Of a DNA stretch of 64,000 nucleotides, positions 1 through 64,000 are shown piece after piece (positions within the stretch are counted from its first letter, which is position 1; each line of letters starts with the position of its first letter). Source of the stretch: an uncultured Chloroflexia bacterium. Its GTDB lineage: Bacteria; Chloroflexota; Limnocylindria; QHBO01. The DNA is taken from positions 32,001 to 96,000 of the forward strand of contig CAWFCQ010000007.1 of the NCBI GenBank assembly GCA_963814375.1. The letters are read 5' to 3'. The notes beneath the pieces are model-generated. The model made no database searches, was not told where the DNA came from, and saw only the letters and a list, made by a program, of their open reading frames with translations. The translations under genes and the position numbers were made by a program.

Positions 1-508
1 CCGCGCGCCCGAAGGTTCGGGTTGAGCGTGCCGACCGCGTCCACCAGCTCGAGCGCGGCGCGAACGGCGCGTTCGGCGTCATCCTCGTGCGCGATCGGGG
101 TGCCCCAGACCGCCATCACCGCGTCGCCGATGAACTTCTCGACCGTCCCGCCATGCAGCGTGATGATCCCGGTCGCCCGTTCGAAGTACTTGCTGAGCAG
201 CTCGCGGACCGCCTCGGGGTCCCGATCCTCCGCCAGGGTCGTGAACCCGACGAGATCGGTGAAGAGGACGGTCACGACCCGGCGCTCGGCGCTCCGTTCC
301 TGGTTGCTGCGTTTGCGGCTCCGTGGCGGTCGCGACCGGCGGCGGACGTGGCGGCACCGGCGAAGGCGTGGCCGCAGCTGGCGCAGAAGCGGGCGTCCGA
401 CCGATTCGTGGCGCCGCAGCTCGGGCAGGCGGCCTCGAGGGCCGTCCCACAGCTATCGCAGAAGCGGCTCCCGGGACGGTTCTCGGTCCCACACGACGAG
501 CAGCGCAA
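1..508 (-). CDS. Class III adenylate/guanylate cyclase with N-terminal double zinc ribbon (runs off window; frameshift ~280)
   Basis: GGAGG then TTG start at 508; CSSC/CDSC/CPSC/CASC; after the frameshift VTVLFTDLVGFT...VEKFIGDAVMAVWG...HEDDAERAVRAALE. Confidence 0.85.
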
Positions 509-611
509 CCTGGTTCCTCCGACAGATATGACGCGGAGCGTACTCCGCGACGCAACCCGATCGTAAGATGCGCGGCGTGGGGGTCGTGGCATCCATGGAC
601 GGAGGACCCGC

Positions 612-1082
612 ATGAGCTCGACAGCACCTGTGGCCGCGCCGATCGCCTACGGCGGGTTCTGGATCCGCTTGCTGGCCATCATCCTCGACGGGATCATCAT
701 CGCGGTCGTGACCGGAGCCCTCGCGCCGATCCTCGGGGTGGACAGCCTCATCCCGCCCACCCCGCCACCGACCGATCCTCCGCCGGGCATCAGCATCAAC
801 TTCCAGTTCAACGCGCTGGGAACGCTGTTCGGTCTCGTCTACTTCGTCGGTTTCTGGGCGTGGCGCGGGCAGACGCCGGGGATGATCCCGTTCCGGATGC
901 GCATCGTCCGCGCCGCCGATGGTTCACGACCCGACTGGGTGATCGCCCTGCTCCGCTACGTCGGGCTCATCATCTCGATCGTCGTCTTCCTCCTCGGCGT
1001 CATCTGGGCCGCCTTCGACGGCCGCAAGCAGGGCTGGCACGACAAGATCGCCGGCACTCTCGTGGTGCGCGATCCCGCCTGA
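612..1082 (+). CDS. RDD family membrane protein
   Basis: YGGFWIRLLAIILD...GQTPG...RKQGWHDKIAGTLVVR; GGAGG RBS. Confidence 0.9.
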   Translation: MSSTAPVAAPIAYGGFWIRLLAIILDGIIIAVVTGALAPILGVDSLIPPTPPPTDPPPGISINFQFNALGTLFGLVYFVGFWAWRGQTPGMIPFRMRIVRAADGSRPDWVIALLRYVGLIISIVVFLLGVIWAAFDGRKQGWHDKIAGTLVVRDPA

Positions 1083-1125
1083 CGACGGGTCGCATCGTGT
1101 CTGGCCGGCCGTGGCGCGGCGGCAT

Positions 1126-1255
1126 TTACCGGCTCGGGTAACCAACGGAGAGGACGGGCCCCAAACGGGTCCTTTCTGGTCTGGGATTTACTCGTACCGG
1201 TAAGCCGCGGCCATCCGGAGGGCATCGGATCGCCGTTAGTTACCGATATCGGTAA
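1126..1255. promoter_or_regulatory. Three palindromic TTACY-N6-GGTAA boxes (1126-1141, 1188-1203, 1240-1255), candidate upstream activator sites
   Basis: TTACCggctcgGGTAA, TTACTcgtaccGGTAA, TTACCgatatcGGTAA; spacing 62 and 52 bp. Confidence 0.55.
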
Positions 1256-1324
1256 AGCCGGTCCAGATTCGAACGGCACCCCGGCGAAAGATCAGGCCGT
1301 TGGTCGCCGAGAGAGTGAGCGGAG

Positions 1325-1340
1325 TGGCACGAGGGCTGCA
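1325..1340 (+). promoter_or_regulatory. sigma54-type -24/-12 promoter
   Basis: TGGCACGagggCTGCA, exact GG-N10-GC spacing, about 40 nt before ATG 1379. Confidence 0.6.
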
Positions 1341-1378
1341 ATTGCGTTGCTCTGAATCACCGCAGGGGGGAACCTCCG

Positions 1379-1939
1379 ATGGCGCAAACGCCACCCACCA
1401 ACTACGACGATCCGGCCACCACGACGCCGGGCTCCACCGAGACGCAGAGCCCGCTGGCCGAAGCCGGGCAGCAGGCCAAGGACGAGGCGGACCACCTCGC
1501 CACACGCGCAGCCGACATCGGCTTCAAGCAGGCCGATCGCGGACGCGAGCAGGCGGCTGACGGCGTCGCCAAGGTCGCCCAGACGATTCGGCGCGTCTCG
1601 AGCGACATCGAGGGCCAGCCCGCCATCGCCGATGCCGCGACCGGCGCGGCCGACCAGGCCGATCGTTTCGCCGCCTACCTGCGCGAGCATGACGCGCGCG
1701 ACATGATCAACTCCGTCGAGGATGCCGCTCGACGCCAGCCGCTCCTCTTCCTCGGCGCCGCGTTCGCGCTCGGCGTCGCCGCCTCCCGGCTGGTCAAGGC
1801 GGCCGGAAGTGGATCGGCCTCGGAGACCAAGAGCCGGAGTGCCTACGGCGGCGCGGCAAGCCTGGGGTCCAAGCCATACCGCGCCACCGGATCGGCCGGG
1901 CATAACGGCGGCGACGGCTTCGAGGGCGAGGGCATCTGA
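1379..1939 (+). CDS. Hypothetical Ala-rich stress-type protein with a ElaB/YqjD(DUF883)-like membrane anchor segment
   Basis: VEDAARRQPLLFLGAAFALGVAASRLVK; first gene of a 3-gene operon. Confidence 0.65.
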   Translation: MAQTPPTNYDDPATTTPGSTETQSPLAEAGQQAKDEADHLATRAADIGFKQADRGREQAADGVAKVAQTIRRVSSDIEGQPAIADAATGAADQADRFAAYLREHDARDMINSVEDAARRQPLLFLGAAFALGVAASRLVKAAGSGSASETKSRSAYGGAASLGSKPYRATGSAGHNGGDGFEGEGI

Positions 1940-1941
1940 CG

Positions 1942-2338
1942 ATGCGCGAACCTGACGAATCCCGCAGCCTGGGCGAGCTCTTCAGCGATCTCGGTCGACA
2001 GGTGAGCACGCTCGTCCGCGAGGAGATCAATCTCGCGCGCGTCGAGGTCACGTCGAGCGTCGGGCCAGCTTTCCCGTGGTGCCGTGATGGCCGCAGCGGG
2101 CGGCGTGCTGCTGTTCGCAGGGTTCCTCGTCCTGCTCGCCGCGGCGACATTCGCCCTGATCGACGCGGGCATGGATCCGTGGCTGGCGTCGCTCGTGGTC
2201 GCCGCCGTCGTTCTCATCGTCGGCGGGGTCGTCACCTGGATGGGCATCAACCAGATTCGCAGCGCGGAGCTGGCACCACGGCAGACGGTCGAGACCGTTC
2301 GCGAGAACGTCGAGCTCGTCAAGGAGTCGATGAAATGA
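1942..2338 (+). CDS. Holin-X/YhjD-like ('phage holin family') membrane protein, frameshift ~2070
   Basis: SLGELFSDLGRQVSTLVREEINLARVE, two TM helices, APRQTVETVREN. Confidence 0.8.
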
Positions 2339-3121
2339 CCGATGACCGACACGAGGCCGCGGTCGCAGATGCGACGGCGGACGAGATGGAGCGCATGAGC
2401 GACGACGAAGCTGCCGAGGTGACCGATATCCGAGCGGATATCGACGAGACGCAGGCCGAGATGAGCGGCACCCTGCGCGAGCTCGGCGACCGCCTCGAGC
2501 CTGGCCACCTCGTCAACGAAGCCAAGGAGAAGGTTCGCGACGCGACCGTCGGTCGTGTCGAGGACACCGCGAAGGGGGTCTCAGAGATGGTGATCGAGAC
2601 GATCAAGCGCAATCCGATCCCGGCCGCCATGGCCGGCGCCGGCCTCGCCCTGCTGTGGGCGAACCGATCGAATGGCCACACCCAGCCGACGCCGGGCGCC
2701 TACGGGAAGGAAACTCCCGGAGCCTTCGGCAAGTCCACGTCGAGCGGCCCGGGCGTCGGCGATCGCGTCGGCAACGTTGCGTCGAGCGTCGGCGACAGCG
2801 TCAGCGGCGCCGCCGACAAGGTCGGCCAGACGGCCGGCGACGTCGGCACGAACATCGGGCAGACCGCCGGCCAGGTCGGGGGCCAGCTCGAGAGCCTGAT
2901 GCAGGCAAGCCCTCTGGCGATGGGCGCCATCGCTGTTGGGGCCGGTGCCGTGGTCGGCGCCCTCATTCCCGGAGACGCCGCAGGAGCGCGAGTTCCTTGG
3001 AGACGCGGGGCAGCAGATCGGAGACACCGTCCGGCAGACCGTCGACAAGGCCGCCAGCGCAGCCGAGCAGGCGCTCGACCGGACCGAGGAGAACGTCGCG
3101 ACCGGCTCCACCGCCTATTGA
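2335..3121 (+). CDS. DUF3618-domain protein, frameshift ~2970
   Basis: IRADIDETQAEMSGTLRELGDRLEP...NPIPAAMAGAGLALL...PETPQERE; ATGA overlap with upstream gene. Confidence 0.75.
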
Positions 3122-3156
3122 TCGGCTAACTCTGATTTGGGGGTGCCCTCCCCTAC

Positions 3157-3194
3157 GGCCCCGGTTCCGCTTCGGCGGGCCGGGGCCTTTCGTT
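3157..3194 (+). terminator. Intrinsic terminator
   Basis: GGCCCCGGTTCCGC-TTCG-GCGGGCCGGGGCC followed by TTTCGTT. Confidence 0.8.
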
Positions 3195-3309
3195 CGGGCG
3201 TCCCTCGGCATGAGTCGCACGGGGTGACACCAAGTGACACATTCGGCGCCGGATTGCGTCACACCGGCGCAGATAGCCCACCATCCCGGACACACACCGA
3301 GGATCTGCC

Positions 3310-4572
3310 TTGAGCCGTCGCCTGGTGATCACCGTGGGAGCCGCGATCGCCGCGGTCGTTGCTGTCGCCGTCGCATTCGTGGTCTGGGGCGGCGAGGAGC
3401 CACCAGCCGCCAGCCCAACTCCGAGCGCCAGCGCGAGTCGTCAGCCATCGGCCAGCTCGAGTGCCAGCGCCAGCGCATCGGCCTCGCCTTCGGCCGCGCC
3501 GTCCGTCAGCCCGTCGCCGTCGGAAGCCGCGGGGCCACCCCAGGTTGCCTGGGAGCCTGTCGATGCCGTGGACGACGCCGCGGAGCTCTTCAACGTGGCC
3601 TTCGTCGACGGACGATGGTTTGCCGCTGGCGATATCGATGGGCTGCCAGCGATCTGGCGTAGCGGCGACGGTCGATCGTGGTCGCCGACGAACGTCACCA
3701 CGACGGTGACAGAAACCGAGTGGGCTTGGGTGTCCGACGTCGTCGCGCTGAATGGGACGCTCATCGCAATCGGTTCTTGGGGCGCCATCGAGTCCGACCA
3801 GGTCGCGTGGGCGACCTGGCGTTCCACCGACGGCGGCGCCAACTGGACCGAGGATCGGACCGATTCGGCCGCAGCCCGTGCCGTGACCGCGGGCGGACCG
3901 GGCCTGGCTGCAGCCGGGTGGGACTACTTCGGCATCTTGCCTTTCAACTCGTGGATGTCGCTGACCGCCGATGGCCAGACGTGGGCACGGGTCGACTCCG
4001 ACTCCCTTGTCAACTCGGAGGTGCATGCGCTGACCGTTCTCGGCGAACGGCTCATCGCGGTCGGTAATCGGTCAACCCCGTCGGGGTACGCGCCCGCCGC
4101 TTGGGTCTCGGACGACGCAGGGGAGACATGGCGGCTGACCGAGCCTGGCTCGCCGTCCGTCGATTCGTTGGGCTCCGTCAGCGACATCACTCTCCTCGGC
4201 GATGTGGCCGTGGCGGTCGGCCGCAGCGGCGACGCCCAAAGCAGCACACCGTTTGCATGGCTGTCCACCGATGGCGAGACCTGGCGCCAGGAGGTGATGG
4301 GCGAGGACGCCACCGCGAATGCCATCTCGGTCGTCGACGGCGGCCTCGTCGCCGTCGGTAATGGCAGCGGCCTTGATCCCGGCCCCGAGGTTGCGTGGAC
4401 CTCCGCGGACGGCATCCTGTGGGCGGAGTCGGGGCCGCTGTCGGCTGGCAGCGGCGTCCGTGGGCTGAGCGGCGCGGCCGGTGCCGGCGACGTGGTCATC
4501 GCCAGCGTCACCTGCCGAGGTGATCCGTGCGGCCCCCGTATCTGGCGCGGCGAGGTCTCGGCGGCTCCCTGA
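3310..4572 (+). CDS. Exported/membrane-anchored Asp-box (BNR) beta-propeller protein
   Basis: N-terminal TM, Ser/Pro linker, six SxDGxxW-type repeats. Confidence 0.75.
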   Translation: MSRRLVITVGAAIAAVVAVAVAFVVWGGEEPPAASPTPSASASRQPSASSSASASASASPSAAPSVSPSPSEAAGPPQVAWEPVDAVDDAAELFNVAFVDGRWFAAGDIDGLPAIWRSGDGRSWSPTNVTTTVTETEWAWVSDVVALNGTLIAIGSWGAIESDQVAWATWRSTDGGANWTEDRTDSAAARAVTAGGPGLAAAGWDYFGILPFNSWMSLTADGQTWARVDSDSLVNSEVHALTVLGERLIAVGNRSTPSGYAPAAWVSDDAGETWRLTEPGSPSVDSLGSVSDITLLGDVAVAVGRSGDAQSSTPFAWLSTDGETWRQEVMGEDATANAISVVDGGLVAVGNGSGLDPGPEVAWTSADGILWAESGPLSAGSGVRGLSGAAGAGDVVIASVTCRGDPCGPRIWRGEVSAAP

Positions 4573-4582
4573 CGGCGCGACG

Positions 4583-5396
4583 TCAGCGCACCAGGGGGAC
4601 GCGCGGATCCGGCTCCAGCGAAGCCCACGACGGCTCGCACGTGGTCGAGCGCAGGGTCGAACGAGCAGGCCATGGTTCGCACGTCGCCGGCGAGGGCGTT
4701 GAGGTAGTAGGCATCGTCGCCGTGGGTGGCGACGAACGGGTGGTAGCCGTCGCGCACGATGACGGTTTCGCCATCCCGCACCGCCCACAGGCCCTCGACC
4801 GAGCCGCCGTAGAGACGCTGAACGCCCCAGGCATCGGCGCGGCGGAACCGGTAGTGGTAGACCTCCTCGAGGATCGCCTCGCGCGGCATGTCATCGGTGT
4901 CGTGCTTGTGCGGCGGCCAGGAGCTCCAGTTGCCCGAAGGGGTGAAGACCTCGACCACCTCGAGGCGATCGGCCGGGAACTCGGGCGTGATGATGTGGTT
5001 GATCTGGCGCGTCGCGTTGCCCGCGCCACGCACCTCGACGCGGACGTCTTCCGGGCCGATCCGGACCGGCGCATCGGCCGTGGCACGCCCCGAGGCCGGC
5101 GCGCTTGCGACCGCCACCGTCAGCGGGCCGTCGAGCGGCTCGACGGTCGCGACTTGACCGGGCGGCAGGTACACCGCCGATGGCAGCCCGTCCCAGACCG
5201 ATGCGCGCCCGGCAAGCTCGAGCTGACCGACGCGGAACGCACCTCCGCCCAACCCGACGATCGCCGTTTCGGTGTCGGGAGCACCGACCTGCATCGGCTG
5301 TGACAGCTCGTGGACGGCGAACGAGAGGTAGCGCCAGCCGGCCCGCTCGGGCGTCACGACCTCGCCGGGCGGCAGGCGCAGGTCGGGATCGGTCAC
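4583..5396 (-). CDS. iolB: 5-deoxy-glucuronate isomerase, frameshift near C-terminus
   Basis: EVFTPSGNWSSWPPHKHD, EEVYHY, GYHP, YYLNALAG. Confidence 0.9.
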
Positions 5397-6465
5397 GCCA
5401 GGAGCGCCTCGCCCGACGAGGTGCAGCAGCTCGTGATACGAGCCGATGAAGGTGCGCAGCGTCTTGACGGTCGGGCCCCACGAGTCGAACTCGGAGACCG
5501 CAAGGCCGTCCGGCTCGAACGCCCGCACGAAGTCGGGCAGCGCGCGCAGCTCCTCGATGATGGGATGGATCGACCGGGTCGTCGATGCGCGGCCGAACGG
5601 CGACCGACGAGGCATTGAATCGCCGCTGCCAGGCCGGCGGCAGCGTGATGACGACGTCGCCGCCGATCAGCTCCGACCAGTGCAGCTGATGCCGGATGGC
5701 GGCGCCGAGGAGGCGAGCACGGAACCCGCGCGACGGCCACTCGGCGAGCGCACGCTTGAAGACGGCGATCCCCGACCACGGCAGCGCCGATGGGTGAACG
5801 GTGAGCCCGTCGCGGTCGACGATCTCGCGCAGCCAGTCCTCGAGGCGGCCCATCATGATCGTGATGACCGGCCCCATCCGATCGGTCGGAAGGTCCTCGG
5901 CGTCGCGGCGTCGCAGGCCGCGCTCGACGGCATCGGCGGCCGCGAGCGCCTGGGCGACGGAGAACGACACCGTCGCGTTGATGCTGATGCCGCGGTACGT
6001 CGCCTCCTCCATCGCCGCCACCCCGGCGCTGGTGGTCGGGAACTTGACGATGACGTTCGGCGCCAGCTCGGAGAAGGCGAAGGCCTGGGTCACCATGGCG
6101 GGAGCGTCGCGGAAAAGGGTCGGATCGGTCTGGATGCTGAGCCGGCCGGCGCGCCCGCCGGAGGCCTCGAAGGCCGGCATGAGCAGGGGCGCGGCTCGCA
6201 CGCTCATCTCGGCCACGATCCCCCACGCCAGCTCGCGCTCCGACCATGCGGGCTGCTCGGCGCCCAGCTGCCGCACCCGGGTGGCCCAGTGATCCGGGTC
6301 CTTGCGCCAGTTGTCGACCACGATCGTCGGGTTGGCGGTGGCGCCGACCGCGCCGAAGCCGACAGCGTAGGCGAGCTCGTCGACGTTGCAGCTGTCGTTC
6401 CAGATGTCGGTCGCGGTCTCGGCGATCGTGCGGCCGAGCGGCGTATCGGTCAGGGTGGCTGCCAT
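5393..6465 (-). CDS. Transaldolase/FSA-family protein with atypical active site, frameshifts ~5570 and ~5410
   Basis: WNDS, GATANPTIV, RLSIQTDP, NVIVKFP (Schiff-base Lys), INATVSFS, TIMMGRLEDW; coupled to iolB. Confidence 0.85.
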
Positions 6466-6503
6466 GAGTGCCCCGATGGTAGACCGCGCCTAGAATCGGG
6501 ACC

Positions 6504-8288
6504 ATGCCACCCCAGCGCCTGACCGGCGCCGAGATCGTCGTCAAGTTCCTCGCGCGTGCGGGCGTGCGACACGCGGCCGGCATCCCCGGCCACGGGGCAT
6601 GGACCCTGACCGATGCGCTCCTCGACTGTCCCGAGATCCGCACGGTCCAGGTCATGCACGAGCAGTCCGCCGTCCACCTCGCCGATGGCTACTACCGAGC
6701 GTCCGGTCAGCCGATGCTGGCCTTCACCTCCATCGGGCCCGGGGCCACGAACACGGTGATCGGGATGGCCACCGCCTACGTGGACTCCACCGCGGTCGCG
6801 CTGTTCACCGGCTCGACGCACACGTACATGCGGGGTCACGGCGTGCTCCAGGAGCTCGAGCGCCGGCACGCCGCCGACAACCCGCGCATCTTCGAGCCGG
6901 TCGTCAAGGAGTGGTGGCAGCCGTCGCGCGTGGACGACCTGCCCTTCGTCCTCCACCGCGCCTGGAATGCGATGACTACCGGGCGACCCGGCCCCGTTCT
7001 GCTCGACGTGCCGATGGACGTCCAGGCGGCGACCGCCGAGGTCAACCTCCCCGAGCTGGCGCAGCGAGAGGCGCGCGGCCGCCCACGCCCGGACGCGGAC
7101 GCCGTCGAACGCGCCGCCCGGCTGCTGGCCGATGCACGCCGCCCGGTGATCGTGGCCGGAGGCGGCGTCATCGGGGCCGACGCGACCGCCGAGCTGCGCG
7201 CCGTCGCGGAGCGGCTCGGCGCGCCGGTCGTGACGACCTGGAACGGGAAGGGCGCGATCGACGAGACCCATCCGCTGGCAGGCCAGACGATCGGCGACAC
7301 CGGATCGACCATCGGCAATGCGCTGGCGGCCACGGCCGACGTGATCCTGAGCGTCGGGTGCCGCTTCGTGGACTGGTCGACGTCCTCGTGGCGTGCGGGC
7401 GTGACCTTCGCGATCCCGCCGACCCAGCTCATCCAGCTCGACATCGACGAGCGCGAGATCGGCAAGAACTATCCCGTCGCCGTCCCGCTCGTGGCCGATG
7501 CGCGCGCCGGGCTGGCCGATCTGCTCGACGCGCTCGGAGGCGGCGAGCCGAGCACGGATTACGGCGACGAGATCGATCGGCTGCGCGAAGCCTGGCGAGA
7601 GCAGATCGAGGTGAAGTCCGGCTCCGACGCGAGGCCGATGACGATGGCGCGGGCCGTGCGGGAGGTGCAGGCCGCAACCCGGCCGGATGCGATCGTGGTG
7701 ACCGGCGCCGGCCTGCCGCAGGGCATGGTCAAGCAGCGCTGGGTCACGCGCGAGCCGCGCACCCACATCACCTCGGGTGGCTTCAGCACGATGGGCTTCA
7801 CGCTCCCCGCGGCCATCGGCGCGCAGCTGGCTCGACCGGAGGCGCAGGTGCTCGCGATCTGCGGCGACGGCGACTTCCTTCAGTCGATGCAGGAGCTCGC
7901 ATCGGCGGCGATGCTCGGGACGCCGGTCTGCACGGTCGTGCTCGACAACTCGGGCTGGATCAGCATCAAGGGCGGGCAGCAGGCGCACTTCGGCCGGACC
8001 GCGATCACCGACTTCATGCGCGACGGGGCGCCGTACTCGCCCGACTTCGGGGCCATCGGTCGCGCATTCGGTATCCACGCCGAGGTCGCCGACGCGCCCG
8101 ATGAGGTGCGACCCGCCGTCGAACGCGCCCTGGCCTCGGGCGGGCCGTCGCTCGTCCATGTGAAGGTCGACCGCGACCTGGCCGTGGCCGGTCCCGACAA
8201 GACGGGCTGGTGGGACGTGCCGGTGCCCGAGGGCCGCCCCGTCTACGACGAGCAGCTGGCCGGAAGGGCCGAGGAGCAGCACCGGTGA
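6504..8288 (+). CDS. iolD: ThDP-dependent enzyme, IolD-like trihydroxycyclohexanedione acylhydrolase
   Basis: GIPGHG, HEQSA, TSIGPGATN, VLQELE, GDGDF...DNSG ThDP motif; adjacent to iolE/iolG/iolB. Confidence 0.7.
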   Translation: MPPQRLTGAEIVVKFLARAGVRHAAGIPGHGAWTLTDALLDCPEIRTVQVMHEQSAVHLADGYYRASGQPMLAFTSIGPGATNTVIGMATAYVDSTAVALFTGSTHTYMRGHGVLQELERRHAADNPRIFEPVVKEWWQPSRVDDLPFVLHRAWNAMTTGRPGPVLLDVPMDVQAATAEVNLPELAQREARGRPRPDADAVERAARLLADARRPVIVAGGGVIGADATAELRAVAERLGAPVVTTWNGKGAIDETHPLAGQTIGDTGSTIGNALAATADVILSVGCRFVDWSTSSWRAGVTFAIPPTQLIQLDIDEREIGKNYPVAVPLVADARAGLADLLDALGGGEPSTDYGDEIDRLREAWREQIEVKSGSDARPMTMARAVREVQAATRPDAIVVTGAGLPQGMVKQRWVTREPRTHITSGGFSTMGFTLPAAIGAQLARPEAQVLAICGDGDFLQSMQELASAAMLGTPVCTVVLDNSGWISIKGGQQAHFGRTAITDFMRDGAPYSPDFGAIGRAFGIHAEVADAPDEVRPAVERALASGGPSLVHVKVDRDLAVAGPDKTGWWDVPVPEGRPVYDEQLAGRAEEQHR

Positions 8289-9181
8289 GCCTGCGCGACG
8301 CGCCCGTCGGCTACGTGCCGATCGTCTGGAACAACGCCGACCTCTTCGATCTCGCGCCCGAGACGGCGGCGGAGACGGTGCTCGACGAGATCGCGCGCAT
8401 CGGCTATTCGGGGACCCAGTTCGGCCGCGGCTTTCCCGAGGGCGAGGAGCTGCGCGGCGAGCTCGAGCGTCGCGGGCTGCGATTGGCCGAGCTGTACTCG
8501 GCGCTGGGCTCGTCGCCGCAGGGCCTTGGGCCGGATGCGGCGCGGACCGCGCACCACGACCTGGCACGTCTGAAGGCGGCGGGAGGCGAGGTCCTGGTCG
8601 TGGCCCTCGACGGCGGAGGGGAGCGCGACGAGTGGAGCGGGCGCGTCGCCGATGGCGCACCTCGATGGCCCGACCGCGCCTTCGACGAGCTCGGCGCTCT
8701 GCTCGGCCGGTTGGCCGAGGCGGCGCCCGAGGGCGTCCGTGTCGCCTTCCACCCGCACCTGGCGACATGGATCGAGGCGCCCGACGAGGTGGATCGGCTG
8801 GCGGCCGCGCTGGAGGGGACCGGAGCCGGGCTGTGCCTGGACGTGGGCCACTATCTCGCGGGCGGCGGCGACCCGGTCGAGGCGATTCGGCGCCACGGGG
8901 ACCTCGTCACCCACGTCCATCTCAAGGACGTCGATCCGGCAGTCCTCGAGCGACTCAGGGCCGGCGAGCTCGAGAGCCTGGCGCTGGCGACCCGTGAGCG
9001 GATCTTCACCGAGCTCGGCAACGGGGCGCTCGACCTCGACGGCGTACTGCGCGAGCTCGACCGCGCCGGGTTCACCGGCTGGATGATGGTCGAGCAGGAT
9101 TCCTCGTGGCTGCCGCCGTCGGAGGCCGCGGCCATCGGCAGGCGCGTCCTGCGCTTCGCCATGCGAAGGCTCGAGGCGTGA
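8285..9181 (+). CDS. iolE: myo-inosose-2 dehydratase (TIM barrel)
   Basis: PIVWNN, FHPH, LDVGH, HVHLKD, FTELGNG, GWMMVEQD. Confidence 0.8.
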   Translation: MSLRDAPVGYVPIVWNNADLFDLAPETAAETVLDEIARIGYSGTQFGRGFPEGEELRGELERRGLRLAELYSALGSSPQGLGPDAARTAHHDLARLKAAGGEVLVVALDGGGERDEWSGRVADGAPRWPDRAFDELGALLGRLAEAAPEGVRVAFHPHLATWIEAPDEVDRLAAALEGTGAGLCLDVGHYLAGGGDPVEAIRRHGDLVTHVHLKDVDPAVLERLRAGELESLALATRERIFTELGNGALDLDGVLRELDRAGFTGWMMVEQDSSWLPPSEAAAIGRRVLRFAMRRLEA

Positions 9182-10185
9182 AGGTCGCCGTCGTCGGCGC
9201 CGGCACCATGGGCGCCCTCCACGCTCAGCTGCTGGCCGAGACCGAAGACGTCGAGACCGTGCTCGTCGTCGACGTCGATCAGGGTCGGGCAAGCGAGGAG
9301 GCGGCGCGCATCGGCGGACGGGCGGCCTCCTTCGAGGAGGCGCTGACGGAGGCCGATGCCGTCGTGATCTCAACGCCGCCGCAGTTCCACGAGCAGCAGG
9401 TCACCGCCGCGATCGAGGCGGGCCTCCACGTCATGTGCGAGAAGCCGCTGACCGACCGCCTGGACTCGACGCTGGCGCTGGCGGAGCGCATCGAGTCGGA
9501 GGGCGCGCACGTCGAGGTCGGCTTCCAGCGACGCCACGATGCCGGCTTCCGCAGGGCACGCGAAGGGATCTCGGGCCGCATCCACGTCGTGCGGCTGACC
9601 GCGCACGATCCGATCGGATCGCCGCAGCCGCCACCTTCCGGCGACCCACCGGAGACCGCGCCGATCTTCCGCGACTCGTCGATCCATGACTTCGACGTCG
9701 TCCGCTGGCTCACCGGGCAGGAGGTCACCGAGGTCGCGGTCGAGGCCGGCCGCCGCGATGGGCGACGCCCCACCGATCCGCGCGAGATCGAGAGCGCGGG
9801 GGTGACGATGCGGCTGTCGGGCGGCGGGATCGCGATCCTGGAGGCGAGCTGGCTGCATCCGGCCGGCTACGACGTCCGGCTCGAGGTCATCTCCGAGGGC
9901 TCGGCGGTGAGCGGCGGCCTCTCGGCGCGCACGCCGACGCGCCACGCCGACTGGGACGAGCCCAACGCCGGCTGGGCCGGCTACCTCGAGCGGTTCGAGG
10001 CTGCCTATCGGGCCGAGCTCGTCGACTTCCTGGCGTGCTGCCGGGGCGTGCGTCCCGCCTTCAGCACCGCGCGAGACGGCGTCGAGGCGATGCGGATCGC
10101 CGTCGCCGCGACCCGAGCGTTCTCGGAGCGTCGCCTCGTGCGGCTCGACGAGATCCCTGGTCTCCCGCGGCGAGAGGTGGCCTGA
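9178..10185 (+). CDS. iolG: Gfo/Idh/MocA inositol 2-dehydrogenase
   Basis: GAGTMG, CEKP, GFQRRHD, DSSIHDFD, GYDVRLEV. Confidence 0.8.
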   Translation: MKVAVVGAGTMGALHAQLLAETEDVETVLVVDVDQGRASEEAARIGGRAASFEEALTEADAVVISTPPQFHEQQVTAAIEAGLHVMCEKPLTDRLDSTLALAERIESEGAHVEVGFQRRHDAGFRRAREGISGRIHVVRLTAHDPIGSPQPPPSGDPPETAPIFRDSSIHDFDVVRWLTGQEVTEVAVEAGRRDGRRPTDPREIESAGVTMRLSGGGIAILEASWLHPAGYDVRLEVISEGSAVSGGLSARTPTRHADWDEPNAGWAGYLERFEAAYRAELVDFLACCRGVRPAFSTARDGVEAMRIAVAATRAFSERRLVRLDEIPGLPRREVA

Positions 10186-10199
10186 GAGGCGTCAGGCTT

Positions 10200-10220
10200 T
10201 TTGTGCTTCTCATCGACAAA
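10200..10220. promoter_or_regulatory. Candidate ROK (XylR) operator upstream of xylA
   Basis: TTTGT-N11-ACAAA inverted repeat; similar site at 17917. Confidence 0.55.
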
Positions 10221-10261
10221 CGTCTCTGGTACCGTCGATGAGACCGCCCAAGGAGCACCTC

Positions 10262-11601
10262 GTGGCCGCCTTCTTTCCCGATGCCCCGGACCGGGTTCCG
10301 TTCGCCGGGCTCGACTCGCCGGAGCCCTTCGCCTACAAGGTCTATGAGCCTGATCGTCAGGTGCTGGGCAAGCGCATGGAGGACCAGCTGCGGATCGCGG
10401 TCTGCCTCTGGCACTCGTTCAACTGGCCTGGCTCCGACGTCTTCGGCGTCGGGACGTTCGATCGGCCCTGGCTGGCCCCGGCGTCGACCCGACCGAGGGC
10501 TCGCGCGCCAAGATCGACGCCGCATTCGAGTTCGTCGCCAAGCTCGGCGTCCCCTACTTCACCTTCCACGACCGCGACGTCGCTCCGGAGGGCGGGAGCT
10601 TCGGTGAGACGATCGCCATGCTCGACGCCGCGGTCGAGATGATCGAGGCCCACATGGAGCGGACCGGCATACGGCTTCTGTGGGGCACGGCCAACCTGTT
10701 CAGCCACCCGCGCTACGCGGCCGGAGCTGCCACGAACCCGGACCCCGAGGTGTTCGCCTACGCCGCCGCGCAGGTGAAGCACATGCTCGAGACGACGCAT
10801 CGGCTCGGCGGGGCGAACTACGTGCTGTGGGGCGGACGCGAGGGCTACGAGACGCTCCTCAACACCGACCTGGCGCGAGAGGAGGCTCAGCTCGCTCGCT
10901 TCCTGACGCTCGTCGCCGAGCACAAGCATCGCATCGGCTTCGAGGGCATGCTTCTTCTCGAGCCCAAGCCGCAGGAGCCGACCAAGCACCAGTACGACTA
11001 CGACTCGGCGACGGTCGACTCCTTCCTCGTGCGCCACGACCTCGCGGGCGAGTACCGCGTCAACATCGAGGCGAACCACGCCACGCTCGCCGGGCATAGC
11101 TTCGAGCACGAGGTCGCGGTCGCCGTCAGCCGCGGAATCTTCGGCAGCATCGACATGAACCGCGGCGATCCCCAGAACGGCTGGGACACCGACCAGTTCC
11201 CGAACTCCGTCGACGAGCTCGCGCTCGCCGTCTACGAGATCCTGCGCGGCGGCGGGTTCACGACCGGTGGCTTCAACTTCGACGCCAAGCTCAGGCGCCA
11301 GAGCATGGACCGCGCCGATCTCTTCCACGCCCACATCGGCGGGATCGACACCCTCGCGCGGGCGCTCCTGGTGGCCGCCGCGCTCGTCGAGAAGGGCGAC
11401 CTCGCCGATGAGAAGGAGCGCCGATACGCCGGCTGGGCCGACGGCCTCGGTGCGGAGATGCTCGAGGGCGGTCTGTCGCTTGGCGACATCGAGGCGCGCG
11501 TCGCCGGTGGAGGGATCGATCCTCGACCTCGCTCGGGCAGCCAGGAACGCCTGGAGAACATCGTCAACCAGCGCATCTGGTCGGCCGACCGGGACCGCTG
11601 A
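10262..11601 (+). CDS. xylA: Xylose isomerase (class II), frameshift ~10480
   Basis: AAGGAG RBS; [59 protein letters not shown]. Confidence 0.95.
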
Positions 11602-11604
11602 GCG

Positions 11605-13115
11605 GTGGGATCCCACGTTCTCGGGATCGACGTCTCGACCACCGCGACCAAGGCGATCCTCGTGGACGAGGCTGGCACCGTGGCGGGCGTCGGATCGGCG
11701 GAGTACGACTTCGCGGTTCCCGCGCCGCTGTGGAGCGAGCAGGACCCCGAGCTGTGGTGGAGCGGCGCGCAGGTCGCCATCCGCGCCGCGCTGAACACCG
11801 CCGGCATCTCCGGCACCGACGTCGCGGCGATCGGGCTGACCGGCCAGATGCATGGCGCCGTGCTCCTCGACGACGCCGATCGGCCGCTTCGGCCGGCCAT
11901 CCTGTGGAACGACCAGCGCACCGCCGCGGAGTGCGACGAGATCCGCGAGCTGGTTGGGCCGCGACGCCTGATCGAGATCACCGGCAACGATGCGCTCACC
12001 GGCTTCACCGCGCCGAAGCTGCTGTGGGTGCGCCGCAACGAGCCGGACACGTGGGCGCGGGTCGCGCACGTCATGCTGCCGAAGGACTACGTTCGCCTGC
12101 GGCTGACCGGCGAGCACGCCACTGACCGGGCCGATGCCGCGGGCACCCTGCTTCTCGACCTGGCCGCCCGCGACTGGTCAACCGAGGTGCTCGACGCGCT
12201 CGACATCGAGCCGGCGATCCTGCCGCGTACCTTCGAGGGCCCCGAGGTCACCGGACACATCACCGCCGAAGCGGCCGATGCGACCGGGCTGCGCGCCGGC
12301 ACCCCGGTCGTGGCCGGCGGTGGCGACCAGGCGGCGAACGCCGTCGGCGTCGGAGCGATCGACGAGGGGGTGGTGGCGCTCTCGCTCGGCACATCCGGCG
12401 TGGTCTTCGCCGCCACGGCACAGCCAATCATCGAGCCCGCCGGGCGAGTCCATGCCTTCTGCCATGCGGTGCCGGATCGCTGGCACCTCATGTCGGTCAT
12501 GCTCTCGGCCGCCGGCAGCCTGCGCTGGTTCCGCGATGCCCTCGCGCCCGGCGTCGAGTTCGCCGCCCTGGCCGACGAGGCAGCCGGCGTGCCTGCCGGC
12601 GCTGACGGGCTCCTCTTCCTCCCCTACCTCAGTGGCGAGCGCAGCCCGCACGCGGATCCGCTGGCGCGCGGCGCGTTCATCGGCCTCACGGTGGCCCACG
12701 AGCGGCGGCATCTGACGCGTGCCGTGCTGGAAGGCGTCGCCTTCGGACTGCGCGACGGGCTCGACCAGATGACCGCGACCGGTGTCCCCGCGCCCCACCA
12801 GATCCGCGCCTCCGGGGGCGGCATGGCCAGTCCGCGTCTGGCGCCAGATCCTGGCCGACGTCCTCGTCGCCGAGATAGCCGCCGTCGGGACAGCCGAGGG
12901 TGCCGCCTATGGCGCAGCTCTGCTCGCCTCGGTCGGCGCCGGCTGGTTCACGAGCCTCGAAGAGGCGGCGAGTAGGGTCGTGCGAGTGACGCCGGTCGCC
13001 GCACCGGGCGCCGACGCGCAGGTGTACGTCGACGCTCTCGAGTGCCTATCGATCCCTCTATCCGGCCCTGGCGCCGATGTTCCACCGCGAGGTCACATCG
13101 GCGGCAGAGGGCTAG
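11605..13115 (+). CDS. xylB: Xylulokinase, frameshifts ~12835 and ~13045
   Basis: [51 protein letters not shown]. Confidence 0.93.
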
Positions 13116-13927
13116 CCCTTCAGCTCCTCGAGCTCCTCGCGCGTCGCCTCGTCCGGCTTCTTGCCCAGGATGATCATCGCGAGCACGTCGTCGGTCGTGA
13201 CGTCCTCCTTCCTCATCGTTCCCACCAGGCGACCGTGGTACATCACGCTGATCCGATCCGACAGATCGAAGACGTCGTGGATGTCGTGGCTGATGAGGAA
13301 GATGCCGATCCCCTCGGTCTTCAGCTGACGGATGAGATCGCGCACCTGGGCTGTCTCGGCCGGCCCGAGAGCGGCAGTCGGCTCGTCCATGATGAGGATC
13401 TGCGCGTTGAAGTGGACCGCGCGGGCGATGGCGACCGCCTGGCGCTGGCCGCCGGAGAGCGACTTCACCGGCATCGCGAACCGCGTGAAGTTCGGGTTCA
13501 GCCTCCCCATCACCCTGCGAGTCGCATCTTCCATGGACCCTTCGTCGAGCGTCCTCCACCAGGTCTGCATCTCGCGACCGAGGAAGACGTTGCCCGGCGC
13601 GTCGATGTTGTCAGCCAGGGCGAGCGTCTGGTAGATGCATTCGATGTTGAATGCCTTCGCGTCGCGCGGGTTGCTGATCACCCGGGGCTCGCCGTTGATG
13701 CGGATCTCGCCGGAGTCTGCGGCGTGCGCGCCGGAGAGCGTGCGAATTAGGGTCGATTTGCCGGCGCCGTTGCCACCGACCAGGCCGACCACCTCGCCCG
13801 GGTAGAGGTCGATGCTGACGTCGTCGACGGCATGCACACCGCCGAAGGCGACACGGATGTTGCGCATCTCGACGAGCGGCACACGCTCAGCTCCGTTCGG
13901 CGCGGTGACTGGCGCCTCGGCCGTCAT
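13112..13927 (-). CDS. xylG: Sugar ABC transporter ATP-binding protein (single domain)
   Basis: [27 protein letters not shown]. Confidence 0.85.
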
Positions 13928-15249
13928 GTGCCACCCCCGCGCCGACGGTTATACGTGTCGAGGCCAACGGCGATGATGAGGACAATGCCGGCCACCACGT
14001 TCTGGGTCGGGGAGTTGACGCCGTTGTAGCTCATCCCGTAGGCCAGCGACTGCATGACGAACGCGCCCAGCACGGCACCGGGGATGGTGCCGATGCCTCC
14101 CGCGAACGACGTGCCACCGACGACGGCGGCGGCGATGACGTAGAGCTCGTCGCTGGAGCCCACGTCGAGGGTCGACCCGTTAAGCCGTGCGGACGAGATC
14201 GCAGCGGCGATCGCGCAGAGGACCCCCATCAGCATGAAGGTCTTCATGATCGTCCAGCGGGTGTTGATGCCCGCCAGCTCGGCGGCGTCGGGATTGCCCC
14301 CGTAGGCGTAGACGTATCGCCCGAAACGCCGCCGGGTAGCGATGAAGGTCATCACGACTGTCACCGCGATGACGAGGATGACCGGCCATGGGAAGCCGAC
14401 CGAGATCTTCAGGCCGCCCGGAGGCTCGGTGATGCCGTTCGCCTGCGCGTACTGGGTGGCGAGGCCCGCCGGCCAGAAGTTGGCGTTGGCGAACGCGACG
14501 ACGCCGATGACGATCGCGCAGCCCAGGACGCCGAGGAGCACCTCCGCCCACATCGGCCTCACCGGAAATCCGAACTTCTGGCGCTGGCGACGGCTGTTGA
14601 CGAGCAACGCGATGATCGCGATGCAGCCGACGATGCCGAGGACCCACGTCAGGAGCCCGCCGATCGAGCCCACCGCGCCGCCCCCGATGAGGCGGAAGTT
14701 GCTGTGCAGCCCAGATACGGCGGCGCCGCTAGAGAGCAGCCACACCGAGCCGCGCAGGGAGAGGAGGCCGCCGAGCGTCACGATGAAGGAGGGGACGCCG
14801 ATGTAGGCGATGATGAAGCCCTGGAAGCCGCCGATGAAAGCCCCCAGGCCGACTCCCAGCAAAAGGGCGACGATCCATTGGATGGGGTTGTCCAACCCGA
14901 GCCCGAGAGCCGGCAGCCAATCGGTCTGGAGCAGCGCGTAGACCATCGCCACGACGCCGACGATCGATCCCACCGACAGGTCGATGTTCCGCGACACGAT
15001 GATCAGGACCATGCCGGTCGCCATGATGGCCGTGCCCGATGCCTGGACCGCGAGCGTGACCATGTTGGCCGGCCGTAGGAACGTGCCGCCCGACACGATG
15101 TGGAAGCCGAGGAGGATGACCGCCAGCGCGACCAGCATGCCAAACAGGCGCAGGTCGATCTCGGTCTTCGAGAGCGTCTCGCGCACCGATCCCCGCGGGG
15201 CCGGTTGTGCCTGACCCGGCACCGGAGCCGCGTCGGCTACGTCAACCAA
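13924..15249 (-). CDS. xylH: Sugar ABC transporter permease
   Basis: [34 protein letters not shown]. Confidence 0.85.
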
Positions 15250-15278
15250 TTCGGGGTGCCTCCCCCGTGTGATGGAAG

Positions 15279-15313
15279 TGCCCTGGCCCGCGGCATGGCT
15301 GCGGGCCAGGGCA
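15279..15313 (-). terminator. Intercistronic hairpin after the binding-protein gene (stabiliser or partial terminator)
   Basis: TGCCCTGGCCCGC-N9-GCGGGCCAGGGCA, perfect 13-bp stem. Confidence 0.65.
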
Positions 15314-15338
15314 TCAGTCGACGGATCTGGTCAGGCTG

Positions 15339-16523
15339 CTACTGGCAGGCCGCCGGCGCGCTGGCCGCGTCGACGCCCTCGCACAATTCATCCTGGGTGA
15401 GCCACCCGGAGTCGATGATCAGGTCCAGGTTCTCCTGGGTGATCGGCTGCGGCTTCAGGATGAACGAGGTGATCTCGTTCTCGTCACCCGAATCCGGCTC
15501 TCCATCCGGACCCGGGGTCGTGAACGGGGCGGCCGTGAGGCCGGCTTCCGGCGCCACCGCGTCGTTGACCGTTCCTTCCGGAAGCGTGATGTCCGCCATC
15601 GCCGTGCCCTCGCACAGCTGCAGCGCCGCGGCGCCGGCGACCTTCCCGAGCTCGTTGGCGTCCTTCCAGACGTCCACGTACTGGAGACCCTGGGCCACAT
15701 TCTGCAGGTTCGCGGTGTCACCGTCCTGGCCGCTGACAGGGATCGTGTCGTAGTTCTTCGCCTGGAGTGCCGCAACGACGCCCAGCGCCGTGCTGTCGTT
15801 CTCGGCCAGCACCGCGTCGATCTGGACGTCCTGGTCATTGGCGGCGTCGATGATCGCCTCCATGTTGTTCTGGGCCGTCTCGGTGTCCCACGCGTCGGTG
15901 AACTGATCGTCGAAGATCTCGATCTCACCGGCGTCGATCTTGTCCTGGAGGCCCGCGTTATCCCAGCCCTGCGGCAGGAAGATGGAGGCGTTCGGGTCGC
16001 CCGGATCGCCCTTGATCAGGACGTACGTACCCTCCGGCACGGCCTCGAACATGGCCTCGGCCTCGGCCTCGCCCACGCCCACGTTGTCAAATGTGATGTA
16101 GAGAAGCTCGGGATCCTCGATCAGGCGGTCGTACGCGATGACCGGGATGCCGGCATCCTTGGCGGCCTGGACGCCCGGCAGCACCGCCTGGTTGTCCTGC
16201 GCCAGGAGGATGAGGACATCGATATCCTGGTTGATGAACGTCTCGATGTCGGTCAGCTGCTGCTCGGTGTCGAGATTCGCGTCGGCGTCGGTGTAGGTGC
16301 CGCCACCCGCCTCGACCGTCTCCTGGATGTTTGGCTTGTCCTTCGCCGCCCAGCGCGGCTGCTGGAAGTTGTTCCACGAGACCGCGACTGAGCAGTCACC
16401 GCTGGCCGCCTGTGATCCGCCGCCGTCAGAACCGGCGGGCTCGGACGCGTCACCCTCGCCGCCGCAAGCAGCGAGCACAAGGGCAAGCGTGCCCAGCGTC
16501 GCCGCCATCCTCCGAATCATCAT
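15339..16523 (-). CDS. xylF: Sugar (xylose-type) ABC substrate-binding lipoprotein
   Basis: Lipobox LAAC; RWAAKD, VIAYDRLI, FDNVGVG, GDPGDPNA, SGQDGD. Confidence 0.85.
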   Translation of the reverse strand: MMIRRMAATLGTLALVLAACGGEGDASEPAGSDGGGSQAASGDCSVAVSWNNFQQPRWAAKDKPNIQETVEAGGGTYTDADANLDTEQQLTDIETFINQDIDVLILLAQDNQAVLPGVQAAKDAGIPVIAYDRLIEDPELLYITFDNVGVGEAEAEAMFEAVPEGTYVLIKGDPGDPNASIFLPQGWDNAGLQDKIDAGEIEIFDDQFTDAWDTETAQNNMEAIIDAANDQDVQIDAVLAENDSTALGVVAALQAKNYDTIPVSGQDGDTANLQNVAQGLQYVDVWKDANELGKVAGAAALQLCEGTAMADITLPEGTVNDAVAPEAGLTAAPFTTPGPDGEPDSGDENEITSFILKPQPITQENLDLIIDSGWLTQDELCEGVDAASAPAACQ

Positions 16524-16678
16524 TCCGAAAGCTCCTCCATCAAGATCCCCCGCCGTTTTGCTTACTTCTCAGTTTTGCCTTGCGTAGGCTACTCCTCTGT
16601 CAAGCCCTCCTCCTCCATTCGTTCGCCTTCGCCGTGGTTGGTCCCGAAGCGCGGGCCGAGCCGTCCAAGGGGCGCGCG

Positions 16679-17911
16679 TCATGCGCTCGCCAGTTCCGGT
16701 CGATGCGCACCGGCGGACGCCAGCCGCCACGCCGGGTCGGTGAGCATCGGCTCGAACGCGAGCTCGGCGGCGCCGATGATCGGCGCGTTGACGCCGAGAG
16801 CGGCGGGCACCACTCGCACGAGGGACCGAGAGGCCGGCAACGCGCGACGCTCAAGCGCCGCGCGCAGCCCGTCCAAGACCAATGGATGAATCCGTCCCAG
16901 CACGCCGCCCAACACGACCAGCGTGGGGTTGAAGATATTGACGAGCGACACCACGCCGATGCCGAGCCACTCCCCGAGTCGCTCGATGCTGGCGCTCGCG
17001 GCGGGTTCCCCAGCAATCGCGGCGTCGATGAGCTCGTCGACCGCTGCGCGTCCACCGGTCGCGGACCGTCCCGACATTGAGAGCATGGCGCGCTCGCCGA
17101 TCTCGGTCTCCCAGCAGCCGAACGAGCCGCACGCGCAGGCCTTGCCTCCGGGATTGACGATCATGTGCCCGATCTCGCCCGCGTAGCCTGCCGCGCCCAC
17201 CAGCGCCCGACCACCGACCGTCACGCTGCCGCCAACACCGACCTCGCTCGCCACGTAGACCACGTCCGCCTCTCCGACCGCCGCGCCCCGCCTATGCTCC
17301 GCCAGCCCACCGAGGTCGGCCTCGTTGGCGATCGCAAGCGGCACGTTGGGTCGAAGGGCCTCCGCGACACGCTGGCCAAGCGGCACGTCGTGCCAGCCGA
17401 GGTTCGGAGCGAGGCGAACGAGGCCATCGCTGCGGCGGACGATGCCGGCCACACCGAGGCCGATGCCGACAAGGCCATCGTCGCCCGCATCGAGCATTGG
17501 CCGGGCCAGCTCAGAAAGGTCGGCGACGATCTGATCAACGGTGACGTGCGCTCGCGGCCGGTCGACGCGGACGAGCTCGTGAATCGTTCCGCCGAGCCCG
17601 ACCCTGGCGGCGGCGAGGGAGTCGACGTTGATCTCGAGGCCCACCACCCAGGCCGCATCGGGGTTCGGATGGACCAGGGGCGAGGGCCGGCCCGGGACGC
17701 CGGCCGGCTCGTTGCGGCTCTCGACGAGGAGACCGCCACGCACGAGCTCGCCGACGAGGGTGCGGATCGCCGAACGGGTCAGGCCGGTATGGGCGACCAG
17801 CTCGGACCGCGACAGCGGGCCGCGAAGGTGCAGCGCTCGGACGATCGCGCTCAGGTTCGATCGCCGCACCGTCTCGCTGCGCTGGCCGACCACTTCCCGA
17901 GGCGTGAACAT
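16679..17911 (-). CDS. ROK-family transcriptional repressor (XylR-like)
   Basis: HTH VRRSN...SRSEL, GRP linker, NEADL, AGEIGH, CACGSFGCWE. Confidence 0.9.
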   Translation of the reverse strand: MFTPREVVGQRSETVRRSNLSAIVRALHLRGPLSRSELVAHTGLTRSAIRTLVGELVRGGLLVESRNEPAGVPGRPSPLVHPNPDAAWVVGLEINVDSLAAARVGLGGTIHELVRVDRPRAHVTVDQIVADLSELARPMLDAGDDGLVGIGLGVAGIVRRSDGLVRLAPNLGWHDVPLGQRVAEALRPNVPLAIANEADLGGLAEHRRGAAVGEADVVYVASEVGVGGSVTVGGRALVGAAGYAGEIGHMIVNPGGKACACGSFGCWETEIGERAMLSMSGRSATGGRAAVDELIDAAIAGEPAASASIERLGEWLGIGVVSLVNIFNPTLVVLGGVLGRIHPLVLDGLRAALERRALPASRSLVRVVPAALGVNAPIIGAAELAFEPMLTDPAWRLASAGAHRPELASA

Positions 17912-17916
17912 CAGAG

Positions 17917-17937
17917 TTTGTGTTCCTCTCATCCAAA
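17917..17937. promoter_or_regulatory. Candidate ROK operator between the repressor and the divergent Gfo operon
   Basis: TTTGT-N11-CCAAA, same architecture as 10200-10220. Confidence 0.5.
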
Positions 17938-18004
17938 TGTTGTCGTAGACTCGTCCATCGGCGCGGGACCTGTCAATACGTCTGCATGGAGGTCAACGTC
18001 ACGG

Positions 18005-19000
18005 ATGCGACGGCTGCGCTGGGGAGTGCTCTCGACGGCCGCCATCGGCCGCCTGAAGGTGATACCGGCCATCCAGAAGGGCGAGCACTGCGAAGTGGTT
18101 GCCATCGCCTCCAGAGATCTGGCCCTCGGCAAGAAGGTGGCGTCAGAGCTGGGCATCCCCACCGCTCACGCTTCGTACGAAGCCCTGCTGGCCGACCCCG
18201 GCGTGGAGGCGGTCTACATCCCGCTGCCGAACCACCTCCATGCCACCTGGGCCATCGCCGCCGTGGAGGCGGGCAAGCATGTCCTCTGCGAGAAGCCATT
18301 GGCGCTGACCGCCGCCGATGCCGAGCGCATGATCACGGCCGCCGATCGCGCGGGTGTCCACCTGATGGAGGCCTTCATGTATCGGCTCCACCCGTCATGG
18401 GTCGCGGTGCGTGAGCTGGTCGCGTCCGGGCGGATCGGAGCGCTGACCGCGGTCCAGAGCTGGTTCTCGTATTACAACGACGATCCGGCGAACATCCGCA
18501 ACATCCTCGAGGCTGGCGGCGGCGCGCTCTATGACATCGGCTGCTACAGCATCAACCTGTCGCGGATGCTCTTCGACGCCGAGCCAGACCGCGTCGAGGG
18601 GATCGTCGTGCGCGACCCGTCGGGGGGGATCGATACCCTCACGAGCGGCATCCTCGGTTTCGGCAGCGGCATCGCCAGCTTCACCTGCTCCACGCGCGCG
18701 GAGGACGATCAGCGGGTCCACGTCTACGGCACCACTGGACGCATCTCGATCGAGATCCCGTTCAACATTCCTCCCGATCGACCCACGCGCATCCATGTCA
18801 CGGCCGGCGGCGATCCGCCGGTAGCTCCCCTGACCGAGACCCTGACATTCGCCACGGCCGACCCCTACACGGTCGAGGCCGATGCGTTCGCCGCCGCGGT
18901 CCTGGAAGACCGCCCCGTACCGGTGCCGCCGAGCGATGCGGTTGCCAACCTGCGGGTCATCGAGCGGCTGCTGGCCTCCGCCGAGCCGACGTCCGCCTGA
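18005..19000 (+). CDS. Gfo/Idh/MocA oxidoreductase (sugar dehydrogenase-like)
   Basis: WGVLSTA, YIPLPNHLH, CEKPL, MEAFMYR, GGGALYDIGCY. Confidence 0.9.
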   Translation: MRRLRWGVLSTAAIGRLKVIPAIQKGEHCEVVAIASRDLALGKKVASELGIPTAHASYEALLADPGVEAVYIPLPNHLHATWAIAAVEAGKHVLCEKPLALTAADAERMITAADRAGVHLMEAFMYRLHPSWVAVRELVASGRIGALTAVQSWFSYYNDDPANIRNILEAGGGALYDIGCYSINLSRMLFDAEPDRVEGIVVRDPSGGIDTLTSGILGFGSGIASFTCSTRAEDDQRVHVYGTTGRISIEIPFNIPPDRPTRIHVTAGGDPPVAPLTETLTFATADPYTVEADAFAAAVLEDRPVPVPPSDAVANLRVIERLLASAEPTSA

Positions 19001-19014
19001 GGGTCAGTGGTTCA

Positions 19015-20686
19015 ATGCGTCCCGTGACCACGGGCAGGCGTGGCTTGATCGCCATCGGCATCGGCATCCCGATCGTCGCGCTCGGGGCAGCCTTTCTGGT
19101 GCCACGCTTCGGTTCGCCGAGCGGCTGGCGATGCGCTGCCGGCACCCCGGTTCGTCGAGGAAGCCTCCGCGGCGGGCATCGAGCATCGCTACGACGGCGA
19201 GTTCATGTACTTCGTCGGTGGCGGCGTGGCTGTCTTCGATTGCGACGACGACGGGCGGCAGGACCTCTACCTGGCGGGCGGCGAGGAGCCGGCCGCCCTG
19301 TACCGCAACCGCAGCCCGGCGGGGGGAGCCCTGGCGTTCGAGGCTATCCCTGGCAAGGCGACCGACCTGCGGCAGGTCACCGGTGCGTACCCGATCGACA
19401 TCGACGGCGACGACGTCGACGATCTCGCCGTCCTCCGCGTCGGCGAGAACGTCCTGCTACGCGGCCTTGGGGACTGCGCCTTCGAGCGTGCGAACGAGGC
19501 ATGGGGCTACGACGGCGGAGACGCGTGGACGACCGCGTTCAGCGCGACATGGGAGTCACCCGACGGGTTGCCGACCATGGCCTTCGGCAACTACCTCGTG
19601 CCGGACACCGTCGAGGACGGCACGCTACGTGTGCGACGACCACGAACTGGTGCGTCCCGCGCGCCGATGCGACGTCCTACGACTCGCCGACCACGCTGTC
19701 CCCTGGCCTGTGCACGCTCTCGATGCTCTTCAGCGACTGGGATCGGTCCGGCCGGCGCGATCTGCGGGCGTCGAACGACCGGCATTACTCGGTGGCCGCC
19801 CAGGAGCAGCTGTGGCGCATGGAACCGGGCGCGGCGCCGGACCCCTGGACCGTTGAGGAGGGCTGGCAGACGGTGAAGATCTGGGGCATGGGCATCGCCA
19901 GCCAGGACCTGGACGGTGACGGGTACCCGGAGGTCTACCTGACCAGCCAGGCCGACAACAAGCTCCAGACGCTGGCCGATGGCGCATCGCAGCCACGCTA
20001 CGAGGACATCGCGATCAGCAGCGGTGCGACCGCCCACGAGCCGTACACCGGCGACACCGAGATGCCCTCGACCGCCTGGCACGCCGAGTTCCAGGATGTG
20101 AACAACGACGGCTTCACCGACCTGTTCGTGTCGAAGGGCAACGTGGAGGCACAGCCCGACTACGCCGCCCGCGACCCGAACAACCTGCTCATCGGGCAGC
20201 CGGACGGCACCTTCGTCGAGGGTGGCATGGAGGCCGGGATCGTGAGCTTCGCGCGGAGCCGTGGGGCCGCCCTCGCCGACCTGAACCTCGACGGGCTGCT
20301 GGACCTCATCGTGGTCAACCGGACGCGAAAACGTCGACCTCTGGCGCAACGTCGGCGCCGGGACGGCGGATGGCGCGGAGCCGATGGGCAACTGGCTGGC
20401 TCTGCGCGTGGACGACGATGGCGCGAATCGCGATGCGGTCGGCGCCTGGATCGAGGTCGAGGTCGGAGACCGGGTCATCAGCCGCGAGGTGACGGTCGGC
20501 GGCGGCCACGTCGGCGGACAGCTGGGATGGCTCCACTTCGGCCTCGGCGAGGCGGATCGAGCAACGGTGACCGTCACCTGGCCGGATGGGGAGGTCGATC
20601 GGCCGGTCGAGGTCGATGCGAACGGGTTCTTCGTGCTGGAGCGAGGAGCGGAGGAGGCACGACCGTGGGAGCCGCCAGAGGAATGA
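19015..20686 (+). CDS. CRTAC1/FG-GAP repeat protein with ASPIC/UnbV domain, several frameshifts
   Basis: DCDDDGRQDL, DIDGDDVDDL, DLDGDGYPE, DVNNDGFTDL, DLNLDGLLDL; NRDAVGA...LHFGLG. Confidence 0.8.
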
Positions 20687-22073
20687 CGCCCTCGTCGAGC
20701 GCCGCTCGCCTGGCGCAGGTCGCGCTTCCGGACTTCGGGATGCCGGACGCCATGCCGGAGATCCCGCCGGCGACGTACGTCGCCCGGCTCGAACGCCTCC
20801 GTGCGCGCGCCGAATCGCGAGGCCTCGACCGCGTCGTCGTCTATGCCGATCGCGAGCACAGCGCCAACGTGTCGTACCTGACCGGGTTCGACCCGCGCTT
20901 CGAGGAGGCGCTCCTCGTCATCGGCCCCTCGGATGACCCGGCGATCCTGGTCGGCAACGAGTGCTGGGGCATGGCGGGCGCCGCGCCGCTGCCCATGCGA
21001 CGGCATCGGTTCCAGGACTTCAGCCTGCCGATGCAGCCGCGGGATCGATCGAAGCCGCTTGCCGAGATCCTGCGCGAGGAGGGCATCGGCGCGGGCAGTC
21101 ATGTCGGGCTCGTCGGATGGAAGTCGTACGGCGAGCCCTGGAAGAGCGACGTTCCTGCCTACCTCGTCGACGAGCTGCGAGGGCTTGTCGGAAGCGGTGG
21201 ATCGGTCGAGAACGCGACCGACGTGCTCATCGACGCGGCCGACGGCCTGCGTGTCATCAACGAGGTCGAGCAGCTCGCCTTCTTCGAGTGGGCCAGCTGC
21301 CACACCTCGCAGGGTGTGCGATCGCTGATCCACGGCCTGCGGCCCGGCATGAGCGAGCGGGAGGCGGTCGCGCTGCTCGGGTGGAACGGATGGCCGCTCT
21401 CCTGCCATCTGATGCTGACCGCCGGCTCGCGCGCTCCGCTCGGGCTGCTCAGCCCCGGCGATCGGCCGATCGAGCGCGGCGATCCGTTCACCACGGCCTT
21501 CGGGATCTGGGGCGCGCTGACCTGCCGCGCCGGCTTCGTGGTCGAGGACGCCGGCGAGCTGCCGGAGGCGATCCGCGACTACGTCGATCGCCTCGTGGCC
21601 CCGTACTTCACCGCGATCGCGGCGTGGTACGGCGCACTCCGCATCGGCGTCACCGGCGGCGAGCTCCAGGCGATCATCGACGACCATCTCGGCGACCCGT
21701 TCTTCGGGATCTTCCTCAACCCGGGACACCAGCTCCACCTCGACGAGTGGGTGAGCTCACCGATCTTCCCCGGCTCGCCAGGTGGAGCTGAGCTCGGGCA
21801 TGGCGCTCCAGGTGGACGTCATCCCGGCCACCGGCACCGAGTACTTCACGACCAACATCGAGGACGGCGTGGCCCTGGCCGATGCGTCGCTGCGCGCCGC
21901 CTTCGCGAGCGGCTACCCCGCGGCGTGGGCACGCATTCAGCGCCGAAGGGAGTTCATGTCTTCCGTACTCGGCATCGACCTCCATGCCGATCGTGCTGCC
22001 GCTTTCGAACCTGCCGGCCGTGCTTGCCCCGTTCCTCCTGCGACCGGACCGTGTGATGACGATGGCCGGATGA
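20683..22073 (+). CDS. M24 (pita-bread fold)-like protein with creatinase-type N domain, frameshifts
   Basis: VVYADREHSANVSYLTGFDPRFEE; NPGHQLHLDEW; LQVDVIP; NIEDG. Confidence 0.75.
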
Positions 22074-22954
22074 GTGGGGCGCGCGAGGTCGTCCTGCGCA
22101 GCGACGTCCTCGAGGTCGTCCTGCTCCCGGAGCTGGGAGCGAGGATCCATCGGATCCGTGCCTTCGGCGAGGACCTTCTCCGCACCCCGGCCGATCGGGC
22201 GGCGCATCGGGACGAGCCGTTCTTCTGGGGCGCGTACCACATGGCGCCGTGGTGCAACCGCGCGGCGGCCGGTCCATCGACGATCGCCGGGCGAACGGTG
22301 CGGCTCGACGCGAACTTCGCCGACGGCTCGGCGATCCACGGGCTCGTGTCGAGCTCGCCGTGGGAGGAGCGCGATGACGGCTCGCTCGCCATCCGAATCG
22401 GCGGCCACGAAGGCGGCTGGCCGTGGCAGCACGAGGTCTCGCTCGCGCCGGCGGTCGACGCGGAGACCCTGACGCTGGACTACCGGGTCCGAAACCTCTC
22501 GGACGCACCGATGCCGGCGGGGATCGGCTTCCACCCGTGGTTCCGGCGTCCGGTCGAGCTGCGGCTGCCGGCGGCGTTCGGTCTATGCGAGCAACGACGG
22601 ATCTTCGGGCGAGCCGCGGCCGGTCGATGGTCCGCTCGACCTCCGCCGTCGAACGATGCCCGCCCACGGCATCGACGCGACGTGGACCGATCTCAGCCCC
22701 GCGCGAGTCGACCTGTGGTGGCCGGAGGTCGAGCTGAGCGCGAGCAATCGAGATCGAGTCGGACGCGGAAGCGGCGTGCGTGGCGGTCGCGGCCCCGGAT
22801 TCCATCGATGCCGTCGCCGTCGAGCCGCAGACCCACGGTCCGGATCCGATGCGCCGCCTGGCATACGGCGAGCCGGACGCGCCTCGCCTGCTCCCGCCCG
22901 GCGACGACCTTCGGTTCCGAGTCCGGCTCAGCGGTGACTCAGGGAGCCGTGTAG
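22070..22954 (+). CDS. Aldose 1-epimerase family protein, frameshifts; end approximate
   Basis: APWCNR, AIHG, MPAGIGFHPWF, VAVEPQT. Confidence 0.8.
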   Translation: MSGAREVVLRSDVLEVVLLPELGARIHRIRAFGEDLLRTPADRAAHRDEPFFWGAYHMAPWCNRAAAGPSTIAGRTVRLDANFADGSAIHGLVSSSPWEERDDGSLAIRIGGHEGGWPWQHEVSLAPAVDAETLTLDYRVRNLSDAPMPAGIGFHPWFRRPVELRLPAAFGLCEQRRIFGRAAAGRWSARPPPSNDARPRHRRDVDRSQPRASRPVVAGGRAEREQSRSSRTRKRRAWRSRPRIPSMPSPSSRRPTVRIRCAAWHTASRTRLACSRPATTFGSESGSAVTQGAV

Positions 22955-23737
22955 GCGATCGTCTCGCTACGGGCGACGACGAAGCTGCCGAGCGTCGTGT
23001 CGCGCACCGCCTCGATCCGCAGCTCGTGGGCGCCGGGTCGCAGCGCATCGGTCGCGAACGCGGCGGTGGCCTGGCCGTTGATGACGTTGAGGACCGTGGT
23101 GCCGTCGAGGAGGTGATAGGCGGTGAAGCAACCGGAGAAGCCGCGGTACGCCGACCAGGCGACGTGGGTCATGCCGTCGGCATCGGTGCTCACGGTCGAG
23201 CTCTCCGAGGCTCGCGACCTCACTGAGCCGGGCAGATCGAACCGGCGACGCGCTCACCACCGCTCCCGCCGCGTCGTAGGCCATGACGCGGTAGTTCCAC
23301 AGCGTCTCGGACGGGATGATGCTCGCGTCCACCGCCGAGGTTACGAATCGGTCCGTCGCGAACGTGTCGCCCCAGTCGACGGCCGGGGCGATCGGCGGAT
23401 AGTCAGGAGCGATCGCCCGGCGAGGGCTGCGGAGCGCGATGTAGTGGTCGAAGCTCGGATGCGTGCTGGGCGACCACTCGAGCACGACCCCACCCTCGCA
23501 GCCGATGGCCCGCAGGTCGAGTGCGCCTACGTCCGGGCTCGGCGTTGGAGCCGCGGTGGGCTCCGGGGTCGCGGTTCCGAGCGACGGACTGGCGCCGGGC
23601 GTCTGCGAGCTCGCCGTCGGGCTGGGATCAGGCCCGAACCGGGTCGGCGAGGCCTCCGTCTCCGACGGCGCGCGGATCGTGCAGGCGACCGAGAGCGCGC
23701 CGACGACCACGAGGACGAGGGGGCGGCGCGCGCGCAT
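22939..23737 (-). CDS. Hypothetical lipoprotein, frameshift ~23200
   Basis: Lipobox SVAC, Pro/Thr linker, beta-rich domains. Confidence 0.6.
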
Positions 23738-23790
23738 CGGCGGACCGTAGCACGGCCGAGCGGCGCGGATCGGACCGCTAGACTCCGGCG

Positions 23791-24390
23791 GTGATCTCGT
23801 CCCTGGCGCCGCTCGACGTCATCCTGGTGAGGCACGCCGAGTCCGTACCGGTCGGCACCGCCGGCGTCGAGGACGACGATCGCCCACTCACCGATGCCGG
23901 CACGGCCGACGCCCGCGAGCTGGCCGATGAGCTCGAGGCGTACGAGATCACCGCGATCTACAGCTCGCCCTACGCCCGGTCGGTGGCGACCGTCACGCCA
24001 CTGGCAGAGCGGCGCCGCCTGCCGGTCCAGGTGATCGAGGATCTCCGTGAGCGCCGCCTCTCTCCGGCTTCGCTCGACGATTGGCGATCCACGCTCGAGC
24101 GAGCCTGGGCGGATGCCGACTTCGTCAGCCCCGGTGGGGAGTCCGGTCGGGCCGCCCAGCGCCGGGCAATGGCGACGCTGGACCTTCTTCGCTCACGGCA
24201 CCCTGACGGCGGGCGGCTGGTGATCGGCAGCCACGGCAACCTCATCAGCCTCATGCTCAACGCCCTCGAGCCGGGGGTCGACTTCGAGTTCCACATGGCC
24301 ATGCCCACCCCGGCGGTCTATCGGCTCATCCACGACGGCCTGCGCTGGAGGATCATGGGCGGCCACGGCTTCACGCCCGTCGATCTATGA
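23791..24390 (+). CDS. Histidine phosphatase family protein
   Basis: LVRHAES, SSPYAR, GESG, SHGN. Confidence 0.9.
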   Translation: MISSLAPLDVILVRHAESVPVGTAGVEDDDRPLTDAGTADARELADELEAYEITAIYSSPYARSVATVTPLAERRRLPVQVIEDLRERRLSPASLDDWRSTLERAWADADFVSPGGESGRAAQRRAMATLDLLRSRHPDGGRLVIGSHGNLISLMLNALEPGVDFEFHMAMPTPAVYRLIHDGLRWRIMGGHGFTPVDL

Positions 24391-25521
24391 GTCGCGCACC
24401 ACGAAGTCTTCGAACGTCTCGCGGCGCCGGCTGAGCCGCAGCTCCCCTTCCTCGATCACGGCCTGCGCCGGCCGCAGCCGACCGTTGTAGCTCGAGGCCA
24501 TCGCCGCGCCATAGGCGCCGGCCGACCCGATCGCCAGCAGGGCACTTACGCCCGCCATCGGGCCAAGGTCGACGTCGCGGGCCAGCAGGTCTCCCGCTTC
24601 GCAGATCGGCCCGGCGAGGGTCCACCGCTCGACGTCCGTCGGCAGCGGACCACCCGGTGCGAGAACGCTGACCGGATGCTCCGCGCCATAGAGCATCGGC
24701 CGGATCAGCTCGGTCATGCCCGCGTCGACGACGAGGTGGCCGCGGGCCTGGATACGGACGACGCGCGTGACCAGCCATCCGGCATCGCCGACGATGCTGC
24801 GTCCGGGCTCGACGATCAGCAGCCCAGGCTCCGGGAGCGCCGATCCGATCGCGGCGGCATAGCCTTCCGGCGCGCCGATCCAGCCGCCGCCGAGGTCCAC
24901 GCGCTGGGCGCCGGCCTCGGAAGCGAGACGCGCGAGCAGCTCGGCGAGTCGCCGGAAGGCGTCGAGATCCGCGATCTCCGAGCCGATGTGCGCGCCGATC
25001 GACTCGAGCTTCCCGCCGGCAACGCGGATGCGGCGCAGCGCCTCGCTCAGCTCGTCGAGCGAGATCCCGAACTTCGACCCGGCCGCCCCGGTGGCGAGGT
25101 GTGGATGCGTCTGCGCATCGAGCGCTGGGTTGATCCGGAGGCCGATGCGTGCCGCTCCGACCTCGAGCAGCGTGTCGAGAGCGCCAAGGGTCTCGGCGTT
25201 GACGAGCGCACCGGTGTCGGCGGCCGCGGCCAGGTCGGGATCGGTCTGTCCCACGCCGTTGACGACGATCCGCTCCGGTGGACATCCGGCGCGAAGGGCC
25301 AGCGCGAGCTCGACCGGACCGACCACCTCGAATCCACACCCATCACGCCGCGAGCCGTCGGAGGAGCGCCGGATCAGGGTTTGCCTTGACGGCGTAGGCG
25401 ACGAGGGCGCCAGGCAGTGCCGCGCGCCAAGCCGCGGCCCGATCCGCAGCAGCGTCGAGGTCGGTCACGTAGAGAGGCGTCCCCCACCGCGACGCCGCCT
25501 CGCGCATGAGTTCGGGGTCAC
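24385..25521 (-). CDS. lysA: Diaminopimelate decarboxylase, frameshift ~25340
   Basis: GTPLYV, YAVKAN, SKFG, HIGS, DLGGG, EPGR, GPICEAGD, GAYG...MASSYN. Confidence 0.85.
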
Positions 25522-25726
25522 TCCTCTGGCGCAGGCAGCTCCTCCCATTCCGTCGACGAAGAAGTCGACACACCGCACGCGGGCAGACGTAGACGTCGAA
25601 GTGCTCTTTGTTGACGAAGCTCTCCGAGGTCGCCAGTGCACCCCAGCGAGTGCCGTGGTGGAAGTCCCGCGTCCCGGCGTATTCGAGCGGGATGCGGCAG
25701 CGAGCGCAGGCGAGTTCGTCGGTCAT
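25518..25726 (-). CDS. Small putative zinc-ribbon protein, frameshifted
   Basis: CARC...VYVCPR; stop overlaps lysA start. Confidence 0.55.
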
Positions 25727-25952
25727 GGGGCCCTATTGTGGACTGATGAAGCTCCGACCATCCGTCTCTCGGATGTAACCTTCTAAGCCCACCGGCAGCA
25801 TCGCGTCGTCGCCGGTAGTGCCAGCGTGACCGATGAGTTTCGGGCCACCGCGGCAGTCAAGTAGGCATCGGGCAGTCGAGACGCGCAAGCCCAAGTGATC
25901 AGGCGCCGCCGACAGCGTGGCCTGCACCATCCGCCAGAAGGAGCGACAACTG

Positions 25953-26318
25953 ATGCAGTTCTTCTTGACCGTGCCCCACGACTCGGCCGAGGAGCCGACC
26001 ATGGCGTCGATGGACCCGGCCGAACTAGAGGCCGCGCTGGCCGCCGTGGAGGAGTTCAATGCCGACCTACACAAGTCCGGGGCGTTTCGCTTCGCCGGGG
26101 GCCTGCACCCGCCGTCGTCGGCCAAGACCGTCGACGCCAGCGGCGGCGAGCCCGTGGTGGTCGACGGACCGTTCGTTGAGGCGCCGGAGTACGTGGGCGG
26201 CTTCTGGGTGATCGAGGCCGCTGACCAAGATGCCGCTGTCCGGTGGGCGACGAAGGCGTCGAAGGCACTGGGTGGCCGCATCGAGGTGCGCGCCTTTCAG
26301 GAGCCACAGGACGCCTGA
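25953..26318 (+). CDS. YciI family protein
   Basis: AAGGAG RBS; GGLHPPSSA, DGPFVEAPEYVGGFWVI, IEVR. Confidence 0.9.
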   Translation: MQFFLTVPHDSAEEPTMASMDPAELEAALAAVEEFNADLHKSGAFRFAGGLHPPSSAKTVDASGGEPVVVDGPFVEAPEYVGGFWVIEAADQDAAVRWATKASKALGGRIEVRAFQEPQDA

Positions 26319-26391
26319 TCGACCGGAGATCGCCGGCAGCCCTTCGCGCCGGGTTCGGCACCGAGGCGTCGCGCGACCACGATTGACGCAC

Positions 26392-27258
26392 TCAGGCCAG
26401 GCGCCAGTGGAGCGGTGACTCCTCCTCCTGCGCGCCGCAGCTGATCGGACGCGCCGGCTCGGCCGGCTCGGCTCGCAGGTCGATCGGGTGGGTCATGCCG
26501 TCCCGCGTGCGGAGGGTGACCTTGGCGCGGTCGGCCTTCGTCTCCACGGACACGAGGCTAACGTCGTCGATCCGGACCAGGCCGGCGCGCTCGCGCAGCG
26601 TCTGCTCGGCGACCTGCGCGGGAGCCGGCCATGCCGAGCGCCCGCGCAACCGGGCAACGTCGAGAGTGCCGTCGAGGTAGGCATCCGCGAGCCGTGGGCC
26701 GTCGTCGGCGGTGACGCGTCCGTACACGATGCCGTCCGGCAGGCACACGAGGTTGCCCGCGAACCGATGGCCGCCGAGGTGGGTGCACTCCCAGACCCGC
26801 TCGGCGTGCTCGGCCGCCAACGCGGCGACGAGCGCGCGTCCGCGCAGGGCGCAGCAGGCGTCGCGCTTGCCATTCGTGCAGACCAGGAAGATCGGGTCGC
26901 GAAGCGGCGCACCGAACTCGGCAAGCGCACCTTCGCCGACCGATGCGATCGAGAGCTCGGCCGGGTCGGTGATGCTGCGGATCGCCATCTCGCCTCGCTC
27001 GGTGTCGACCAGGATCGCGCGCCGCACCGCATCGGCTGCCGGATCGCCCTCCCTCCGCCGAACGAGCAGGAGGCGCATCCCGAGCCGCTTCGCCGCGGCC
27101 GCGGCATCGGCGCCGAAGACGTCCTCGACGGCGTGGCTGCCCCAGGCGGATCGGTCCTCGAGCAGCAGCCACCGGCGTCGCTGGTCGACCGTCCCGATCA
27201 TGGGCTCGGCCAGCTGCTCGGCCAGCGCCGAGCAGCGCATCGGCGTCGCGAGGGTCAT
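26392..27258 (-). CDS. Sucrase/ferredoxin-like protein
   Basis: CTNGKRDACC, WECTHLGGHRFA, YGRV, RGRS. Confidence 0.9.
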   Translation of the reverse strand: MTLATPMRCSALAEQLAEPMIGTVDQRRRWLLLEDRSAWGSHAVEDVFGADAAAAAKRLGMRLLLVRRREGDPAADAVRRAILVDTERGEMAIRSITDPAELSIASVGEGALAEFGAPLRDPIFLVCTNGKRDACCALRGRALVAALAAEHAERVWECTHLGGHRFAGNLVCLPDGIVYGRVTADDGPRLADAYLDGTLDVARLRGRSAWPAPAQVAEQTLRERAGLVRIDDVSLVSVETKADRAKVTLRTRDGMTHPIDLRAEPAEPARPISCGAQEEESPLHWRLA

Positions 27259-28565
27259 TCGGCCTGTGCCGGGATCTCGCGAAGGGTGCGAACGGGTGAG
27301 AAGAGGACCGGCAGGAAGGCGGTCAGGGCGCCGATGGCCGACACCCACAGCGCCGCGTGGAGGCCGACGACGGTCCCGAGCAGGCCGCCGAGCACCGCGC
27401 CGATCGGGATGGTGCCCCACACGATGAGGCGCATCGTGGCGTTCATGCGCCCGAGCATACGGTCCGGCGTGATCGCCTGCCGCAGCCCGACCTGGTTGAC
27501 GTTGTACGCGACCGTCGTGAACCCGCCGATGATCCCGCCGATCACGAGGAACCAGAAGGGATCGTCCTGCGGTGCGAGCGGAACGAACAGCAGCGCAACC
27601 CCCGAGAACGCCGCGGTGACGATGATGGTCGGGCCGATGCCGATCGCCTTCGCCAGGCGGCCGCCGGTCAGCGCGCCGAGCAGCACGCCGATGTTGCCAA
27701 GCGCGAAGATGAGGCCGAGCATGCCGGCGCTGAGCTCGAGCTCCTCGACGGCATAGAGGATCAGGATCACCCCGCCGATGTTCCCGAACAGGTTCGCCGT
27801 CCCGGTGCAGGCGGCGATGCTGCGCAGGTACCTGTTCGAGAGAACGTAGCCGAGCCCGGCGCGAGCCTCCTGCCACATGCTCGGCCGCTCGCCCTGGGCC
27901 GGATCATGCGGCTCCGGACCGGCCTCGTTCCGCCGGATGAGCCCGACGAACAGCGCTGCCCCGAGATAGCTGATGGCGTCGAAGAAGATCGCCAGCGGCG
28001 CGCGAACAAGCTCGATCAGCACGCCCGCGATGGTCGGGCCCAGGACCGAGGAGGCGGCGCGTGACAGCTCGAGCTTCGAGTTGCCCTCCACCAGCTCGTC
28101 GCGCTCGACGACGCTGGGCAGATAGGACTGGTAGGCAACGTCGAAGAACACCTCGAGCGTGCCGGCCACGAAGGCCACGATGTAGACCTGCCAGATGGTG
28201 AGCGCGCCCAGCACGAAGGCGATCGGGATCGAAACCAGCAGTGCCGCGCGCGCGATATCGGCGCCGATGAGGATCGGACGGCGACGCATGCGATCGACCC
28301 ACACCCCGGCCGGCAGGGTGAAGAGGATCCACGGCAGGAACCGCACGACGCCGAGCACGCCGAACTCGACCGCGCCCGCCCCGAGCACACTGATGGCGAG
28401 GAGCGGGATGGCGAGCTCGGTGATCTCGTCGCCGAACTGGCTGATGGTCTGCCCGGTCCAGAGCTTCATGAAGTCGCCCTGGCGCCACAGGCTCGGCCGA
28501 TGCGGGACGGTGGCGGCCACTTCGCTCAGGGACGGGTCTCCGGTCGGATTGCGCTCGAGGGACAT
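27255..28565 (-). CDS. MFS transporter
   Basis: LWTGQTISQFGD, GVWVDRMRRR, multiple TM helices. Confidence 0.9.
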   Translation of the reverse strand: MSLERNPTGDPSLSEVAATVPHRPSLWRQGDFMKLWTGQTISQFGDEITELAIPLLAISVLGAGAVEFGVLGVVRFLPWILFTLPAGVWVDRMRRRPILIGADIARAALLVSIPIAFVLGALTIWQVYIVAFVAGTLEVFFDVAYQSYLPSVVERDELVEGNSKLELSRAASSVLGPTIAGVLIELVRAPLAIFFDAISYLGAALFVGLIRRNEAGPEPHDPAQGERPSMWQEARAGLGYVLSNRYLRSIAACTGTANLFGNIGGVILILYAVEELELSAGMLGLIFALGNIGVLLGALTGGRLAKAIGIGPTIIVTAAFSGVALLFVPLAPQDDPFWFLVIGGIIGGFTTVAYNVNQVGLRQAITPDRMLGRMNATMRLIVWGTIPIGAVLGGLLGTVVGLHAALWVSAIGALTAFLPVLFSPVRTLREIPAQAE

Positions 28566-29153
28566 CTAGGAGCCCTCCGGCTTTCCGGCCCAGTCAGGCA
28601 CGTAGACGGCGCCGACGAATCCGAAGGCCTCGCCCTTCCCGGGCGCCCCGTCCGCGAACTCGGCGGCGAGGGCATTGACCATCTCGGCGAACCGCTTGGC
28701 GCGGGCGGCCGGCATCCGGGCGCGGACGACGATCGACATCGACGGGTCGTCGCCTCCGGCGGACGGGCGCGCCTCGCCGATCGCCTGGCGCAGCGGCAGG
28801 GTGCCGAGCTCGGGATGCTCGCCCGCCAGCTCGCTCTCGCTCTCCGGCAACCGAAACTGGCCAGCGACGCGCACGTAGCGCTTCTCGACCACGCCGCGGA
28901 TGCGGTGCCGCTCGGCGATCCGGATCAGGCCGGCGTCGGCCAGCACCCGCACGTGGTGCCCGATCGTGCCCTTCGCAGCGCCCAGCGACCGGGCCAGCTC
29001 CTGGATGCTGGCGGGACCGTCGAGGAGGCGTCCCAGAATGCGCCAACGGGTCGGATCGCCGAGCGCGTGAAGCTGATCCGGGCGGTCGATGGTGAAGTAG
29101 TCGGCCATCGGGCCGGAGGCACTATGGTCGGGATCTGCTGATTGGTCGGCCAT
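28566..29153 (-). CDS. ArsR-like winged-helix regulator
   Basis: ALGDPTRWRIL, HHVRVLADAGLI, RGVVEKRY. Confidence 0.85.
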   Translation of the reverse strand: MADQSADPDHSASGPMADYFTIDRPDQLHALGDPTRWRILGRLLDGPASIQELARSLGAAKGTIGHHVRVLADAGLIRIAERHRIRGVVEKRYVRVAGQFRLPESESELAGEHPELGTLPLRQAIGEARPSAGGDDPSMSIVVRARMPAARAKRFAEMVNALAAEFADGAPGKGEAFGFVGAVYVPDWAGKPEGS

Positions 29154-29176
29154 TGCCGACCATTACATCACGCCCG

Positions 29177-29833
29177 TCAATTCCCGCGCACCACCGCCAT
29201 CGTCAGCCCGTCCCCGATGGGCAGGATGGTGTGATCGACCCGCTCGTCGGTGGCGATCTTCTCGTTGAGCGCTCGGATCGCCGTCACCTGCTCGTCGTTC
29301 TGGGACGGGTCGGCGACTCTGCCGCTCCACAGGGTGTTGTCGATCATGATCAATCCACCCGGCCGGACGACGCGGAGGCAGCCCTCGTAGTACGCGTCGT
29401 AGCTCGGCTTGTCCGCGTCGATGAACGCGAGGTCGAAGCTGTCTTCGTCGAGCGAGGCAAGCGTCTCGGTGGCCGGCCCCAGGCGCAGCTCGATCCGGTC
29501 CGCGACGCCCGCATCGGCCCACGCCTTGCGCGCGAGGCTGGTCCACTCCTCGCTCACGTCGCAGCACAGCATCCGTCCGTCCGACGGCTGCGCCAGCGCC
29601 ATGGCGGTCGAGGAGTACCCGGTGAAGGTGCCGATCTCGAGGATCCGCTTCGCGCCGATGAGCCGGACGACGAGTCCCATGAACGCGCCCTGGTCCGGCC
29701 CGATCTGCATCCCGTGCTCGGGCAGCGGCGCGGTCTGCTCCCGGAGGCCGGCGAGGACCGGGTGCTCGCGCACGCCGTATCGGCGGACGTACTCGACGAG
29801 CTCGTCGGTCATGGGCAGGGTGCGATCAGCCAT
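29177..29833 (-). CDS. SAM-dependent O-methyltransferase (CCoAOMT-like)
   Basis: LEIGTFTGYS, FIDADK, DNTLWSG, GDG. Confidence 0.93.
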   Translation of the reverse strand: MADRTLPMTDELVEYVRRYGVREHPVLAGLREQTAPLPEHGMQIGPDQGAFMGLVVRLIGAKRILEIGTFTGYSSTAMALAQPSDGRMLCCDVSEEWTSLARKAWADAGVADRIELRLGPATETLASLDEDSFDLAFIDADKPSYDAYYEGCLRVVRPGGLIMIDNTLWSGRVADPSQNDEQVTAIRALNEKIATDERVDHTILPIGDGLTMAVVRGN

Positions 29834-29902
29834 TGATCGCCATCGTACGCCGGTGGGATATCGGGTGGGGCCGCATCCCACCCGATCCCGTGATGCGGAG
29901 GT

Positions 29903-30884
29903 TCAGCGGCTGAGGCGGCGCCTCCAGACGATCGCGATCGTCGTCGTCGAAATCAGCATGAGCGCGCCGAGGCCGATGACGAGGCCGGGCTGAGAGCTCG
30001 GAACCTCCGTGCTGGTGTCGGGCAGGCTCCCCCCATCTCCACCGGCGCCGGCCCCGCCCGCGGGTGTGGCGACCGGGGTGGCGGACGCGCCACCAGGCGG
30101 CACCGCGTGGGGATCGGAGTCGGGGTCGGGGTCGGGGTCGCCGCCGTCCCGGCAATGTCGAAGTCGAACGTCTCCGTCGTCGCCACCTCTCCATCTAGGG
30201 TGGTCAGCGACACGCCGTCGGCGTAGCTCGTGATCGCCGGATGGCACCGCCAGGTGCCGATTGCGATCTGAACGGCCGAAAATCGCCCAGTCGGGTATTC
30301 CGCTTTGAACTCCGCGAATGTGCAGGGATCCGCCATGGGGCAGAAGCCGTCCTCGATGTTGGTCTGCCAGACCACGGTCGCATCTCCGAGCGCGTGTCCT
30401 GCCAGACATTCGGCGTGACTGTCCCGTTTCTCCACGGGTCCACGACGAGCGTCGTGAAGACCGAAGTTCCGAGCTGGTAGCCGGAAAGACGCAGCGAGGC
30501 TGCTTCTTCATCCATGCCAGTTGCACCGGTCACGAACGTCCGCCAGCCACCGGCGGTCAGGTCGGAGAATGGGATGCCGAGCGGGAGGAAGGGGTGCGCC
30601 ACGCCGGCGAAGTCCGTATTCGCCGCCACGGTCATCGCGAGGCTGCCGAGCCCCAAGGTTCCCGGGCCAGGCCCTTCGACCAGCTCTGTGCTTCCGCCGG
30701 CGGTGTTATCCGGGCTCTGGATCCATCCCCCGCCCGGAATCGTCGTGACGACGACCGTGCCGCCTCCACCAAGCACGGCGGGCGCGAGTGCCGCGGCTGC
30801 CAACACGATGACGACTGCGAGCAGTGCCACAACGCGTACACGTGGGCGTGGCCTGGTCTGCGATCGAGGTGACTGGTCGGTCAT
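29903..30884 (-). CDS. Exported surface protein with C-terminal LPxT sorting-like signal, multiple frameshifts
   Basis: Signal peptide; Thr-Pro linker; LPDTS, then hydrophobic segment, then RRRLSR. Confidence 0.65.
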
Positions 30885-30898
30885 GACGTTCCCTTCGT

Positions 30899-31054
30899 CT
30901 ACAGATCGTGAGCGACGTTGTGACTGAGCCGCGGAGGCTGCGGCGCATGACGATTGCGCACCACCACGCCGTCGACGTGGGTCGTAACCTCGGGAAGCGC
31001 CGTGCCGAGCGCGACCTGGGCGGCGGTATGCGGTCGCGGTGACTGGTCGGGCAT
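30899..31054 (-). CDS. Possible 51-aa ORF whose 5' end duplicates that of the downstream gene
   Basis: MPDQSPRPHT vs MTDQSPRSQT; both preceded by AAGGG. Confidence 0.3.
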   Translation of the reverse strand: MPDQSPRPHTAAQVALGTALPEVTTHVDGVVVRNRHAPQPPRLSHNVAHDL

Positions 31055-31104
31055 GCCGACCCCTTTGCCGTACGGCTGGCGGTTATCATCCGTCCGTACG
31101 GTTC

Positions 31105-31134
31105 CATACACAAGCAGGCAGGCCCTTGCCTGCT
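31105..31134 (-). terminator. Probable terminator of the PIG-L operon
   Basis: AGCAGGCA-N6-TGCCTGCT then TGTGTAT on the minus strand. Confidence 0.5.
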
Positions 31135-31160
31135 GGAACCGGCGGTCGAGGGACCCGCCT

Positions 31161-32051
31161 TCAGGGGAGGAGCCACTCCTCGCGGTTGGAGGCGGGCACC
31201 TCGCCGCCATCGAGCCAGCGCAGGACGTAGAACTCGGTGCCGATCACCTGGTCTCCGAGGTCGTCCGGCAGCTCCAGCATCCAGCCGAAGTCCTGTCGCT
31301 GCGTCTTGTGACAGTCCATGCTGCGCCGCTTGGCATCGGCGAAGGCCGAGACATCGACGCGGGTCGTGACATCGGCGTCGGCGCGGCCGAACTCGAAGGC
31401 GTCGTCCTCCGCGCTCTCCACCGAGTCCGCGCCCGCTGGGGTGTCCTCCGCGTTCTCGTCGTCCATGCCCCACGGGAGGGCGATGCCTCGCTCCTTCATG
31501 GTTTCCATCATCTCGAGCCAACGCTCGCGGACAAAGGCGATCTCATAGAAGCGCGAGACCTCCCATTCCTCCCCGGCCGATGCGGTGTACGCCTCTCGGG
31601 CGATACGGGCCGCGTTGATGTGGTCCGGGTGGCCGTAGTTGCCGTTCTCGTCGTAGCTGACGATGGCCGACGGTCGCGCCTCGCGAACGACCTCGATCAG
31701 GCGGACCGTCGCCTCCTCCAGGTCGGACTGCCAGAACGAGTCGGGATGCTCGTTGGCATCCGTGCCGATCATGCCCGAGTCGCGATAGCCCAGGAGGTGC
31801 TGGTGGATGGCGCCGCCGCCGAGGGCATCCACCGAGCACGCGAGCTCGGCCGCGCGGATCTGCGCGAGTCGGGGACGCGCCTCGTCGTGATCGAGCGTCG
31901 GGTCGTGGATCTCCCCCTCGGCCCCGTCCGTGCACGTCACCAGGTCGACCCGCACACCCTCGGACACGAGGCGCGCGATGGTACCGCCGGTCCCCACCGA
32001 CTCGTCGTCAGGGTGGGCATGGACGAAAAGGACGCCGCCGTCAGGCTGCAC
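31161..32051 (-). CDS. PIG-L family deacetylase (MshB/Mca-like)
   Basis: HAHPDDE, YRDSGM, GNYGHPDH, HKTQ. Confidence 0.9.
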   Translation of the reverse strand: MQPDGGVLFVHAHPDDESVGTGGTIARLVSEGVRVDLVTCTDGAEGEIHDPTLDHDEARPRLAQIRAAELACSVDALGGGAIHQHLLGYRDSGMIGTDANEHPDSFWQSDLEEATVRLIEVVREARPSAIVSYDENGNYGHPDHINAARIAREAYTASAGEEWEVSRFYEIAFVRERWLEMMETMKERGIALPWGMDDENAEDTPAGADSVESAEDDAFEFGRADADVTTRVDVSAFADAKRRSMDCHKTQRQDFGWMLELPDDLGDQVIGTEFYVLRWLDGGEVPASNREEWLLP

Positions 32052-32904
32052 GGACCGATGCCTCGCTGCGAACTTCGGATGCGCCGATGGTAGCCAGCAC
32101 ACGGTGGGTGTCGCGCTCTCCGATCGCGACGGCCCGATCGACCTGCCCGAACTGGAGCGCGTTCATCCATCGCAGCTGCGGGGCGATGAGGAGGTCGGGC
32201 GGCTCGGCGACGACCGGATCGGCCCATCGCGCGGTGAGCAGTGCGAGGAAGCGCCGAGCGGTGAGGCGGTCGGCTGGCGTCCCGACGCCCAGGCGCCCGG
32301 AGGCGGTCCGCAGGAAGGCGGCGCCGAACCGGCTGGCGAGGAACGCCGGCTTCGGGATGTCCGCCAGCACGCCGATGACCGGCAGGTTCGGCGCCCATAT
32401 GCGAGCGAGGCTCACCGGGACGCCTTCCCAGGGACCGGCATCGCACCAGACACCATCGGCGTCGCGGCGGGGCGGAAAGAAGAGCGGCACCGCGATGCTC
32501 TTCTCGAGCGCGTCGACCAGGCGACCCGACGTAATCAGCCGAGGCGTGCCGCTGACGAGGTCGAAGGCGGTGATGCCGAACGGGACGGGCAGGTCCTCGA
32601 TCAGCGGATCCCCAAGGTCGGTTGCCATGCGCTCCAGCAGCGGTCGCGGATCGAAGAGGGCGAGCCGTCCGCGGCGCACGAGCCGATAGACCGAGGTCCG
32701 CTTCCCGGCCGCCGCGATCTCATCCGGCGTGCGACCGGCGGCAAGGCCGGCGCCGACGATCGCCCCCATGCTGGTTCCGACGATGCGCTCGGCCCGCAGG
32801 CCGTGAGCGTCGAGCGCGCGCGCGACCCCGACATGGGCCCAGCCGCGTGCGCCGCCGCCCCCGAGGGCGAGGGTGAAGCCATCGGCGAAGGGCGCTTGGC
32901 TCAT
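32041..32904 (-). CDS. Patatin-like phospholipase
   Basis: GGGGARG, GTSMG, DAG. Confidence 0.9.
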   Translation of the reverse strand: MSQAPFADGFTLALGGGGARGWAHVGVARALDAHGLRAERIVGTSMGAIVGAGLAAGRTPDEIAAAGKRTSVYRLVRRGRLALFDPRPLLERMATDLGDPLIEDLPVPFGITAFDLVSGTPRLITSGRLVDALEKSIAVPLFFPPRRDADGVWCDAGPWEGVPVSLARIWAPNLPVIGVLADIPKPAFLASRFGAAFLRTASGRLGVGTPADRLTARRFLALLTARWADPVVAEPPDLLIAPQLRWMNALQFGQVDRAVAIGERDTHRVLATIGASEVRSEASVRAA

Positions 32905-32908
32905 CGGC

Positions 32909-33238
32909 TCAGGAGGCCGCGTGATCCGCGCAATCGCACATGTCGCGCAGCTTCGTGTAGGTGAAGAGGCCCGTGTCGTGCCCGTCGGCCCAGATCGGCG
33001 CGAGCGCGTAGCGACCGATCCAGCGCACCTCGTTCATGTGCGTCTGCCGCTCGTCGAAGGCGGTCTCCAGCGTGACGACGCCGGGCAGGCTTCCCTCGCC
33101 CGCGCACAGCGCGCACGGGCAGGCACGGCGAAGGGCCAGCCACGTCCACTCGCCCAGGTGGCCGTCGTCCCAGCGGATGCGCATCTTCCTCGCCGTCTCG
33201 TCGAGCTCCACGCCGATCGGGTTGACGATGTCGGGCAT
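32909..33238 (-). CDS. DUF971 / GBBH-like N-terminal domain protein
   Basis: LRRACPCALC, GRYAL..WADGHDTGLF. Confidence 0.9.
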   Translation of the reverse strand: MPDIVNPIGVELDETARKMRIRWDDGHLGEWTWLALRRACPCALCAGEGSLPGVVTLETAFDERQTHMNEVRWIGRYALAPIWADGHDTGLFTYTKLRDMCDCADHAAS

Positions 33239-33240
33239 GC

Positions 33241-35455
33241 CTAGGGTGCCTCCCAGCGGGCGGTCGTGCCCAGCCACTCAGCGCCGAAGGCGGCTCCGGT
33301 CGACGTCAGCTGCATGACCGGAACACCATCTCCCAGGTCCCACAGGTAGAGGTTCTGAAGGACGCCGCCGCCGGAGGTCGGCCTGCCCAGGGTGAAGACG
33401 ACGCGCTCCCCGTCGGGCGACCATCGCAGGTGGCTCACGTAGCCGGTCGCGGTCGTCCTCGCGAGTGCTCCCTCCTCGTGATTGGTGAGAGCGATCGCCG
33501 TGACGCCGTCGATGACCTCGAAGGTGACGCGGTGGCGGCCGTCCGGCGACCACAGCAGCGGGAGCGCCTCATCGAGCTCGGTGACCTCGCCGCTGGTGGG
33601 GTCGACCTGCCACGTGCCGCCCGCGAGTGCCCACAGTCGGAGCGATCCATCGTGCATCCAGAAGAGCCTGATGGTCCCGCCGTCGTCACTGAGCTGGGCC
33701 TCGGTGATCGGGGGCTCTGCTTCGATCTGTGGCCTCGGAAACGTGAGGCTGGCGAGCTCGCTCGTGTCGCCTGACGCGTAGTCGATCGCGAGCACGTGCG
33801 CGACATCGTTTGCCCCATCCTGCGTGATGCGCACGGCGTACACGACCGCGGCGTCCTCGCCCGAAGGTGAGCGTCGAGATGCCGTCGCCCAGTCGTCGCT
33901 TCTCCTTGCCCGGCTCGATCGAGACGAGGACGTCAGCGAGGAGGCCGGCTCCGACCGTCCCATCCGGAGACCATGCCATGCGTCGCACGTCGAGGGCCGG
34001 GTCCTGCGCGAGCACCGTGGGATCGGTCGACGTCGTGAAATCGTGGTGGAGGAGGTAGATGGGTGCGAGGGGGGCGGAACGGCCCTGGTAGACCATCTCG
34101 AGCGGGCCGTACACGGGTGGCGGGACGGGGGTCGGCGTCGGAGCCGCCGACCCGCTCGGGACCACGCTCGAGCTGGAGGGTGCGATCGTCGGCTCCGGAC
34201 TTGCCTGCGGGGTCTCGTCGGGTAGTCCGACCAGGGCGCTCGCCGACGGCGTGGGTCCGCTACTGGCCCGCAGGGACCCGTCGCCCGCGAAGATGAGCGC
34301 GAGCAGGACGATGACCATGCCTGCCAGGAGCAGGATGATGCCGATGAGCCACGGCACAGCCTGCTCGGCGGTCGTCGGCGCCGGTACGGCCTCCTCGAGG
34401 GACGCATCGTCGTTGAGAGCCAGCGAGGTGCGGATGTCGCTTGACGTCGGCTCGAGGTCCACCGGCCGGGTCGCTGGCTGCGTCGGCTCCCAGCTCGACG
34501 GCAGCACCTGGGTGGCATCCGATTGGTTCGGCCAGCCATCTTCCAGGAACGGGAACGGGTTCGGCGCGGCTTCCGGTTCCGGCTGCTCCTGCGCCTCCAG
34601 CTCTTCCAGCTCCTCTGGCGCCTCGCGCTCCTCCTGCGCCGGCTCCGCGGACTGAGCCGCAAGCGCTGCGAGGGCGGCAATCGCTGCGGGGTCGTCATCG
34701 GCCTGGACGTCGGGGATGGCCTCAACCCCCTCCCCCACCAGAGTCGCAGGATTCTCTGGCTCGTCCGGCAGCCAATCGGGCTCGATCGGCTCCGGCGGCG
34801 ACTCTGTGATCGGCGACTCCGTAATCGGCGACTCCGCAGCGGCGATGGGTGCCGCCTCGACCTGCGGCGGACCCCACGTCTCCGCCTCCAGCTCGGCGGC
34901 CTGGTCCGATGGGCCGGCGTCGGCCGCCTCGACGGTCCATGGATCGGCCAAAGCGGCAGCGGCCCACGGATCGGCCGTCGCGTCCCACGGCTCTGCCAGG
35001 GGCGCAGCGGGCTCATCGCGGATCGGCTCTTCCGCGGGCTGCTCGTCGAACATTTCCGGCGCCGCTGCTTCGGGCTCGACGACTTCCGGCTCGACGGCGA
35101 CGGACTCGACGGCCGCAGCTTCCGGCGGCGGCTGCCACGCGTCTGCGGCGACGGGCTCGAGCGGCGCTTCCTCGGGGGCCGTGGGCAGGGTCGGATCGTC
35201 ATCGGTCCACGACTCGGCCCACGGATCACTCGATGGGTGGTCTGGCTCCTCGATGACGTAGTCGTCGGAGGGCGCGGGAGAGGAAGGCCACGCGTCCCAG
35301 CCCGAGGCGCTGTCGCTGCGCGACTCCTGCCAGGGGTCGTCGGCGGACCAGGGCTCCGGGCTCGGAGGACTCGACGACGGAGTGTCGAGTTCCTCGGATG
35401 GCCATTCGTCGCCATCCGGCCCGGGGAACGGCGGCCGATCCCAGGGACCGCTCAC
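33241..35455 (-). CDS. Membrane protein: acidic Trp/Pro-rich disordered N-terminus, one TM, TolB-like propeller; frameshift ~33860
   Basis: DPW/EPW repeats; VPWLIGIILLLAGMVIVLLALIF; WSPDG x3. Confidence 0.7.
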
Positions 35456-36375
35456 TCGCGGGCCCCGCTGGGTGCACGGCTCACCGCGGAATCATACCGA
35501 ATGGTGACGACAATGATCCCGAGGACCACCAGCGCGGTGCCCATGGCCAGGCGCGGATCCATCTGCTCACCGAGGAGCAGCACCCCGATCGCGACCCCAA
35601 CCACCGGGAACATATAGGTCACCATCACCGCCATCGTGGCGCCGATCTGCTCGATCAGGAAGAAGTAGAGCACGTAGGCGACGAAGGAGCCGAGCAGTCC
35701 GAGCCACAGGACGGCAAGGACGGTATCGGGCTCCATCGGGACGATGAGGCCGCCATCGGCCAGGAGGGCGAGGATCCACATGTCGATCGCCGCGAAGATG
35801 AGGGTTCCCGCCGCCACCACGTAGCGGTGCGTGCTTCGGATCTGGTAGCGCGAGTAGGACGCGCCGACGGCGTAGGAGAAGGCCGCGAGAACGATCGCCA
35901 GGGCGCCGATGAGTCCGGACGGGCCTGCCCGCAGATCGAGCTCCCGGCTCGCCAGGAGCGCGGCGCCGACGAAGCCGAGCACGAGACCGGTGACGCGCAG
36001 GGCGGTGACCGGCTCGGTCTTCAGGGCGACACCGGCGATGACGAGGCTGAAGATCGGAACGAGCGAGTTGAGCACGGCCGCCGTGCCGGAGTCGACGAAC
36101 AGCTCGCCCCAGCTGATGAGGAAGATCGGGATCGCGGCGTTGACGGTGCCGAGAACGAGGAGCGGAAACCAGTCGCCGGCGCGGCGCGGCATCGGCACGC
36201 GAAGGATCGCCAGCAGCACCAGCATCCCGATCGCACCGAGGGTCATGCGCCAGGCAACGAGCGTGGCGGGCGGGATCTCTTCCACGGCGATCTTGATCCA
36301 CGCGAACGACGATCCCCAGATCAGGCCGAGGAGGACGAAGGCAGCCGGAATCAGCCAGCGCGACGTGGAGGCCAT
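35452..36375 (-). CDS. EamA/DMT transporter
   Basis: IWGSSF; two EamA repeats. Confidence 0.92.
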   Translation of the reverse strand: MASTSRWLIPAAFVLLGLIWGSSFAWIKIAVEEIPPATLVAWRMTLGAIGMLVLLAILRVPMPRRAGDWFPLLVLGTVNAAIPIFLISWGELFVDSGTAAVLNSLVPIFSLVIAGVALKTEPVTALRVTGLVLGFVGAALLASRELDLRAGPSGLIGALAIVLAAFSYAVGASYSRYQIRSTHRYVVAAGTLIFAAIDMWILALLADGGLIVPMEPDTVLAVLWLGLLGSFVAYVLYFFLIEQIGATMAVMVTYMFPVVGVAIGVLLLGEQMDPRLAMGTALVVLGIIVVTIRYDSAVSRAPSGARE

Positions 36376-36430
36376 CGAAGAAGGCTACCCGACCGATCCC
36401 GGTGACGCCGGTAGCCGGGTTGGAACGCGC

Positions 36431-37453
36431 CTACGGGACGATCGTCGCCTCGTCGGGCAATCCAACCTCCGCCAGCGCTTCCTCGGTGATCGGCTCCATC
36501 GCCAGCCGCTCCGCGAGCCAGACCGCTCGGTCGGCGACCGCATCGGCGTCGAGAGCGTGGGCGGCCGGATAGCTGTCGATGCGTGTTCCGGCCGGAGCCG
36601 CCGCGACCCATTCCTCGATGTCGCTCGCGACGACCACGTCGTCCGCGGTGCCGAACTGGAGATAGAGCGCGTCGGGATCGGCGCCGCCCACCGCCGGGAC
36701 CGCGTCGAACGGCTCCATCGCGGCCAGGTACGCCTCCCAGCCGTCATCGCCGACGACCGAGCGCACGCCGGCGAACTCGTCGGCGCTGCGCCGCAGGAAT
36801 CCGGTCCAGCTCGGACGGCCGGTGATCGCCACCGTCGCCGCGAAGGGGCCGCCCGTGCCTGCCAGCACCGCGCCCAGGGACGCACCCCACGAGTGGCCCA
36901 CGAAGCCGATGCGCTCGGGGTCGACCTCGGGCCGCTCGGCGAGCACCTGCCACGCGCCGGCCAGGTCGTCCAGGGTCTGCTGGGTCAGCGCCGCCTCGGC
37001 ATCGGGCTCGAAGTAGTTCCCCAGCGTCCCGGTACGGCTGTCGCCCTCGCGGGCAAACGGGGCGTCGATGGTCAGTGCCACCGCGCCACCCGAGGCCATC
37101 GCGATCGCCTCGTCGAGGAAGTCGTCGCGGTCCGTCTCGCTGCCGTGGAGGTAGACGATGCCCGCGTGTGGCCCGGTCCCCTCCGGCACGACCATCCAAC
37201 CGGAGACGCGTCCCCCGCCGGTGCTGGCATAGCTGACGTCGTACAGGGTCGCGCCCTCAAGCTCGGCGCGGACCGACTCCTCGACGGCGAGCGATGCAGG
37301 ACCGGAGGGCGATGGCGGCATGGTCGGTTCCTCCGAGGCTGCGGCCGACGCAGCGTTCGACGCTGGCGAGGCGCTAGGATCGGCGGCGGCGGCGCACGCC
37401 GCGAGGGCCAGGGTGAGGACGGCCGCGGTCGCGGCGGTTGCTCGGCTGCGCAT
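36431..37453 (-). CDS. Alpha/beta hydrolase lipoprotein
   Basis: Lipobox LAAC; YLHG; GHSWG; GTADDVV; H. Confidence 0.85.
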   Translation of the reverse strand: MRSRATAATAAVLTLALAACAAAADPSASPASNAASAAASEEPTMPPSPSGPASLAVEESVRAELEGATLYDVSYASTGGGRVSGWMVVPEGTGPHAGIVYLHGSETDRDDFLDEAIAMASGGAVALTIDAPFAREGDSRTGTLGNYFEPDAEAALTQQTLDDLAGAWQVLAERPEVDPERIGFVGHSWGASLGAVLAGTGGPFAATVAITGRPSWTGFLRRSADEFAGVRSVVGDDGWEAYLAAMEPFDAVPAVGGADPDALYLQFGTADDVVVASDIEEWVAAAPAGTRIDSYPAAHALDADAVADRAVWLAERLAMEPITEEALAEVGLPDEATIVP

Positions 37454-37475
37454 GATGGTGGAGAATATTCCATCA

Positions 37476-38007
37476 ATGGAGAAGCGTCAACCATCTGAAC
37501 GCGAGGTGCCGGCCGCGGAACGCGACGCGACACCGTCGGAGGCGCGCGCCCTGGCGCATCCATTGCGCCTCCGCATTCTCCGCCTGTGCATCGACGAGGC
37601 CCTGACGAACCGCGAGCTTGCGCTCCGTCTCGGCCGTGACCCCGGCACGACCCTCTACCACGTGCGAAAGCTCGTCGAGCTCGGCTTCCTGAAGGCGGAG
37701 CCGATGCGCCGCGCCGCGTCGGGGCACCTGGAGCAGCCCTACCTCATCACCGGCAAGTCGTGGATGCTGCGGGTCTCGAAGGCCCCCTCGTACTCGACTG
37801 CCGTGCTCGACGCGGTTCGCGACGAGCTGGCAGAGGCAGGCCCGCGGGCAGCGATCAGCACCACGCGCCTCGGGGTGCGGCTGACCGACGCGGACATCCG
37901 CGAGCTGCGGAGGCGGCTGGACGATCTCGCCGGCGACTTCGCCGCACGCGACGACGCCCGGGACGCCCGTCGGGATGCTGCTGATGGCGCACCGCCGTCG
38001 CCGGTAG
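37476..38007 (+). CDS. ArsR-like winged-helix regulator, frameshift ~37960
   Basis: ALAHPLRLRIL, YHVRKLVELGFL; divergent from the hydrolase with a 22-bp gap. Confidence 0.8.
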
Positions 38008-38034
38008 CGCATCGCCGGTCGACTAGCGCGTTTG

Positions 38035-38208
38035 CGATTTATCACGGCCGATGCACCAGAACCCCGTTTCGGGCGCGGTTCTCGCGATCTATCGCGGCCT
38101 CGCGCGCACAAGCGTCACCTCGGGGCGCGCCTCAGGCGTGCCGGCTCGCGATCCATCGCGAGAACGCAGCCCCGACGGCCGCTGCGGTGAAGTGGCCGCG
38201 ATCCATCG
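38035..38208 (+). repeat. ~170-bp symmetric non-coding element, copy 1
   Basis: Colinear with the reverse complement of 42876-43048; four CGAT-NN-ATCG-type boxes at 38035, 38085, 38149, 38199. Confidence 0.85.
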
Positions 38209-38221
38209 CGACGCGCCCAGG

Positions 38222-38425
38222 TCAGTCGGAGGCGGCCCACATGATGGCGCCGACGGTGAAGACGCCGGCCACGAGTCCGATGAAGGCGGCAGTCCCTTCC
38301 GGGCCCTGCCCTTCCACGGTCGGCACCGCTGCGTTGAGGACGGGCAGGAAGATCACCATGTAGGCGAGCCACAGGACGGTGGCGACGCTCGCGATGATGA
38401 CGCGCCGGCTGCGATCACGGACCAT
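38222..38425 (-). CDS. Small two-TM membrane protein
   Basis: 67 aa, two hydrophobic helices; TAGGAT 8 nt before ATG. Confidence 0.55.
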   Translation of the reverse strand: MVRDRSRRVIIASVATVLWLAYMVIFLPVLNAAVPTVEGQGPEGTAAFIGLVAGVFTVGAIMWAASD

Positions 38426-38449
38426 GCCGGCCGATCCTAGCAGACCGAT

Positions 38450-39208
38450 TCAGCCGGTCGCCGCGAGCCGAGCCCGCTCCGGCACGCGATGGAAGAGCGC
38501 GGGATCGGCACGCCCCTCCAGCATGCGCAGCTTCGCCGCGGCGACCAATCCGAGCGTCACCTCGCGACCGTCGTCGGCGCCGCCATCGATGCGCCGGAGC
38601 GTCATCGTGCCGATGTGCCCGGCCACCTCGAGGACGGTGAAGGAGTTGCCCGGCCGGATCCCGTTCTCCTGGAGGAAGGTCAGGAGCATGGCATCCTCCT
38701 CGGCCTCCTCGGTGACGCGAAGGATGGTGACCTCGTTGCCCTCCCCTGCCTCGGAGAGCGCGAGGCCGGCGGGACGCTCCGGGGTATGCCCGTCGCGCGG
38801 GATCGGGTTGCCGTGGGGGCAGGTCGGTGGGCGGCCCAGCAGCTCGTCGATGCGATCGGTGACGCGGTCGCTGAACGCGTTCTGGAGGTGGTGCGCCTCC
38901 TCGTCCGCCTCCGCCCAACCGAGGCCGATCACCTCGGTCAGCAGCCACTCGCTGAGGGCGTGGCGACGGAACGTCCGCTCGGCCGCTGCACGGCCGCGGT
39001 CGGTCAGGTTGAGCTGGCGCGTCTCGGCGTCGACGCTGAGGAGGTCCTCGCGCACCAGTCTGTTCACCATCTCGCTGACCGTCGCGGCGCTGACTCCCAG
39101 GCGCTCGGCGACGCGCGCGGCGATGACCGGCTGACCCTCGCCGTGCATGTAGCGAATCACCATGAGGTACTCGGCCGCGGCGTCGGTCGGATCCTCTCGG
39201 GTCGCCAT
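38450..39208 (-). CDS. DtxR/IdeR/MntR metal-dependent regulator with FeoA domain
   Basis: VSAATVSEM, RRHALSE, EAHHLQ, PPTCPHGNPIP. Confidence 0.9.
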   Translation of the reverse strand: MATREDPTDAAAEYLMVIRYMHGEGQPVIAARVAERLGVSAATVSEMVNRLVREDLLSVDAETRQLNLTDRGRAAAERTFRRHALSEWLLTEVIGLGWAEADEEAHHLQNAFSDRVTDRIDELLGRPPTCPHGNPIPRDGHTPERPAGLALSEAGEGNEVTILRVTEEAEEDAMLLTFLQENGIRPGNSFTVLEVAGHIGTMTLRRIDGGADDGREVTLGLVAAAKLRMLEGRADPALFHRVPERARLAATG

Positions 39209-39217
39209 CGCTCGCGA

Positions 39218-41188
39218 CTACTCCTCGCCGGAGCCCGACTGGTCGCGGATCGTGTTGACCACGTTCGCATCGGCCAGGGTGGTGACGTCCCCGAGGTCCC
39301 GCTGCTCGGCGATGTCGCGCAGCAGGCGGCGCATGATCTTGCCCGACCGCGTCTTCGGCAGGTCCGGCGTGAAGAGGATCTGCTTGGGACGGGCGAACTT
39401 GCCGATGGTGTCGGCCACGTGCTCGCGCAGCTCGACGCCGAGCTCGTCGGACGCCTCGAATCCCGCGCGCAGGATGACGTAGCTGAAGATCGCCTGGCCG
39501 GTGAGCGGATCGCTGCGGCCCACGACGGCCGCCTCGGCAACCGAGGGATGCGAGACGAGCGCCGACTCGACCTCGGTGGTCGAGATGCGGTGACCGGAGA
39601 CGTTCATCACGTCGTCGACGCGACCGAGCAGCCAGTAGTAGCCGTCGTCGTCGCGCTTGCACCCGTCGCCGGGGAAGTAGCGGCCGGGATAGCGCGACCA
39701 GTAGGTCTGCTCGTAGCGCTCCGGATCGCCGTAGATGCCGCGCAGCATCGCCGGCCACGGGCGCTCGAGCACGAGGTAGCCGCCGCTCCCCAGCGGCACC
39801 GAGCCGCCGGCCTCGTCGACGACATCGGCGGCGACGCCGGGGAACGGGAAGGTGGCGCTTCCCGGCTTGAGGGTGGTGATGCCGGGCAGCGGCGTGATCA
39901 TGATCATGCCGGTCTCGGTCTGCCACCACGTGTCGACCACCGGGCAGCGCTCGCCGCCGATGTACTTCCAGTACCAGGCCCACGCCTCGGGGTTGATCGG
40001 CTCGCCGACGCTGCCGAGGAGACGCAGCGACGAGAGGTCGTCGTTCTCGAACTCGGTGTGGCCGTACTTCATCAGCGCGCGGATGGCGGTCGGCGCGGTG
40101 TAGAGGATCGTGGCCCTGTACTTCGCCGCGATCTGCGCCCATCGGTCCTTGTCGGGGAAGTCGATGGCGCCCTCGTAGATGATCCCGGTCGTCCCATTCG
40201 CGAGCGGCCCGTAGACGATGTAGCTGTGGCCGGTGACCCATCCGATGTCGGCCATGCACCAGTAGACGTCCGTCTCGGGATGGAGGTCGAAGATGTACCG
40301 ATGCGTCGCGCTCACGCCGGCGAGGTAGCCGCCGGTCGTGTGCATGATCCCCTTCGGCTTGGCCGTGGTGCCGGAGGTGTAGAGCAGGTAGAGGAGGTCC
40401 TCGGAGTCCATCGGCTCCGGGTCGGCGGTTGTGGGCTGGCCCTCGATGAGCTCGTGATACCAATGGTCGCGCGACTCGTCCCAGGCGACCTCGTCGCCGG
40501 TGCGCTTCACCACCACGCAGTGCTGCACCGATGACGTCCGGCCGATCGCCTCGTCGGCCGCCTTCTTGAGCTGGACGGTCGCGCCCTTGCGGTAGCCGCC
40601 GTCGGCCGTGATGACGACGCTGCACTCGGCGTCGTCGATGCGGTCGGCCAGGGCATCGGCGCTGAAGCCGCCGAAGACGACCGAATGCGCCGCGCCGATG
40701 CGGGTGCAGGCCAGCATCGCGACCGGCAGCTCCGGGATCATGGGCATGTAGATGGCGATCCGGTCGCCCTTCTTCACGCCGAGCCCGCGCAGCGCGTTCG
40801 TGAAGCGGCACACCTCCTCGAGCAGCTGCTCGTAGGTGATCGTGCGGGTGTCGCCCGGCTCGCCCTCCCAGTGGTAGGCGACGCGGTCGCCGAGGCCGGC
40901 GGCGACATGGCGGTCGAGGCAGTTGACGCTGACGTTGAGCTTGCCGCCGATGAACCACTTCGCATACGGCACGTCCCACGTGTAGAGCTCGCTCCACGGC
41001 TCCATCCAGTCGAGCCGGTTGCCCTCCTCGGCCCAGAAGGCGCGGAAGCCGTCCTCGGTGGCGGTGCGGTCGAAGATGCCCGGATCGGTCATGACGGCGT
41101 TCGCCACGAACTCCGGCGACGGCGCAAACGTGCGGTCCTCGCGCAGGAGGTTCTCGATCGTCGCCTCGATGTGCTCTTCAGTCGTCAT
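39218..41188 (-). CDS. acs: Acetyl-CoA synthetase
   Basis: YTSGTTAKPKG, GEPIN, DTWWQTETG, PKTRSGKIMRR. Confidence 0.97.
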   Translation of the reverse strand: MTTEEHIEATIENLLREDRTFAPSPEFVANAVMTDPGIFDRTATEDGFRAFWAEEGNRLDWMEPWSELYTWDVPYAKWFIGGKLNVSVNCLDRHVAAGLGDRVAYHWEGEPGDTRTITYEQLLEEVCRFTNALRGLGVKKGDRIAIYMPMIPELPVAMLACTRIGAAHSVVFGGFSADALADRIDDAECSVVITADGGYRKGATVQLKKAADEAIGRTSSVQHCVVVKRTGDEVAWDESRDHWYHELIEGQPTTADPEPMDSEDLLYLLYTSGTTAKPKGIMHTTGGYLAGVSATHRYIFDLHPETDVYWCMADIGWVTGHSYIVYGPLANGTTGIIYEGAIDFPDKDRWAQIAAKYRATILYTAPTAIRALMKYGHTEFENDDLSSLRLLGSVGEPINPEAWAWYWKYIGGERCPVVDTWWQTETGMIMITPLPGITTLKPGSATFPFPGVAADVVDEAGGSVPLGSGGYLVLERPWPAMLRGIYGDPERYEQTYWSRYPGRYFPGDGCKRDDDGYYWLLGRVDDVMNVSGHRISTTEVESALVSHPSVAEAAVVGRSDPLTGQAIFSYVILRAGFEASDELGVELREHVADTIGKFARPKQILFTPDLPKTRSGKIMRRLLRDIAEQRDLGDVTTLADANVVNTIRDQSGSGEE

Positions 41189-41221
41189 GCACCGATTCTA
41201 GTGCCGGTCTGGCGGCCGATT

Positions 41222-41237
41222 CGGCACGCGCCATGCA
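41222..41237 (+). promoter_or_regulatory. sigma54-like -24/-12 element
   Basis: CGGCACGcgccATGCA, GG-N10-GC, about 45 nt before TTG start. Confidence 0.45.
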
Positions 41238-41280
41238 CGCATCGAGCGCGAGGCCCGAGCTCAGCTGGAGGTGAGGACTC

Positions 41281-42793
41281 TTGGCCACCATCACCGCGCC
41301 CAACGTAGGATCCGAAGCACGGACCTACGACTACAAGATCCCATTCGTGATCGGCGCATCCGCCATCGGCACGGTCATCGAGTGGTACGACTTCTACCTG
41401 TACGCCGTGCTCGCCACCTTCCTGGCGCCGATCTTCTTCCCCGGCGACCCGACGGCACAGGTGCTGAGCGCGCTGGCGACATTCGGCGCCGGCTTCGCGG
41501 TACGGCCGTTCGGCGCGATCGTGTTCGGTCGCATCGGTGACAAGACCGGCCGCAAGGTCGCGTTCCTGCTCACGGTCGCGATCATGGGTGGAGCGACCGT
41601 CCTGGTCGGGTTGCTCCCGGGGTACGCCCAGATCGGCATCCTCGCGCCGATCATCCTCGTCACGCTCCGGATGCTGCAGGGCCTCGCGCTCGGTGGCGAG
41701 TACGGCGGCGCGGCGATCTACGTCGCAGAGCACGCGCCGGATCGGAAGCGCGGGCAGTACACGTCGTGGATCCAGACAACGGCGACTGTCGGGCTTTTCC
41801 TTGCCCTCGCCGTGATCCTCTTCTTCCGCGTCACTCTCGGTGACGAGGTGTTCGCAGCGTGGGGCTGGCGCATCCCGTTCCTGCTGTCGGCGGTGCTCGT
41901 GATCGGCGCGCTCTACATTCGCCTGCGGCTGCAGGAGACGCCCGCTCTTCACGCGGGCCAAGGAGCAGGGCAAGACGTCCGAGTCCCCGCTCAAGGACAG
42001 CCTGGGCAACCGCCGCAACTGGGGGCTCATCCTGCTCGCCCTCTTCGGCATGACGGCCGGACAGGCGGTGGTCTGGTACACGGGCCAGTTCTACGCGCTG
42101 TCGTTCATGACCGGCCCGCTGGGCGTCGGCTTCGTTGACGCCTACACGGTCATGCTCATCGCGATCGCGCTGGCGACACCGCTCTTCATCTTCTTCGGCT
42201 GGCTGTCCGACAAGATCGGACGCAAGCCGATCATCCTCGGCGGCTGCCTGCTGGCGGCGCTCGCCTACTTCCCGATCTTCAACGCGATGAAGGGCTTCGC
42301 CAATCCGATCGCGGAGAGCGATCCGGCGACGCCGGCCATCGCGGTGGCCCAGGACCCGAACCTCTTCGGCCTGACTGCGATGGTGTTCATCATGATCGTG
42401 CTCGTCACGATGGTGTACGGGCCGATCGCCGCCTTCCTGGTCGAGTTCTTCCCGACGCGGGTGCGCTACACGTCGCTCTCGCTTCCCTACCACCTCGGAA
42501 ACGGTGAGTTCGGCGGCTGGCTGCCGTTCATCGCCACGGCGATGACCGCCGCGGCCGTGGCCGGCGGCATGTTCGCGGGGCTGGCAACCGTCACGCCTGG
42601 CGGCGCCATGTTCGTCGGACTCTGGTATCCGATCGCCGTGGCGGTGATGACGCTCATCATCGGCGGCCTCTGGATCCGGGAGACGAAGGACGTCCGGATC
42701 TGGGACGAGGTCGGCGGCCACCACGACGAGGTGGATGTCGAGCCGACGACGACCCACGAGGACGCACGGACCGGCGGCGCACTCGCCGGCTGA
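41281..42793 (+). CDS. MFS transporter, MHS family, frameshift ~41945
   Basis: IEWYDF, RPFGAIVFGRIGDKTGRK, GGEYGG, VRYTSLSLPYHLGNG. Confidence 0.9.
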
Positions 42794-42808
42794 CCCTCCT
42801 CCGCCCTG

Positions 42809-42837
42809 GAGGCCGGCGGCTCCGCCGCCGGTCTCTT
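42809..42837 (+). terminator. Probable terminator hairpin
   Basis: GAGGCCGGCGGC-TCC-GCCGCCGGTCTC-TT after the MFS stop. Confidence 0.6.
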
Positions 42838-42875
42838 GGTGTCCGCGAGCCACGATCTGATCTCGTCGGCGGCCT

Positions 42876-43048
42876 CAATCGATCGCGGCGAATTCACCAG
42901 AGACCGCTCCGGGCTGCGTTCCCGCGATGCGTCGCGACCTCACGAGCCTGAGGTGCACCCCGAGGTCCGCCTCGTGCGTGGCAGCCCGCGATGGATCGCG
43001 AGATCACCACCTCAGTCCGCGCTCTGGTGAATCGGCCGTGAAAAATCG
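42876..43048 (-). repeat. ~170-bp symmetric non-coding element, copy 2 (inverted)
   Basis: Shared blocks TCACGGCCGAT-x-CACCAGA, TCTCGCGATC-x-ATCGCGG, ACCTCGGGG, CCTCAGGC, GAACGCAGCCC, GGTGAA, GCCGCGATC. Confidence 0.85.
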
Positions 43049-43090
43049 TGTTGGCCTTCCATCACGCCGCGGCCGGTAGCATCGGGACGC

Positions 43091-43696
43091 ATGCCCGACT
43101 TCATTCCAGCCGTCGCGCTCGCGTTCGGTGCGATCTTCATCGCCGAGTTCGGCGACAAGAGCCAGCTCCTGATCCTCGCCCTCGCGACGCGCTATCCGGC
43201 GCGCCCGGTGATCATCGGCGTGGTGCTGGCCGCGGCCGTGATCCAGGGGATCAGCGTCGCCGTCGGTGCGGCCGTGGGTGCCATTCTTCCCGAGACCGCC
43301 GTTGCCGTGGTCTCGGGCGTTGCGTTCCTCGGGGTTGCCGCGTGGACGCTGCGCGGCGAGGAGGACGATGAGGAGGCAGCTGCCGAGTCGAGCAGCACCC
43401 GCGGCGGCCGCCCTGCCGAGGCGATGATCATCGCGACCGTGGCCGGCACGTTCATCCTCGCCGAGCTCGGCGACAAGACGATGCTTGCGACCTTCGCGCT
43501 TGCCGCCAACCAGGGTGCGCTGGCGACGTGGATCGGTTCCACCCTGGGCGAGGTGGCCGCCAATCTCGTGGCGATCGTGATCGGGCGCCAGGTGGGCCAC
43601 CTGCTCTCGCCGCGGCTGGTCCGCATCGGCTCTGCGGCCCTCTTTGCCATAGCCGGGCTGCTCCTCCTCATTGGCGCACTCGCGGCATCGGCATAG
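43091..43696 (+). CDS. TMEM165/GDT1 (UPF0016) Mn2+/Ca2+ transporter
   Basis: Two ExGDK(S/T) motifs: AEFGDKSQ, AELGDKTM. Confidence 0.93.
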   Translation: MPDFIPAVALAFGAIFIAEFGDKSQLLILALATRYPARPVIIGVVLAAAVIQGISVAVGAAVGAILPETAVAVVSGVAFLGVAAWTLRGEEDDEEAAAESSSTRGGRPAEAMIIATVAGTFILAELGDKTMLATFALAANQGALATWIGSTLGEVAANLVAIVIGRQVGHLLSPRLVRIGSAALFAIAGLLLLIGALAASA

Positions 43697-43728
43697 TTCC
43701 CGGCGCGCCGCCTGCTAAGAGCGAAGCC

Positions 43729-44100
43729 ATGCGCACATCGATTGGGCCTGCATTGGTCATCGTCAACCTGGCGACGGTCGTCATCCTCGTCCTGCTTCTC
43801 CTCCAGACGACCGCCTTGCGCGGCGACCTCGACGAGGCACGCGCCGAGCTCGCCGCGCTGGAGGCACATGTCGCAGGCCAGGAGGGGGATGCGCCAGTGA
43901 GCGAGCTGTCGACGCGCCTCACCGAGCTCGAGGGTGAGATCCAGGACCTGGTCGTCGCCGTCAACGAGGACGCGTCCGCCGGCGCCGGAGGGTCGGGGTC
44001 CGAGTCGGAGGTGCTCGGCCGGCTCGACGAGGTGCTCGACCGCATCGACGCGCTCGACGCGCGCGTGGACGAGATCTGCGAGAACGTGCCCGTCTGCTAG
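43729..44100 (+). CDS. Hypothetical membrane-anchored coiled-coil protein
   Basis: N-terminal TM, heptad repeats, C-terminal CENVPVC. Confidence 0.6.
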   Translation: MRTSIGPALVIVNLATVVILVLLLLQTTALRGDLDEARAELAALEAHVAGQEGDAPVSELSTRLTELEGEIQDLVVAVNEDASAGAGGSGSESEVLGRLDEVLDRIDALDARVDEICENVPVC

Positions 44101-45302
44101 GAACCTTTCTCCCGCACCGCGACGAGCAGGATCGCGGCGGCGACGTACGAGCTGGCCATGAGGCCGAACGCGACCGGGTAGCCGAAGGTGGCGGCCACGC
44201 TGCCGACGACGAAGGCCCAGAAGGCGCCGATGCCGAAGGCGAAGGTGAAGTAGACGGCGAAGGCCATGTCGCGGATCGGCCCGGTTGCCCGGTCGGCGAG
44301 ATAGGCCTGGAGGACGGGCGACTCGCTGAAGACGGCCGTCCCGAACGGCAGCAGCAGTGGAACGAGCAGGAGCAGGTTGGCGCCGGCGAGCACGAATGCC
44401 ACGATCCCGACCGCCGAGGCGAGGTAGTACGCGACGAGCGTGCGGCGGCGGCCGAATCGGTCCGAGAGGATGCCGGCGATGATCGGCCCGACCACCGCGC
44501 CGACCAGCAGCAGGGCGTACAGCAGGTTGACGGTCGTGCTGTCGAAGCCGAGCGGTCCCGCCAGGTAGAGGACCATGAACGGCGCCACGATATCGAGCCC
44601 GCGCCCACCGGCCGCGACCAGCGATGCGCCGAGGATGAGCCGCAGGTCACCGCGCCCGAGCACCGCTCGGAGATGCTCCCGCGCCGACCCCGACGCGCGA
44701 ACCCGTTCGCGGTAGTCGGCGCGGTCCTCCCGCACCGCGATCGCGATCAGGACGCCGATGATCAGCGGAGGGATCCCGAACAGGGCGAGCGTCGTCTGCC
44801 AGCCGACGGCGATCAGAAGTGCCCCGCCCACGAACGGCACGAGGATGGTGCCGATGTTCCCGCCGCTGATATGGGCGCTGATCGCGAAGCCGCGCCGCTC
44901 CTCCGGGTAGGCGTCGGAGAGGAGCGCGTTGCCGACCGGGTGCTGCGGGCTGGCGCCGATGCGCGCCACGCTGATCGCCCCCAGCAGCTGGCCGATCGAC
45001 TGTGCCAGCCCGCCGATGAGCAGGCCGGTGCCGAAGATCACCTGCCCGCCCGCCAGCAGCGCGGGTCGCGCGATGTAGCGGGTCAGGAAGCCATACGCCA
45101 GCTGCATCGAGCCGCCGACCGCGGTCGTGATGGCGATGAAGATGCCGATGTCCCGCGTATCGAGCCCGAATTCCACGCTGACGATCGGATAGACGAGGGG
45201 CATCAGTGCCGACTGGGCATGGATCGCCGCATGCGCGGTGGCGATGAGCGCGAGCGTCAGTCCGGGACGGGTGCGGCTGTTACGATCGACGCCGATGCCC
45301 AC
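44097..45302 (-). CDS. MFS transporter (start approximate)
   Basis: QHPVGNALL, ERRGFA, SDRFGRR. Confidence 0.85.
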   Translation of the reverse strand: MGIGVDRNSRTRPGLTLALIATAHAAIHAQSALMPLVYPIVSVEFGLDTRDIGIFIAITTAVGGSMQLAYGFLTRYIARPALLAGGQVIFGTGLLIGGLAQSIGQLLGAISVARIGASPQHPVGNALLSDAYPEERRGFAISAHISGGNIGTILVPFVGGALLIAVGWQTTLALFGIPPLIIGVLIAIAVREDRADYRERVRASGSAREHLRAVLGRGDLRLILGASLVAAGGRGLDIVAPFMVLYLAGPLGFDSTTVNLLYALLLVGAVVGPIIAGILSDRFGRRRTLVAYYLASAVGIVAFVLAGANLLLLVPLLLPFGTAVFSESPVLQAYLADRATGPIRDMAFAVYFTFAFGIGAFWAFVVGSVAATFGYPVAFGLMASSYVAAAILLVAVREKGS

Positions 45303-45792
45303 CTCAACCGCCGCCAGCCGCCGCAAGGTCGCGAAGAACGGGTCGCTGGAGGCGCCGAGCCTGGAGGCCAGCCTCATCTCGACCGTGGCGCCGCTGATGC
45401 GTCACCTGGTGGCCCACGCCCGCCGCCGTCGGGCATGGAGCGAGCTCACCTACCAGCAGTACAACGTCCTGCGCATGGTCGACACGCTCGGGCCGCAGCC
45501 GCAGGCCGAGGTCGCGCGCCGGCTGATGGTGACCGCGCCGGTCGTCACCCGCCTCGCCTCGACGCTGTCCGATGCCGGGCTCGTCGAGCGCCACGCCGAT
45601 CCGAAGGACCGCCGCGCGGTGCTCCTGGCGCTGACCCCGACCGGGCGTCGTCGTGCGCGAGCCATGCGCCGCGACCTGCTCGCGGCCGCCCACGAGCTGC
45701 TCGAGCCGATCCCGGAACAGAAGCGGGCCGCCGTGGAATCGGCGCTCGAGGAGCTCCAGGTCCTGCTCCCGCAGCATTCAGCGCGTCGCTGA
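45295..45792 (+). CDS. MarR-family regulator
   Basis: LTYQQYNVL, VTRL...GLVER...DRRAVLLALT..G. Confidence 0.9.
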   Translation: MPTSTAASRRKVAKNGSLEAPSLEASLISTVAPLMRHLVAHARRRRAWSELTYQQYNVLRMVDTLGPQPQAEVARRLMVTAPVVTRLASTLSDAGLVERHADPKDRRAVLLALTPTGRRRARAMRRDLLAAAHELLEPIPEQKRAAVESALEELQVLLPQHSARR

Positions 45793-47176
45793 AGCGGGGC
45801 GGGCGTCCGCCTTTGCCGGGCCGGACGCGGGCCTGGGCGCTGTCGAGGGTCGTGATCCCCAGTGGTCCCCGTTGGAGCGCGTTGCGCAGCCCGACGGCGA
45901 CGATGCCCACCGTGAGCAGGGAGAGCGCCGCGCCCGCGACGAATGCGGCCGGTGTGCCCCAGGCCTCGGCGACACCGCCGGCAAAGAGGCCGCCGATCGG
46001 CGCCGATCCCGCGAAGACGGTCACGTAGAAGCTCATCACGCGGCCGCGGAGCGCATCGGTCACGTTGGCCTGGACCGTCGCATTGATGGTGTTGATCATG
46101 AGCATGCTGGCGTAGCCCGCGGCCATGATCAGAACTCCGGCCACGATCACGTTCCTGGTGGCGGCGATGGCGATGAGAAGCAGCGAGAAGACGAGGCCGC
46201 CGAACAGCATCAGCGGAATGGCTCGCCGGCGTCGCAGGAAGGCCAGTGTCAGCGAGCCTGCCAGCGATCCGACGCCCATCGACGCATACAGCGCGCCGTA
46301 GGCGTCCGGTCCCAGGTCGAGCACGTCGCGAGAGAACAGCGGCAGCAGGATCTGGAAGTTGAAGCCGAACGCGGCGATGCCGCCGAGCAGGACGAGGCAC
46401 CACCGCACGAGTGGGGTGCGCACCGCGAAGTCGAAGCCCTCCTTCAGGCTGTGGAGGACGGGCGGATGCTGCTCGGGGCGTTCGTGCTGACGGATCTGAC
46501 GCGGGTCCATGCGCGCGAGGCCGATGACGACGGCCGCATAGGTGACGGCGTTGATGCCGAGGTTGACCGCCACGCCGGCGATCGACGACCCGGTCGCGGT
46601 CGTCCCGACCGCGATGATGACGCCGGCCAACGCCGGGCCAACCACGCGCGCGGTGTTGAAGGCCATCGAGTTGAGGGCGATCGCGTTCGCCAGCATCGAT
46701 CGCGGCACGAGGTCCGGCGCGAGCGCCTGGCGCAGCGGCATGTCGATCGCGTTGACCAGCCCGAGCATCAGGGCCATCACCATCACCATCCAGATCTGGA
46801 CGACGCCCGTCGCCGTGAGCCCGAAGAGGATGGTGGCCTGGAGAGCTGCGGCAACCTGGGCCGCGAGAAGCGCGCGTCGCTTGTCGATCCGGTCGGCGAA
46901 CACCCCGCCGAACGGCGCCAGCACCATCGACGGCCCGAACTGGAGCACGGCAACGATCCCAAGCTGGATCGGCGAGCCGCCGAGCGACAGGACCAGCCAG
47001 GGCAGGCTGACCTGCTGCATCCAGGTGCCGATGAGGCTGACGACCTGGCCCAGCCAGTAGAGCCGATAGTTCCGAACGCCGAGCGCCTCGAAGCCATGCT
47101 TCAGCCCGCCGAAGGCCGCCTGGAGGGGCAGCGGGCGCGGCTGGTCGGGACGTGGTGCCGGGGCGTTGTCGGCCAA
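45778..47176 (-). CDS. MFS transporter (DHA3/MFS_3-like), 3' end probably frameshifted
   Basis: NYRLYWLGQVVSLIGTWMQ, NAIALNS, LRGRVMS. Confidence 0.85.
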
Positions 47177-47196
47177 CGAGGTCAGCCTCCGCAGAG

Positions 47197-47211
47197 GTTG
47201 CCCATGCTAAC
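47197..47211. promoter_or_regulatory. Candidate MarR operator
   Basis: GTTGCCCATGCTAAC; overlaps TAGCAT -10 on the minus strand. Confidence 0.55.
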
Positions 47212-47228
47212 AACCGCGAACGCGGCCG

Positions 47229-48599
47229 TCATGCCGCCTGGCGGAGGGCCTCCGGCTCGGCCGGTTCCCGGAGCCGGGGCAGCGTCGCGCCCTGCAGCTG
47301 CCAGGCGACAACGGCGAGGACCCCGGCGGCCAGCAGCGCGCCGATGCTGAAGGCGACCGGCGCGCCGAACGCCTGGGCCAGCACGCCGGCGAAGAGGCCG
47401 CCGATCGGCGCGGTGCCGGCGAACACGGTCACATAGAGCGCCATCACTCGCCCGCGGAGCGCATCGGGCACGCTGTTCTGGATGGTGACGTTGATGGTGT
47501 TGACCATCAGCATCGCGGCGAGGCCGATGCCGGCGACGAGCGGGAAGACGACGAGCGGGCTGCGCACGAAGCCGAGCAGGAAGGCGAGCGCCAGAAAGAC
47601 GGCGCCGGCCCCGACGATCAACCGCAGCATCGGCCGCTGGCCCGTCCTGAAAGCAAGTGCCAGCGAGCCGATCAGTGAGCCGGCGCCCATCGTCGCGAAG
47701 AGCGCGCCGTACGCGCCCGAGTCCAGTCCGAGCGTGTCGCGCGTGAAGATCGGCAGGAGCGTCTGGAAGTTCATGGCCAGCGCTGCCACGCCGCCGAGAA
47801 GGACGAGTGGCCACAGAACGGTCGGCGTGGCGCGCGCGTACCGCAGGCCTTCGGCGAGGCTCGATCGCACGGACGGGAAGCGCACGGGGCGAGGCGCGCG
47901 ATACAGGGCGGCAGGATCGATGAGGAACAGGCCGACGAGGACCGAGATGTAGCTGATCGCGTTGACCCCGAAGTTGCTTGCCACGCCGAAGACCGCGATC
48001 GTCACGCCCGCGACCGCCGGCCCGACGACGCGGGAGAGGTTGAACGAGGTCGAGCTGAGCGCGATCGCATTCACGAGGTCACTTCGCGGCACCAGCTCGG
48101 CGACGAACGCCTGGCGCACGGGCATCTCGATGGCGTTCACGAAGCCGGCAACCAGGGCGAGCGCGTAGACGTGCCAGATCTCGACGACGCCCGTCGCGGC
48201 GAGGCCGAAGAGGACCGAGGCCTGGACCATGGCGACGAGGTTCACGACGATCAGCGTTCGCCTCTTGTCGAGCCGATCGGCGAGCACGCCACCGAGCGGC
48301 GCGATGACCATCGACGGGCCGAACATGAAGGCCATGACGAGGCCCAGCTGAAGCGGTGAGCCGCCGAGCTGAAGAACGAGCCACGGGAGCGCGACGGACT
48401 GCATCCAGGCGCCGACGAGGCTTCCGATCTGGCCGAACCAGAAGCGCCGATAGTTCGCGTGGCGCATCGCGCTGAAGCCGCGGCCCAGCCCCTCCTCGCG
48501 CTCGTCCGCCGACGACGCCGCCCCTGCGGGACGGCGCTTGCCCTGCGCGGGTGATGGCTTCGCGCCCGTGATGCGGCGCGAGAGGTCGGTGATCGTCAT
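47229..48599 (-). CDS. MFS transporter (DHA3/MFS_3-like), paralog of neighbour
   Basis: NYRRFWFGQIGSLVGAWMQ, NAIALSS, LRGRVMA. Confidence 0.9.
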   Translation of the reverse strand: MTITDLSRRITGAKPSPAQGKRRPAGAASSADEREEGLGRGFSAMRHANYRRFWFGQIGSLVGAWMQSVALPWLVLQLGGSPLQLGLVMAFMFGPSMVIAPLGGVLADRLDKRRTLIVVNLVAMVQASVLFGLAATGVVEIWHVYALALVAGFVNAIEMPVRQAFVAELVPRSDLVNAIALSSTSFNLSRVVGPAVAGVTIAVFGVASNFGVNAISYISVLVGLFLIDPAALYRAPRPVRFPSVRSSLAEGLRYARATPTVLWPLVLLGGVAALAMNFQTLLPIFTRDTLGLDSGAYGALFATMGAGSLIGSLALAFRTGQRPMLRLIVGAGAVFLALAFLLGFVRSPLVVFPLVAGIGLAAMLMVNTINVTIQNSVPDALRGRVMALYVTVFAGTAPIGGLFAGVLAQAFGAPVAFSIGALLAAGVLAVVAWQLQGATLPRLREPAEPEALRQAA

Positions 48600-48601
48600 T
48601 C

Positions 48602-48616
48602 GTTAGCAATGCTAAC
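48602..48616. promoter_or_regulatory. Candidate MarR operator (7-1-7 palindrome)
   Basis: GTTAGCA-A-TGCTAAC immediately before the MFS ATG. Confidence 0.65.
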
Positions 48617-48749
48617 AAAGTTCCGCGGCTCCTTCAAACGGATCGAAGGACGAATCCAGTTGAGCATCACCGCTCTGATCGGCGATGATGTGCGCACGAC
48701 ACGATCGGTTCGCCAGGCCCAGGAGATCCCGATTCGGAAGAAGCGGCGC

Positions 48750-49994
48750 ATGCCCGCCCTCCGGCCGATACCCCGCGCCCACGTTGCGGCCCTGCTGCTC
48801 TCGCTGCTCGCCGTCCTGGCTCCCGACCTGACGCTGGCGCCCGCGATCGCCGGCGAGCCGCTGGGCGGGCCGAGGCCCATCGACGATTCGGCGCTGCCGG
48901 TCCCGCTCCGCGTCCCCCACGAAGCGGATACCCGGACCGCCGGCGCTCCGGCCCCGGCGCCGGCTCCCGCGCCCGCGCCGGTCCAGACAGAAGTTGCCGA
49001 CGCCGCTCGCTACAAGTCCGCGCTCGACGCCGCGCGCTCGGCGGGATTGGCATACGGGGTCACCTTCGCCGCGGTCCGCGACGGCGAGCTGCTGTGGGCG
49101 GGCGGCATGGGACGGCAGCGCGACGGGCGCACCGAGCTTGCGGCGGACAGCCCGCTCGTCATCGGCAGCGTGACCAAGACCTATGTGGCGGCCACGGTCC
49201 TTCAGCTGGTCGAGGAGGGGCGGCTCGGCCTCGATGACGCGGTGGGCATGCACCTGCCCGAGCTGCGCGGAGTGGCGGGCAAGACCACGGTGCGGCAGCT
49301 GCTCGATCACACCAGTGGACTCGCCGACGTCTTCAACGACACGACGCGGAAGGGTCTCGAGGAGCATCCGGAGCATGCCTGGACGACCGAGGAGGTGCTG
49401 GGCTCGCTCCACGCCCCGTGGTATCAACCGGGCGAGGGCTGGGCGTATGCCAACACCAACTACTACCTGCTCAGCCTCATCGTCGAGCGCCTCACCGGCG
49501 CCACGCTGGCCGATGAGCTCGAGCGCCGCTTCTTCGGCCCGCTCGGGATGGAGGCGACGCGCATCCTGACGCCGGCCGACGCCACGGGCCCCCTGGCGCC
49601 TGCTTGGACCACGATCTTCTGGGGCTCCGGGGCGATGAGCGCCTCCGCCGCCGACGTCGCGCGCTGGGGTGACGCCCTCTACGGCGACAGCCTGCTATCG
49701 CCGACCAGCCGGCGCGCGATGCTGGACCTCAACGACAACGACTACGGCCTCGGCGTGCAGCGTATCGATCTGCCCGGGCTCACCGGCTACGGCCACACCG
49801 GCCTGCTGAACACCTACACCACGCTGCTACTTCACCTGCCGACCGAGCACGTGACGCTCGCGCTGCTCGTCAATCGCAGCGACGTCGACCTGTTCGGCAT
49901 GCTCCTCGCCCACCCCGCCAACGGTGGGCCATCGCTGCTCGAGCTCGCCATCGGCCACGAGCTCGTGCCGCCCGAGGAGCCTCAGTCGCCGTAG
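48750..49994 (+). CDS. Secreted serine hydrolase (beta-lactamase/DD-peptidase family)
   Basis: GSVTKT (SxxK), LLDHTSGL, YANTNY, GHTG. Confidence 0.9.
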   Translation: MPALRPIPRAHVAALLLSLLAVLAPDLTLAPAIAGEPLGGPRPIDDSALPVPLRVPHEADTRTAGAPAPAPAPAPAPVQTEVADAARYKSALDAARSAGLAYGVTFAAVRDGELLWAGGMGRQRDGRTELAADSPLVIGSVTKTYVAATVLQLVEEGRLGLDDAVGMHLPELRGVAGKTTVRQLLDHTSGLADVFNDTTRKGLEEHPEHAWTTEEVLGSLHAPWYQPGEGWAYANTNYYLLSLIVERLTGATLADELERRFFGPLGMEATRILTPADATGPLAPAWTTIFWGSGAMSASAADVARWGDALYGDSLLSPTSRRAMLDLNDNDYGLGVQRIDLPGLTGYGHTGLLNTYTTLLLHLPTEHVTLALLVNRSDVDLFGMLLAHPANGGPSLLELAIGHELVPPEEPQSP

Positions 49995-51647
49995 AGGATC
50001 TCGCGGATGACGGGCATCGGCGGGGTGCCGTGGCTGATCACCGATTCGAGGAATGGCCGCCATGAGAAGGCGTCTCCCGACCGGCGGCGAGCCTCGCGCT
50101 CGAGCTCGGTCATCTCCACGCTTCCCGAGGAAGTAGGAGCACAGCTGGGTCGAGCTGAGGCGCGCGCGGTTCCACTTCTCGGCCGCCTCGGAGCGCTCCT
50201 GGAATCCACCCTCGACCATCAGCGCCATCGCCTCGTCCTCGGTCATGGACCCGGTGTGGATGCGGATGTCCATCAGCGTGTTGGTGGTGGCGCGCAGGAA
50301 GTACTTCCAGTGGGCGAGCATCAGCGCCGGATCGTCGGCGCCGTAGCCGGCGTCCATCATCACCTGCGTCACGTACACCGCCCAGCCCTCGGCGAAGACG
50401 CCGGAGCCGAAGACGGCGCGCGCGAGCGAGGCGCATCGGTTCGACCAGGCCAGCTGGAGGTAGTGTCCGGGAACTGCCTCGTGGATGGTGAGGACCCGGA
50501 GGGCGCGGCTGTTGTTCTCGCGCAGCATCGACTCCACCTGCTCCTCGCTCCAATCCTCGGGCGGCGGGGTGATGGCGAAGAAGCTGTCGAGGCCCTTGTC
50601 GAGCGGCCCGGGCGGGATGAGCATGGCGCCGCCGAAGGCGCGCAGGAACGGCGGGGTCCAGATGATCTGAAGCGGCTCGTCCGCGAGGCCGATGAGGTCG
50701 CGCTCGCGGATGAACGCCTCGATGCGCTCGTGCTCGCCGCGGCAGAAGTCGAGCAGATCGTCGGCCTTCGGGTGGTCCTGGCCGATGGCATCGAGCACGC
50801 GACGGGTGAGCACGTCGCCGTCGTCCGGCATCGGCTCGTCGCCGACCCAGGTCGGCCACAGCTCGCGCGCGATGCGCAGCATCTCGGCACGGATCTCGTC
50901 GTAGGCAGCGGACGCCCGTCGCTCCAGCTCGGCCGGCGTGACGGTGGCCTTGAGCGAGTGGTGGAACTTGCTGGCGTAGAGCTCGGCACCGAGGCGGAAG
51001 TCGCCGTCGGCCTTCGGCAGCAGCTCGTCGCGCAGCCAGACGGTGAACGCATCGATCGCCGCAGTCGCCCCGTCGGCCGCGGCGTCACGCGAGCGCGCGT
51101 CTGCTCGTCCGCATCGGCGGCCATCTCGACGGCGGTGCGGCAGAGGTCCGCGATCCCCGGGATCGTCTCGATCGTCTTCTCGGTGTGGAAGGTCGCGACG
51201 GCACGGCCACGACCGGAGCCGAGGTTCTCCCGCGCCGCGCCGAGGGCGTCCGGGATGCCCTCCATCCGCCCCGCCGCGCTGGCCAGCCGCTGGTCGAGCG
51301 GCGCGAACTCGCGCGTCAGCAGGCCGAAGAGGCCGGCGCCGAGAAGGTAGGTGTACGAGATCGGGTTCCATGAGAGCTCGTCGAGCTCCTCCTCGTCGAA
51401 TCGCAGCTCGTCGATGGTGGCGAGAAGGACGCGTCGATCGATCTCCTCCTCGCGGCTCAGTCCATCGGCCGCCTCGAGGTCCGACCGAGCCTCGGCCAGC
51501 CACGCGAGACGCGCGCGCGCCGGCTTCGGACAGGTCCGGCCAGCGATCGTCGTGCTCGTGGTTGCCCGCCTCGGTGGCGTGGATCGGGTAGAGACGGAAG
51601 AAGTCGGCGAAGAAGGCGTCCTGCGCCTCGGCGAAGCTCGATGTCAT
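49982..51647 (-). CDS. DUF885 family protein, frameshifts
   Basis: TIHEAVPGHYLQ, FAEGWAVY, TQLCSYF. Confidence 0.88.
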
Positions 51648-51769
51648 CCGCGCATGGTGCCAGACGGCGCGACGGCCGCGATCGGTCGTTGGCAAGGCGC
51701 CGGGCGGGCCCGAGCTCGCTCACCGCGGTCGTGATCTGGCCCAGCGACGACGAGGCCGCTCGCGTCTAG

Positions 51770-51850
51770 AGCCGATCCGTGATGTCGCGACGACGAGATC
51801 GAAAGCTCCCGGTCGCCCTGTTGCGCCCGTCGCACGAGATTCCGCTCCAT
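51770..51850 (-). pseudogene. 5' fragment of an ECF sigma factor
   Basis: MERNLVRRAQQGDRE(x)FD matches N-termini of the three paralogs; similarity lost after about 20 codons. Confidence 0.6.
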
Positions 51851-51987
51851 CCCTGCCTCGTTTGCGGTCCCGAGTGGGTCCGCCTGCCATGTGTGAGTCG
51901 CGAGCCACCAAAGTCTCGGAATCGAGCCGCGGCGGCCAGCGAGCCGATCGCCGGATGAGTCCGACAGCCGTCCGCAGAATCGGCACG

Positions 51988-52834
51988 TCAGGTCCCCGAA
52001 CCGAATCGACTCGACATGGCCTCACGTTCGGCTCGCTCGGCCTCGGACGTTTCGGGCATGTACGAGCTGTAAATCACCACTCGCTGGCCCTCGATATCGA
52101 GGTAGATCCTGGTCGACCTGACCGGGACGGTGGTAGCGCCCAGCCAGCTCCGGAACTCGCCGCGGTCGCAGTCGGCGAAGTCGGTGCTCGGACCGTCACT
52201 CGATCATCTTCCCGCCGTAGCCGTCGAGCGTGACATCGACGGAACGTTGTCGACGTTGTGGGCCGAGCGCAAGGCCGGCGGCGCGGATCGTCGACCGTGG
52301 CCCGACGGCGGCGTGATCGCGCCGTCCAGCCACTGCCACGTCGAGGTAACCGGGTCATCGTCATCCCGATCCCGAAGCCCGTCGGGAACAGGGGTCGGCG
52401 ACCTCTGCTCACGCAGCCCTGCGCCGACCCAGCCGGCGGGCATGGTCAGCGTCGTGCCCTCGGGGAGGTACCTGCCATCGGGCCGCCTCGGTGGTCAGCA
52501 GGTAGGTCCCTGGCTCGAGGCTGCTATCGGTGAGGCGGGTGGAGTGGGTGTCGGATCCGGCGATGCATCCTCGATCGGGACCGCCGACACTTGGGGCAAG
52601 GAGATAGTTGTAGCCCAGCAGGGCTGCGACGACCACGGCGGCGGCGGCGAGGCCCAGCTTCATGGCGTTGTTCATCTCGGGAGACCTCCGCGCCGGCCAC
52701 CAGGCCGGGCGCTGATGTGTCGAAGGAAGCTCGGCGCGGATGGCATCGCGGACGTCATCGGGCAACGGCGTGTTGCCCTGGTAGTCATCGAGATAGCTCT
52801 CGAGCTGACCGATGAAGTCGTCGTTGCGTGTCAT
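51988..52834 (-). CDS. Putative anti-sigma/sensor protein of cassette 3, many frameshifts
   Basis: MTRNDDF...WWPARRSPEMNNAMK, TM; DVTLDGYGGK; YLDIEGQRVVI...ETSEAERAE. Confidence 0.65.
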
Positions 52835-53380
52835 GCCGTGCCTCGCGTGACGATCGGCTGCAGATCGGCTTCGATCGCCGATCTGAGCTGCTGGAGTGCG
52901 TAGTGCAGCCGAGAGCGAGCCGTGCCGGCGGGCGTCCCCATCCGTTCGGCTGCCTCGGTCGGGCTCAGGCCCAGGTAGTGGACAAGGACGACGACCGTCC
53001 GATGCTCGACGCTGAGTCGCCGGAAGGCGCCGTCGAGCTGGTCCTGGTTCGCGATCAGTGAGGTCGAGTCCGGGACGCCCTCCCCCGATTCGAGGGAGCA
53101 GCCGCAGGTTGCCGCGCTGACGTCGTTCGCGGCGCGCTTCGGCGTAGCAGGCATGCACGAGAAGCCGATGGGTCCAGGCCTCGAACCGATCGGGATCACG
53201 CAGCTGCGGAAGATGCCGCCAGGCATCGAGCAGCGCCTGCTGGGTGGCGTCCTGGGCGAGGCTCGTATCACGCAGGATCCTGCGTGCCACGGAGTGCAGC
53301 GAGTCGCCGATGCGTCCGACGAGCTCGTCGAATGCCTCTTCGTCGCCGTGCATCGCCCGCTGGACGAGCTCGCGCTCCAT
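52831..53380 (-). CDS. ECF sigma-70 factor, cassette 3, frameshift ~53090
   Basis: GDEEAF, AQDATQQA, RDPDRFEAW, GTARSRLHYA. Confidence 0.9.
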
Positions 53381-53427
53381 GCCTCACCCGCTGAGTGCGC
53401 TGACCGCGGTCTGCGGCCAATCAGTGA

Positions 53428-53458
53428 GTATGAGTGCGCTCGCTCGCCCAGCGTTCAA
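53428..53458 (-). promoter_or_regulatory. Candidate ECF promoter
   Basis: TTGAA-N19-CTCATAC. Confidence 0.7.
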
Positions 53459-53465
53459 CCGCGGC

Positions 53466-54712
53466 TCAGGGGTTGATCTCGATCGCCTCGACGATCCCGC
53501 GCAGCTCTTCAGCTCCGCATCCGGACGTCGCTGAACCAGAAGGCGTCGATATGATGCCGTCGCCATCCAGCATGGATGCATCCAGCCTCGCGTGCTCGTT
53601 GATGATCGGCCTTCGACGGTCGAGCATGCGAGAACCGCCAGCCGCCGGCGAGCTCGGGCCCTGAAGCAGGCCGCGATGTAGTTCGGTAATTCGCGGGAGC
53701 TCCGCATCCGTGACGTCGCTGAACCAGAAGGCGTCGATCATGATCCGTTGCCCCTCCACATCGAGTATCCAGACCTCGTCGTGCTCGTTGATGATGGCCT
53801 CACGGGTCCCGAGCACGTTCGAGAATCTCGCCAGCCGAGCGCAGTCGCCGTCGCCCCCTTCGAAGCTGTACTCGACGTGCTTACCGGCGTAGCCGGAGAG
53901 GGTGACGTCGGTGATCGCGGACGCATCGGTGAAGGGCTGCGCAGCGAGACCTTCGGCAAGCTCGTCGACCGACGGACCGAGCGGCGGGTCCATCTCTTCA
54001 GCGCCCGCGCATGCGTCCGCGGCGAGGTTGGGCACGATCGTGACGATGATGCCGCGCCCTCTCGGCGGGTCGTACGAGACCTGGTAGAGGGCGGCCCCGT
54101 GGATGCTGTTTCCCCCCAGATCCCCCAGTCATCGGTGAGCGGCACGGAGACCTGGATCGGGAAGGGGTCGCCGATGATGTACGTGCCTCTGTCGGAGCCG
54201 ACGGAGCGTGAACCCGCATGCCGGCAAGGTCGTCGAGCGCGGCGTCAGCTGCGCGTAGGCGACTCGGTCGCGGCGCCGACGAAGAGAGAACCGGGTCACC
54301 AATGCCGCCCTCTTGCCAGATGGCGAGGGCGTCCGAGGTGAACTCGAGCTGCACGTTCTGCACCGTGGATCCGTCCGGCATCGCACGGTCTCCGCCGAGA
54401 ACGGGTGGACGAGGGCCTCGGCAGCGCGCCGGCCGCCGGACTGTGCGGCGCCGCGTCGTTCGCGCTCGCCGAAGCTGCCGCACGGCGACGAAGGCAATGC
54501 CGACCGCCAGCACGCTGATGGCCGCGGCGGCCAGCCCGAACCGCATCGTTGTTCATGGTTGCAGTCCTCCGCGCCGGCCACCACGTGGCGCGGCGCTGGG
54601 GGGTCGCGTCGAGCTGATCTAGCACGGCGTCGAGGACGCGGTCCGCCGATTCGTGCTCGTCCGCACTCAGCCACGACCGGACGATGCGCGTCACGTCGCG
54701 ATCGGTGCTCAT
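53466..54712 (-). CDS. Putative anti-sigma/sensor protein of cassette 2, frameshifts and internal duplication
   Basis: MSTDRDVTRIVRSWL...WWPARRTATMNN, TM; DVTLSGYAGK; WILDVEGQRIMI...ELRGIVEAIEINP. Confidence 0.7.
53512..53840. repeat. Imperfect direct duplication (~140 bp, offset ~187) inside the anti-sigma gene
   Basis: GCTCCGCATCCG..GACGTCGCTGAACCAGAAGGCGTCGAT at ~53512 and ~53699; the first copy is indel-ridden. Confidence 0.75.
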
Positions 54713-55257
54713 TGGGCTACCTCCCGCATCGGTGGGCGAGCGTCGGCGTCGAGCGCCGCGCGCAGCCCGCGCATCGCGTAGTGAAGTCGAGAATTGACCG
54801 TCCCGACCGGGATGCCGAGCACCTCGGCAACCCGCTCGAGCGGCAGGTCGAGGTAGTGGCGCAGGACCACTACCGCGCGGTGTTCAAGGGAGAGCCGCCG
54901 GAACCCGCTCTCGAGCTGATCGCGGTCAACGACGGAGTCGATGCCGTCCGCCGCCATCGGCTCGTCAGCCGGCAGAAGGCGGAGGTTGGGTGCCCAGCGA
55001 CGTTGCTTTCGGCCCTCGGCATAGCAGGCGCGCACGAGGAGCCGGTACGACCAGGCCTCGAAGCGAGCCGGATCGCGCAGCTGCGGAAGGTCTCGCCAGA
55101 TGGTCAGCAGCGCCTGCTGCGTCGCATCCTCGGCGAGGTCGAGGTCGCGCAGGATCCTGCGCGCCACGGCGAGGTACCGATCGGCGATGCCGGCGGCAAG
55201 GTCGGCATAGGCCCCCTTGTCGCCACGCTGAGCTCGCACCACCAGGTCGGTATTCAT
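54709..55257 (-). CDS. ECF sigma-70 factor, cassette 2
   Basis: AEDATQQA, RDPARFEAW, GTVNSRLHYA; ATGA overlap with partner. Confidence 0.93.
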   Translation of the reverse strand: MNTDLVVRAQRGDKGAYADLAAGIADRYLAVARRILRDLDLAEDATQQALLTIWRDLPQLRDPARFEAWSYRLLVRACYAEGRKQRRWAPNLRLLPADEPMAADGIDSVVDRDQLESGFRRLSLEHRAVVVLRHYLDLPLERVAEVLGIPVGTVNSRLHYAMRGLRAALDADARPPMREVAQ

Positions 55258-55306
55258 CGCCTCATCCGCATGGGCGGCATCGGCTCAGACCGATGCGCTT
55301 CATACG

Positions 55307-55338
55307 GTATGGGTGATTGGCGCCGATGGGAACTTCAA
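55307..55338 (-). promoter_or_regulatory. Candidate ECF promoter
   Basis: TTGAA-N20-CCCATAC. Confidence 0.65.
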
Positions 55339-55374
55339 AGTTCGGCGGCGCCGACGGCGGACGCGCCGGGAGGC

Positions 55375-56647
55375 TCAGGCCGGTTCGGACCGCTCCTCGG
55401 GTGGCTTGGCCTCGTCGTCGCCCGACGCGGCGTCCTCGGCCAGGCGGTCGGCGGCGAGCGCGACGACCTCCTCGGGCGGGGCGTCGGGCTGCTCGCTGCG
55501 CACCTCCTCGAGAACCTCCTCCAGCTCGGCCTTCGGCGCGTCCTCGATCGTTCGCAGGTTGACCGCGTAGTTGAAGAAGACGTTCAGGACCGCGAAGATC
55601 GGAATGGCGAAGAGGGCACCCCACAGCCCGGCAATCTGTGCCCCGACCAGCAGGCTCACCAGCACGAGGATCGGATGCATTCCGAGGGCGTCGCGCATGA
55701 GCTTGGGCTGGAAGTAGTTCACGAGCACGGTCTGGACGACGAGGAGCAGGGGCGCGACGACGATCAGCCATTCAGGTTTGAAGATCGCGGTCGCCAGGAT
55801 CGGCGGCACCAGGGCCAGCGGCGGGCCGAAGAACGGGATCAGCATGGCCAGCGCCGAGGCCACCACGATCAGGAAGCCGTACGGAAGACCGACGAGCAGC
55901 ACGACCGCGATCGTGAGCGCCGTCTGGATTCGCGGCCAGGACGACCTGCGCTCGCAGGAATCCGCCGAAGGCCGTCGAGACGGTGCGTTCGAGGATCTCC
56001 GCCTCTTCCGCGTATCGGTTCGGGACGATCCGATTCATCCTGGCGACGATCGCCGTGCTGTCGGCGAGCATGTAGAGGCTGAGGATGATCACGAGCACGA
56101 GCGCTCCGAGGATCGCAACGGTGACGGCGGGCGCCTCCCCGAGCGCCGACTGCGCCAGCCGCAGCGCGGTCGCCTCGACGTCGCGGTAGAGGACGACCAG
56201 GTCCGGCGCAAATTCGCCGAATGAGATCGAGCTCTGCCAATCGGCCAGGGTGGCCTCGATGCGCTCACGAGTCTGCGGGAAGTCCGAGGCCGCCTCCCCA
56301 ACCGACGCGCCGATGGCCGAGGCCGCATAGAAGAGGAGAATCCCGCTGCCGACCAGGGTCGCGGCGTAGACGATGCCGACCGCGACACCTCGCCGCAGGC
56401 CTGCGCGCTCCACGAGCCACGCCACCACCGGCGACAGGACGAAGGCAAGCAGCCAGGCCATGAACACGATGAGGAAGATCTGCGCGAAGCCGCCGAGGAC
56501 CTGAAGGAGAAGGCCGAACAGCAGCAGGCCCACGTAGATCGTGCCCACGATGAGCAGGGCGGACAGCCACCAGCGGTCGCGCCGTCGCCGCGCGCTCGTG
56601 TCCTTCGCTCGGTTGTTTCCGGCCGGCTTCGCCGTTTGCTTCGCCAT
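55375..56647 (-). CDS. AI-2E family transporter, frameshift ~55925
   Basis: LSPVVAWL, FGGFLRAQ, IPFFGP, MHPILV, GLWGALFAIP. Confidence 0.88.
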
Positions 56648-56726
56648 CTCGTGGCGCAGTCTGCACGTCGCTGTCCAGCTCGGCAGTGCGCGCAGAACGA
56701 GCCCCGCTTCCGTGGGCTCAAGTTGC

Positions 56727-56758
56727 GCAGGGCGCAACCAATGGCGGTTGCGCCCTGC
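56727..56758. terminator. Hairpin downstream of amidase (no U-tract)
   Basis: GCAGGGCGCAACC-N6-GGTTGCGCCCTGC, perfect 13-bp stem. Confidence 0.55.
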
Positions 56759-56766
56759 CGTCCTAG

Positions 56767-58341
56767 CTAGGGCCCGATCGACGGGATGAACGTCGGCGGC
56801 ACGCGGACCATCGTCGCCTGCTCGAAGTCGTAGGCGAACGCGATCAGATCGGCCTCACTGAACTGTCCGCCGATGAACGAGACCCCGATCGGCAGAACGT
56901 CGTCGGCGTAGCCGGCGGGCACCGTCACGTTGGCCCAGCCGGTGATCGCCGATGGAGTCGACGAGCCGATGAACGGCGAGCCGTCGCTCAGGTCGCCGCC
57001 GACCGGATCGGTCAGCCAGGCCGGCCCGTTCGTCGGCGCGATGATCGCGTCGACGCCGGCGAGCGCCTCGGTGAGGGCGGTCTCGGCGATCCCGTCTGCC
57101 TCGGCGCGGATGGCGGCACATGCGGCGTCGCGGCCGTTCGTTGCCTCGGCCAGCTCGAAGATCTCCGAATCCCACGGGCCCTCGAGCTCCGGGTTGGCCT
57201 CATTGAAGTCGATGACGTCCTGCAGCGTCTTCGGGTATCCCACGCCGGTGTACGTCGCGAAGTACGCCGGCAGATCGGCCTTGAACTCGCACAGCAATGC
57301 GTCGAACTCGGGACCGAAGGAATCCTCGATGGCGACGTCGACCTCGACCACGGTGGCGCCCTGGGCTTCGATGGCGTCGACCGTGGCGTCCATGACGGCC
57401 GCCACGTCCGCGTCGAGGACCTCGCCCTCCGAGATGTAGGTGCCGTCGCGCCACACGCCGATGACCGCCCCCTCGAGCGCATCGGCGTCCAGGGATCCGG
57501 TGTAGTCGGCAGGCGTCGCCGCCATCGCGCCGAGGAGCACGGCTGCATCGGTGACGTTGCGCGCCATCGGACCCGCAGTGTCCTGCTCGGATGAGATCGG
57601 GATGATGCCCTCACCGCTGAGCAGGCCAAGCGTCGGCTTGATGCCGACGATGCCGTTCGCGCCGGAGGGGCATACGATCGAACCGTCGGTCTCGGTGCCG
57701 ACCGCCGCGACGGCGAGGCTCGCCGAGACAGCCACACCCGAGCCGGAGCTGGAGCCGCACGGGTTGCGGTCGAGGACGTAGGCCAGGTTCGTCTGGCCGC
57801 CGACGCCGCTCCAGCCGCTCGACGACGGGATCGAGCGGAAGTTCGCCCACTCGGAAAGGTTCGCCTTGCCGATGATGATGGCCCCGGCCGCTCTCAGCTG
57901 CTCGATGATGTCTGCGTCGGCGGGTGTGCTCCCGGCCAATGACCACGAGCCGCCGGTGTTCGGCATGCCGGTCGTGTTGATGTTGTCCTTCACGATGATC
58001 GGAATCCCGAGCAGCGGTCGATCGTCGCCACGACGCCGGGCCTTGTCGGCCGCGCGCGCCTCGGCGAGGGCCGTCGGGCTCACGGTGATGACCGCGTTGA
58101 GCATCCCGTCCAGCTTCTTGATCCGATGCAGATAGAACTGCGTCAGCTGCACCGCGGTCAGCTTGTGGCTGTCCATCAGCGCCTGGAGCTGCGGGATGGT
58201 CGACGCATCGACGTCGACCCCGCGGACCGTGGTGGAGGTCGGTTTCCTGCCCAGCGCAACTGGCGCGGCGATCGCCGACAGGGCGAGCAGCAGCGCCAAC
58301 AGGATGACAAGACCGATTGACCGTCGGGCGGGACCGTTCAT
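56767..58341 (-). CDS. Secreted amidase (amidase signature family)
   Basis: Signal peptide; VKDN, GKANLSEWA, CGSSSGS, GTETDGSI. Confidence 0.93.
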   Translation of the reverse strand: MNGPARRSIGLVILLALLLALSAIAAPVALGRKPTSTTVRGVDVDASTIPQLQALMDSHKLTAVQLTQFYLHRIKKLDGMLNAVITVSPTALAEARAADKARRRGDDRPLLGIPIIVKDNINTTGMPNTGGSWSLAGSTPADADIIEQLRAAGAIIIGKANLSEWANFRSIPSSSGWSGVGGQTNLAYVLDRNPCGSSSGSGVAVSASLAVAAVGTETDGSIVCPSGANGIVGIKPTLGLLSGEGIIPISSEQDTAGPMARNVTDAAVLLGAMAATPADYTGSLDADALEGAVIGVWRDGTYISEGEVLDADVAAVMDATVDAIEAQGATVVEVDVAIEDSFGPEFDALLCEFKADLPAYFATYTGVGYPKTLQDVIDFNEANPELEGPWDSEIFELAEATNGRDAACAAIRAEADGIAETALTEALAGVDAIIAPTNGPAWLTDPVGGDLSDGSPFIGSSTPSAITGWANVTVPAGYADDVLPIGVSFIGGQFSEADLIAFAYDFEQATMVRVPPTFIPSIGP

Positions 58342-58409
58342 CGCAGGAGAACCTCCACGCGGGCGGGGCGTGCGCCGCTCATCGGGCGCAATTGGACGCT
58401 CGCGGAGGC

Positions 58410-58425
58410 AGCAGGTTTCGTGCCG
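58410..58425 (-). promoter_or_regulatory. sigma54-like -24/-12 element
   Basis: CGGCACGaaacCTGCT on the minus strand, about 70 nt before amidase ATG. Confidence 0.45.
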
Positions 58426-58469
58426 CAACCCGCAGTCTCTGGCGGCGTGACAGCGGCTACGCTGACAGC

Positions 58470-58907
58470 GTGACGATTCAGCGGATGGACAACGTTGGGA
58501 TCGTCGTCGACGACCTCAAAGCTGCCATAGCGTTCTTCGTCGCACTGGGCCTGGAGCTGGAGGGCGAGGCGACGGTCGAGGGACAGTCGGTGGACCGCGT
58601 CGTAGGGCTCGACGGTGTCCGCAGCGACATCGCCATGCTGCGGACCCCGGACGGCCACGGCCGGATTGAGCTGAGCAAGTTCCACTCTCCGCCGGCGACC
58701 GCCGCCGAGCCGAACGCCCCGGTGAACCGGCTCGGCACGGGTCGCATCATGTTCGCCGTCGACGACATCGAGCAGGTCCTTGCCCGCGCGGAGGCGCTCG
58801 GCGCCGAGCTCGTCGGCGAGGTCGTGCAGTACGAGGACACATACCGGCTCTGCTACATCCGCGGCCCGGAAGGAATCCTCGTGGCGCTCGCGGAGGAGCT
58901 GAGCTGA
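58470..58907 (+). CDS. VOC/glyoxalase family protein
   Basis: MDNVGIVVDDL, IELSKF, LCYIRGPEGI. Confidence 0.9.
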   Translation: MTIQRMDNVGIVVDDLKAAIAFFVALGLELEGEATVEGQSVDRVVGLDGVRSDIAMLRTPDGHGRIELSKFHSPPATAAEPNAPVNRLGTGRIMFAVDDIEQVLARAEALGAELVGEVVQYEDTYRLCYIRGPEGILVALAEELS

Positions 58908-59417
58908 TGGAGACGTGGCAGGCCATCAACTCCGTGCGTGTCGTTCGAGAGTTCACGGATCAACCGCTCGATGAGGCGCACGTCGAACGCATCCTCAACG
59001 CCGGCCGGCGGACGGGCAGCTCGAAGAACCGTCAGATGTGGGCCTTCATCCACATCACCGACCGCGACCTCCTGGGCGAGCTGGCCGCGGTGGGTCGATA
59101 CGCGGGGCACCTTTCGGGTGCGGCAGCAGCGGTGGCGCTCGTGACGCCGGAGCCGGCGAGCCCATCGGTCATGTGGGACATCGGGCGGGCGGCGCAGAGC
59201 ATGGTCCTGGCCGCCTGGGAGCTCGGTATCGGCAGCGTGCCGGCAACCGTGTACGACCACGACATGGCGCATCGGCTGCTGGGGCTGCCCGAAGATCGGC
59301 GGTGCGACTTCCTGCTGTCGTTCGGTTACCCGGCCGACCCAGAGCCTGCTCACAGCGCCGAATCGATCAGGTGGACGCCTCCCGCTCGAGGAGGTCGTCC
59401 ACCGCGAACGCTGGTAG
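58907..59417 (+). CDS. Nitroreductase family protein, frameshift near end
   Basis: RVVREF, SSKNRQMW, DIGRAAQSM, FGYP. Confidence 0.88.
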
Positions 59418-59432
59418 GACCGATGCCGGCAG

Positions 59433-60337
59433 CTACGGCTCGATCTGGATCGAGTCCACCATCGCCCGGAGCTCGGCCTGGTGCTGCGCCGACGTCCCTT
59501 CGTAGTCATCGGCATGGATCACCACGCGGATGCCATCGACGTCGAGGATCCAGAGGTGCCATCGCTGGCCGGCCCCCTGGGCGTAGATTCCCGGATCCCA
59601 TGGGCGGTAGAACGCGCATCCGGTGAGATCCGCTGGCGTCTGAAGGTCCATGTACTTGCCGGAGTAGCCATCGAGCGTGATGTCGACGGGAGCTGTCGTG
59701 TCCAGCAGCGGATGCTCCGCGAGCGCGTTCGCAAAATCATCCACGCTGGGGCCAACTGGGATGTCAGGGTTCGCCTCGGCGCACGGATCGCTTGCCAGCC
59801 AGCTGCCCCGCATGAAGAGGAGGCTCGTACCGCCAGGCGGAGCTGCGCCCCCGTCAGTCAGCCAAAACACATTCTCGTCACTTTCGAACTGGGTCCAGCC
59901 CTCCGGGACGGTGAACGTGATGCTGATCTCGGCTGCCTCGGTGGGGTCGCAGTCGGGCCCGCTCGGCTCCGGACAGGCGCCCCACCCGCCGGCGTTCGCA
60001 AACGGATGGGCAACATAGGTACCCGCAGCCAGGCGCCCTGTATGGAGGGCAAGGGGAGTGCTGTTGGAATGGGCGTAGGGCCCGGATCTCCCAGGTTCTG
60101 ACCCGGTCCCAGGAATCTGAGGCCGATGAAGGCGACGACCAGGACGGCCGCGGCCGCCATGGCGATCTTCGCGGTGTTGTTCATTTCGGGAAGCCTCCGG
60201 CCGAGCCAGCCGGCCCGGCGCTGGGGGGTCGCGGGGAGCTGATCGAGCACGGTATCCAGGACAGCGTCCGGGAGCGCCGTGACGCCCTCCTCCAGCCACG
60301 ACCGAACGGTGCGCGTGACGTCGCGATCGGTGCTCAT
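59433..60337 (-). CDS. Putative anti-sigma/sensor protein of cassette 1, frameshift ~60060
   Basis: MSTDRDVTRTVRSWL...RRLPEMNNTAK, TM; FTVPEGW; DITLDGYSGK; WILDVDGIRVVI...AELRAMVDSIQIEP. Confidence 0.75.
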
Positions 60338-60882
60338 TGCGCAGCCTCCCGCGCAGTCGGCCGCGCGTCGGCGTCGAGCGCCGCGCGCAGCCCGCGCATC
60401 GCGTGATGAAGTCGAGATCGGGCCGTCCCGGCCGGGACGCCGAGCGTCTCGGCGACCTGGTCGAGCGGCATGTCGAGGTAGTGGTGCAGCACCACCACCG
60501 CGCGATGATCGATGGAGAGCCGCCGGAATCCGCGCTCGAGCTGGTCGCGATCGACGACCGCGCTCGAGCCATCCGCCTGCATCGGCTCAACGGAGGGAAG
60601 CAGGTGCATGTTCGGCGTCCATTGGCGCGATCGGCGTCCCTCGGCGTAGCAGGCGCGCACGAGGAGCCGATACGACCAGGCGTCGAAGCGCGCCGGATCG
60701 CGGAGCTGCGGAAGGTCCCGCCAGATCGCAAGCAGCGCCTGCTGCGTCGCGTCCTCGGCGAGCTCGATGTCGCGCAGGATCCTGTACGACACCGCATGGA
60801 GCCGGTCGCCGGCGGCCACGGCGAGGCTTGCGAAGGCCTCTTCGTCACCACGCTGCGCTCGAATCACGAGATCGGTATCCAT
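60334..60882 (-). CDS. ECF sigma-70 factor, cassette 1
   Basis: GDEEAF, AEDATQQA, RDPARFDAW, GTARSRLHHA. Confidence 0.93.
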   Translation of the reverse strand: MDTDLVIRAQRGDEEAFASLAVAAGDRLHAVSYRILRDIELAEDATQQALLAIWRDLPQLRDPARFDAWSYRLLVRACYAEGRRSRQWTPNMHLLPSVEPMQADGSSAVVDRDQLERGFRRLSIDHRAVVVLHHYLDMPLDQVAETLGVPAGTARSRLHHAMRGLRAALDADARPTAREAAQ

Positions 60883-60929
60883 GCCTCTTCCGCTGGGGCC
60901 GGGACTTCGCAGGGTCCGGCCCTCACACC

Positions 60930-60960
60930 GTATGGGCGCGTCGGTCGAGAACGGACTCAA
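60930..60960 (-). promoter_or_regulatory. Candidate ECF promoter
   Basis: TTGAG-N19-CCCATAC. Confidence 0.7.
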
Positions 60961-60975
60961 TCTTCGTGGGTCGGC

Positions 60976-61095
60976 AAGAAGCATCTCGAGCACGTGTACG
61001 ACAAGCTGAAGGTCCGGAGCCGGACGGAGGCACTGGCGCGAACCGGGCGCTCGGTGGGAGCTTCCCCGGGCCCGGCGGTTCAGGGTCAGGACTGA
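60976..61095 (+). pseudogene. C-terminal remnant of a LuxR-type HTH regulator
   Basis: KKHLEHVYDKLKVRSRTEALAR with no upstream HTH helices or start. Confidence 0.65.
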
Positions 61096-61166
61096 CGCAG
61101 CCGTTCTCGTGCGGCGGACACGTAGAAGCCGGGCGGAGCGTGGCTCCGCCCGGCGTCGGCGCGAGG

Positions 61167-61742
61167 TCAGTGACCGCCCATGTCACCGCCTTCCATGGCG
61201 CAATGGTTCTGGTTGGCATCGGCGATCGAAAGCGGTCCATCCGCCGGGAAGTCGAGGAAGGTGGCCACGAGGATTGTCTCCACCGTGGTGCTCGGATTGA
61301 GTGCGCTGTGGACGTTGCTGCCCGGATCGACGAACGCGGTGCCCGCCGGATAAGGTCGGTGCACGCAGTCGCTGGCCTGGATGTAGACCAGCTCGCCCTG
61401 GGCGACATTGACGATCACCGGGCCGGGGTGCGTGTGCCACGGGAACTGCGCGCCCGGCTGAATGGTGAATCGCGCCACAACCGTGCGCGAAGCCTCGGGC
61501 ATGTTGAGGACAGTGGTGCCCTTGCCGTCGAGCTTGACTTTCAGCTGCGCGCCTACCCGATCGGTGAACTGCGCCCGCGGTGTCAGCACCTCGACCGCGA
61601 TCGGTACCGGTGCCGCACGGACCAGGCCGGGCAGAACCGTGAGCGCAGCCAGCGCCATGCCCAGCGTTATCGCGAGGACGAGGCCGGCGACCGCAGCGGC
61701 AGTCCGACGCGACTTGGGCTGAATGCGGGTCAGGGTAAACAT
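61167..61742 (-). CDS. Exported cupin-domain protein
   Basis: Signal/TM segment; PGAQFPWHTHPGP...QGEL; GTAFVDPGSNVH. Confidence 0.85.
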   Translation of the reverse strand: MFTLTRIQPKSRRTAAAVAGLVLAITLGMALAALTVLPGLVRAAPVPIAVEVLTPRAQFTDRVGAQLKVKLDGKGTTVLNMPEASRTVVARFTIQPGAQFPWHTHPGPVIVNVAQGELVYIQASDCVHRPYPAGTAFVDPGSNVHSALNPSTTVETILVATFLDFPADGPLSIADANQNHCAMEGGDMGGH

Positions 61743-61805
61743 CGGTGGTGTTCCCTTCCGAGCTCGGGTGAACCGGCCGTCCCGACGGGGCGGTCACGTT
61801 GCTGT

Positions 61806-61836
61806 GTATGAGGCCCGTAGAGCGCGCAACGTTCAA
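61806..61836 (-). promoter_or_regulatory. Candidate ECF promoter (putative regulon target)
   Basis: TTGAA-N19-CTCATAC. Confidence 0.65.
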
Positions 61837-61885
61837 TCTTCGGATCGCGGTCGCCACCCGCACCTGAGGCGTTAGCCTGTGCCAC

Positions 61886-62613
61886 GTGAGCGAGAACCTC
61901 TGTTACACCGACGCCTATCTGCGTGAGACCGAGGCGACCGTCGTCGAGGTCGACGCCGATGCGCACGCCGTCCTTCTGGACCGCACCGTCTTCTACCCCG
62001 GCGGTGGTGGCCAACCATCGGACGAGGGCGAGCTCGCGGGCGACTCCGGGGGCACGTGGCGCGTCATCGGCGCGAAGAAGCGTGGCGACGACATCTGGCA
62101 CACGGTCGAGGACGGCGCCGAGCTCCCGATGGCGGACACGCGGTCACCGCTCAGCTCGACTGGGAGCGACGGCATCGGCTGATGCGGACGCACTCGGCGC
62201 TGCACGTGCTCTGCGGAGTGGTGTGGCGGGACCACCAGGCGTCCGTCACCGGCGGCAACATGGAGCCGCTGTCGGGCCGGATGGACTTCGAGTTCGAGAC
62301 GATGTCCGGTGAGCTCGTCGGCGAGATCGAGCGGCGGGTGAACGAGGAGATCGCCGCCGATCGCGAGATCCTCGTCAGCATCCTGCCGCGCGAGGAGGCC
62401 TTCGCGATCCCGGACCTCATCCGCACCAAGATCAACCTGCTGCCGGAGGGAATCAGCGAGGTGCGAACGATCGAGATCGTCGGCCTTGACCTCCAGGCCG
62501 ACGGAGGGACGCACGTAGCCCGCACCTCGGAGATCGGCCAGGTCAGGGTGACCGGCTACGAGTCCAAGGGGCGCATCAACAAGCGCATCCGGATCGAGGT
62601 CGCCGACGCCTGA
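61886..62613 (+). CDS. Alanyl-tRNA editing protein (AlaX-M type), frameshift ~62140
   Basis: TVFYPGGGGQPSD, MRTHSALH, DLQADGGTHV. Confidence 0.9.
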
Positions 62614-62614
62614 C

Positions 62615-63100
62615 ATGACCGATACGCCCGCGCTGGCGGCGCTCGCCGACTCGGGTATCGCCTTCGACGTGGTGCGCACCGAGCCCGCGCACAGCGCCGA
62701 GGAGAGCGCCGAGCTCCAGGGCATCGAGGTCGGCGCCCTGCTGCGCTCGATCGTCGTGCGGCGCGGGGACGACGACTACGTGTTCGTGCTCGTCCCCGGC
62801 GGGCGACGGTTCGACTGGCCGAAGCTCCGCGCTCATCTCGGCGTCAGCCGCCTCTCGCTGCCCGATGCGGATGAGGCTCGTGCGGCGACCGGCTACGAGC
62901 GCGGCGCGATCACGCCGTTCGGCGCCGCTCACGCCTGGCCGGTCATCGTCGACACCTCGGCAATGGCCTCCGAGCGGATAGCCGTCGGTGGCGGCGCTCG
63001 CGGGGTCAACCTTCACATGGCGCCCGCCGCGCTCGTCGATGCACTCGGGGCTGACGTCGTCGACGTCACCTCGGCGGAGCGACCCGGCACACCGAGATGA
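62615..63100 (+). CDS. YbaK/EbsC family aminoacyl-tRNA deacylase-like protein
   Basis: SAEESA, TGYERGAITPFG, VGGGARG. Confidence 0.85.
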   Translation: MTDTPALAALADSGIAFDVVRTEPAHSAEESAELQGIEVGALLRSIVVRRGDDDYVFVLVPGGRRFDWPKLRAHLGVSRLSLPDADEARAATGYERGAITPFGAAHAWPVIVDTSAMASERIAVGGGARGVNLHMAPAALVDALGADVVDVTSAERPGTPR

Positions 63101-63669
63101 CGCGCTCATTCACCGATGGCATCCTCGAGTCGCCCGAGCTCCCGCCGATGCGGATGCGGGTCGACCCCGCGCTGCGCTACATCGGTGCCACCAGCCTCGA
63201 GATCAAGGCGATCGCGCTGGCGGAACGCCATCACTGGGTGACGGCCCGCGACGGCACCGTGAGCCGCATGCTGGTGGTCCAGTTCGAGAGCTTCCTGCCG
63301 TCGAATGACGAGAGCTACCGCTATCGGCTCCCCGACCCGGTGACGATGGGAGGCGCGACGTGGGGCAGCTGGGTCTTCTGCTACGCGGTCGGCGGCGAGG
63401 AACCGGCCCCCGAGACGCTCGATACCGTGCGGCATCTGCGCGAGCGCGGCCTGGAGCTGGCGGACGAGCAGGTGATGGCGCGCTACGCCCGCATCATCGG
63501 CGGCGACGCCCGGCACGAGGTGCTGATCTTCTACCACGAGCCGCTGCGCGCCCTCGGCCACACGCTGGCGACGGCGTCGGTGGACGGCGAGCTGCGACCC
63601 GAGCACGCATCGCTGGGTCGCGACCTCAAGGCGCGAGCGCGTCGGGCGTTCAGCCTGCTCGACGCCTGA
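63097..63669 (+). CDS. Hypothetical protein
   Basis: ATGA overlap with ybaK-like gene; globular composition. Confidence 0.6.
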   Translation: MTRSFTDGILESPELPPMRMRVDPALRYIGATSLEIKAIALAERHHWVTARDGTVSRMLVVQFESFLPSNDESYRYRLPDPVTMGGATWGSWVFCYAVGGEEPAPETLDTVRHLRERGLELADEQVMARYARIIGGDARHEVLIFYHEPLRALGHTLATASVDGELRPEHASLGRDLKARARRAFSLLDA

Positions 63670-64000
63670 TCGGGCGCCGCACGATCGGCCGAGGAGCCGA
63701 GCTCTTGTTGGCCCGCCGGCGCTCGACTACCTCGAAACCGGCACCCTCGAACATCCCCACCGTTCCCTTGAAGGCAAGGGCCGCCGGCACGCGCTCGCCA
63801 TCGGTGTCGACCGGGTAGGCCTCGAGCAACGTCGCGCCGTGATCGCGGGCGTAATCGACGGCGGCGCTCGAGGAGGGCACGGGCGACGCCCTGGCCACGA
63901 GCGCTCCGTGCGACCACGAAGCAGACGATCGACCAGACCGGCTTGTCGTCGATCGGCGCCAGCACCTTCGAGTGCTGGAGACGCGCATAGTCGTCGCGGG
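63650..64000 (-). CDS. GNAT N-acetyltransferase (5' end outside window; frameshift)
   Basis: WSIVCFVV...RGQGVARALL...LEAYP...FKGTVGMFEGAGF. Confidence 0.85.
   Translation of the reverse strand, partial: PATTMRVSSTRRCWRRSTTSRSGRSSASWSHGALVARASPVPSSSAAVDYARDHGATLLEAYPVDTDGERVPAALAFKGTVGMFEGAGFEVVERRRANKSSAPRPIVRRPIRRRAG

Follow-up and report, generated by a model that had tools for sequence, protein, structure and literature searches.

In soil, inositol derived from phytate and the lipids of plants ranks among the main carbon sources, and its textbook catabolic pathway, which is used for genome annotation, runs in Bacillus subtilis and Salmonella through IolG, IolE, IolD, IolB, IolC, IolJ and IolA. 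How would an organism complete this pathway if the kinase IolC and the aldolase IolJ are not found beside the upper enzymes? The question is raised by a stretch of 64,000 nucleotides (hereafter, the window) from a member of the Limnocylindria, abundant Chloroflexota of soil and freshwater, in which a gene of the TAL/FSA (transaldolase) superfamily is located next to iolB. Judged from its genes, this locus points to an undescribed finish of the textbook pathway.

Gene content of the locus and of the source genome

Pfam and NCBIfam profile searches of the window's ORFs, which included the iol family models TIGR04377-04382, bore out the layout proposed in a first-pass annotation, with iolD-like, iolE-like and iolG-like genes divergent from the TAL-family gene and iolB. 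On the reverse strand lie the TAL-family gene (6465..5393; PF00923), a member of the Gln96/Met178 subfamily described below that is read in three frames as assembled, and iolB (5-deoxy-glucuronate isomerase; 5396..4583), which passes its equivalog cut-off (TIGR04378, 232.5 bits, cut-off 205), as it does in relatives. By ORF coordinates, a divergent intergenic region of 38 bp (6466..6503) separates the TAL-family gene from the forward-strand gene of an ALS-like TPP enzyme ('iolD-like', a candidate ring-opening hydrolase; 6504..8288; TIGR04377, 334.6 bits, cut-off 715), followed on the same strand by an iolE-like inosose dehydratase (8210..9181; TIGR04379, 171.1 bits, cut-off 290) and an iolG-like Gfo/Idh/MocA dehydrogenase (9106..10185; TIGR04380, 220 bits, cut-off 355). 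These three genes are of the right type, yet each scores under its equivalog cut-off, so that a cyclitol other than inositol may be the true substrate. The TPP enzyme is the best iolD-model match of the genome, in which no match attains 715; acetolactate-synthase models outscore the iolD model on it, and its PDB neighbours include acetolactate synthases (about 252 bits) and cyclohexane-1,2-dione hydrolase (172 bits). The iolE-like gene probably starts near 8297, since the TIGR04379 match begins at ORF residue 33, and the iolG-like gene, whose TIGR04380 match begins at ORF residue 25, probably starts near 9178. Genes resembling xylA, xylB and xylFGH, together with a ROK regulator, directly adjoin iolG.

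Translational coupling of the TAL-family gene to iolB, as claimed earlier, holds for the frame-corrected sequence, in which the GTG start of iolB overlaps the TAL stop (GTGA), but not for the sequence as assembled. The overlap is intact in relatives; in locus L084, for example, iolB begins at 11071, ahead of the end of the TAL frame at 11074. Three one-base frame breaks on the reverse strand, near 5562, 5412 and 4632, had been overlooked in the first-pass annotation. By frame mapping, the first (5560..5564) is an extra base in a C run (CCC) of the TAL-family gene and the third (4629..4634) lies near the 3' end of iolB; the second (5411..5414) is an extra base in a G run (GGG), six codons before the TAL stop. 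The last ~16 residues of iolB (...SWASLEPDPRVPLVR) fall in another frame; the 272-aa L084 orthologue, 78% identical to the product of the window's iolB over residues 1-256, ends ...DAWEAMAPDPRVPLVP.

These breaks raise the possibility that, in the source organism, the TAL-family gene and iolB are pseudogenes in decay and the pathway is dead. Three breaks within 1.9 kb would fit such decay, as would the near-identical protein P0004 (99%), which is also truncated, with its break at another place; we nevertheless consider it quite improbable. A short-read contig from run X2 (220 letters, 10 other letters, about 95% alike) omits one letter at 5560 and at 5412, and so lacks two of the three extra bases (among the short-read contigs aligned, none bridged the third break, near 4632). 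The same kind of split affects further genes in the window, namely an MFS transporter (41275-42790), an AI-2E transporter (55378-56854), an AlaX-like gene (61868-62610) and xylA. In P0004 the breaks fall at other places, which is expected of random errors; among the relatives' loci, split iol genes occur only in L014, L027, L030 and L048, all from one few-contig assembly series; and signs of decay are otherwise absent, with 78-89% identity to intact orthologues. Given the X2 contig and the other split genes, the three breaks are most likely assembly errors. In the search of sequencing runs for the window the shares were small, at most 0.12. One RNA run (X11) gave a single 196-letter contig on the TAL-family gene, with 2 other letters, which we do not count as proof of transcription. 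A 566-aa protein with TAL and KduI domains in one chain (P0125) was rejected as a fusion, since it resembles the frameshift read-through seen in the window.

For the source genome, which is 89% complete and to which the following absences are scoped, no match to the iolC model TIGR04382 reached the cut-off, the best PfkB protein (93 bits) being ribokinase-like. DUF2090 (PF09863) had no match in it, Clavibacter IolC and the Clavibacter DeoC-like aldolase had none by tblastn, and no IolJ-type aldolase was found. One weak class II aldolase match (PF01116, 52.9 bits; G000:C3:35936-36745) was seen, the chosen ORF having no NCBIfam match. The search for iolC and iolJ that the first-pass annotation had proposed thus returned neither gene from this genome, and its statement that the window lacks iolC, iolJ and iolA is sound, the best whole-genome matches lying on other contigs or outside the window. 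The iolA gene (MMSDH, 732.7 bits) shares a contig with the locus, at a distance of about 160 kb, and a separate ordinary transaldolase (264.8 bits) has Glu96 and Phe178. Neither Dak1 nor glycerol kinase was found in the 89%-complete genome, nor was a full homologue of the PEP-utilising enzyme described below.

Residues, fold and family of the TAL-family enzyme

The enzyme is, on the evidence of profiles and of a predicted structure, a TAL/FSA superfamily member with a (beta/alpha)8 barrel like that of solved transaldolases. The N-terminal 300 aa encoded in the window match PF00923 at 115.7 bits (gathering cut-off 27), and this domain is present in all listed homologues. Intact orthologues have 353-358 aa, and two of them (P0005 and P0006), 85-89% identical to the window's protein, both end ...HLVGEALLA. 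In Foldseek, the structure model (pLDDT 96.4) matched the N. gonorrhoeae and C. glutamicum transaldolases of the long type (TM 0.81, E 2.5e-17), with TalB entries at TM ~0.67-0.69; ESM Atlas matches were only to 'transaldolase family' clusters.

For the residue check we aligned orthologue P0006, as representative, with E. coli TalB and FsaA from NC_000913.3. Asp17, Asn35, Lys132, Thr156, Arg181 and Arg228 of TalB are kept, and Glu96 is changed to Gln, Phe178 to Met and Ser226 to Ala. The alignment confirms what had been read from the motifs, that is, a retained Schiff-base Lys, Gln in place of Glu96 as in FSA, and Met in place of Phe178; the motifs SIQTD and IMMGR are present in the window's own translation. 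Gln at position 96 is common to the enzyme and FsaA, the latter being left unaligned in the Phe178 region, for which we take FSA Tyr131 to be the equivalent. Among relatives, Lys132, Asp17, Asn35 and Thr156 are invariant in a 34-sequence alignment (A1). The homologue search gave 293 representative clusters at E<=1e-30, and the signature D-N-Q-K-T-M-R-x-R, with Gln and Met at 96 and 178, was found in 28 of 47 full-length 50%-identity representatives, reaching about 30% identity, and in a Clavibacter protein as well as P0006. The catalytic Glu96 is replaced throughout the subfamily, and only Ser25, Gln112 and Met204 are both at least 90% conserved within it and different from the two classical transaldolases compared.

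The enzyme falls outside classical transaldolases (EC 2.2.1.2), having neither Glu96 nor Phe178 and scoring far under the curated cut-offs (NF002881, 95.9 against 367, or 102.3 for the intact L084 orthologue; TIGR00876, 65.4 against 233.75; TIGR00874, 32.8 against 396). It also falls outside FSA, for although the Gln is present, Met stands at 178, the length is 353-358 aa against ~220 aa, and the FSA model TIGR00875 gives 52.2 bits against 245.95. In a quick tree, which we rely on only for these two features, a long branch separates the subfamily from the classical enzymes and a TAL>iolB clade is seen.

Association with iolB and distribution relative to iolC

Among 80 loci from relatives, with genes called by family scans of filtered ORFs (a filter that may have missed some genes), iolB lies at most 800 nt downstream of the TAL-family gene on the same strand in 68, that is, in 68 of the 69 informative on the downstream neighbour; for 11 of the 12 loci without it, the contig ends less than 1 kb after the TAL-family gene. 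A divergent ALS-like TPP copy occurs within 5 kb in 51 of the 80, and none of the 80 has a XylA or XylB match. For the class as a whole we sampled 151 genomes, in which 52 carriers hold 60 copies of the TAL-family gene; 34 copies have a same-strand iolB no more than 3 kb away, in two gene orders (24 TAL>iolB and 10 iolB>TAL). Other Chloroflexota classes have the orders iolD-iolB-TAL (L134), iolA-TAL-iolD-iolB-iolG (L136), iolB-TAL (L141) and TAL-iolB (L142), and for L134 and L136 the adjacency occurs in clusters with canonical iolD.

The distribution of the enzyme is complementary to that of iolC. Among the 85 genomes of the sample that bear iolB, 38 have the enzyme without an iolC at cut-off, 35 have such an iolC without the enzyme, no genome combines the two, and 12 lack both. 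Broken down by family, the enzyme was found in 19/50 (f1), 0/49 (f2) and 32/44 (f3) genomes, and iolC (E<=1e-40) in 0/50, 42/49 and 7/44, respectively; in a sister family of the class, canonical iolC and iolD occur but the TAL-family enzyme never does. This pattern tracks family boundaries (f2 versus f1 and f3), which implies few independent events. An iolC at cut-off was seen in 0 of 61 Chloroflexota genomes carrying the enzyme, a count that includes the 9 carriers outside the class sample. Some sub-cut-off iolC-like match is present in 7 of the 38 genomes with enzyme and iolB, and two Limnocylindria genomes (G110 and G098) have the enzyme together with a sub-cut-off iolC-like kinase beside an iolB copy (259.7 and 226.8 bits). 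The spread covered comprises Chloroflexota and one Actinomycetota plasmid, Clavibacter pCI3, where a family member of the same signature lies at the edge of a canonical iolC-aldolase-iolA-iolB-iolD cluster. Co-occurrence with iolB and anti-correlation with iolC, both suggested in the first-pass annotation, are thus borne out within the class by the 38/35/0 split, but not on pCI3, the one place where enzyme and iolC, a combination which that annotation had named as counting against its idea, were found together.

Moreover, 26 of the 60 copies in the class sample are not next to iolB, and iolB is missing altogether from 14 of the 52 carrier genomes, where the enzyme's gene sits in another conserved cluster. 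In the quick tree iolB-free copies interleave with iolB-linked ones, and these observations together imply that the family has ties beyond IolB. MMSDH directly follows the TAL-family gene in 6 of 22 non-iol loci (L112, L116, L119, L123, L129 and L130) and is about 1.3 kb away in a seventh (L133), and a PEP-utilising enzyme (PRK08296 type) adjoins it in 18 of the 22. Some clusters, such as L055, carry aminotransferases and a rhizopine-type binding protein. The copies outside iol clusters and the pCI3 case speak against a strict swap of the enzyme for iolC.

A candidate route without IolC and IolJ, and its relation to known systems

We hypothesise that the locus encodes a variant of the inositol pathway, or of that for a close cyclitol, in which the TAL-family enzyme probably replaces IolC and IolJ by acting on 2-deoxy-5-keto-D-gluconate (DKG). 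The IolG-like dehydrogenase, the IolE-like dehydratase, the ALS-like TPP ring opener and IolB would lead to DKG, whose ketose end is, by established stereochemistry, of the D-threo type that TAL enzymes cleave. The conserved Lys of the long-form Gln96/Met178 enzyme could then attack the free dihydroxyacetone end to form a Schiff base, the C3-C4 bond would be cleaved, and malonate semialdehyde would be released and become the substrate of the MMSDH/IolA whose gene lies about 160 kb away. The C3 unit would most likely be handed to glyceraldehyde 3-phosphate to give fructose 6-phosphate, a transfer that we favour over release of free dihydroxyacetone because neither Dak1 nor glycerol kinase was found in the genome. 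While DKG cleavage is the likely function, we infer the substrate, the products and the acceptor. Such a route would be 'kinase-free' and yet not ATP-saving, since its fructose 6-phosphate would still cost one ATP at phosphofructokinase. The kinase bypass proposed earlier thus draws support from the synteny, the two gene orders and the 0/61 count, and is weakened by pCI3, by G110 and G098, and by the 26 of 60 copies away from iolB. In addition, neither the Glu used by transaldolases nor the Tyr used by FSA is present in the enzyme, which leaves its acid/base chemistry unexplained and counts against the proposal. The frame breaks in the assembled copies of the window and the 89% completeness of the genome also weigh against it.

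Other functions could potentially account for the same gene. An FSA-like true aldolase would need no acceptor to split DKG into malonate semialdehyde and free dihydroxyacetone; this would suit the Gln that the enzyme, like E. coli FsaA, has in place of Glu96, and the PEP-utilising neighbour of 18/22 non-iol loci could, speculatively, phosphorylate the released product. We regard it as unlikely, as position 178 has Met and not the Tyr of FSA, the protein resembles long transaldolases in fold and length rather than the 220-aa FSA type, TIGR00875 gives 52 bits against a cut-off of 246, and no Dak1, glycerol kinase or full PEP-utilising homologue was found in the 89%-complete genome. It is also rather doubtful that the protein is a cyclitol or sugar-acid enzyme acting on another ketose (aminocyclitol-derived, or another deoxy-keto acid), with no one-for-one replacement of IolC and IolJ. 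The sub-cut-off iolD/E/G-like scores, the TPP enzyme nearer to ALS models, the clusters with aminotransferases and the rhizopine-type binding protein (L055), the many copies in iolB-free clusters and the co-occurrence with iolC in Clavibacter are what one would expect of such an enzyme, but iolB, in relatives as in the window, scores above its equivalog cut-off, is adjacent in two gene orders and also alongside canonical iolD (L134, L136), and the MMSDH adjacency fits a malonate semialdehyde product. The xylA, xylB and xylFGH-like genes and the ROK regulator adjoining iolG might suggest an ordinary pentose-phosphate transaldolase paralogue, here by chance or for the xylose genes; this is highly improbable given that XylA and XylB have no match in the 80 relatives' loci, that the genome's separate transaldolase has Glu96 and Phe178, that every curated transaldolase model scores far below cut-off, and that the catalytic Glu96 is replaced throughout the subfamily.

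We retain DKG cleavage as the working model, and give about even weight to the broader claim that Gln96/Met178 proteins may be a DKG:glyceraldehyde-3-phosphate glyceronetransferase defining a widespread IolC/IolJ-free branch, may serve a second malonate-semialdehyde pathway, and may form a third mechanistic class of TAL/FSA enzymes. If true, this would be a new reaction for the TAL/FSA family and a second natural example of sulfo-TAL logic, and the Gln96/Met178 pair would be a marker for re-annotating hundreds of 'transaldolase family proteins'. In a literature search at abstract level, with subscription journals outside its scope, no description of a transaldolase tied to inositol catabolism was found. 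The survey in PMC9430895 required iolB, iolC, iolD and iolE as core genes, and its article text, supplements apart, contains the word 'transaldolase' 0 times; surveys with such a core would overlook organisms of this kind.

Like the canonical iol pathway, the route has the upper enzyme types, an equivalog-level iolB and an MMSDH/IolA in the genome, and its expected end products would be a triose-level unit and malonate semialdehyde. It differs in that IolC, DUF2090 and an IolJ-type aldolase were not found in the 89%-complete genome, in the TAL gene coupled to iolB, and in the ALS-like TPP ring opener (334 bits against a cut-off of 715, where the sister family's iolD scores 925 bits). The enzyme shares with E. 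coli TalB the TIM barrel, Lys132, Asp17, Asn35, Thr156, Arg181 and Arg228, and with FsaA the Gln at 96; unlike both, it combines Gln96 with Met178, which is neither pair, has Ser226 changed to Ala, and is encoded in catabolic operons, not with pentose-phosphate genes. A parallel in logic is the breakdown of sulfofructose, described in PMC7491151 as an isomerase, a transaldolase and an aldehyde dehydrogenase with GAP or E4P as acceptor. There, an isomerase supplies SftT (sulfo-TAL) with a ketose that bears an anionic tail and whose dihydroxyacetone end is free; the likeness to the present locus lies in gene logic only. On transfer of the C3 unit to GAP or E4P by the sulfo-TAL, an acidic C3 aldehyde is set free and oxidised by a dehydrogenase, as we propose for the present locus. 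SftT is, however, of the short form (~220 aa, against the 355-aa long form here; BmSF-TAL, 8bc3, matches P0006 weakly, E 1.4e-5), and the tail of the substrate would here be a carboxylate in place of the sulfonate.

Gene layout and reading frames of the inositol cluster

Family scans, scored against curated cut-offs, were used to assign the genes of the window, whose source genome (2.52 Mb, 8 contigs, ~70% G+C, 89% complete) has close homologues labelled Candidatus Limnocylindria, phylum Chloroflexota. On the minus strand, a TAL/FSA-family gene (TAL; 6465->5393; PF00923 115.7, cut-off 27) is followed by iolB (5396->4583; TIGR04378 232.5, cut-off 205). Facing them on the plus strand are genes for a TPP enzyme (6504-8288; 334.6 with the iolD model against a cut-off of 715, ALS models scoring higher), an iolE-like protein (8210-9181; 171 against 290) and an iolG-like protein (9106-10185; 220 against 355). 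The divergent TAL and TPP start codons lie 38 bp apart (6466-6503), compared with ~117 bp in the intact locus L084 of a relative, which leaves little space for two promoters and their leaders. Convergent with iolB is a gene for a 420-aa protein (3310-4572, plus strand), which begins with a hydrophobic segment and has a linker rich in Ser, Ala and Pro as well as several copies of an 'S-x-D-G-x-x-W'-like motif; no Pfam match was found for it. A xylose-utilisation block (10238-18997) directly adjoins iolG and comprises xylA, xylB, an ABC ATPase, a permease, a xylF-like binding protein, a ROK regulator and a Gfo/Idh/MocA dehydrogenase. This neighbour of TAL is not conserved outside the window, as a XylA/XylB match stands beside the enzyme in 0/80 relatives' loci; the LacI regulator and inositol-type importer of the relatives' clusters are absent from its place.

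Three-frame translation, inspection of the DNA and tblastn of intact orthologues showed that both the TAL gene and iolB are frame-broken as assembled. Residues 1 to ~300 of the homologous protein P0005 align with the first TAL frame (6465->~5563, minus) and residues 303-351 with the next (5558->5412, minus), whereas the C-terminal EALLA and the stop codon are read in a third; the main iolB frame runs from a GTG at 5396 to ~4635 (minus), and the C-terminal ~16 residues, up to the stop at 4583, are read in another. Each of the three breaks amounts to one extra base, at ~5562, ~5412 and ~4632. We read them as assembly errors, since a short-read contig from a soil run, matching 220 letters of the TAL gene with 10 differing, lacks exactly one letter at each of 5560 and 5412, and since a homologue in a separate record (P0004, 99% identical) is broken at a different position. 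Furthermore, split iol genes among the relatives occur only in four loci (L014, L027, L030, L048), which all belong to a single series of assemblies with few contigs. Other genes of the window are likewise split between frames or truncated relative to their profiles, namely those for an MFS (sugar) transporter (41275-42790), an AI-2E transporter (55378-56854) and an AlaX-like editing protein (61868-62610), xylA (10238-11601) and the 3' end of xylB (11602-12972), which indicates that one-base errors are frequent in this assembly. None of the short-read contigs placed on the window bridges the third break (~4632). The gene layout described by the first-pass annotation is real, although the frame breaks had escaped it. 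The GTGA overlap of TAL and iolB that would couple their translation becomes visible in the window only once the frames are corrected; the intact locus L084 shows the identical four-base overlap.

Active-site residues and fold of the enzyme

Intact orthologues of the enzyme have 353-358 aa. When these were compared with TalB and FsaA as encoded in the public E. coli K-12 record, we found Asp17, Asn35, the Schiff-base Lys132, Thr156, Arg181 and Arg228 of TalB to be kept, and Glu96 replaced by Gln, Phe178 by Met and Ser226 by Ala, so that the Gln and Met first reported from the sequence hold. A second transaldolase of the same genome (contig C2; PF00923 264.8 bits) carries Glu and Phe at the positions of Glu96 and Phe178. 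Searching 1.84 billion representatives returned 293 clusters at E<=1e-30, and the signature D-N-Q-K-T-M-R-[AGS]-R is present in 28 of 47 full-length representatives, down to ~30% identity; only Ser25, Gln112 and Met204 combine a conservation of 90% or more within the subfamily with a difference from both classical enzymes compared. In one representative, P0135 (655 aa), an AP_endonuc_2 domain (IolE/IolI-type TIM barrel, 32-290) is naturally fused to a TAL domain that belongs to the subfamily (320-605; 41% identity to the homologue P0006). Among solved structures, the confident AlphaFold model (pLDDT 96.4) comes closest to long transaldolases, those from N. gonorrhoeae and from C. glutamicum (TM 0.81), rather than to FSA enzymes of the short type. 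The enzyme thus belongs to the TAL/FSA superfamily, but by residues and scores it fits neither classical transaldolase nor FSA.

Genomic association with iolB and distribution relative to iolC

In 68 of 80 loci from close relatives, a same-strand iolB lies within 800 nt downstream of TAL; 11 of the other 12 end <1 kb past TAL and a single one (L085) truly lacks iolB. A sample of 151 genomes of the class Limnocylindria held 60 enzyme copies in 52 genomes, 34 of them with a same-strand iolB within 3 kb (24 in the order TAL>iolB; the 10 in the order iolB>TAL are more divergent, with 48-63% identity). The cluster at L100 comprises an iolD-like gene, iolE, iolG, an ABC importer, LacI, iolB and TAL. 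At L055, TAL, iolB and two aminotransferases face LacI, iolG, iolE and an ABC importer whose binding protein is rhizopine-type. In the group of relatives represented by L055 (11871-17081), genes for a DegT-type aminotransferase, for two Gfo/Idh/MocA enzymes resembling levoglucosan dehydrogenase and for a class III aminotransferase come after TAL-iolB, which together with the rhizopine-type binding protein suggests an aminocyclitol substrate. Outside Limnocylindria, 9 of 301 genomes of a Chloroflexota sample carry the enzyme, in the orders iolD(canonical)-iolB-TAL, iolA-TAL-iolD-iolB-iolG, iolB-TAL and TAL-iolB, and 0/9 have an iolC match above the curated cut-off.

The class sample fits the proposed anti-correlation with iolC: among 85 iolB-bearing genomes, 38 carry the enzyme but no cut-off iolC, 35 show the reverse, no genome has both and 12 have neither, six of these 12 having an iolC-like match below the cut-off. 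Counted by family (enzyme at E<=1e-60, iolC model at E<=1e-40), enzyme, iolC model and iolB occur in 19, 0 and 15 of 50 genomes in f1, in 0, 42 and 41 of 49 in f2, whose clusters are canonical (iolD 925 bits and iolC 385 bits, both adjoining iolB), and in 32, 7 and 27 of 44 in f3. Six of the genomes counted in these tallies carry an unpublished flag (G067, G087, the source of locus L126, G091, G106, G112 and G123), and dropping them would shift any count by at most 2 or 3. The pattern follows family boundaries and hence reflects few independent events. The lack of iolC first noted in the window extends to the 89%-complete source genome, where neither iolC, DUF2090 nor a match to the IolC or the aldolase of Clavibacter was found; an IolA-type malonate-semialdehyde dehydrogenase (MMSDH) is present.

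Other contexts complicate an exclusive tie to iolB. In the class sample, 26 of the 60 copies do not adjoin iolB, which is missing altogether from 14 carrier genomes. A second conserved cluster, common to 18 of 22 examined loci without an adjacent iolB (L110-L113, L116-L125, L128-L131, all Limnocylindria), combines a three-subunit XDH-like molybdenum enzyme and a GntR regulator with a PEP-utilising enzyme of the PRK08296 type that faces TAL; many of these loci also hold a split transketolase and a PPDK-like gene. Most of its genomes lack iolB, and in a quick tree its copies interleave with those of the iolB>TAL order. This second home weakens an IolB-specific reading of the family; at the same time, with MMSDH directly 3' of TAL in six of the 22 loci, it independently ties the family to malonate semialdehyde. 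Seven enzyme carriers have iolC-like kinases below the cut-off, which in G110 and G098 adjoin an iolB copy. On plasmid pCI3 of Clavibacter michiganensis subsp. insidiosus (L115, NZ_CP021037.1 18886-43911), a 50%-identical enzyme with the full signature sits at the margin of a canonical cluster, behind a divergently oriented GntR gene. This cluster comprises iolC, a DeoC-like aldolase, iolA, iolB, iolD, iolE and iolG. The iolA there is apparently truncated and may be a pseudogene, as its MMSDH match begins only at profile position 117 and the frame is absent from the plasmid's gene table. In the literature searched we found no description of the enzyme in inositol catabolism, and the available part of a large survey of inositol clusters (PMC9430895) does not mention a transaldolase. 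Judged by genomic context in Chloroflexota and one Actinomycetota plasmid, the first-pass proposal that the enzyme would stand in for IolC and IolJ is well supported, but as a strict rule it is contradicted by one plasmid, pCI3, on which enzyme, iolC and aldolase occur together.

A candidate route without IolC and IolJ

The IolB product, 2-deoxy-5-keto-D-gluconate, has a free CH2OH-CO- end in the D-threo configuration, as in fructose. If the C3-C4 bond were cleaved through a Schiff base, as in transaldolases, malonate semialdehyde would thus be formed and a dihydroxyacetone unit would stay bound to the enzyme, with catalysis running without Glu96 and without Tyr. We hypothesise that this unit would be passed to GAP, yielding F6P, rather than released, given the long-transaldolase fold, a residue other than Tyr at position 178 and the fact that neither a DHA kinase nor a glycerol kinase was seen in the 89%-complete source genome. 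The net ATP cost would probably match that of the canonical route, since F6P still needs phosphofructokinase. A precedent for such a route is the sulfofructose transaldolase pathway, as outlined in PMC7491151.

What the first reader, a model, noticed from the sequence alone, without database searches (positions are those of the whole stretch)
52673..60198. All three anti-sigma genes hide a conserved internal RBS and start codon: possibly two proteins per gene
Seen: about 50 codons into each putative anti-sigma gene, just before the TM helix, the minus strand reads cGGAGG-N9-ATG AAC AAC in frame. Copy 3 has GGAGG at 52689-52685 and ATG at 52675. Copy 2 has 54570-54566 and ATG 54556. Copy 1 has 60198-60194 and ATG 60184. 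The three spacer codons differ (SPE/TAT/LPE), yet the SD, the 9-nt spacing and the A-rich ATGAACAAC are invariant. The Arg-Arg is always coded CGG AGG. Established: AGG is a rare Arg codon in GC-rich bacteria, and SD plus a short spacer plus A-rich early codons is a strong initiation context. The downstream peptide (e.g. MNNAMKLGLAAAAVVVAALLG) reads like a signal peptide or anchor. Inference: each gene makes a full-length anti-sigma (cytoplasmic sigma-binding N-domain, TM, sensor) and a short isoform without the inhibitory domain. The short form could be a decoy, a co-receptor that sets the signalling threshold, or the output protein itself. I am not aware of this being described for ECF systems.
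Basis: partly seen in the sequence, partly recalled or inferred. Interest (0 to 1): 0.85.

Follow-up and report, generated by a model that had tools for sequence, protein, structure and literature searches.

The report
Conserved second start inside anti-sigma genes
A large family of membrane-bound partner genes of stress sigma factors in uncultured Limnocylindria bacteria carries a strongly conserved ribosome-binding site and start codon about 52 codons inside the gene, so each gene probably makes both a full-length regulator and a shorter membrane protein that lacks the part expected to hold the sigma factor.

Summary
GGAGG-N9-ATGAACAAC occurs three times on the minus strand at the stated coordinates (0.02 expected). 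Each lies in frame 51-53 codons into the gene after an ECF sigma gene, just before a hydrophobic helix.

In 205 non-identical homologues (204 sites) from Candidatus Limnocylindria MAGs:
- The Arg four codons before the Met is AGG in 168 of 187. AGG is used 7 times in 704 at five control Arg columns of the same genes, and for 3.3% of Arg genome-wide.
- GGAGG lies 4-12 nt upstream in 165, at exactly 9 nt in 154.
- The Met is replaced mainly by GTG (10) or TTG (3).
- Members without the SD mostly lack a start codon (15 of 18).
- On a tree, 7 of 8 independent SD changes go with a start-codon change.
- Divergent members rebuild the SD through other amino acids.
- mRNA structure is weakest at this site, and no conserved RNA fold exists.

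Best reading, about 0.75: a selected internal initiation site. It would give a sensor-only, membrane-anchored isoform beside the full-length protein, whose start is coupled to the sigma stop (ATGA). The isoform's role is unknown.

Caveats: there are no protein data, and all six copies in this MAG carry frame breaks. I found no description of this in five literature searches.

The parts
60334..60882 (-). ECF sigma factor gene, copy 1 (182 aa, intact). Its TGA stop at 60336-60334 overlaps the partner's ATG.
60345..60350 (-). SD (GGGAGG) of the first, full-length start of copy 1, 7 nt before ATG 60337.
   Evidence: Family-wide, 150 of 153 first starts overlap the sigma stop as ATGA and 140 of 153 have an SD core.
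60185..60337 (-). Codons 1-51 of the partner gene, copy 1: the cytoplasmic N-terminal domain and the juxtamembrane linker. This is the presumed sigma-binding part.
   Evidence: In a homologue model, helices at 4-17 and 24-33 and low confidence at 38-49. Complex prediction gave weak support: 0.53 against 0.02.
60194..60198 (-). Internal SD GGAGG of copy 1, spanning CGG AGG (Arg-Arg).
60182..60184 (-). Internal start codon ATG of copy 1 (codon 52), 9 nt after the SD.
60110..60172 (-). Hydrophobic transmembrane or signal-anchor segment of copy 1 (AKIAMAAAAVLVVAFIGLRFL).
   Evidence: In the homologue model the TM helix sits at residues 54-75.
59433..60032 (-). Extracytoplasmic C-terminal domain of copy 1 with its stop codon. 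It lies in a different frame from the N-terminal part, so there is a frame break near 60032-60045.
   Evidence: AF2 pLDDT 89.3. PsbP/Mog1/LpqN-like fold.
54709..55257 (-). ECF sigma factor gene, copy 2 (182 aa).
54557..54712 (-). Codons 1-52 of the partner gene, copy 2. The first start ATG at 54712 overlaps the sigma stop, and its SD GGGAGG is at 54725-54720.
54566..54570 (-). Internal SD GGAGG of copy 2.
54554..54556 (-). Internal ATG of copy 2. The frame breaks right after ATG AAC AAC.
53700..54546 (-). Remainder of copy 2 (TM helix from ATG 54546, linker, C-terminal domain), spread over several frames.
52831..53380 (-). ECF sigma factor gene, copy 3, with one frame break near 53080.
52676..52834 (-). 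Codons 1-53 of the partner gene, copy 3 (first ATG at 52834, ATGA overlap).
52685..52689 (-). Internal SD GGAGG of copy 3.
52673..52675 (-). Internal ATG of copy 3.
52012..52672 (-). Remainder of copy 3 (TM helix, linker, fragments of the C-terminal domain), frame-broken.

Best explanation
Each of the three genes, and the family they belong to, is the single-pass membrane partner of an ECF sigma factor and carries two translation start sites.

The first start overlaps the sigma stop codon as ATGA and has its own SD. Ribosomes finishing sigma can therefore go on to make the full-length protein: about 45 cytoplasmic residues, a linker, a TM helix and an extracytoplasmic domain. This would tie full-length output to sigma output.

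The second start lies 49-54 codons further on, in the sequence coding the juxtamembrane linker. It consists of GGAGG complementary to the CCUCC tail of the 16S rRNA, usually a 9-nt spacer, ATG (rarely GTG or TTG), and A-rich early codons in the least structured stretch of the mRNA. It would recruit ribosomes independently.

The product would be a protein of about 240 residues. It would start M-N-x-x-K/R, insert as a signal-anchor, and carry the same sensor domain without the presumed sigma-binding part.

Shown here: selection at the nucleotide level for SD plus start codon. Inferred: that the site is used, that the N-terminal part binds sigma, and what the short form does. My favoured guess is that the short form competes with or pairs with the full-length protein at the membrane, for ligand, protease or partner. 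That would set the threshold or gain of the sigma response. I hold that guess at no more than about one in three.
For: Data set. 205 non-identical rows, which are 204 sites. They come from loci and from the window's genome, aligned to one profile. Rows from two unpublished genomes were removed.

1. Synonymous constraint.
- Arg at column 49 is AGG in 168 of 187 (AGA 5, CGN 14).
- At control Arg columns 5, 9, 12, 40 and 41 of the same genes, AGG is 1/131, 1/150, 2/112, 2/179 and 1/132.
- Genome-wide, AGG is 438 of 13,375 Arg codons, or 3.3%.
- The preceding codon is CGG in 92 of 98 Arg, or TGG in 77 Trp, so it nearly always ends in GG.
- After thinning to under 65% nucleotide identity in the flanks (83 rows), AGG is still 58 of 71, against at most 2 per control column.

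2. SD and spacing.
- GGAGG lies 4-12 nt upstream in 165 of 205, at exactly 9 nt in 154. A 4-nt core is present in 22 more, and 18 have none.
- Background: 76 of 4,608 deep in-frame ATGs have GGAGG at 4-12 nt. 5 of 14,567 deep in-frame ATG/GTG codons have it at exactly 9 nt.
- Near the 5' ends of long ORFs in this genome, GGAGG counts are highest at spacings 4-9 nt (8-17 per spacing, top at 8 and 9).
- The 16S rRNA ends ...GGATCACCTCCTTT.

3. Start-codon behaviour of the Met column. It reads ATG 170, Val GTG 10 against GTC 1, and Leu TTG 3, CTG 5, TTA 1. All three TTG rows have GGAGG, while 4 of the 5 CTG rows have no SD.

4. Co-loss.
- With an SD core, 180 have a start codon and 7 do not. Without one, 3 have a start codon and 15 do not. 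Uncorrected Fisher p = 5.8e-15.
- On a tree of sigma plus N-terminal domain with the trait columns left out (138 of 205 rows), there are 8 independent pairs that differ in SD. The start codon goes the same way in 7, the opposite way in 0, and is unchanged in 1. Sign test p is about 0.016.

5. Convergence. Divergent members keep an SD core through other residues: Ser-Gly-Gly, Ala-Gly-Gly, Leu-Glu-Gly, Thr-Glu-Glu, Lys-Glu, Met-Arg, Gln-Arg and AGG-AGG.

6. mRNA. In 174 members the mean folding energy of 42-nt windows is weakest of the whole -240 to +300 range at +6 to +12 from the internal ATG. It is about -7.6 to -8.0 kcal/mol there, against roughly -9 to -20 elsewhere.

7. N-terminus of the short form. 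K or R falls within residues 2-9 in 180 of 180 members with SD plus start, against 18 of 25 without. Residue 2 is Asn in 126 of 180.

8. Specificity. Of 10 non-family ECF partner ORFs with a TM segment in the same genome, only 1 has an SD core plus ATG before the TM.

9. The upstream part is also a real coding region.
- 153 of 153 first starts that reach profile position 1 are ATG.
- 150 overlap the sigma stop as ATGA.
- The 45-residue domain is conserved as protein.

10. Sigma with the N-terminal 54 residues. ipSAE is 0.53 against a best control of 0.02, which the tool rates as weak support. The mark was reached by 58 of 80 solved complexes and 2 of 110 mismatched pairs. At 0.60 or under it was reached by only 7 of those 80 and by both mismatches. 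The runs agree in at least 74% of contacts, and partner pLDDT is at least 63. My own alignments were used.

11. The SD/ATG region codes a low-confidence linker (pLDDT under 50 at residues 38-49 of a homologue model). Fold therefore does not explain its conservation.
Against: - There is no protein, ribosome-profiling or N-terminal peptide evidence. The organisms are uncultured, and the tool for public sequencing runs could not be reached.
- Ribosomes coming from the first start pass over the internal site and may occlude it, so its actual use could be low.
- Several other columns also show codon bias beyond the family background: column 12 CGG 77%, column 38 CCA 64%, columns 46-47 CCG 90% and GCG 96%. 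Some synonymous conservation therefore reflects shared ancestry or an additional unknown constraint just upstream of the SD.
- The residues W-W-P-A-R-R and the Met could also have a protein-level role at the membrane interface.
- About 9% of members (18 of 205) have neither SD core, and most of these lack the start, so the short form is dispensable in some paralogues.
- All six copies in this MAG are frame-broken as assembled. Here neither isoform would be intact unless the breaks are assembly errors.
- The sigma-binding role of the N-terminal part rests on context and a weak prediction only.
Confidence: 0.75

Rival explanations
1. The GGAGG is an SD-like ribosome pause site inside one ordinary gene. 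It slows elongation just before the TM helix is made, either to give time for membrane targeting or for the N-terminal domain to bind nascent sigma. On this reading the Met is simply a conserved residue and only one protein is made.
For: The element always lies just upstream of the TM-coding segment. Pausing at internal SD-like sequences has been proposed in the literature; this is recalled and was not checked here. The full-length frame is open across the site in all 205 rows, because each profile hit lies on one stop-free piece.
Against: - A pause site needs no start codon, yet the Met column accepts almost only ATG, GTG or TTG when the SD is present (161 of 165 with GGAGG).
- The Met column is lost together with the SD (15 of 18 without SD lack a start). 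7 of 8 independent pairs on the tree go the same way.
- K/R at residues 2-9 is universal only where SD and start are both present.
- mRNA structure is weakest just after the ATG, as at gene starts.
Confidence: 0.08
2. There is nothing functional at the RNA level. Arg-Arg and Met are kept for protein reasons (positive-inside rule, membrane interface), and CGG AGG is inherited from a recent common ancestor of an expanded paralogue family.
For: The family is a lineage-specific expansion. Matches were found only in two families of one class among 401 genomes sampled from the phylum. Several other columns keep unusual codons.
Against: - AGG is 1% at five other conserved Arg columns of the same genes (7 of 704) and 90% here.
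- The bias persists in rows thinned to under 65% flank identity.
- The three spacer codons vary freely.
- The SD is rebuilt through different amino acids in divergent members.
- Val at the Met column is GTG in 10 of 11, against a family background of 33% GTG.
Confidence: 0.04
3. The internal ATG is the only real start of the membrane protein. On this reading the upstream 50 codons are not made as part of it, so the long form is an annotation artefact.
For: The internal SD is on average stronger than the first one: GGAGG in 165 of 205 against 77 of 153. Gene callers sometimes pick the internal start. In one 90% cluster, 3 of 8 members are the 241-aa form and 5 are the 292-aa form.
Against: - The upstream 45 residues are conserved as protein.
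- They start with ATG in 153 of 153 and overlap the sigma stop as ATGA in 150 of 153.
- They have an SD core in 140 of 153.
- They are always in frame with no stop before the internal Met.
- A profile of this part finds 3,580 cluster representatives at E up to 0.001.
Confidence: 0.05
4. The short form is made mainly from a separate, shorter transcript that starts inside the sigma gene or the N-terminal coding part. The internal SD then serves that transcript, rather than internal initiation on the full-length mRNA.
For: None directly. It would explain why a strong SD is tolerated inside an ORF and would avoid occlusion by upstream ribosomes.
Against: No conserved nucleotide block other than GGAGG and ATG is seen in the 48 nt upstream across 70 diverse members. 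Promoters were not analysed, and this variant still gives two proteins per gene.
Confidence: 0.08

Closest known systems
In-frame internal translation initiation giving N-terminally truncated isoforms in bacteria. Recalled examples: IF2 alpha/beta, ClpB, CheA long/short, SctQ/SpaO. Abstracts seen in search listings: genome-wide mapping with retapamulin (bioRxiv 10.1101/520783), AerR long/short isoforms (PMC6199135), dual-isoform Fha (PMC13389060).
   Same: One ORF with a second SD plus start codon in frame inside it. The short product lacks an N-terminal regulatory part. In the known cases the two forms act together or against each other.
   Different: None of these is an anti-sigma factor or a single-pass sensor. 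Here the evidence is evolutionary (about 200 homologues) and not biochemical. The first start is coupled to the upstream sigma gene, which would give the two starts different inputs.
ECF sigma / single-pass transmembrane anti-sigma pairs (RseA, RsiW, RsiV and RslA types; names recalled).
   Same: An ECF sigma gene is followed at once by a co-translated gene for a protein with a short cytoplasmic N-terminal part, one TM helix and an extracytoplasmic domain.
   Different: The N-terminal part is only about 45 residues with two predicted helices. It matches no known anti-sigma domain family. The internal start has no described counterpart in the papers I searched.
Short (class II, CnrY/NepR-like) and class III (RsbN-like) anti-sigma domains. 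Names recalled. The abstract of the RsbN structure paper PMC6101532 was seen in a search listing.
   Same: Small helical sigma-binding modules without the class I signature.
   Different: No sequence or profile match was found here. The relation was not tested by structure.
PsbP / Mog1 / LpqN / Apa / MTC28 / Tsi3 alpha-beta sandwich domains.
   Same: The commonest C-terminal domain of the family (128 of 165 members) folds with pLDDT 89.3. It matches these structures at Foldseek E about 1e-5 to 1e-3, with TM-scores of 0.35-0.46 by query length and 0.31-0.56 by target length for the matches at E up to 0.001.
   Different: There is no Pfam match, identity is 7-15% and TM-scores are modest. This is a fold likeness, not family membership.

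Membership tests
ECF (group IV) sigma-70 factors | Sigma-70 region 2 and region 4 only, about 180 residues. | tested here: met
   PF04542 1.8e-09-range hit (E 2.2e-09) and PF08281 (E 1.8e-10), both over their cut-offs. TIGR02937 at 61.5 bits against a cut-off of 42.9. More specific models (TIGR02983 and others) are below cut-off.
Class I anti-sigma factors (ASD-I: zf-HC2 / RskA-type N-terminal domain) | N-terminal domain of about 80-90 residues that matches the ASD-I profiles. | tested here: not met
   No Pfam or NCBIfam hit at E up to 1 for the window proteins. No relevant hit for 41 N-terminal domains or in PDB sequences. The domain is about 45 residues with two helices.
Membrane anti-sigma partner of an ECF sigma (functional class) | Gene directly downstream of the sigma gene and co-expressed with it. 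| tested here: met
   ATGA stop/start overlap in 150 of 153 family members and in all three window copies.
Membrane anti-sigma partner of an ECF sigma (functional class) | Single TM helix between a cytoplasmic N-terminal part and an outside domain. | tested here: met
   Hydrophobic stretch right after the internal Met. Model helix at 54-75, followed by a Pro/Thr-rich linker and a folded domain.
Membrane anti-sigma partner of an ECF sigma (functional class) | The N-terminal part binds and inhibits its sigma factor. | tested here: inconclusive
   score 0.53 against a best control of 0.02, rated weak support by the tool.
Bacterial genes with an in-frame internal translation start (dual-isoform genes) | SD complementary to the organism's own 16S tail, at working distance from an in-frame start codon. 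| tested here: met
   16S 3' end CCTCCTTT. GGAGG at 9 nt in 154 of 205 rows. Near real 5' ends in this genome, GGAGG counts are highest at spacings 4-9 nt.
Bacterial genes with an in-frame internal translation start (dual-isoform genes) | Selection on the site beyond the protein sequence: synonymous constraint, start-codon swaps, co-loss. | tested here: met
   AGG 168/187 against 7/704. GTG 10 of 11 Val. 7 of 8 independent pairs change together.
Bacterial genes with an in-frame internal translation start (dual-isoform genes) | Open mRNA structure at the site. | tested here: met
   weakest predicted folding of the -240 to +300 range at +6 to +12; no conserved pairing in 70 sequences.
Bacterial genes with an in-frame internal translation start (dual-isoform genes) | Two protein products detected, with the short one dependent on the internal SD and ATG. 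| not testable with these tools
   The lineage is uncultured. The sequencing-run tool was unreachable.

The most novel reading that the evidence does not exclude
A whole, very large family of ECF anti-sigma genes in Limnocylindria is built as a two-output gene. The family has 3,580 representatives of 50%-identity clusters in a global protein library.

The full-length inhibitor would be made by ribosomes handed over from the sigma gene, and so roughly one per sigma. An independent, stronger internal ribosome-binding site would make an excess of the same membrane sensor without its sigma-binding head.

The headless sensor would act as a built-in competitor or partner for ligand, protease or oligomer formation. 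It would set the threshold, gain or reset of the sigma response. This would be a regulatory layer not described for ECF signalling.
Probability: 0.3. Interest if true: 0.85.

Novelty: new variant of a known kind. Interest (0 to 1): 0.74.

Why it matters
ECF sigma / anti-sigma pairs are among the commonest bacterial signalling devices, and the anti-sigma gene is usually read as one gene giving one protein. Here the comparative signal for a second, internal start is unusually clean. A codon used for 3% of Arg is fixed at 90% of sites. The SD is rebuilt through other amino acids. SD and start codon are lost together.

If the short form is made, these systems have a built-in sensor-only protein whose amount is set separately from the inhibitor. 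That changes how their stoichiometry and threshold should be modelled.

The result also shows that internal starts can be found from genomes alone in lineages that cannot be grown. It explains why gene callers disagree on the start of these genes (292 against 241 residues in one cluster). It gives a simple bench test on a synthesised operon.

Tried and rejected
Conserved RNA structure around the site. RNAalifold on 70 diverse members (126 nt each) predicted 0 pairs, so I rejected a riboswitch-like or SD-masking hairpin as a conserved feature. Strong average folding at about -24 and +42 is left unexplained. It may only reflect GC-rich Trp/Pro/Ala/Arg and Ala-run codons.

A general habit of ECF partner genes in this genome. 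Of 10 non-family partner ORFs with a TM segment, only one (contig C6 near 133830) has GGAG plus ATG before the TM. Rejected as a general habit.

Standalone short-form genes. A profile of the common C-terminal domain finds only the six family loci in this genome, so there is no separate gene for a headless sensor here.

Known family for the N-terminal domain. Pfam, NCBIfam and PDB sequence searches gave nothing relevant. The one PDB hit is a designed repeat protein and I take it as chance.

Frame breaks.
- rpoB, rpoC and uvrA are open over 1159, 1491 and 1008 codons.
- All six family copies, a second uvrA-like gene and an AI-2E transporter fragment beside copy 2 are broken.
- I could not decide between pseudogenes and local assembly errors.

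Searches that failed.
I repeated it with the single window protein.
- The look-up of sequencing runs could not be reached in five tries, and read laying was therefore never used.

Literature. Five searches and passages in four papers gave no case of an internal start in an anti-sigma gene. The Ribo-seq papers' supplementary tables could hold such a case.

Full report
WHAT IS THERE

The pattern GGAGG-N9-ATGAACAAC occurs three times in the window. All three are on the minus strand, at 52689-52667, 54570-54548 and 60198-60176. Dinucleotide-preserving shuffles expect 0.02 matches.

Each site lies in frame 51-53 codons after an ATG (52834, 54712, 60337). That ATG overlaps, as ATGA, the stop codon of a gene for an ECF sigma factor. 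The sigma assignment rests on Sigma70_r2 and r4_2 over their cut-offs and TIGR02937 at 61.5 bits against a cut-off of 42.9.

After the internal Met comes a hydrophobic helix, then a Pro/Thr-rich linker and a folded domain.

The window is part of a 2.5-Mb, 70% GC, eight-contig MAG that is 89% complete. Record titles of related loci place the family in Candidatus Limnocylindria, phylum Chloroflexota. A few MAGs in that list carry other labels.

The same genome has three more copies on contig C5. There Trp-Arg (TGG AGG) gives the same GGAGG-N9-ATGAAC.

All six copies in this assembly are frame-broken.
- Copy 1 changes frame between the linker and the C-terminal domain.
- Copy 2 changes frame right after ATG AAC AAC.
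- Copy 3 changes frame after the TM helix, and its sigma gene is also broken.

By contrast, rpoB, rpoC and uvrA are open over 1159, 1491 and 1008 codons. Eighty-three homologues in other genomes are intact at 270-340 residues.

I cannot tell pseudogenes from local assembly errors. The tool for public reads could not be reached.

THE COMPARATIVE TEST

Searches.
- The N-terminal 99 residues of copy 1 against 61 related genomes: 33 had a match.
- A profile against 401 genomes sampled from the phylum: 23 had a match. All 23 were in two families of one class, 13 of 16 and 9 of 23 without the window's genome. None of the other genomes sampled had a match.
- One scan of named genome contigs, which gave 53 loci.

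I then fetched further matched places. I aligned all six-frame pieces to one profile and kept non-identical rows that cover both the Arg and the Met columns. Rows from two unpublished genomes were removed. This left 205 rows. One of them is the same site read in a neighbouring frame, so there are 204 sites.

Results.
- SD. GGAGG lies 4-12 nt before the aligned codon in 165 rows, at exactly 9 nt in 154. Another 22 rows have a 4-nt SD core, and 18 have none.
- Second Arg. It is AGG in 168 of 187 rows, AGA in 5 and CGN in 14.
- Control Arg columns. At five other conserved Arg columns of the same genes, AGG is 1/131, 1/150, 2/112, 2/179 and 1/132.
- Preceding codon. It is CGG in 92 of 98 Arg rows, or TGG in 77 Trp rows.
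- Genome background. AGG is 3.3% and CGG 27% of Arg codons in 846 long ORFs.
- Thinned set. After thinning to under 65% nucleotide identity in the flanks (83 rows), AGG is still 58 of 71, with at most 2 at any control column.

THE MET COLUMN BEHAVES AS A START CODON

The column reads ATG in 170 rows. Val is GTG in 10 and GTC in 1. Leu is TTG in 3, CTG in 5 and TTA in 1. Fifteen rows have something else. The family background for Val is 33% GTG and for Leu about 5% TTG.

All three TTG rows keep GGAGG. Four of the five CTG rows have lost the SD.

SD and start go together.
- Among rows with an SD core, 180 have ATG, GTG or TTG and 7 do not.
- Among rows without an SD core, 3 have a start codon and 15 do not.

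Relatives are not independent, so I built a tree from the sigma protein plus the N-terminal domain, leaving out the trait columns. This used 138 of the 205 rows. The other 67 lacked an intact sigma or first start in the locus. On that tree there are 8 independent pairs that differ in SD. The start codon changes the same way in 7, the opposite way in 0, and not at all in 1. The sign test gives p of about 0.016.

Divergent members keep an SD core through other amino acids: Ser-Gly-Gly, Ala-Gly-Gly, Leu-Glu-Gly, Thr-Glu-Glu, Lys-Glu, Met-Arg, Gln-Arg and AGG-AGG. That pattern is what selection on the RNA predicts, not selection on the protein.

OTHER FEATURES OF A START SITE

- The 16S rRNA ends ...CACCTCCTTT.
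- Near the 5' ends of long ORFs in this genome, GGAGG counts are highest at spacings 4-9 nt. Deep inside ORFs, GGAGG at exactly 9 nt from an in-frame ATG or GTG occurs 5 times in 14,567. At 4-12 nt from an in-frame ATG it occurs 76 times in 4,608.
- In 174 members, predicted folding of 42-nt windows is weakest of the whole -240 to +300 range at +6 to +12 from the internal ATG. It is about -7.6 to -8.0 kcal/mol there, against roughly -9 to -20 elsewhere. A second weak spot sits at the first start.
- RNAalifold finds no conserved pairing in 70 diverse members.
- The would-be short protein has K or R within residues 2-9 in 180 of 180 members with SD and start. Without them the count is 18 of 25. 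Its second residue is Asn in 126 of 180.
- Its median length is 241 residues.

THE LONG FORM IS ALSO REAL

All 153 rows that reach profile position 1 start with ATG. Of these, 150 overlap the sigma stop as ATGA, and 140 have an SD core: GGAGG in 77 and a 4-nt core in 63. The 45 residues before the linker are conserved as protein.

A model of an intact homologue has these features:
- 331 residues, pLDDT 82;
- two helices, at 4-17 and 24-33;
- a low-confidence stretch at 38-49, which is the part that codes the SD;
- a TM helix at 54-75;
- a linker;
- a domain at 121-331.

A complex prediction of sigma with the N-terminal 54 residues gave 0.53 against a best control of 0.02. The tool rates this as weak support.
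- The mark was reached by 58 of 80 solved complexes and 2 of 110 mismatched pairs.
- At 0.60 or under it was reached by only 7 of the 80 and by both mismatches.
- The runs agree in at least 74% of contacts, and partner pLDDT is at least 63.
- My own alignments were used.

The N-terminal part matches no Pfam, NCBIfam or PDB family. 'Anti-sigma' therefore remains an inference from context.

THE OUTSIDE DOMAIN

Of the 165 members with a short form of at least 150 residues, 128 share one C-terminal domain. Others carry different domains, for example a repeat protein with Kelch-like repeats (my reading of the sequence; not tested against Pfam or a fold library). The N-terminal module with its internal start is thus combined with different sensors.

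The common domain of copy 1 folds with pLDDT 89.3. It resembles PsbP, Mog1, LpqN, Apa, MTC28 and Tsi3 structures at Foldseek E of 1e-5 to 1e-3, with TM-scores of 0.35-0.46 by query length and 0.31-0.56 by target length. It has no Pfam match.

In this genome that domain occurs only in the six family loci.

SPECIFICITY AND SIZE OF THE FAMILY

Of 10 other ECF partner ORFs with a TM segment in this genome, one has an SD core plus ATG before the TM.

A profile of the N-terminal 54 positions finds 3,580 representatives of 50%-identity clusters at E up to 0.001, and 1,264 at E up to 1e-10, among 1.84 billion. Met sits at the internal-start column in 143 of 151 aligned stretches of the best 150.

Sources call these proteins 'hypothetical protein'. 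In one 90% cluster, 5 members have 292 residues and 3 have 241 residues starting at the internal Met. Gene callers therefore already disagree on the start.

HOW IT MOST LIKELY WORKS

Shown: purifying selection keeps an SD and a start codon, at working distance and in an open stretch of mRNA, inside the coding sequence.

Inferred:
- Ribosomes that end the sigma gene restart at the overlapping ATG and make the full-length protein.
- Other ribosomes bind the internal SD and make a headless, membrane-anchored sensor.

The role of the short form is open. I favour a competitor or partner of the full-length protein that tunes the response, but I hold this at no more than about one in three.

Rivals I judge unlikely: a pause element, phylogenetic inertia, and the long form being an annotation artefact. 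Each fails to explain the start-codon behaviour, the control columns, or the conserved and coupled first start. A separate internal transcript cannot be excluded, and it would still give two proteins.

WHAT IS KNOWN

In-frame internal starts are an accepted phenomenon in bacteria. I saw a passage to that effect in bioRxiv 10.1101/2022.11.09.515450 and abstracts of 10.1101/520783, PMC6199135 and PMC13389060 in search listings.

Five full-text searches and passages in four papers gave no case in an anti-sigma gene. One paper on Limnocylindria only counts sigma factors (PMC13212565, passages seen). Supplementary files were not seen.

I file the finding as a new variant of a known kind: a known mechanism (internal initiation) in a known device (ECF sigma and membrane partner), in a combination and with a depth of conservation that I did not find described.

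UNPUBLISHED GENOMES

L008 (from G006) and L014 (from G034) were flagged unpublished. L008 is one of the 20 rows of alignment A1, so it is part of the profile used to find and align rows. Both loci, and rows identical to them, were removed before all counts from then on.

Noticed in passing
window 52012-55257 and 59433-60882; genome contig C5 about 177900-183450: All six sigma-partner modules of this family in the MAG carry one or more frame breaks. rpoB, rpoC and uvrA (about 11 kb together) are open, and 83 homologues elsewhere are intact. The breaks are either decaying paralogues or local assembly errors in repeated or strain-variable DNA.
   Followed up: partly
genome contig C8 about 19510-23351: A second uvrA-like gene is split over several frames, with one in-frame TGA. 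The main uvrA at C8:526605-529409 is intact.
   Followed up: no
window 55378-56737: The AI-2E family transporter is seen only as a C-terminal fragment (profile positions 214-325 of 327) in the frame of 55378-55902. A neighbouring ORF lies in another frame, so this is probably another frame-broken gene. It sits between copy 2 and an intact amidase (56770-58428) and a glyoxalase-family gene (58317-58904).
   Followed up: no
loci L102, L103, L105, L106 (20-kb stretches of three related genomes): The family forms dense arrays. Between 4 and 7 sigma-partner modules were found within 13-20 kb of one contig, mostly on one strand and nearly all with the internal GGAGG-ATG. This is a lineage-specific expansion of one signalling module.
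   Followed up: partly
family alignment, profile columns 46-47 (window copy 3: 52695-52690; copy 2: 54576-54571): The two codons before the SD are also nearly fixed at the synonymous site: Pro CCG in 92 of 102 and Ala GCG in 91 of 95. The family backgrounds are 39% and 37%. The constrained block is therefore CCGGCGCGGAGG, longer than an SD needs. Column 12 (CGG 77%) and column 38 (CCA 64%) are also odd. This is unexplained.
   Followed up: partly
genome contig C6 near 133830 (plus strand), downstream ORF: An unrelated ECF partner ORF has GGAG, 7 nt, then ATG just before its TM segment (…RRSSQ-M-GRIGR…). It may be a second, independent case of the same arrangement.
   Followed up: no
family-wide, -30 to -18 and +36 to +42 from the internal ATG: Average predicted mRNA folding is strongest (about -18 kcal/mol per 42 nt) on both sides of the open start region. 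RNAalifold nevertheless finds no conserved pairs. This may be only GC-rich codon runs, or it may be non-conserved local hairpins that frame the site.
   Followed up: partly
window 48555-49991 and 45548-48602: A serine beta-lactamase / penicillin-binding-family gene lies next to two adjacent MFS_3 transporter genes. This looks like ordinary accessory content and was not examined further.
   Followed up: no
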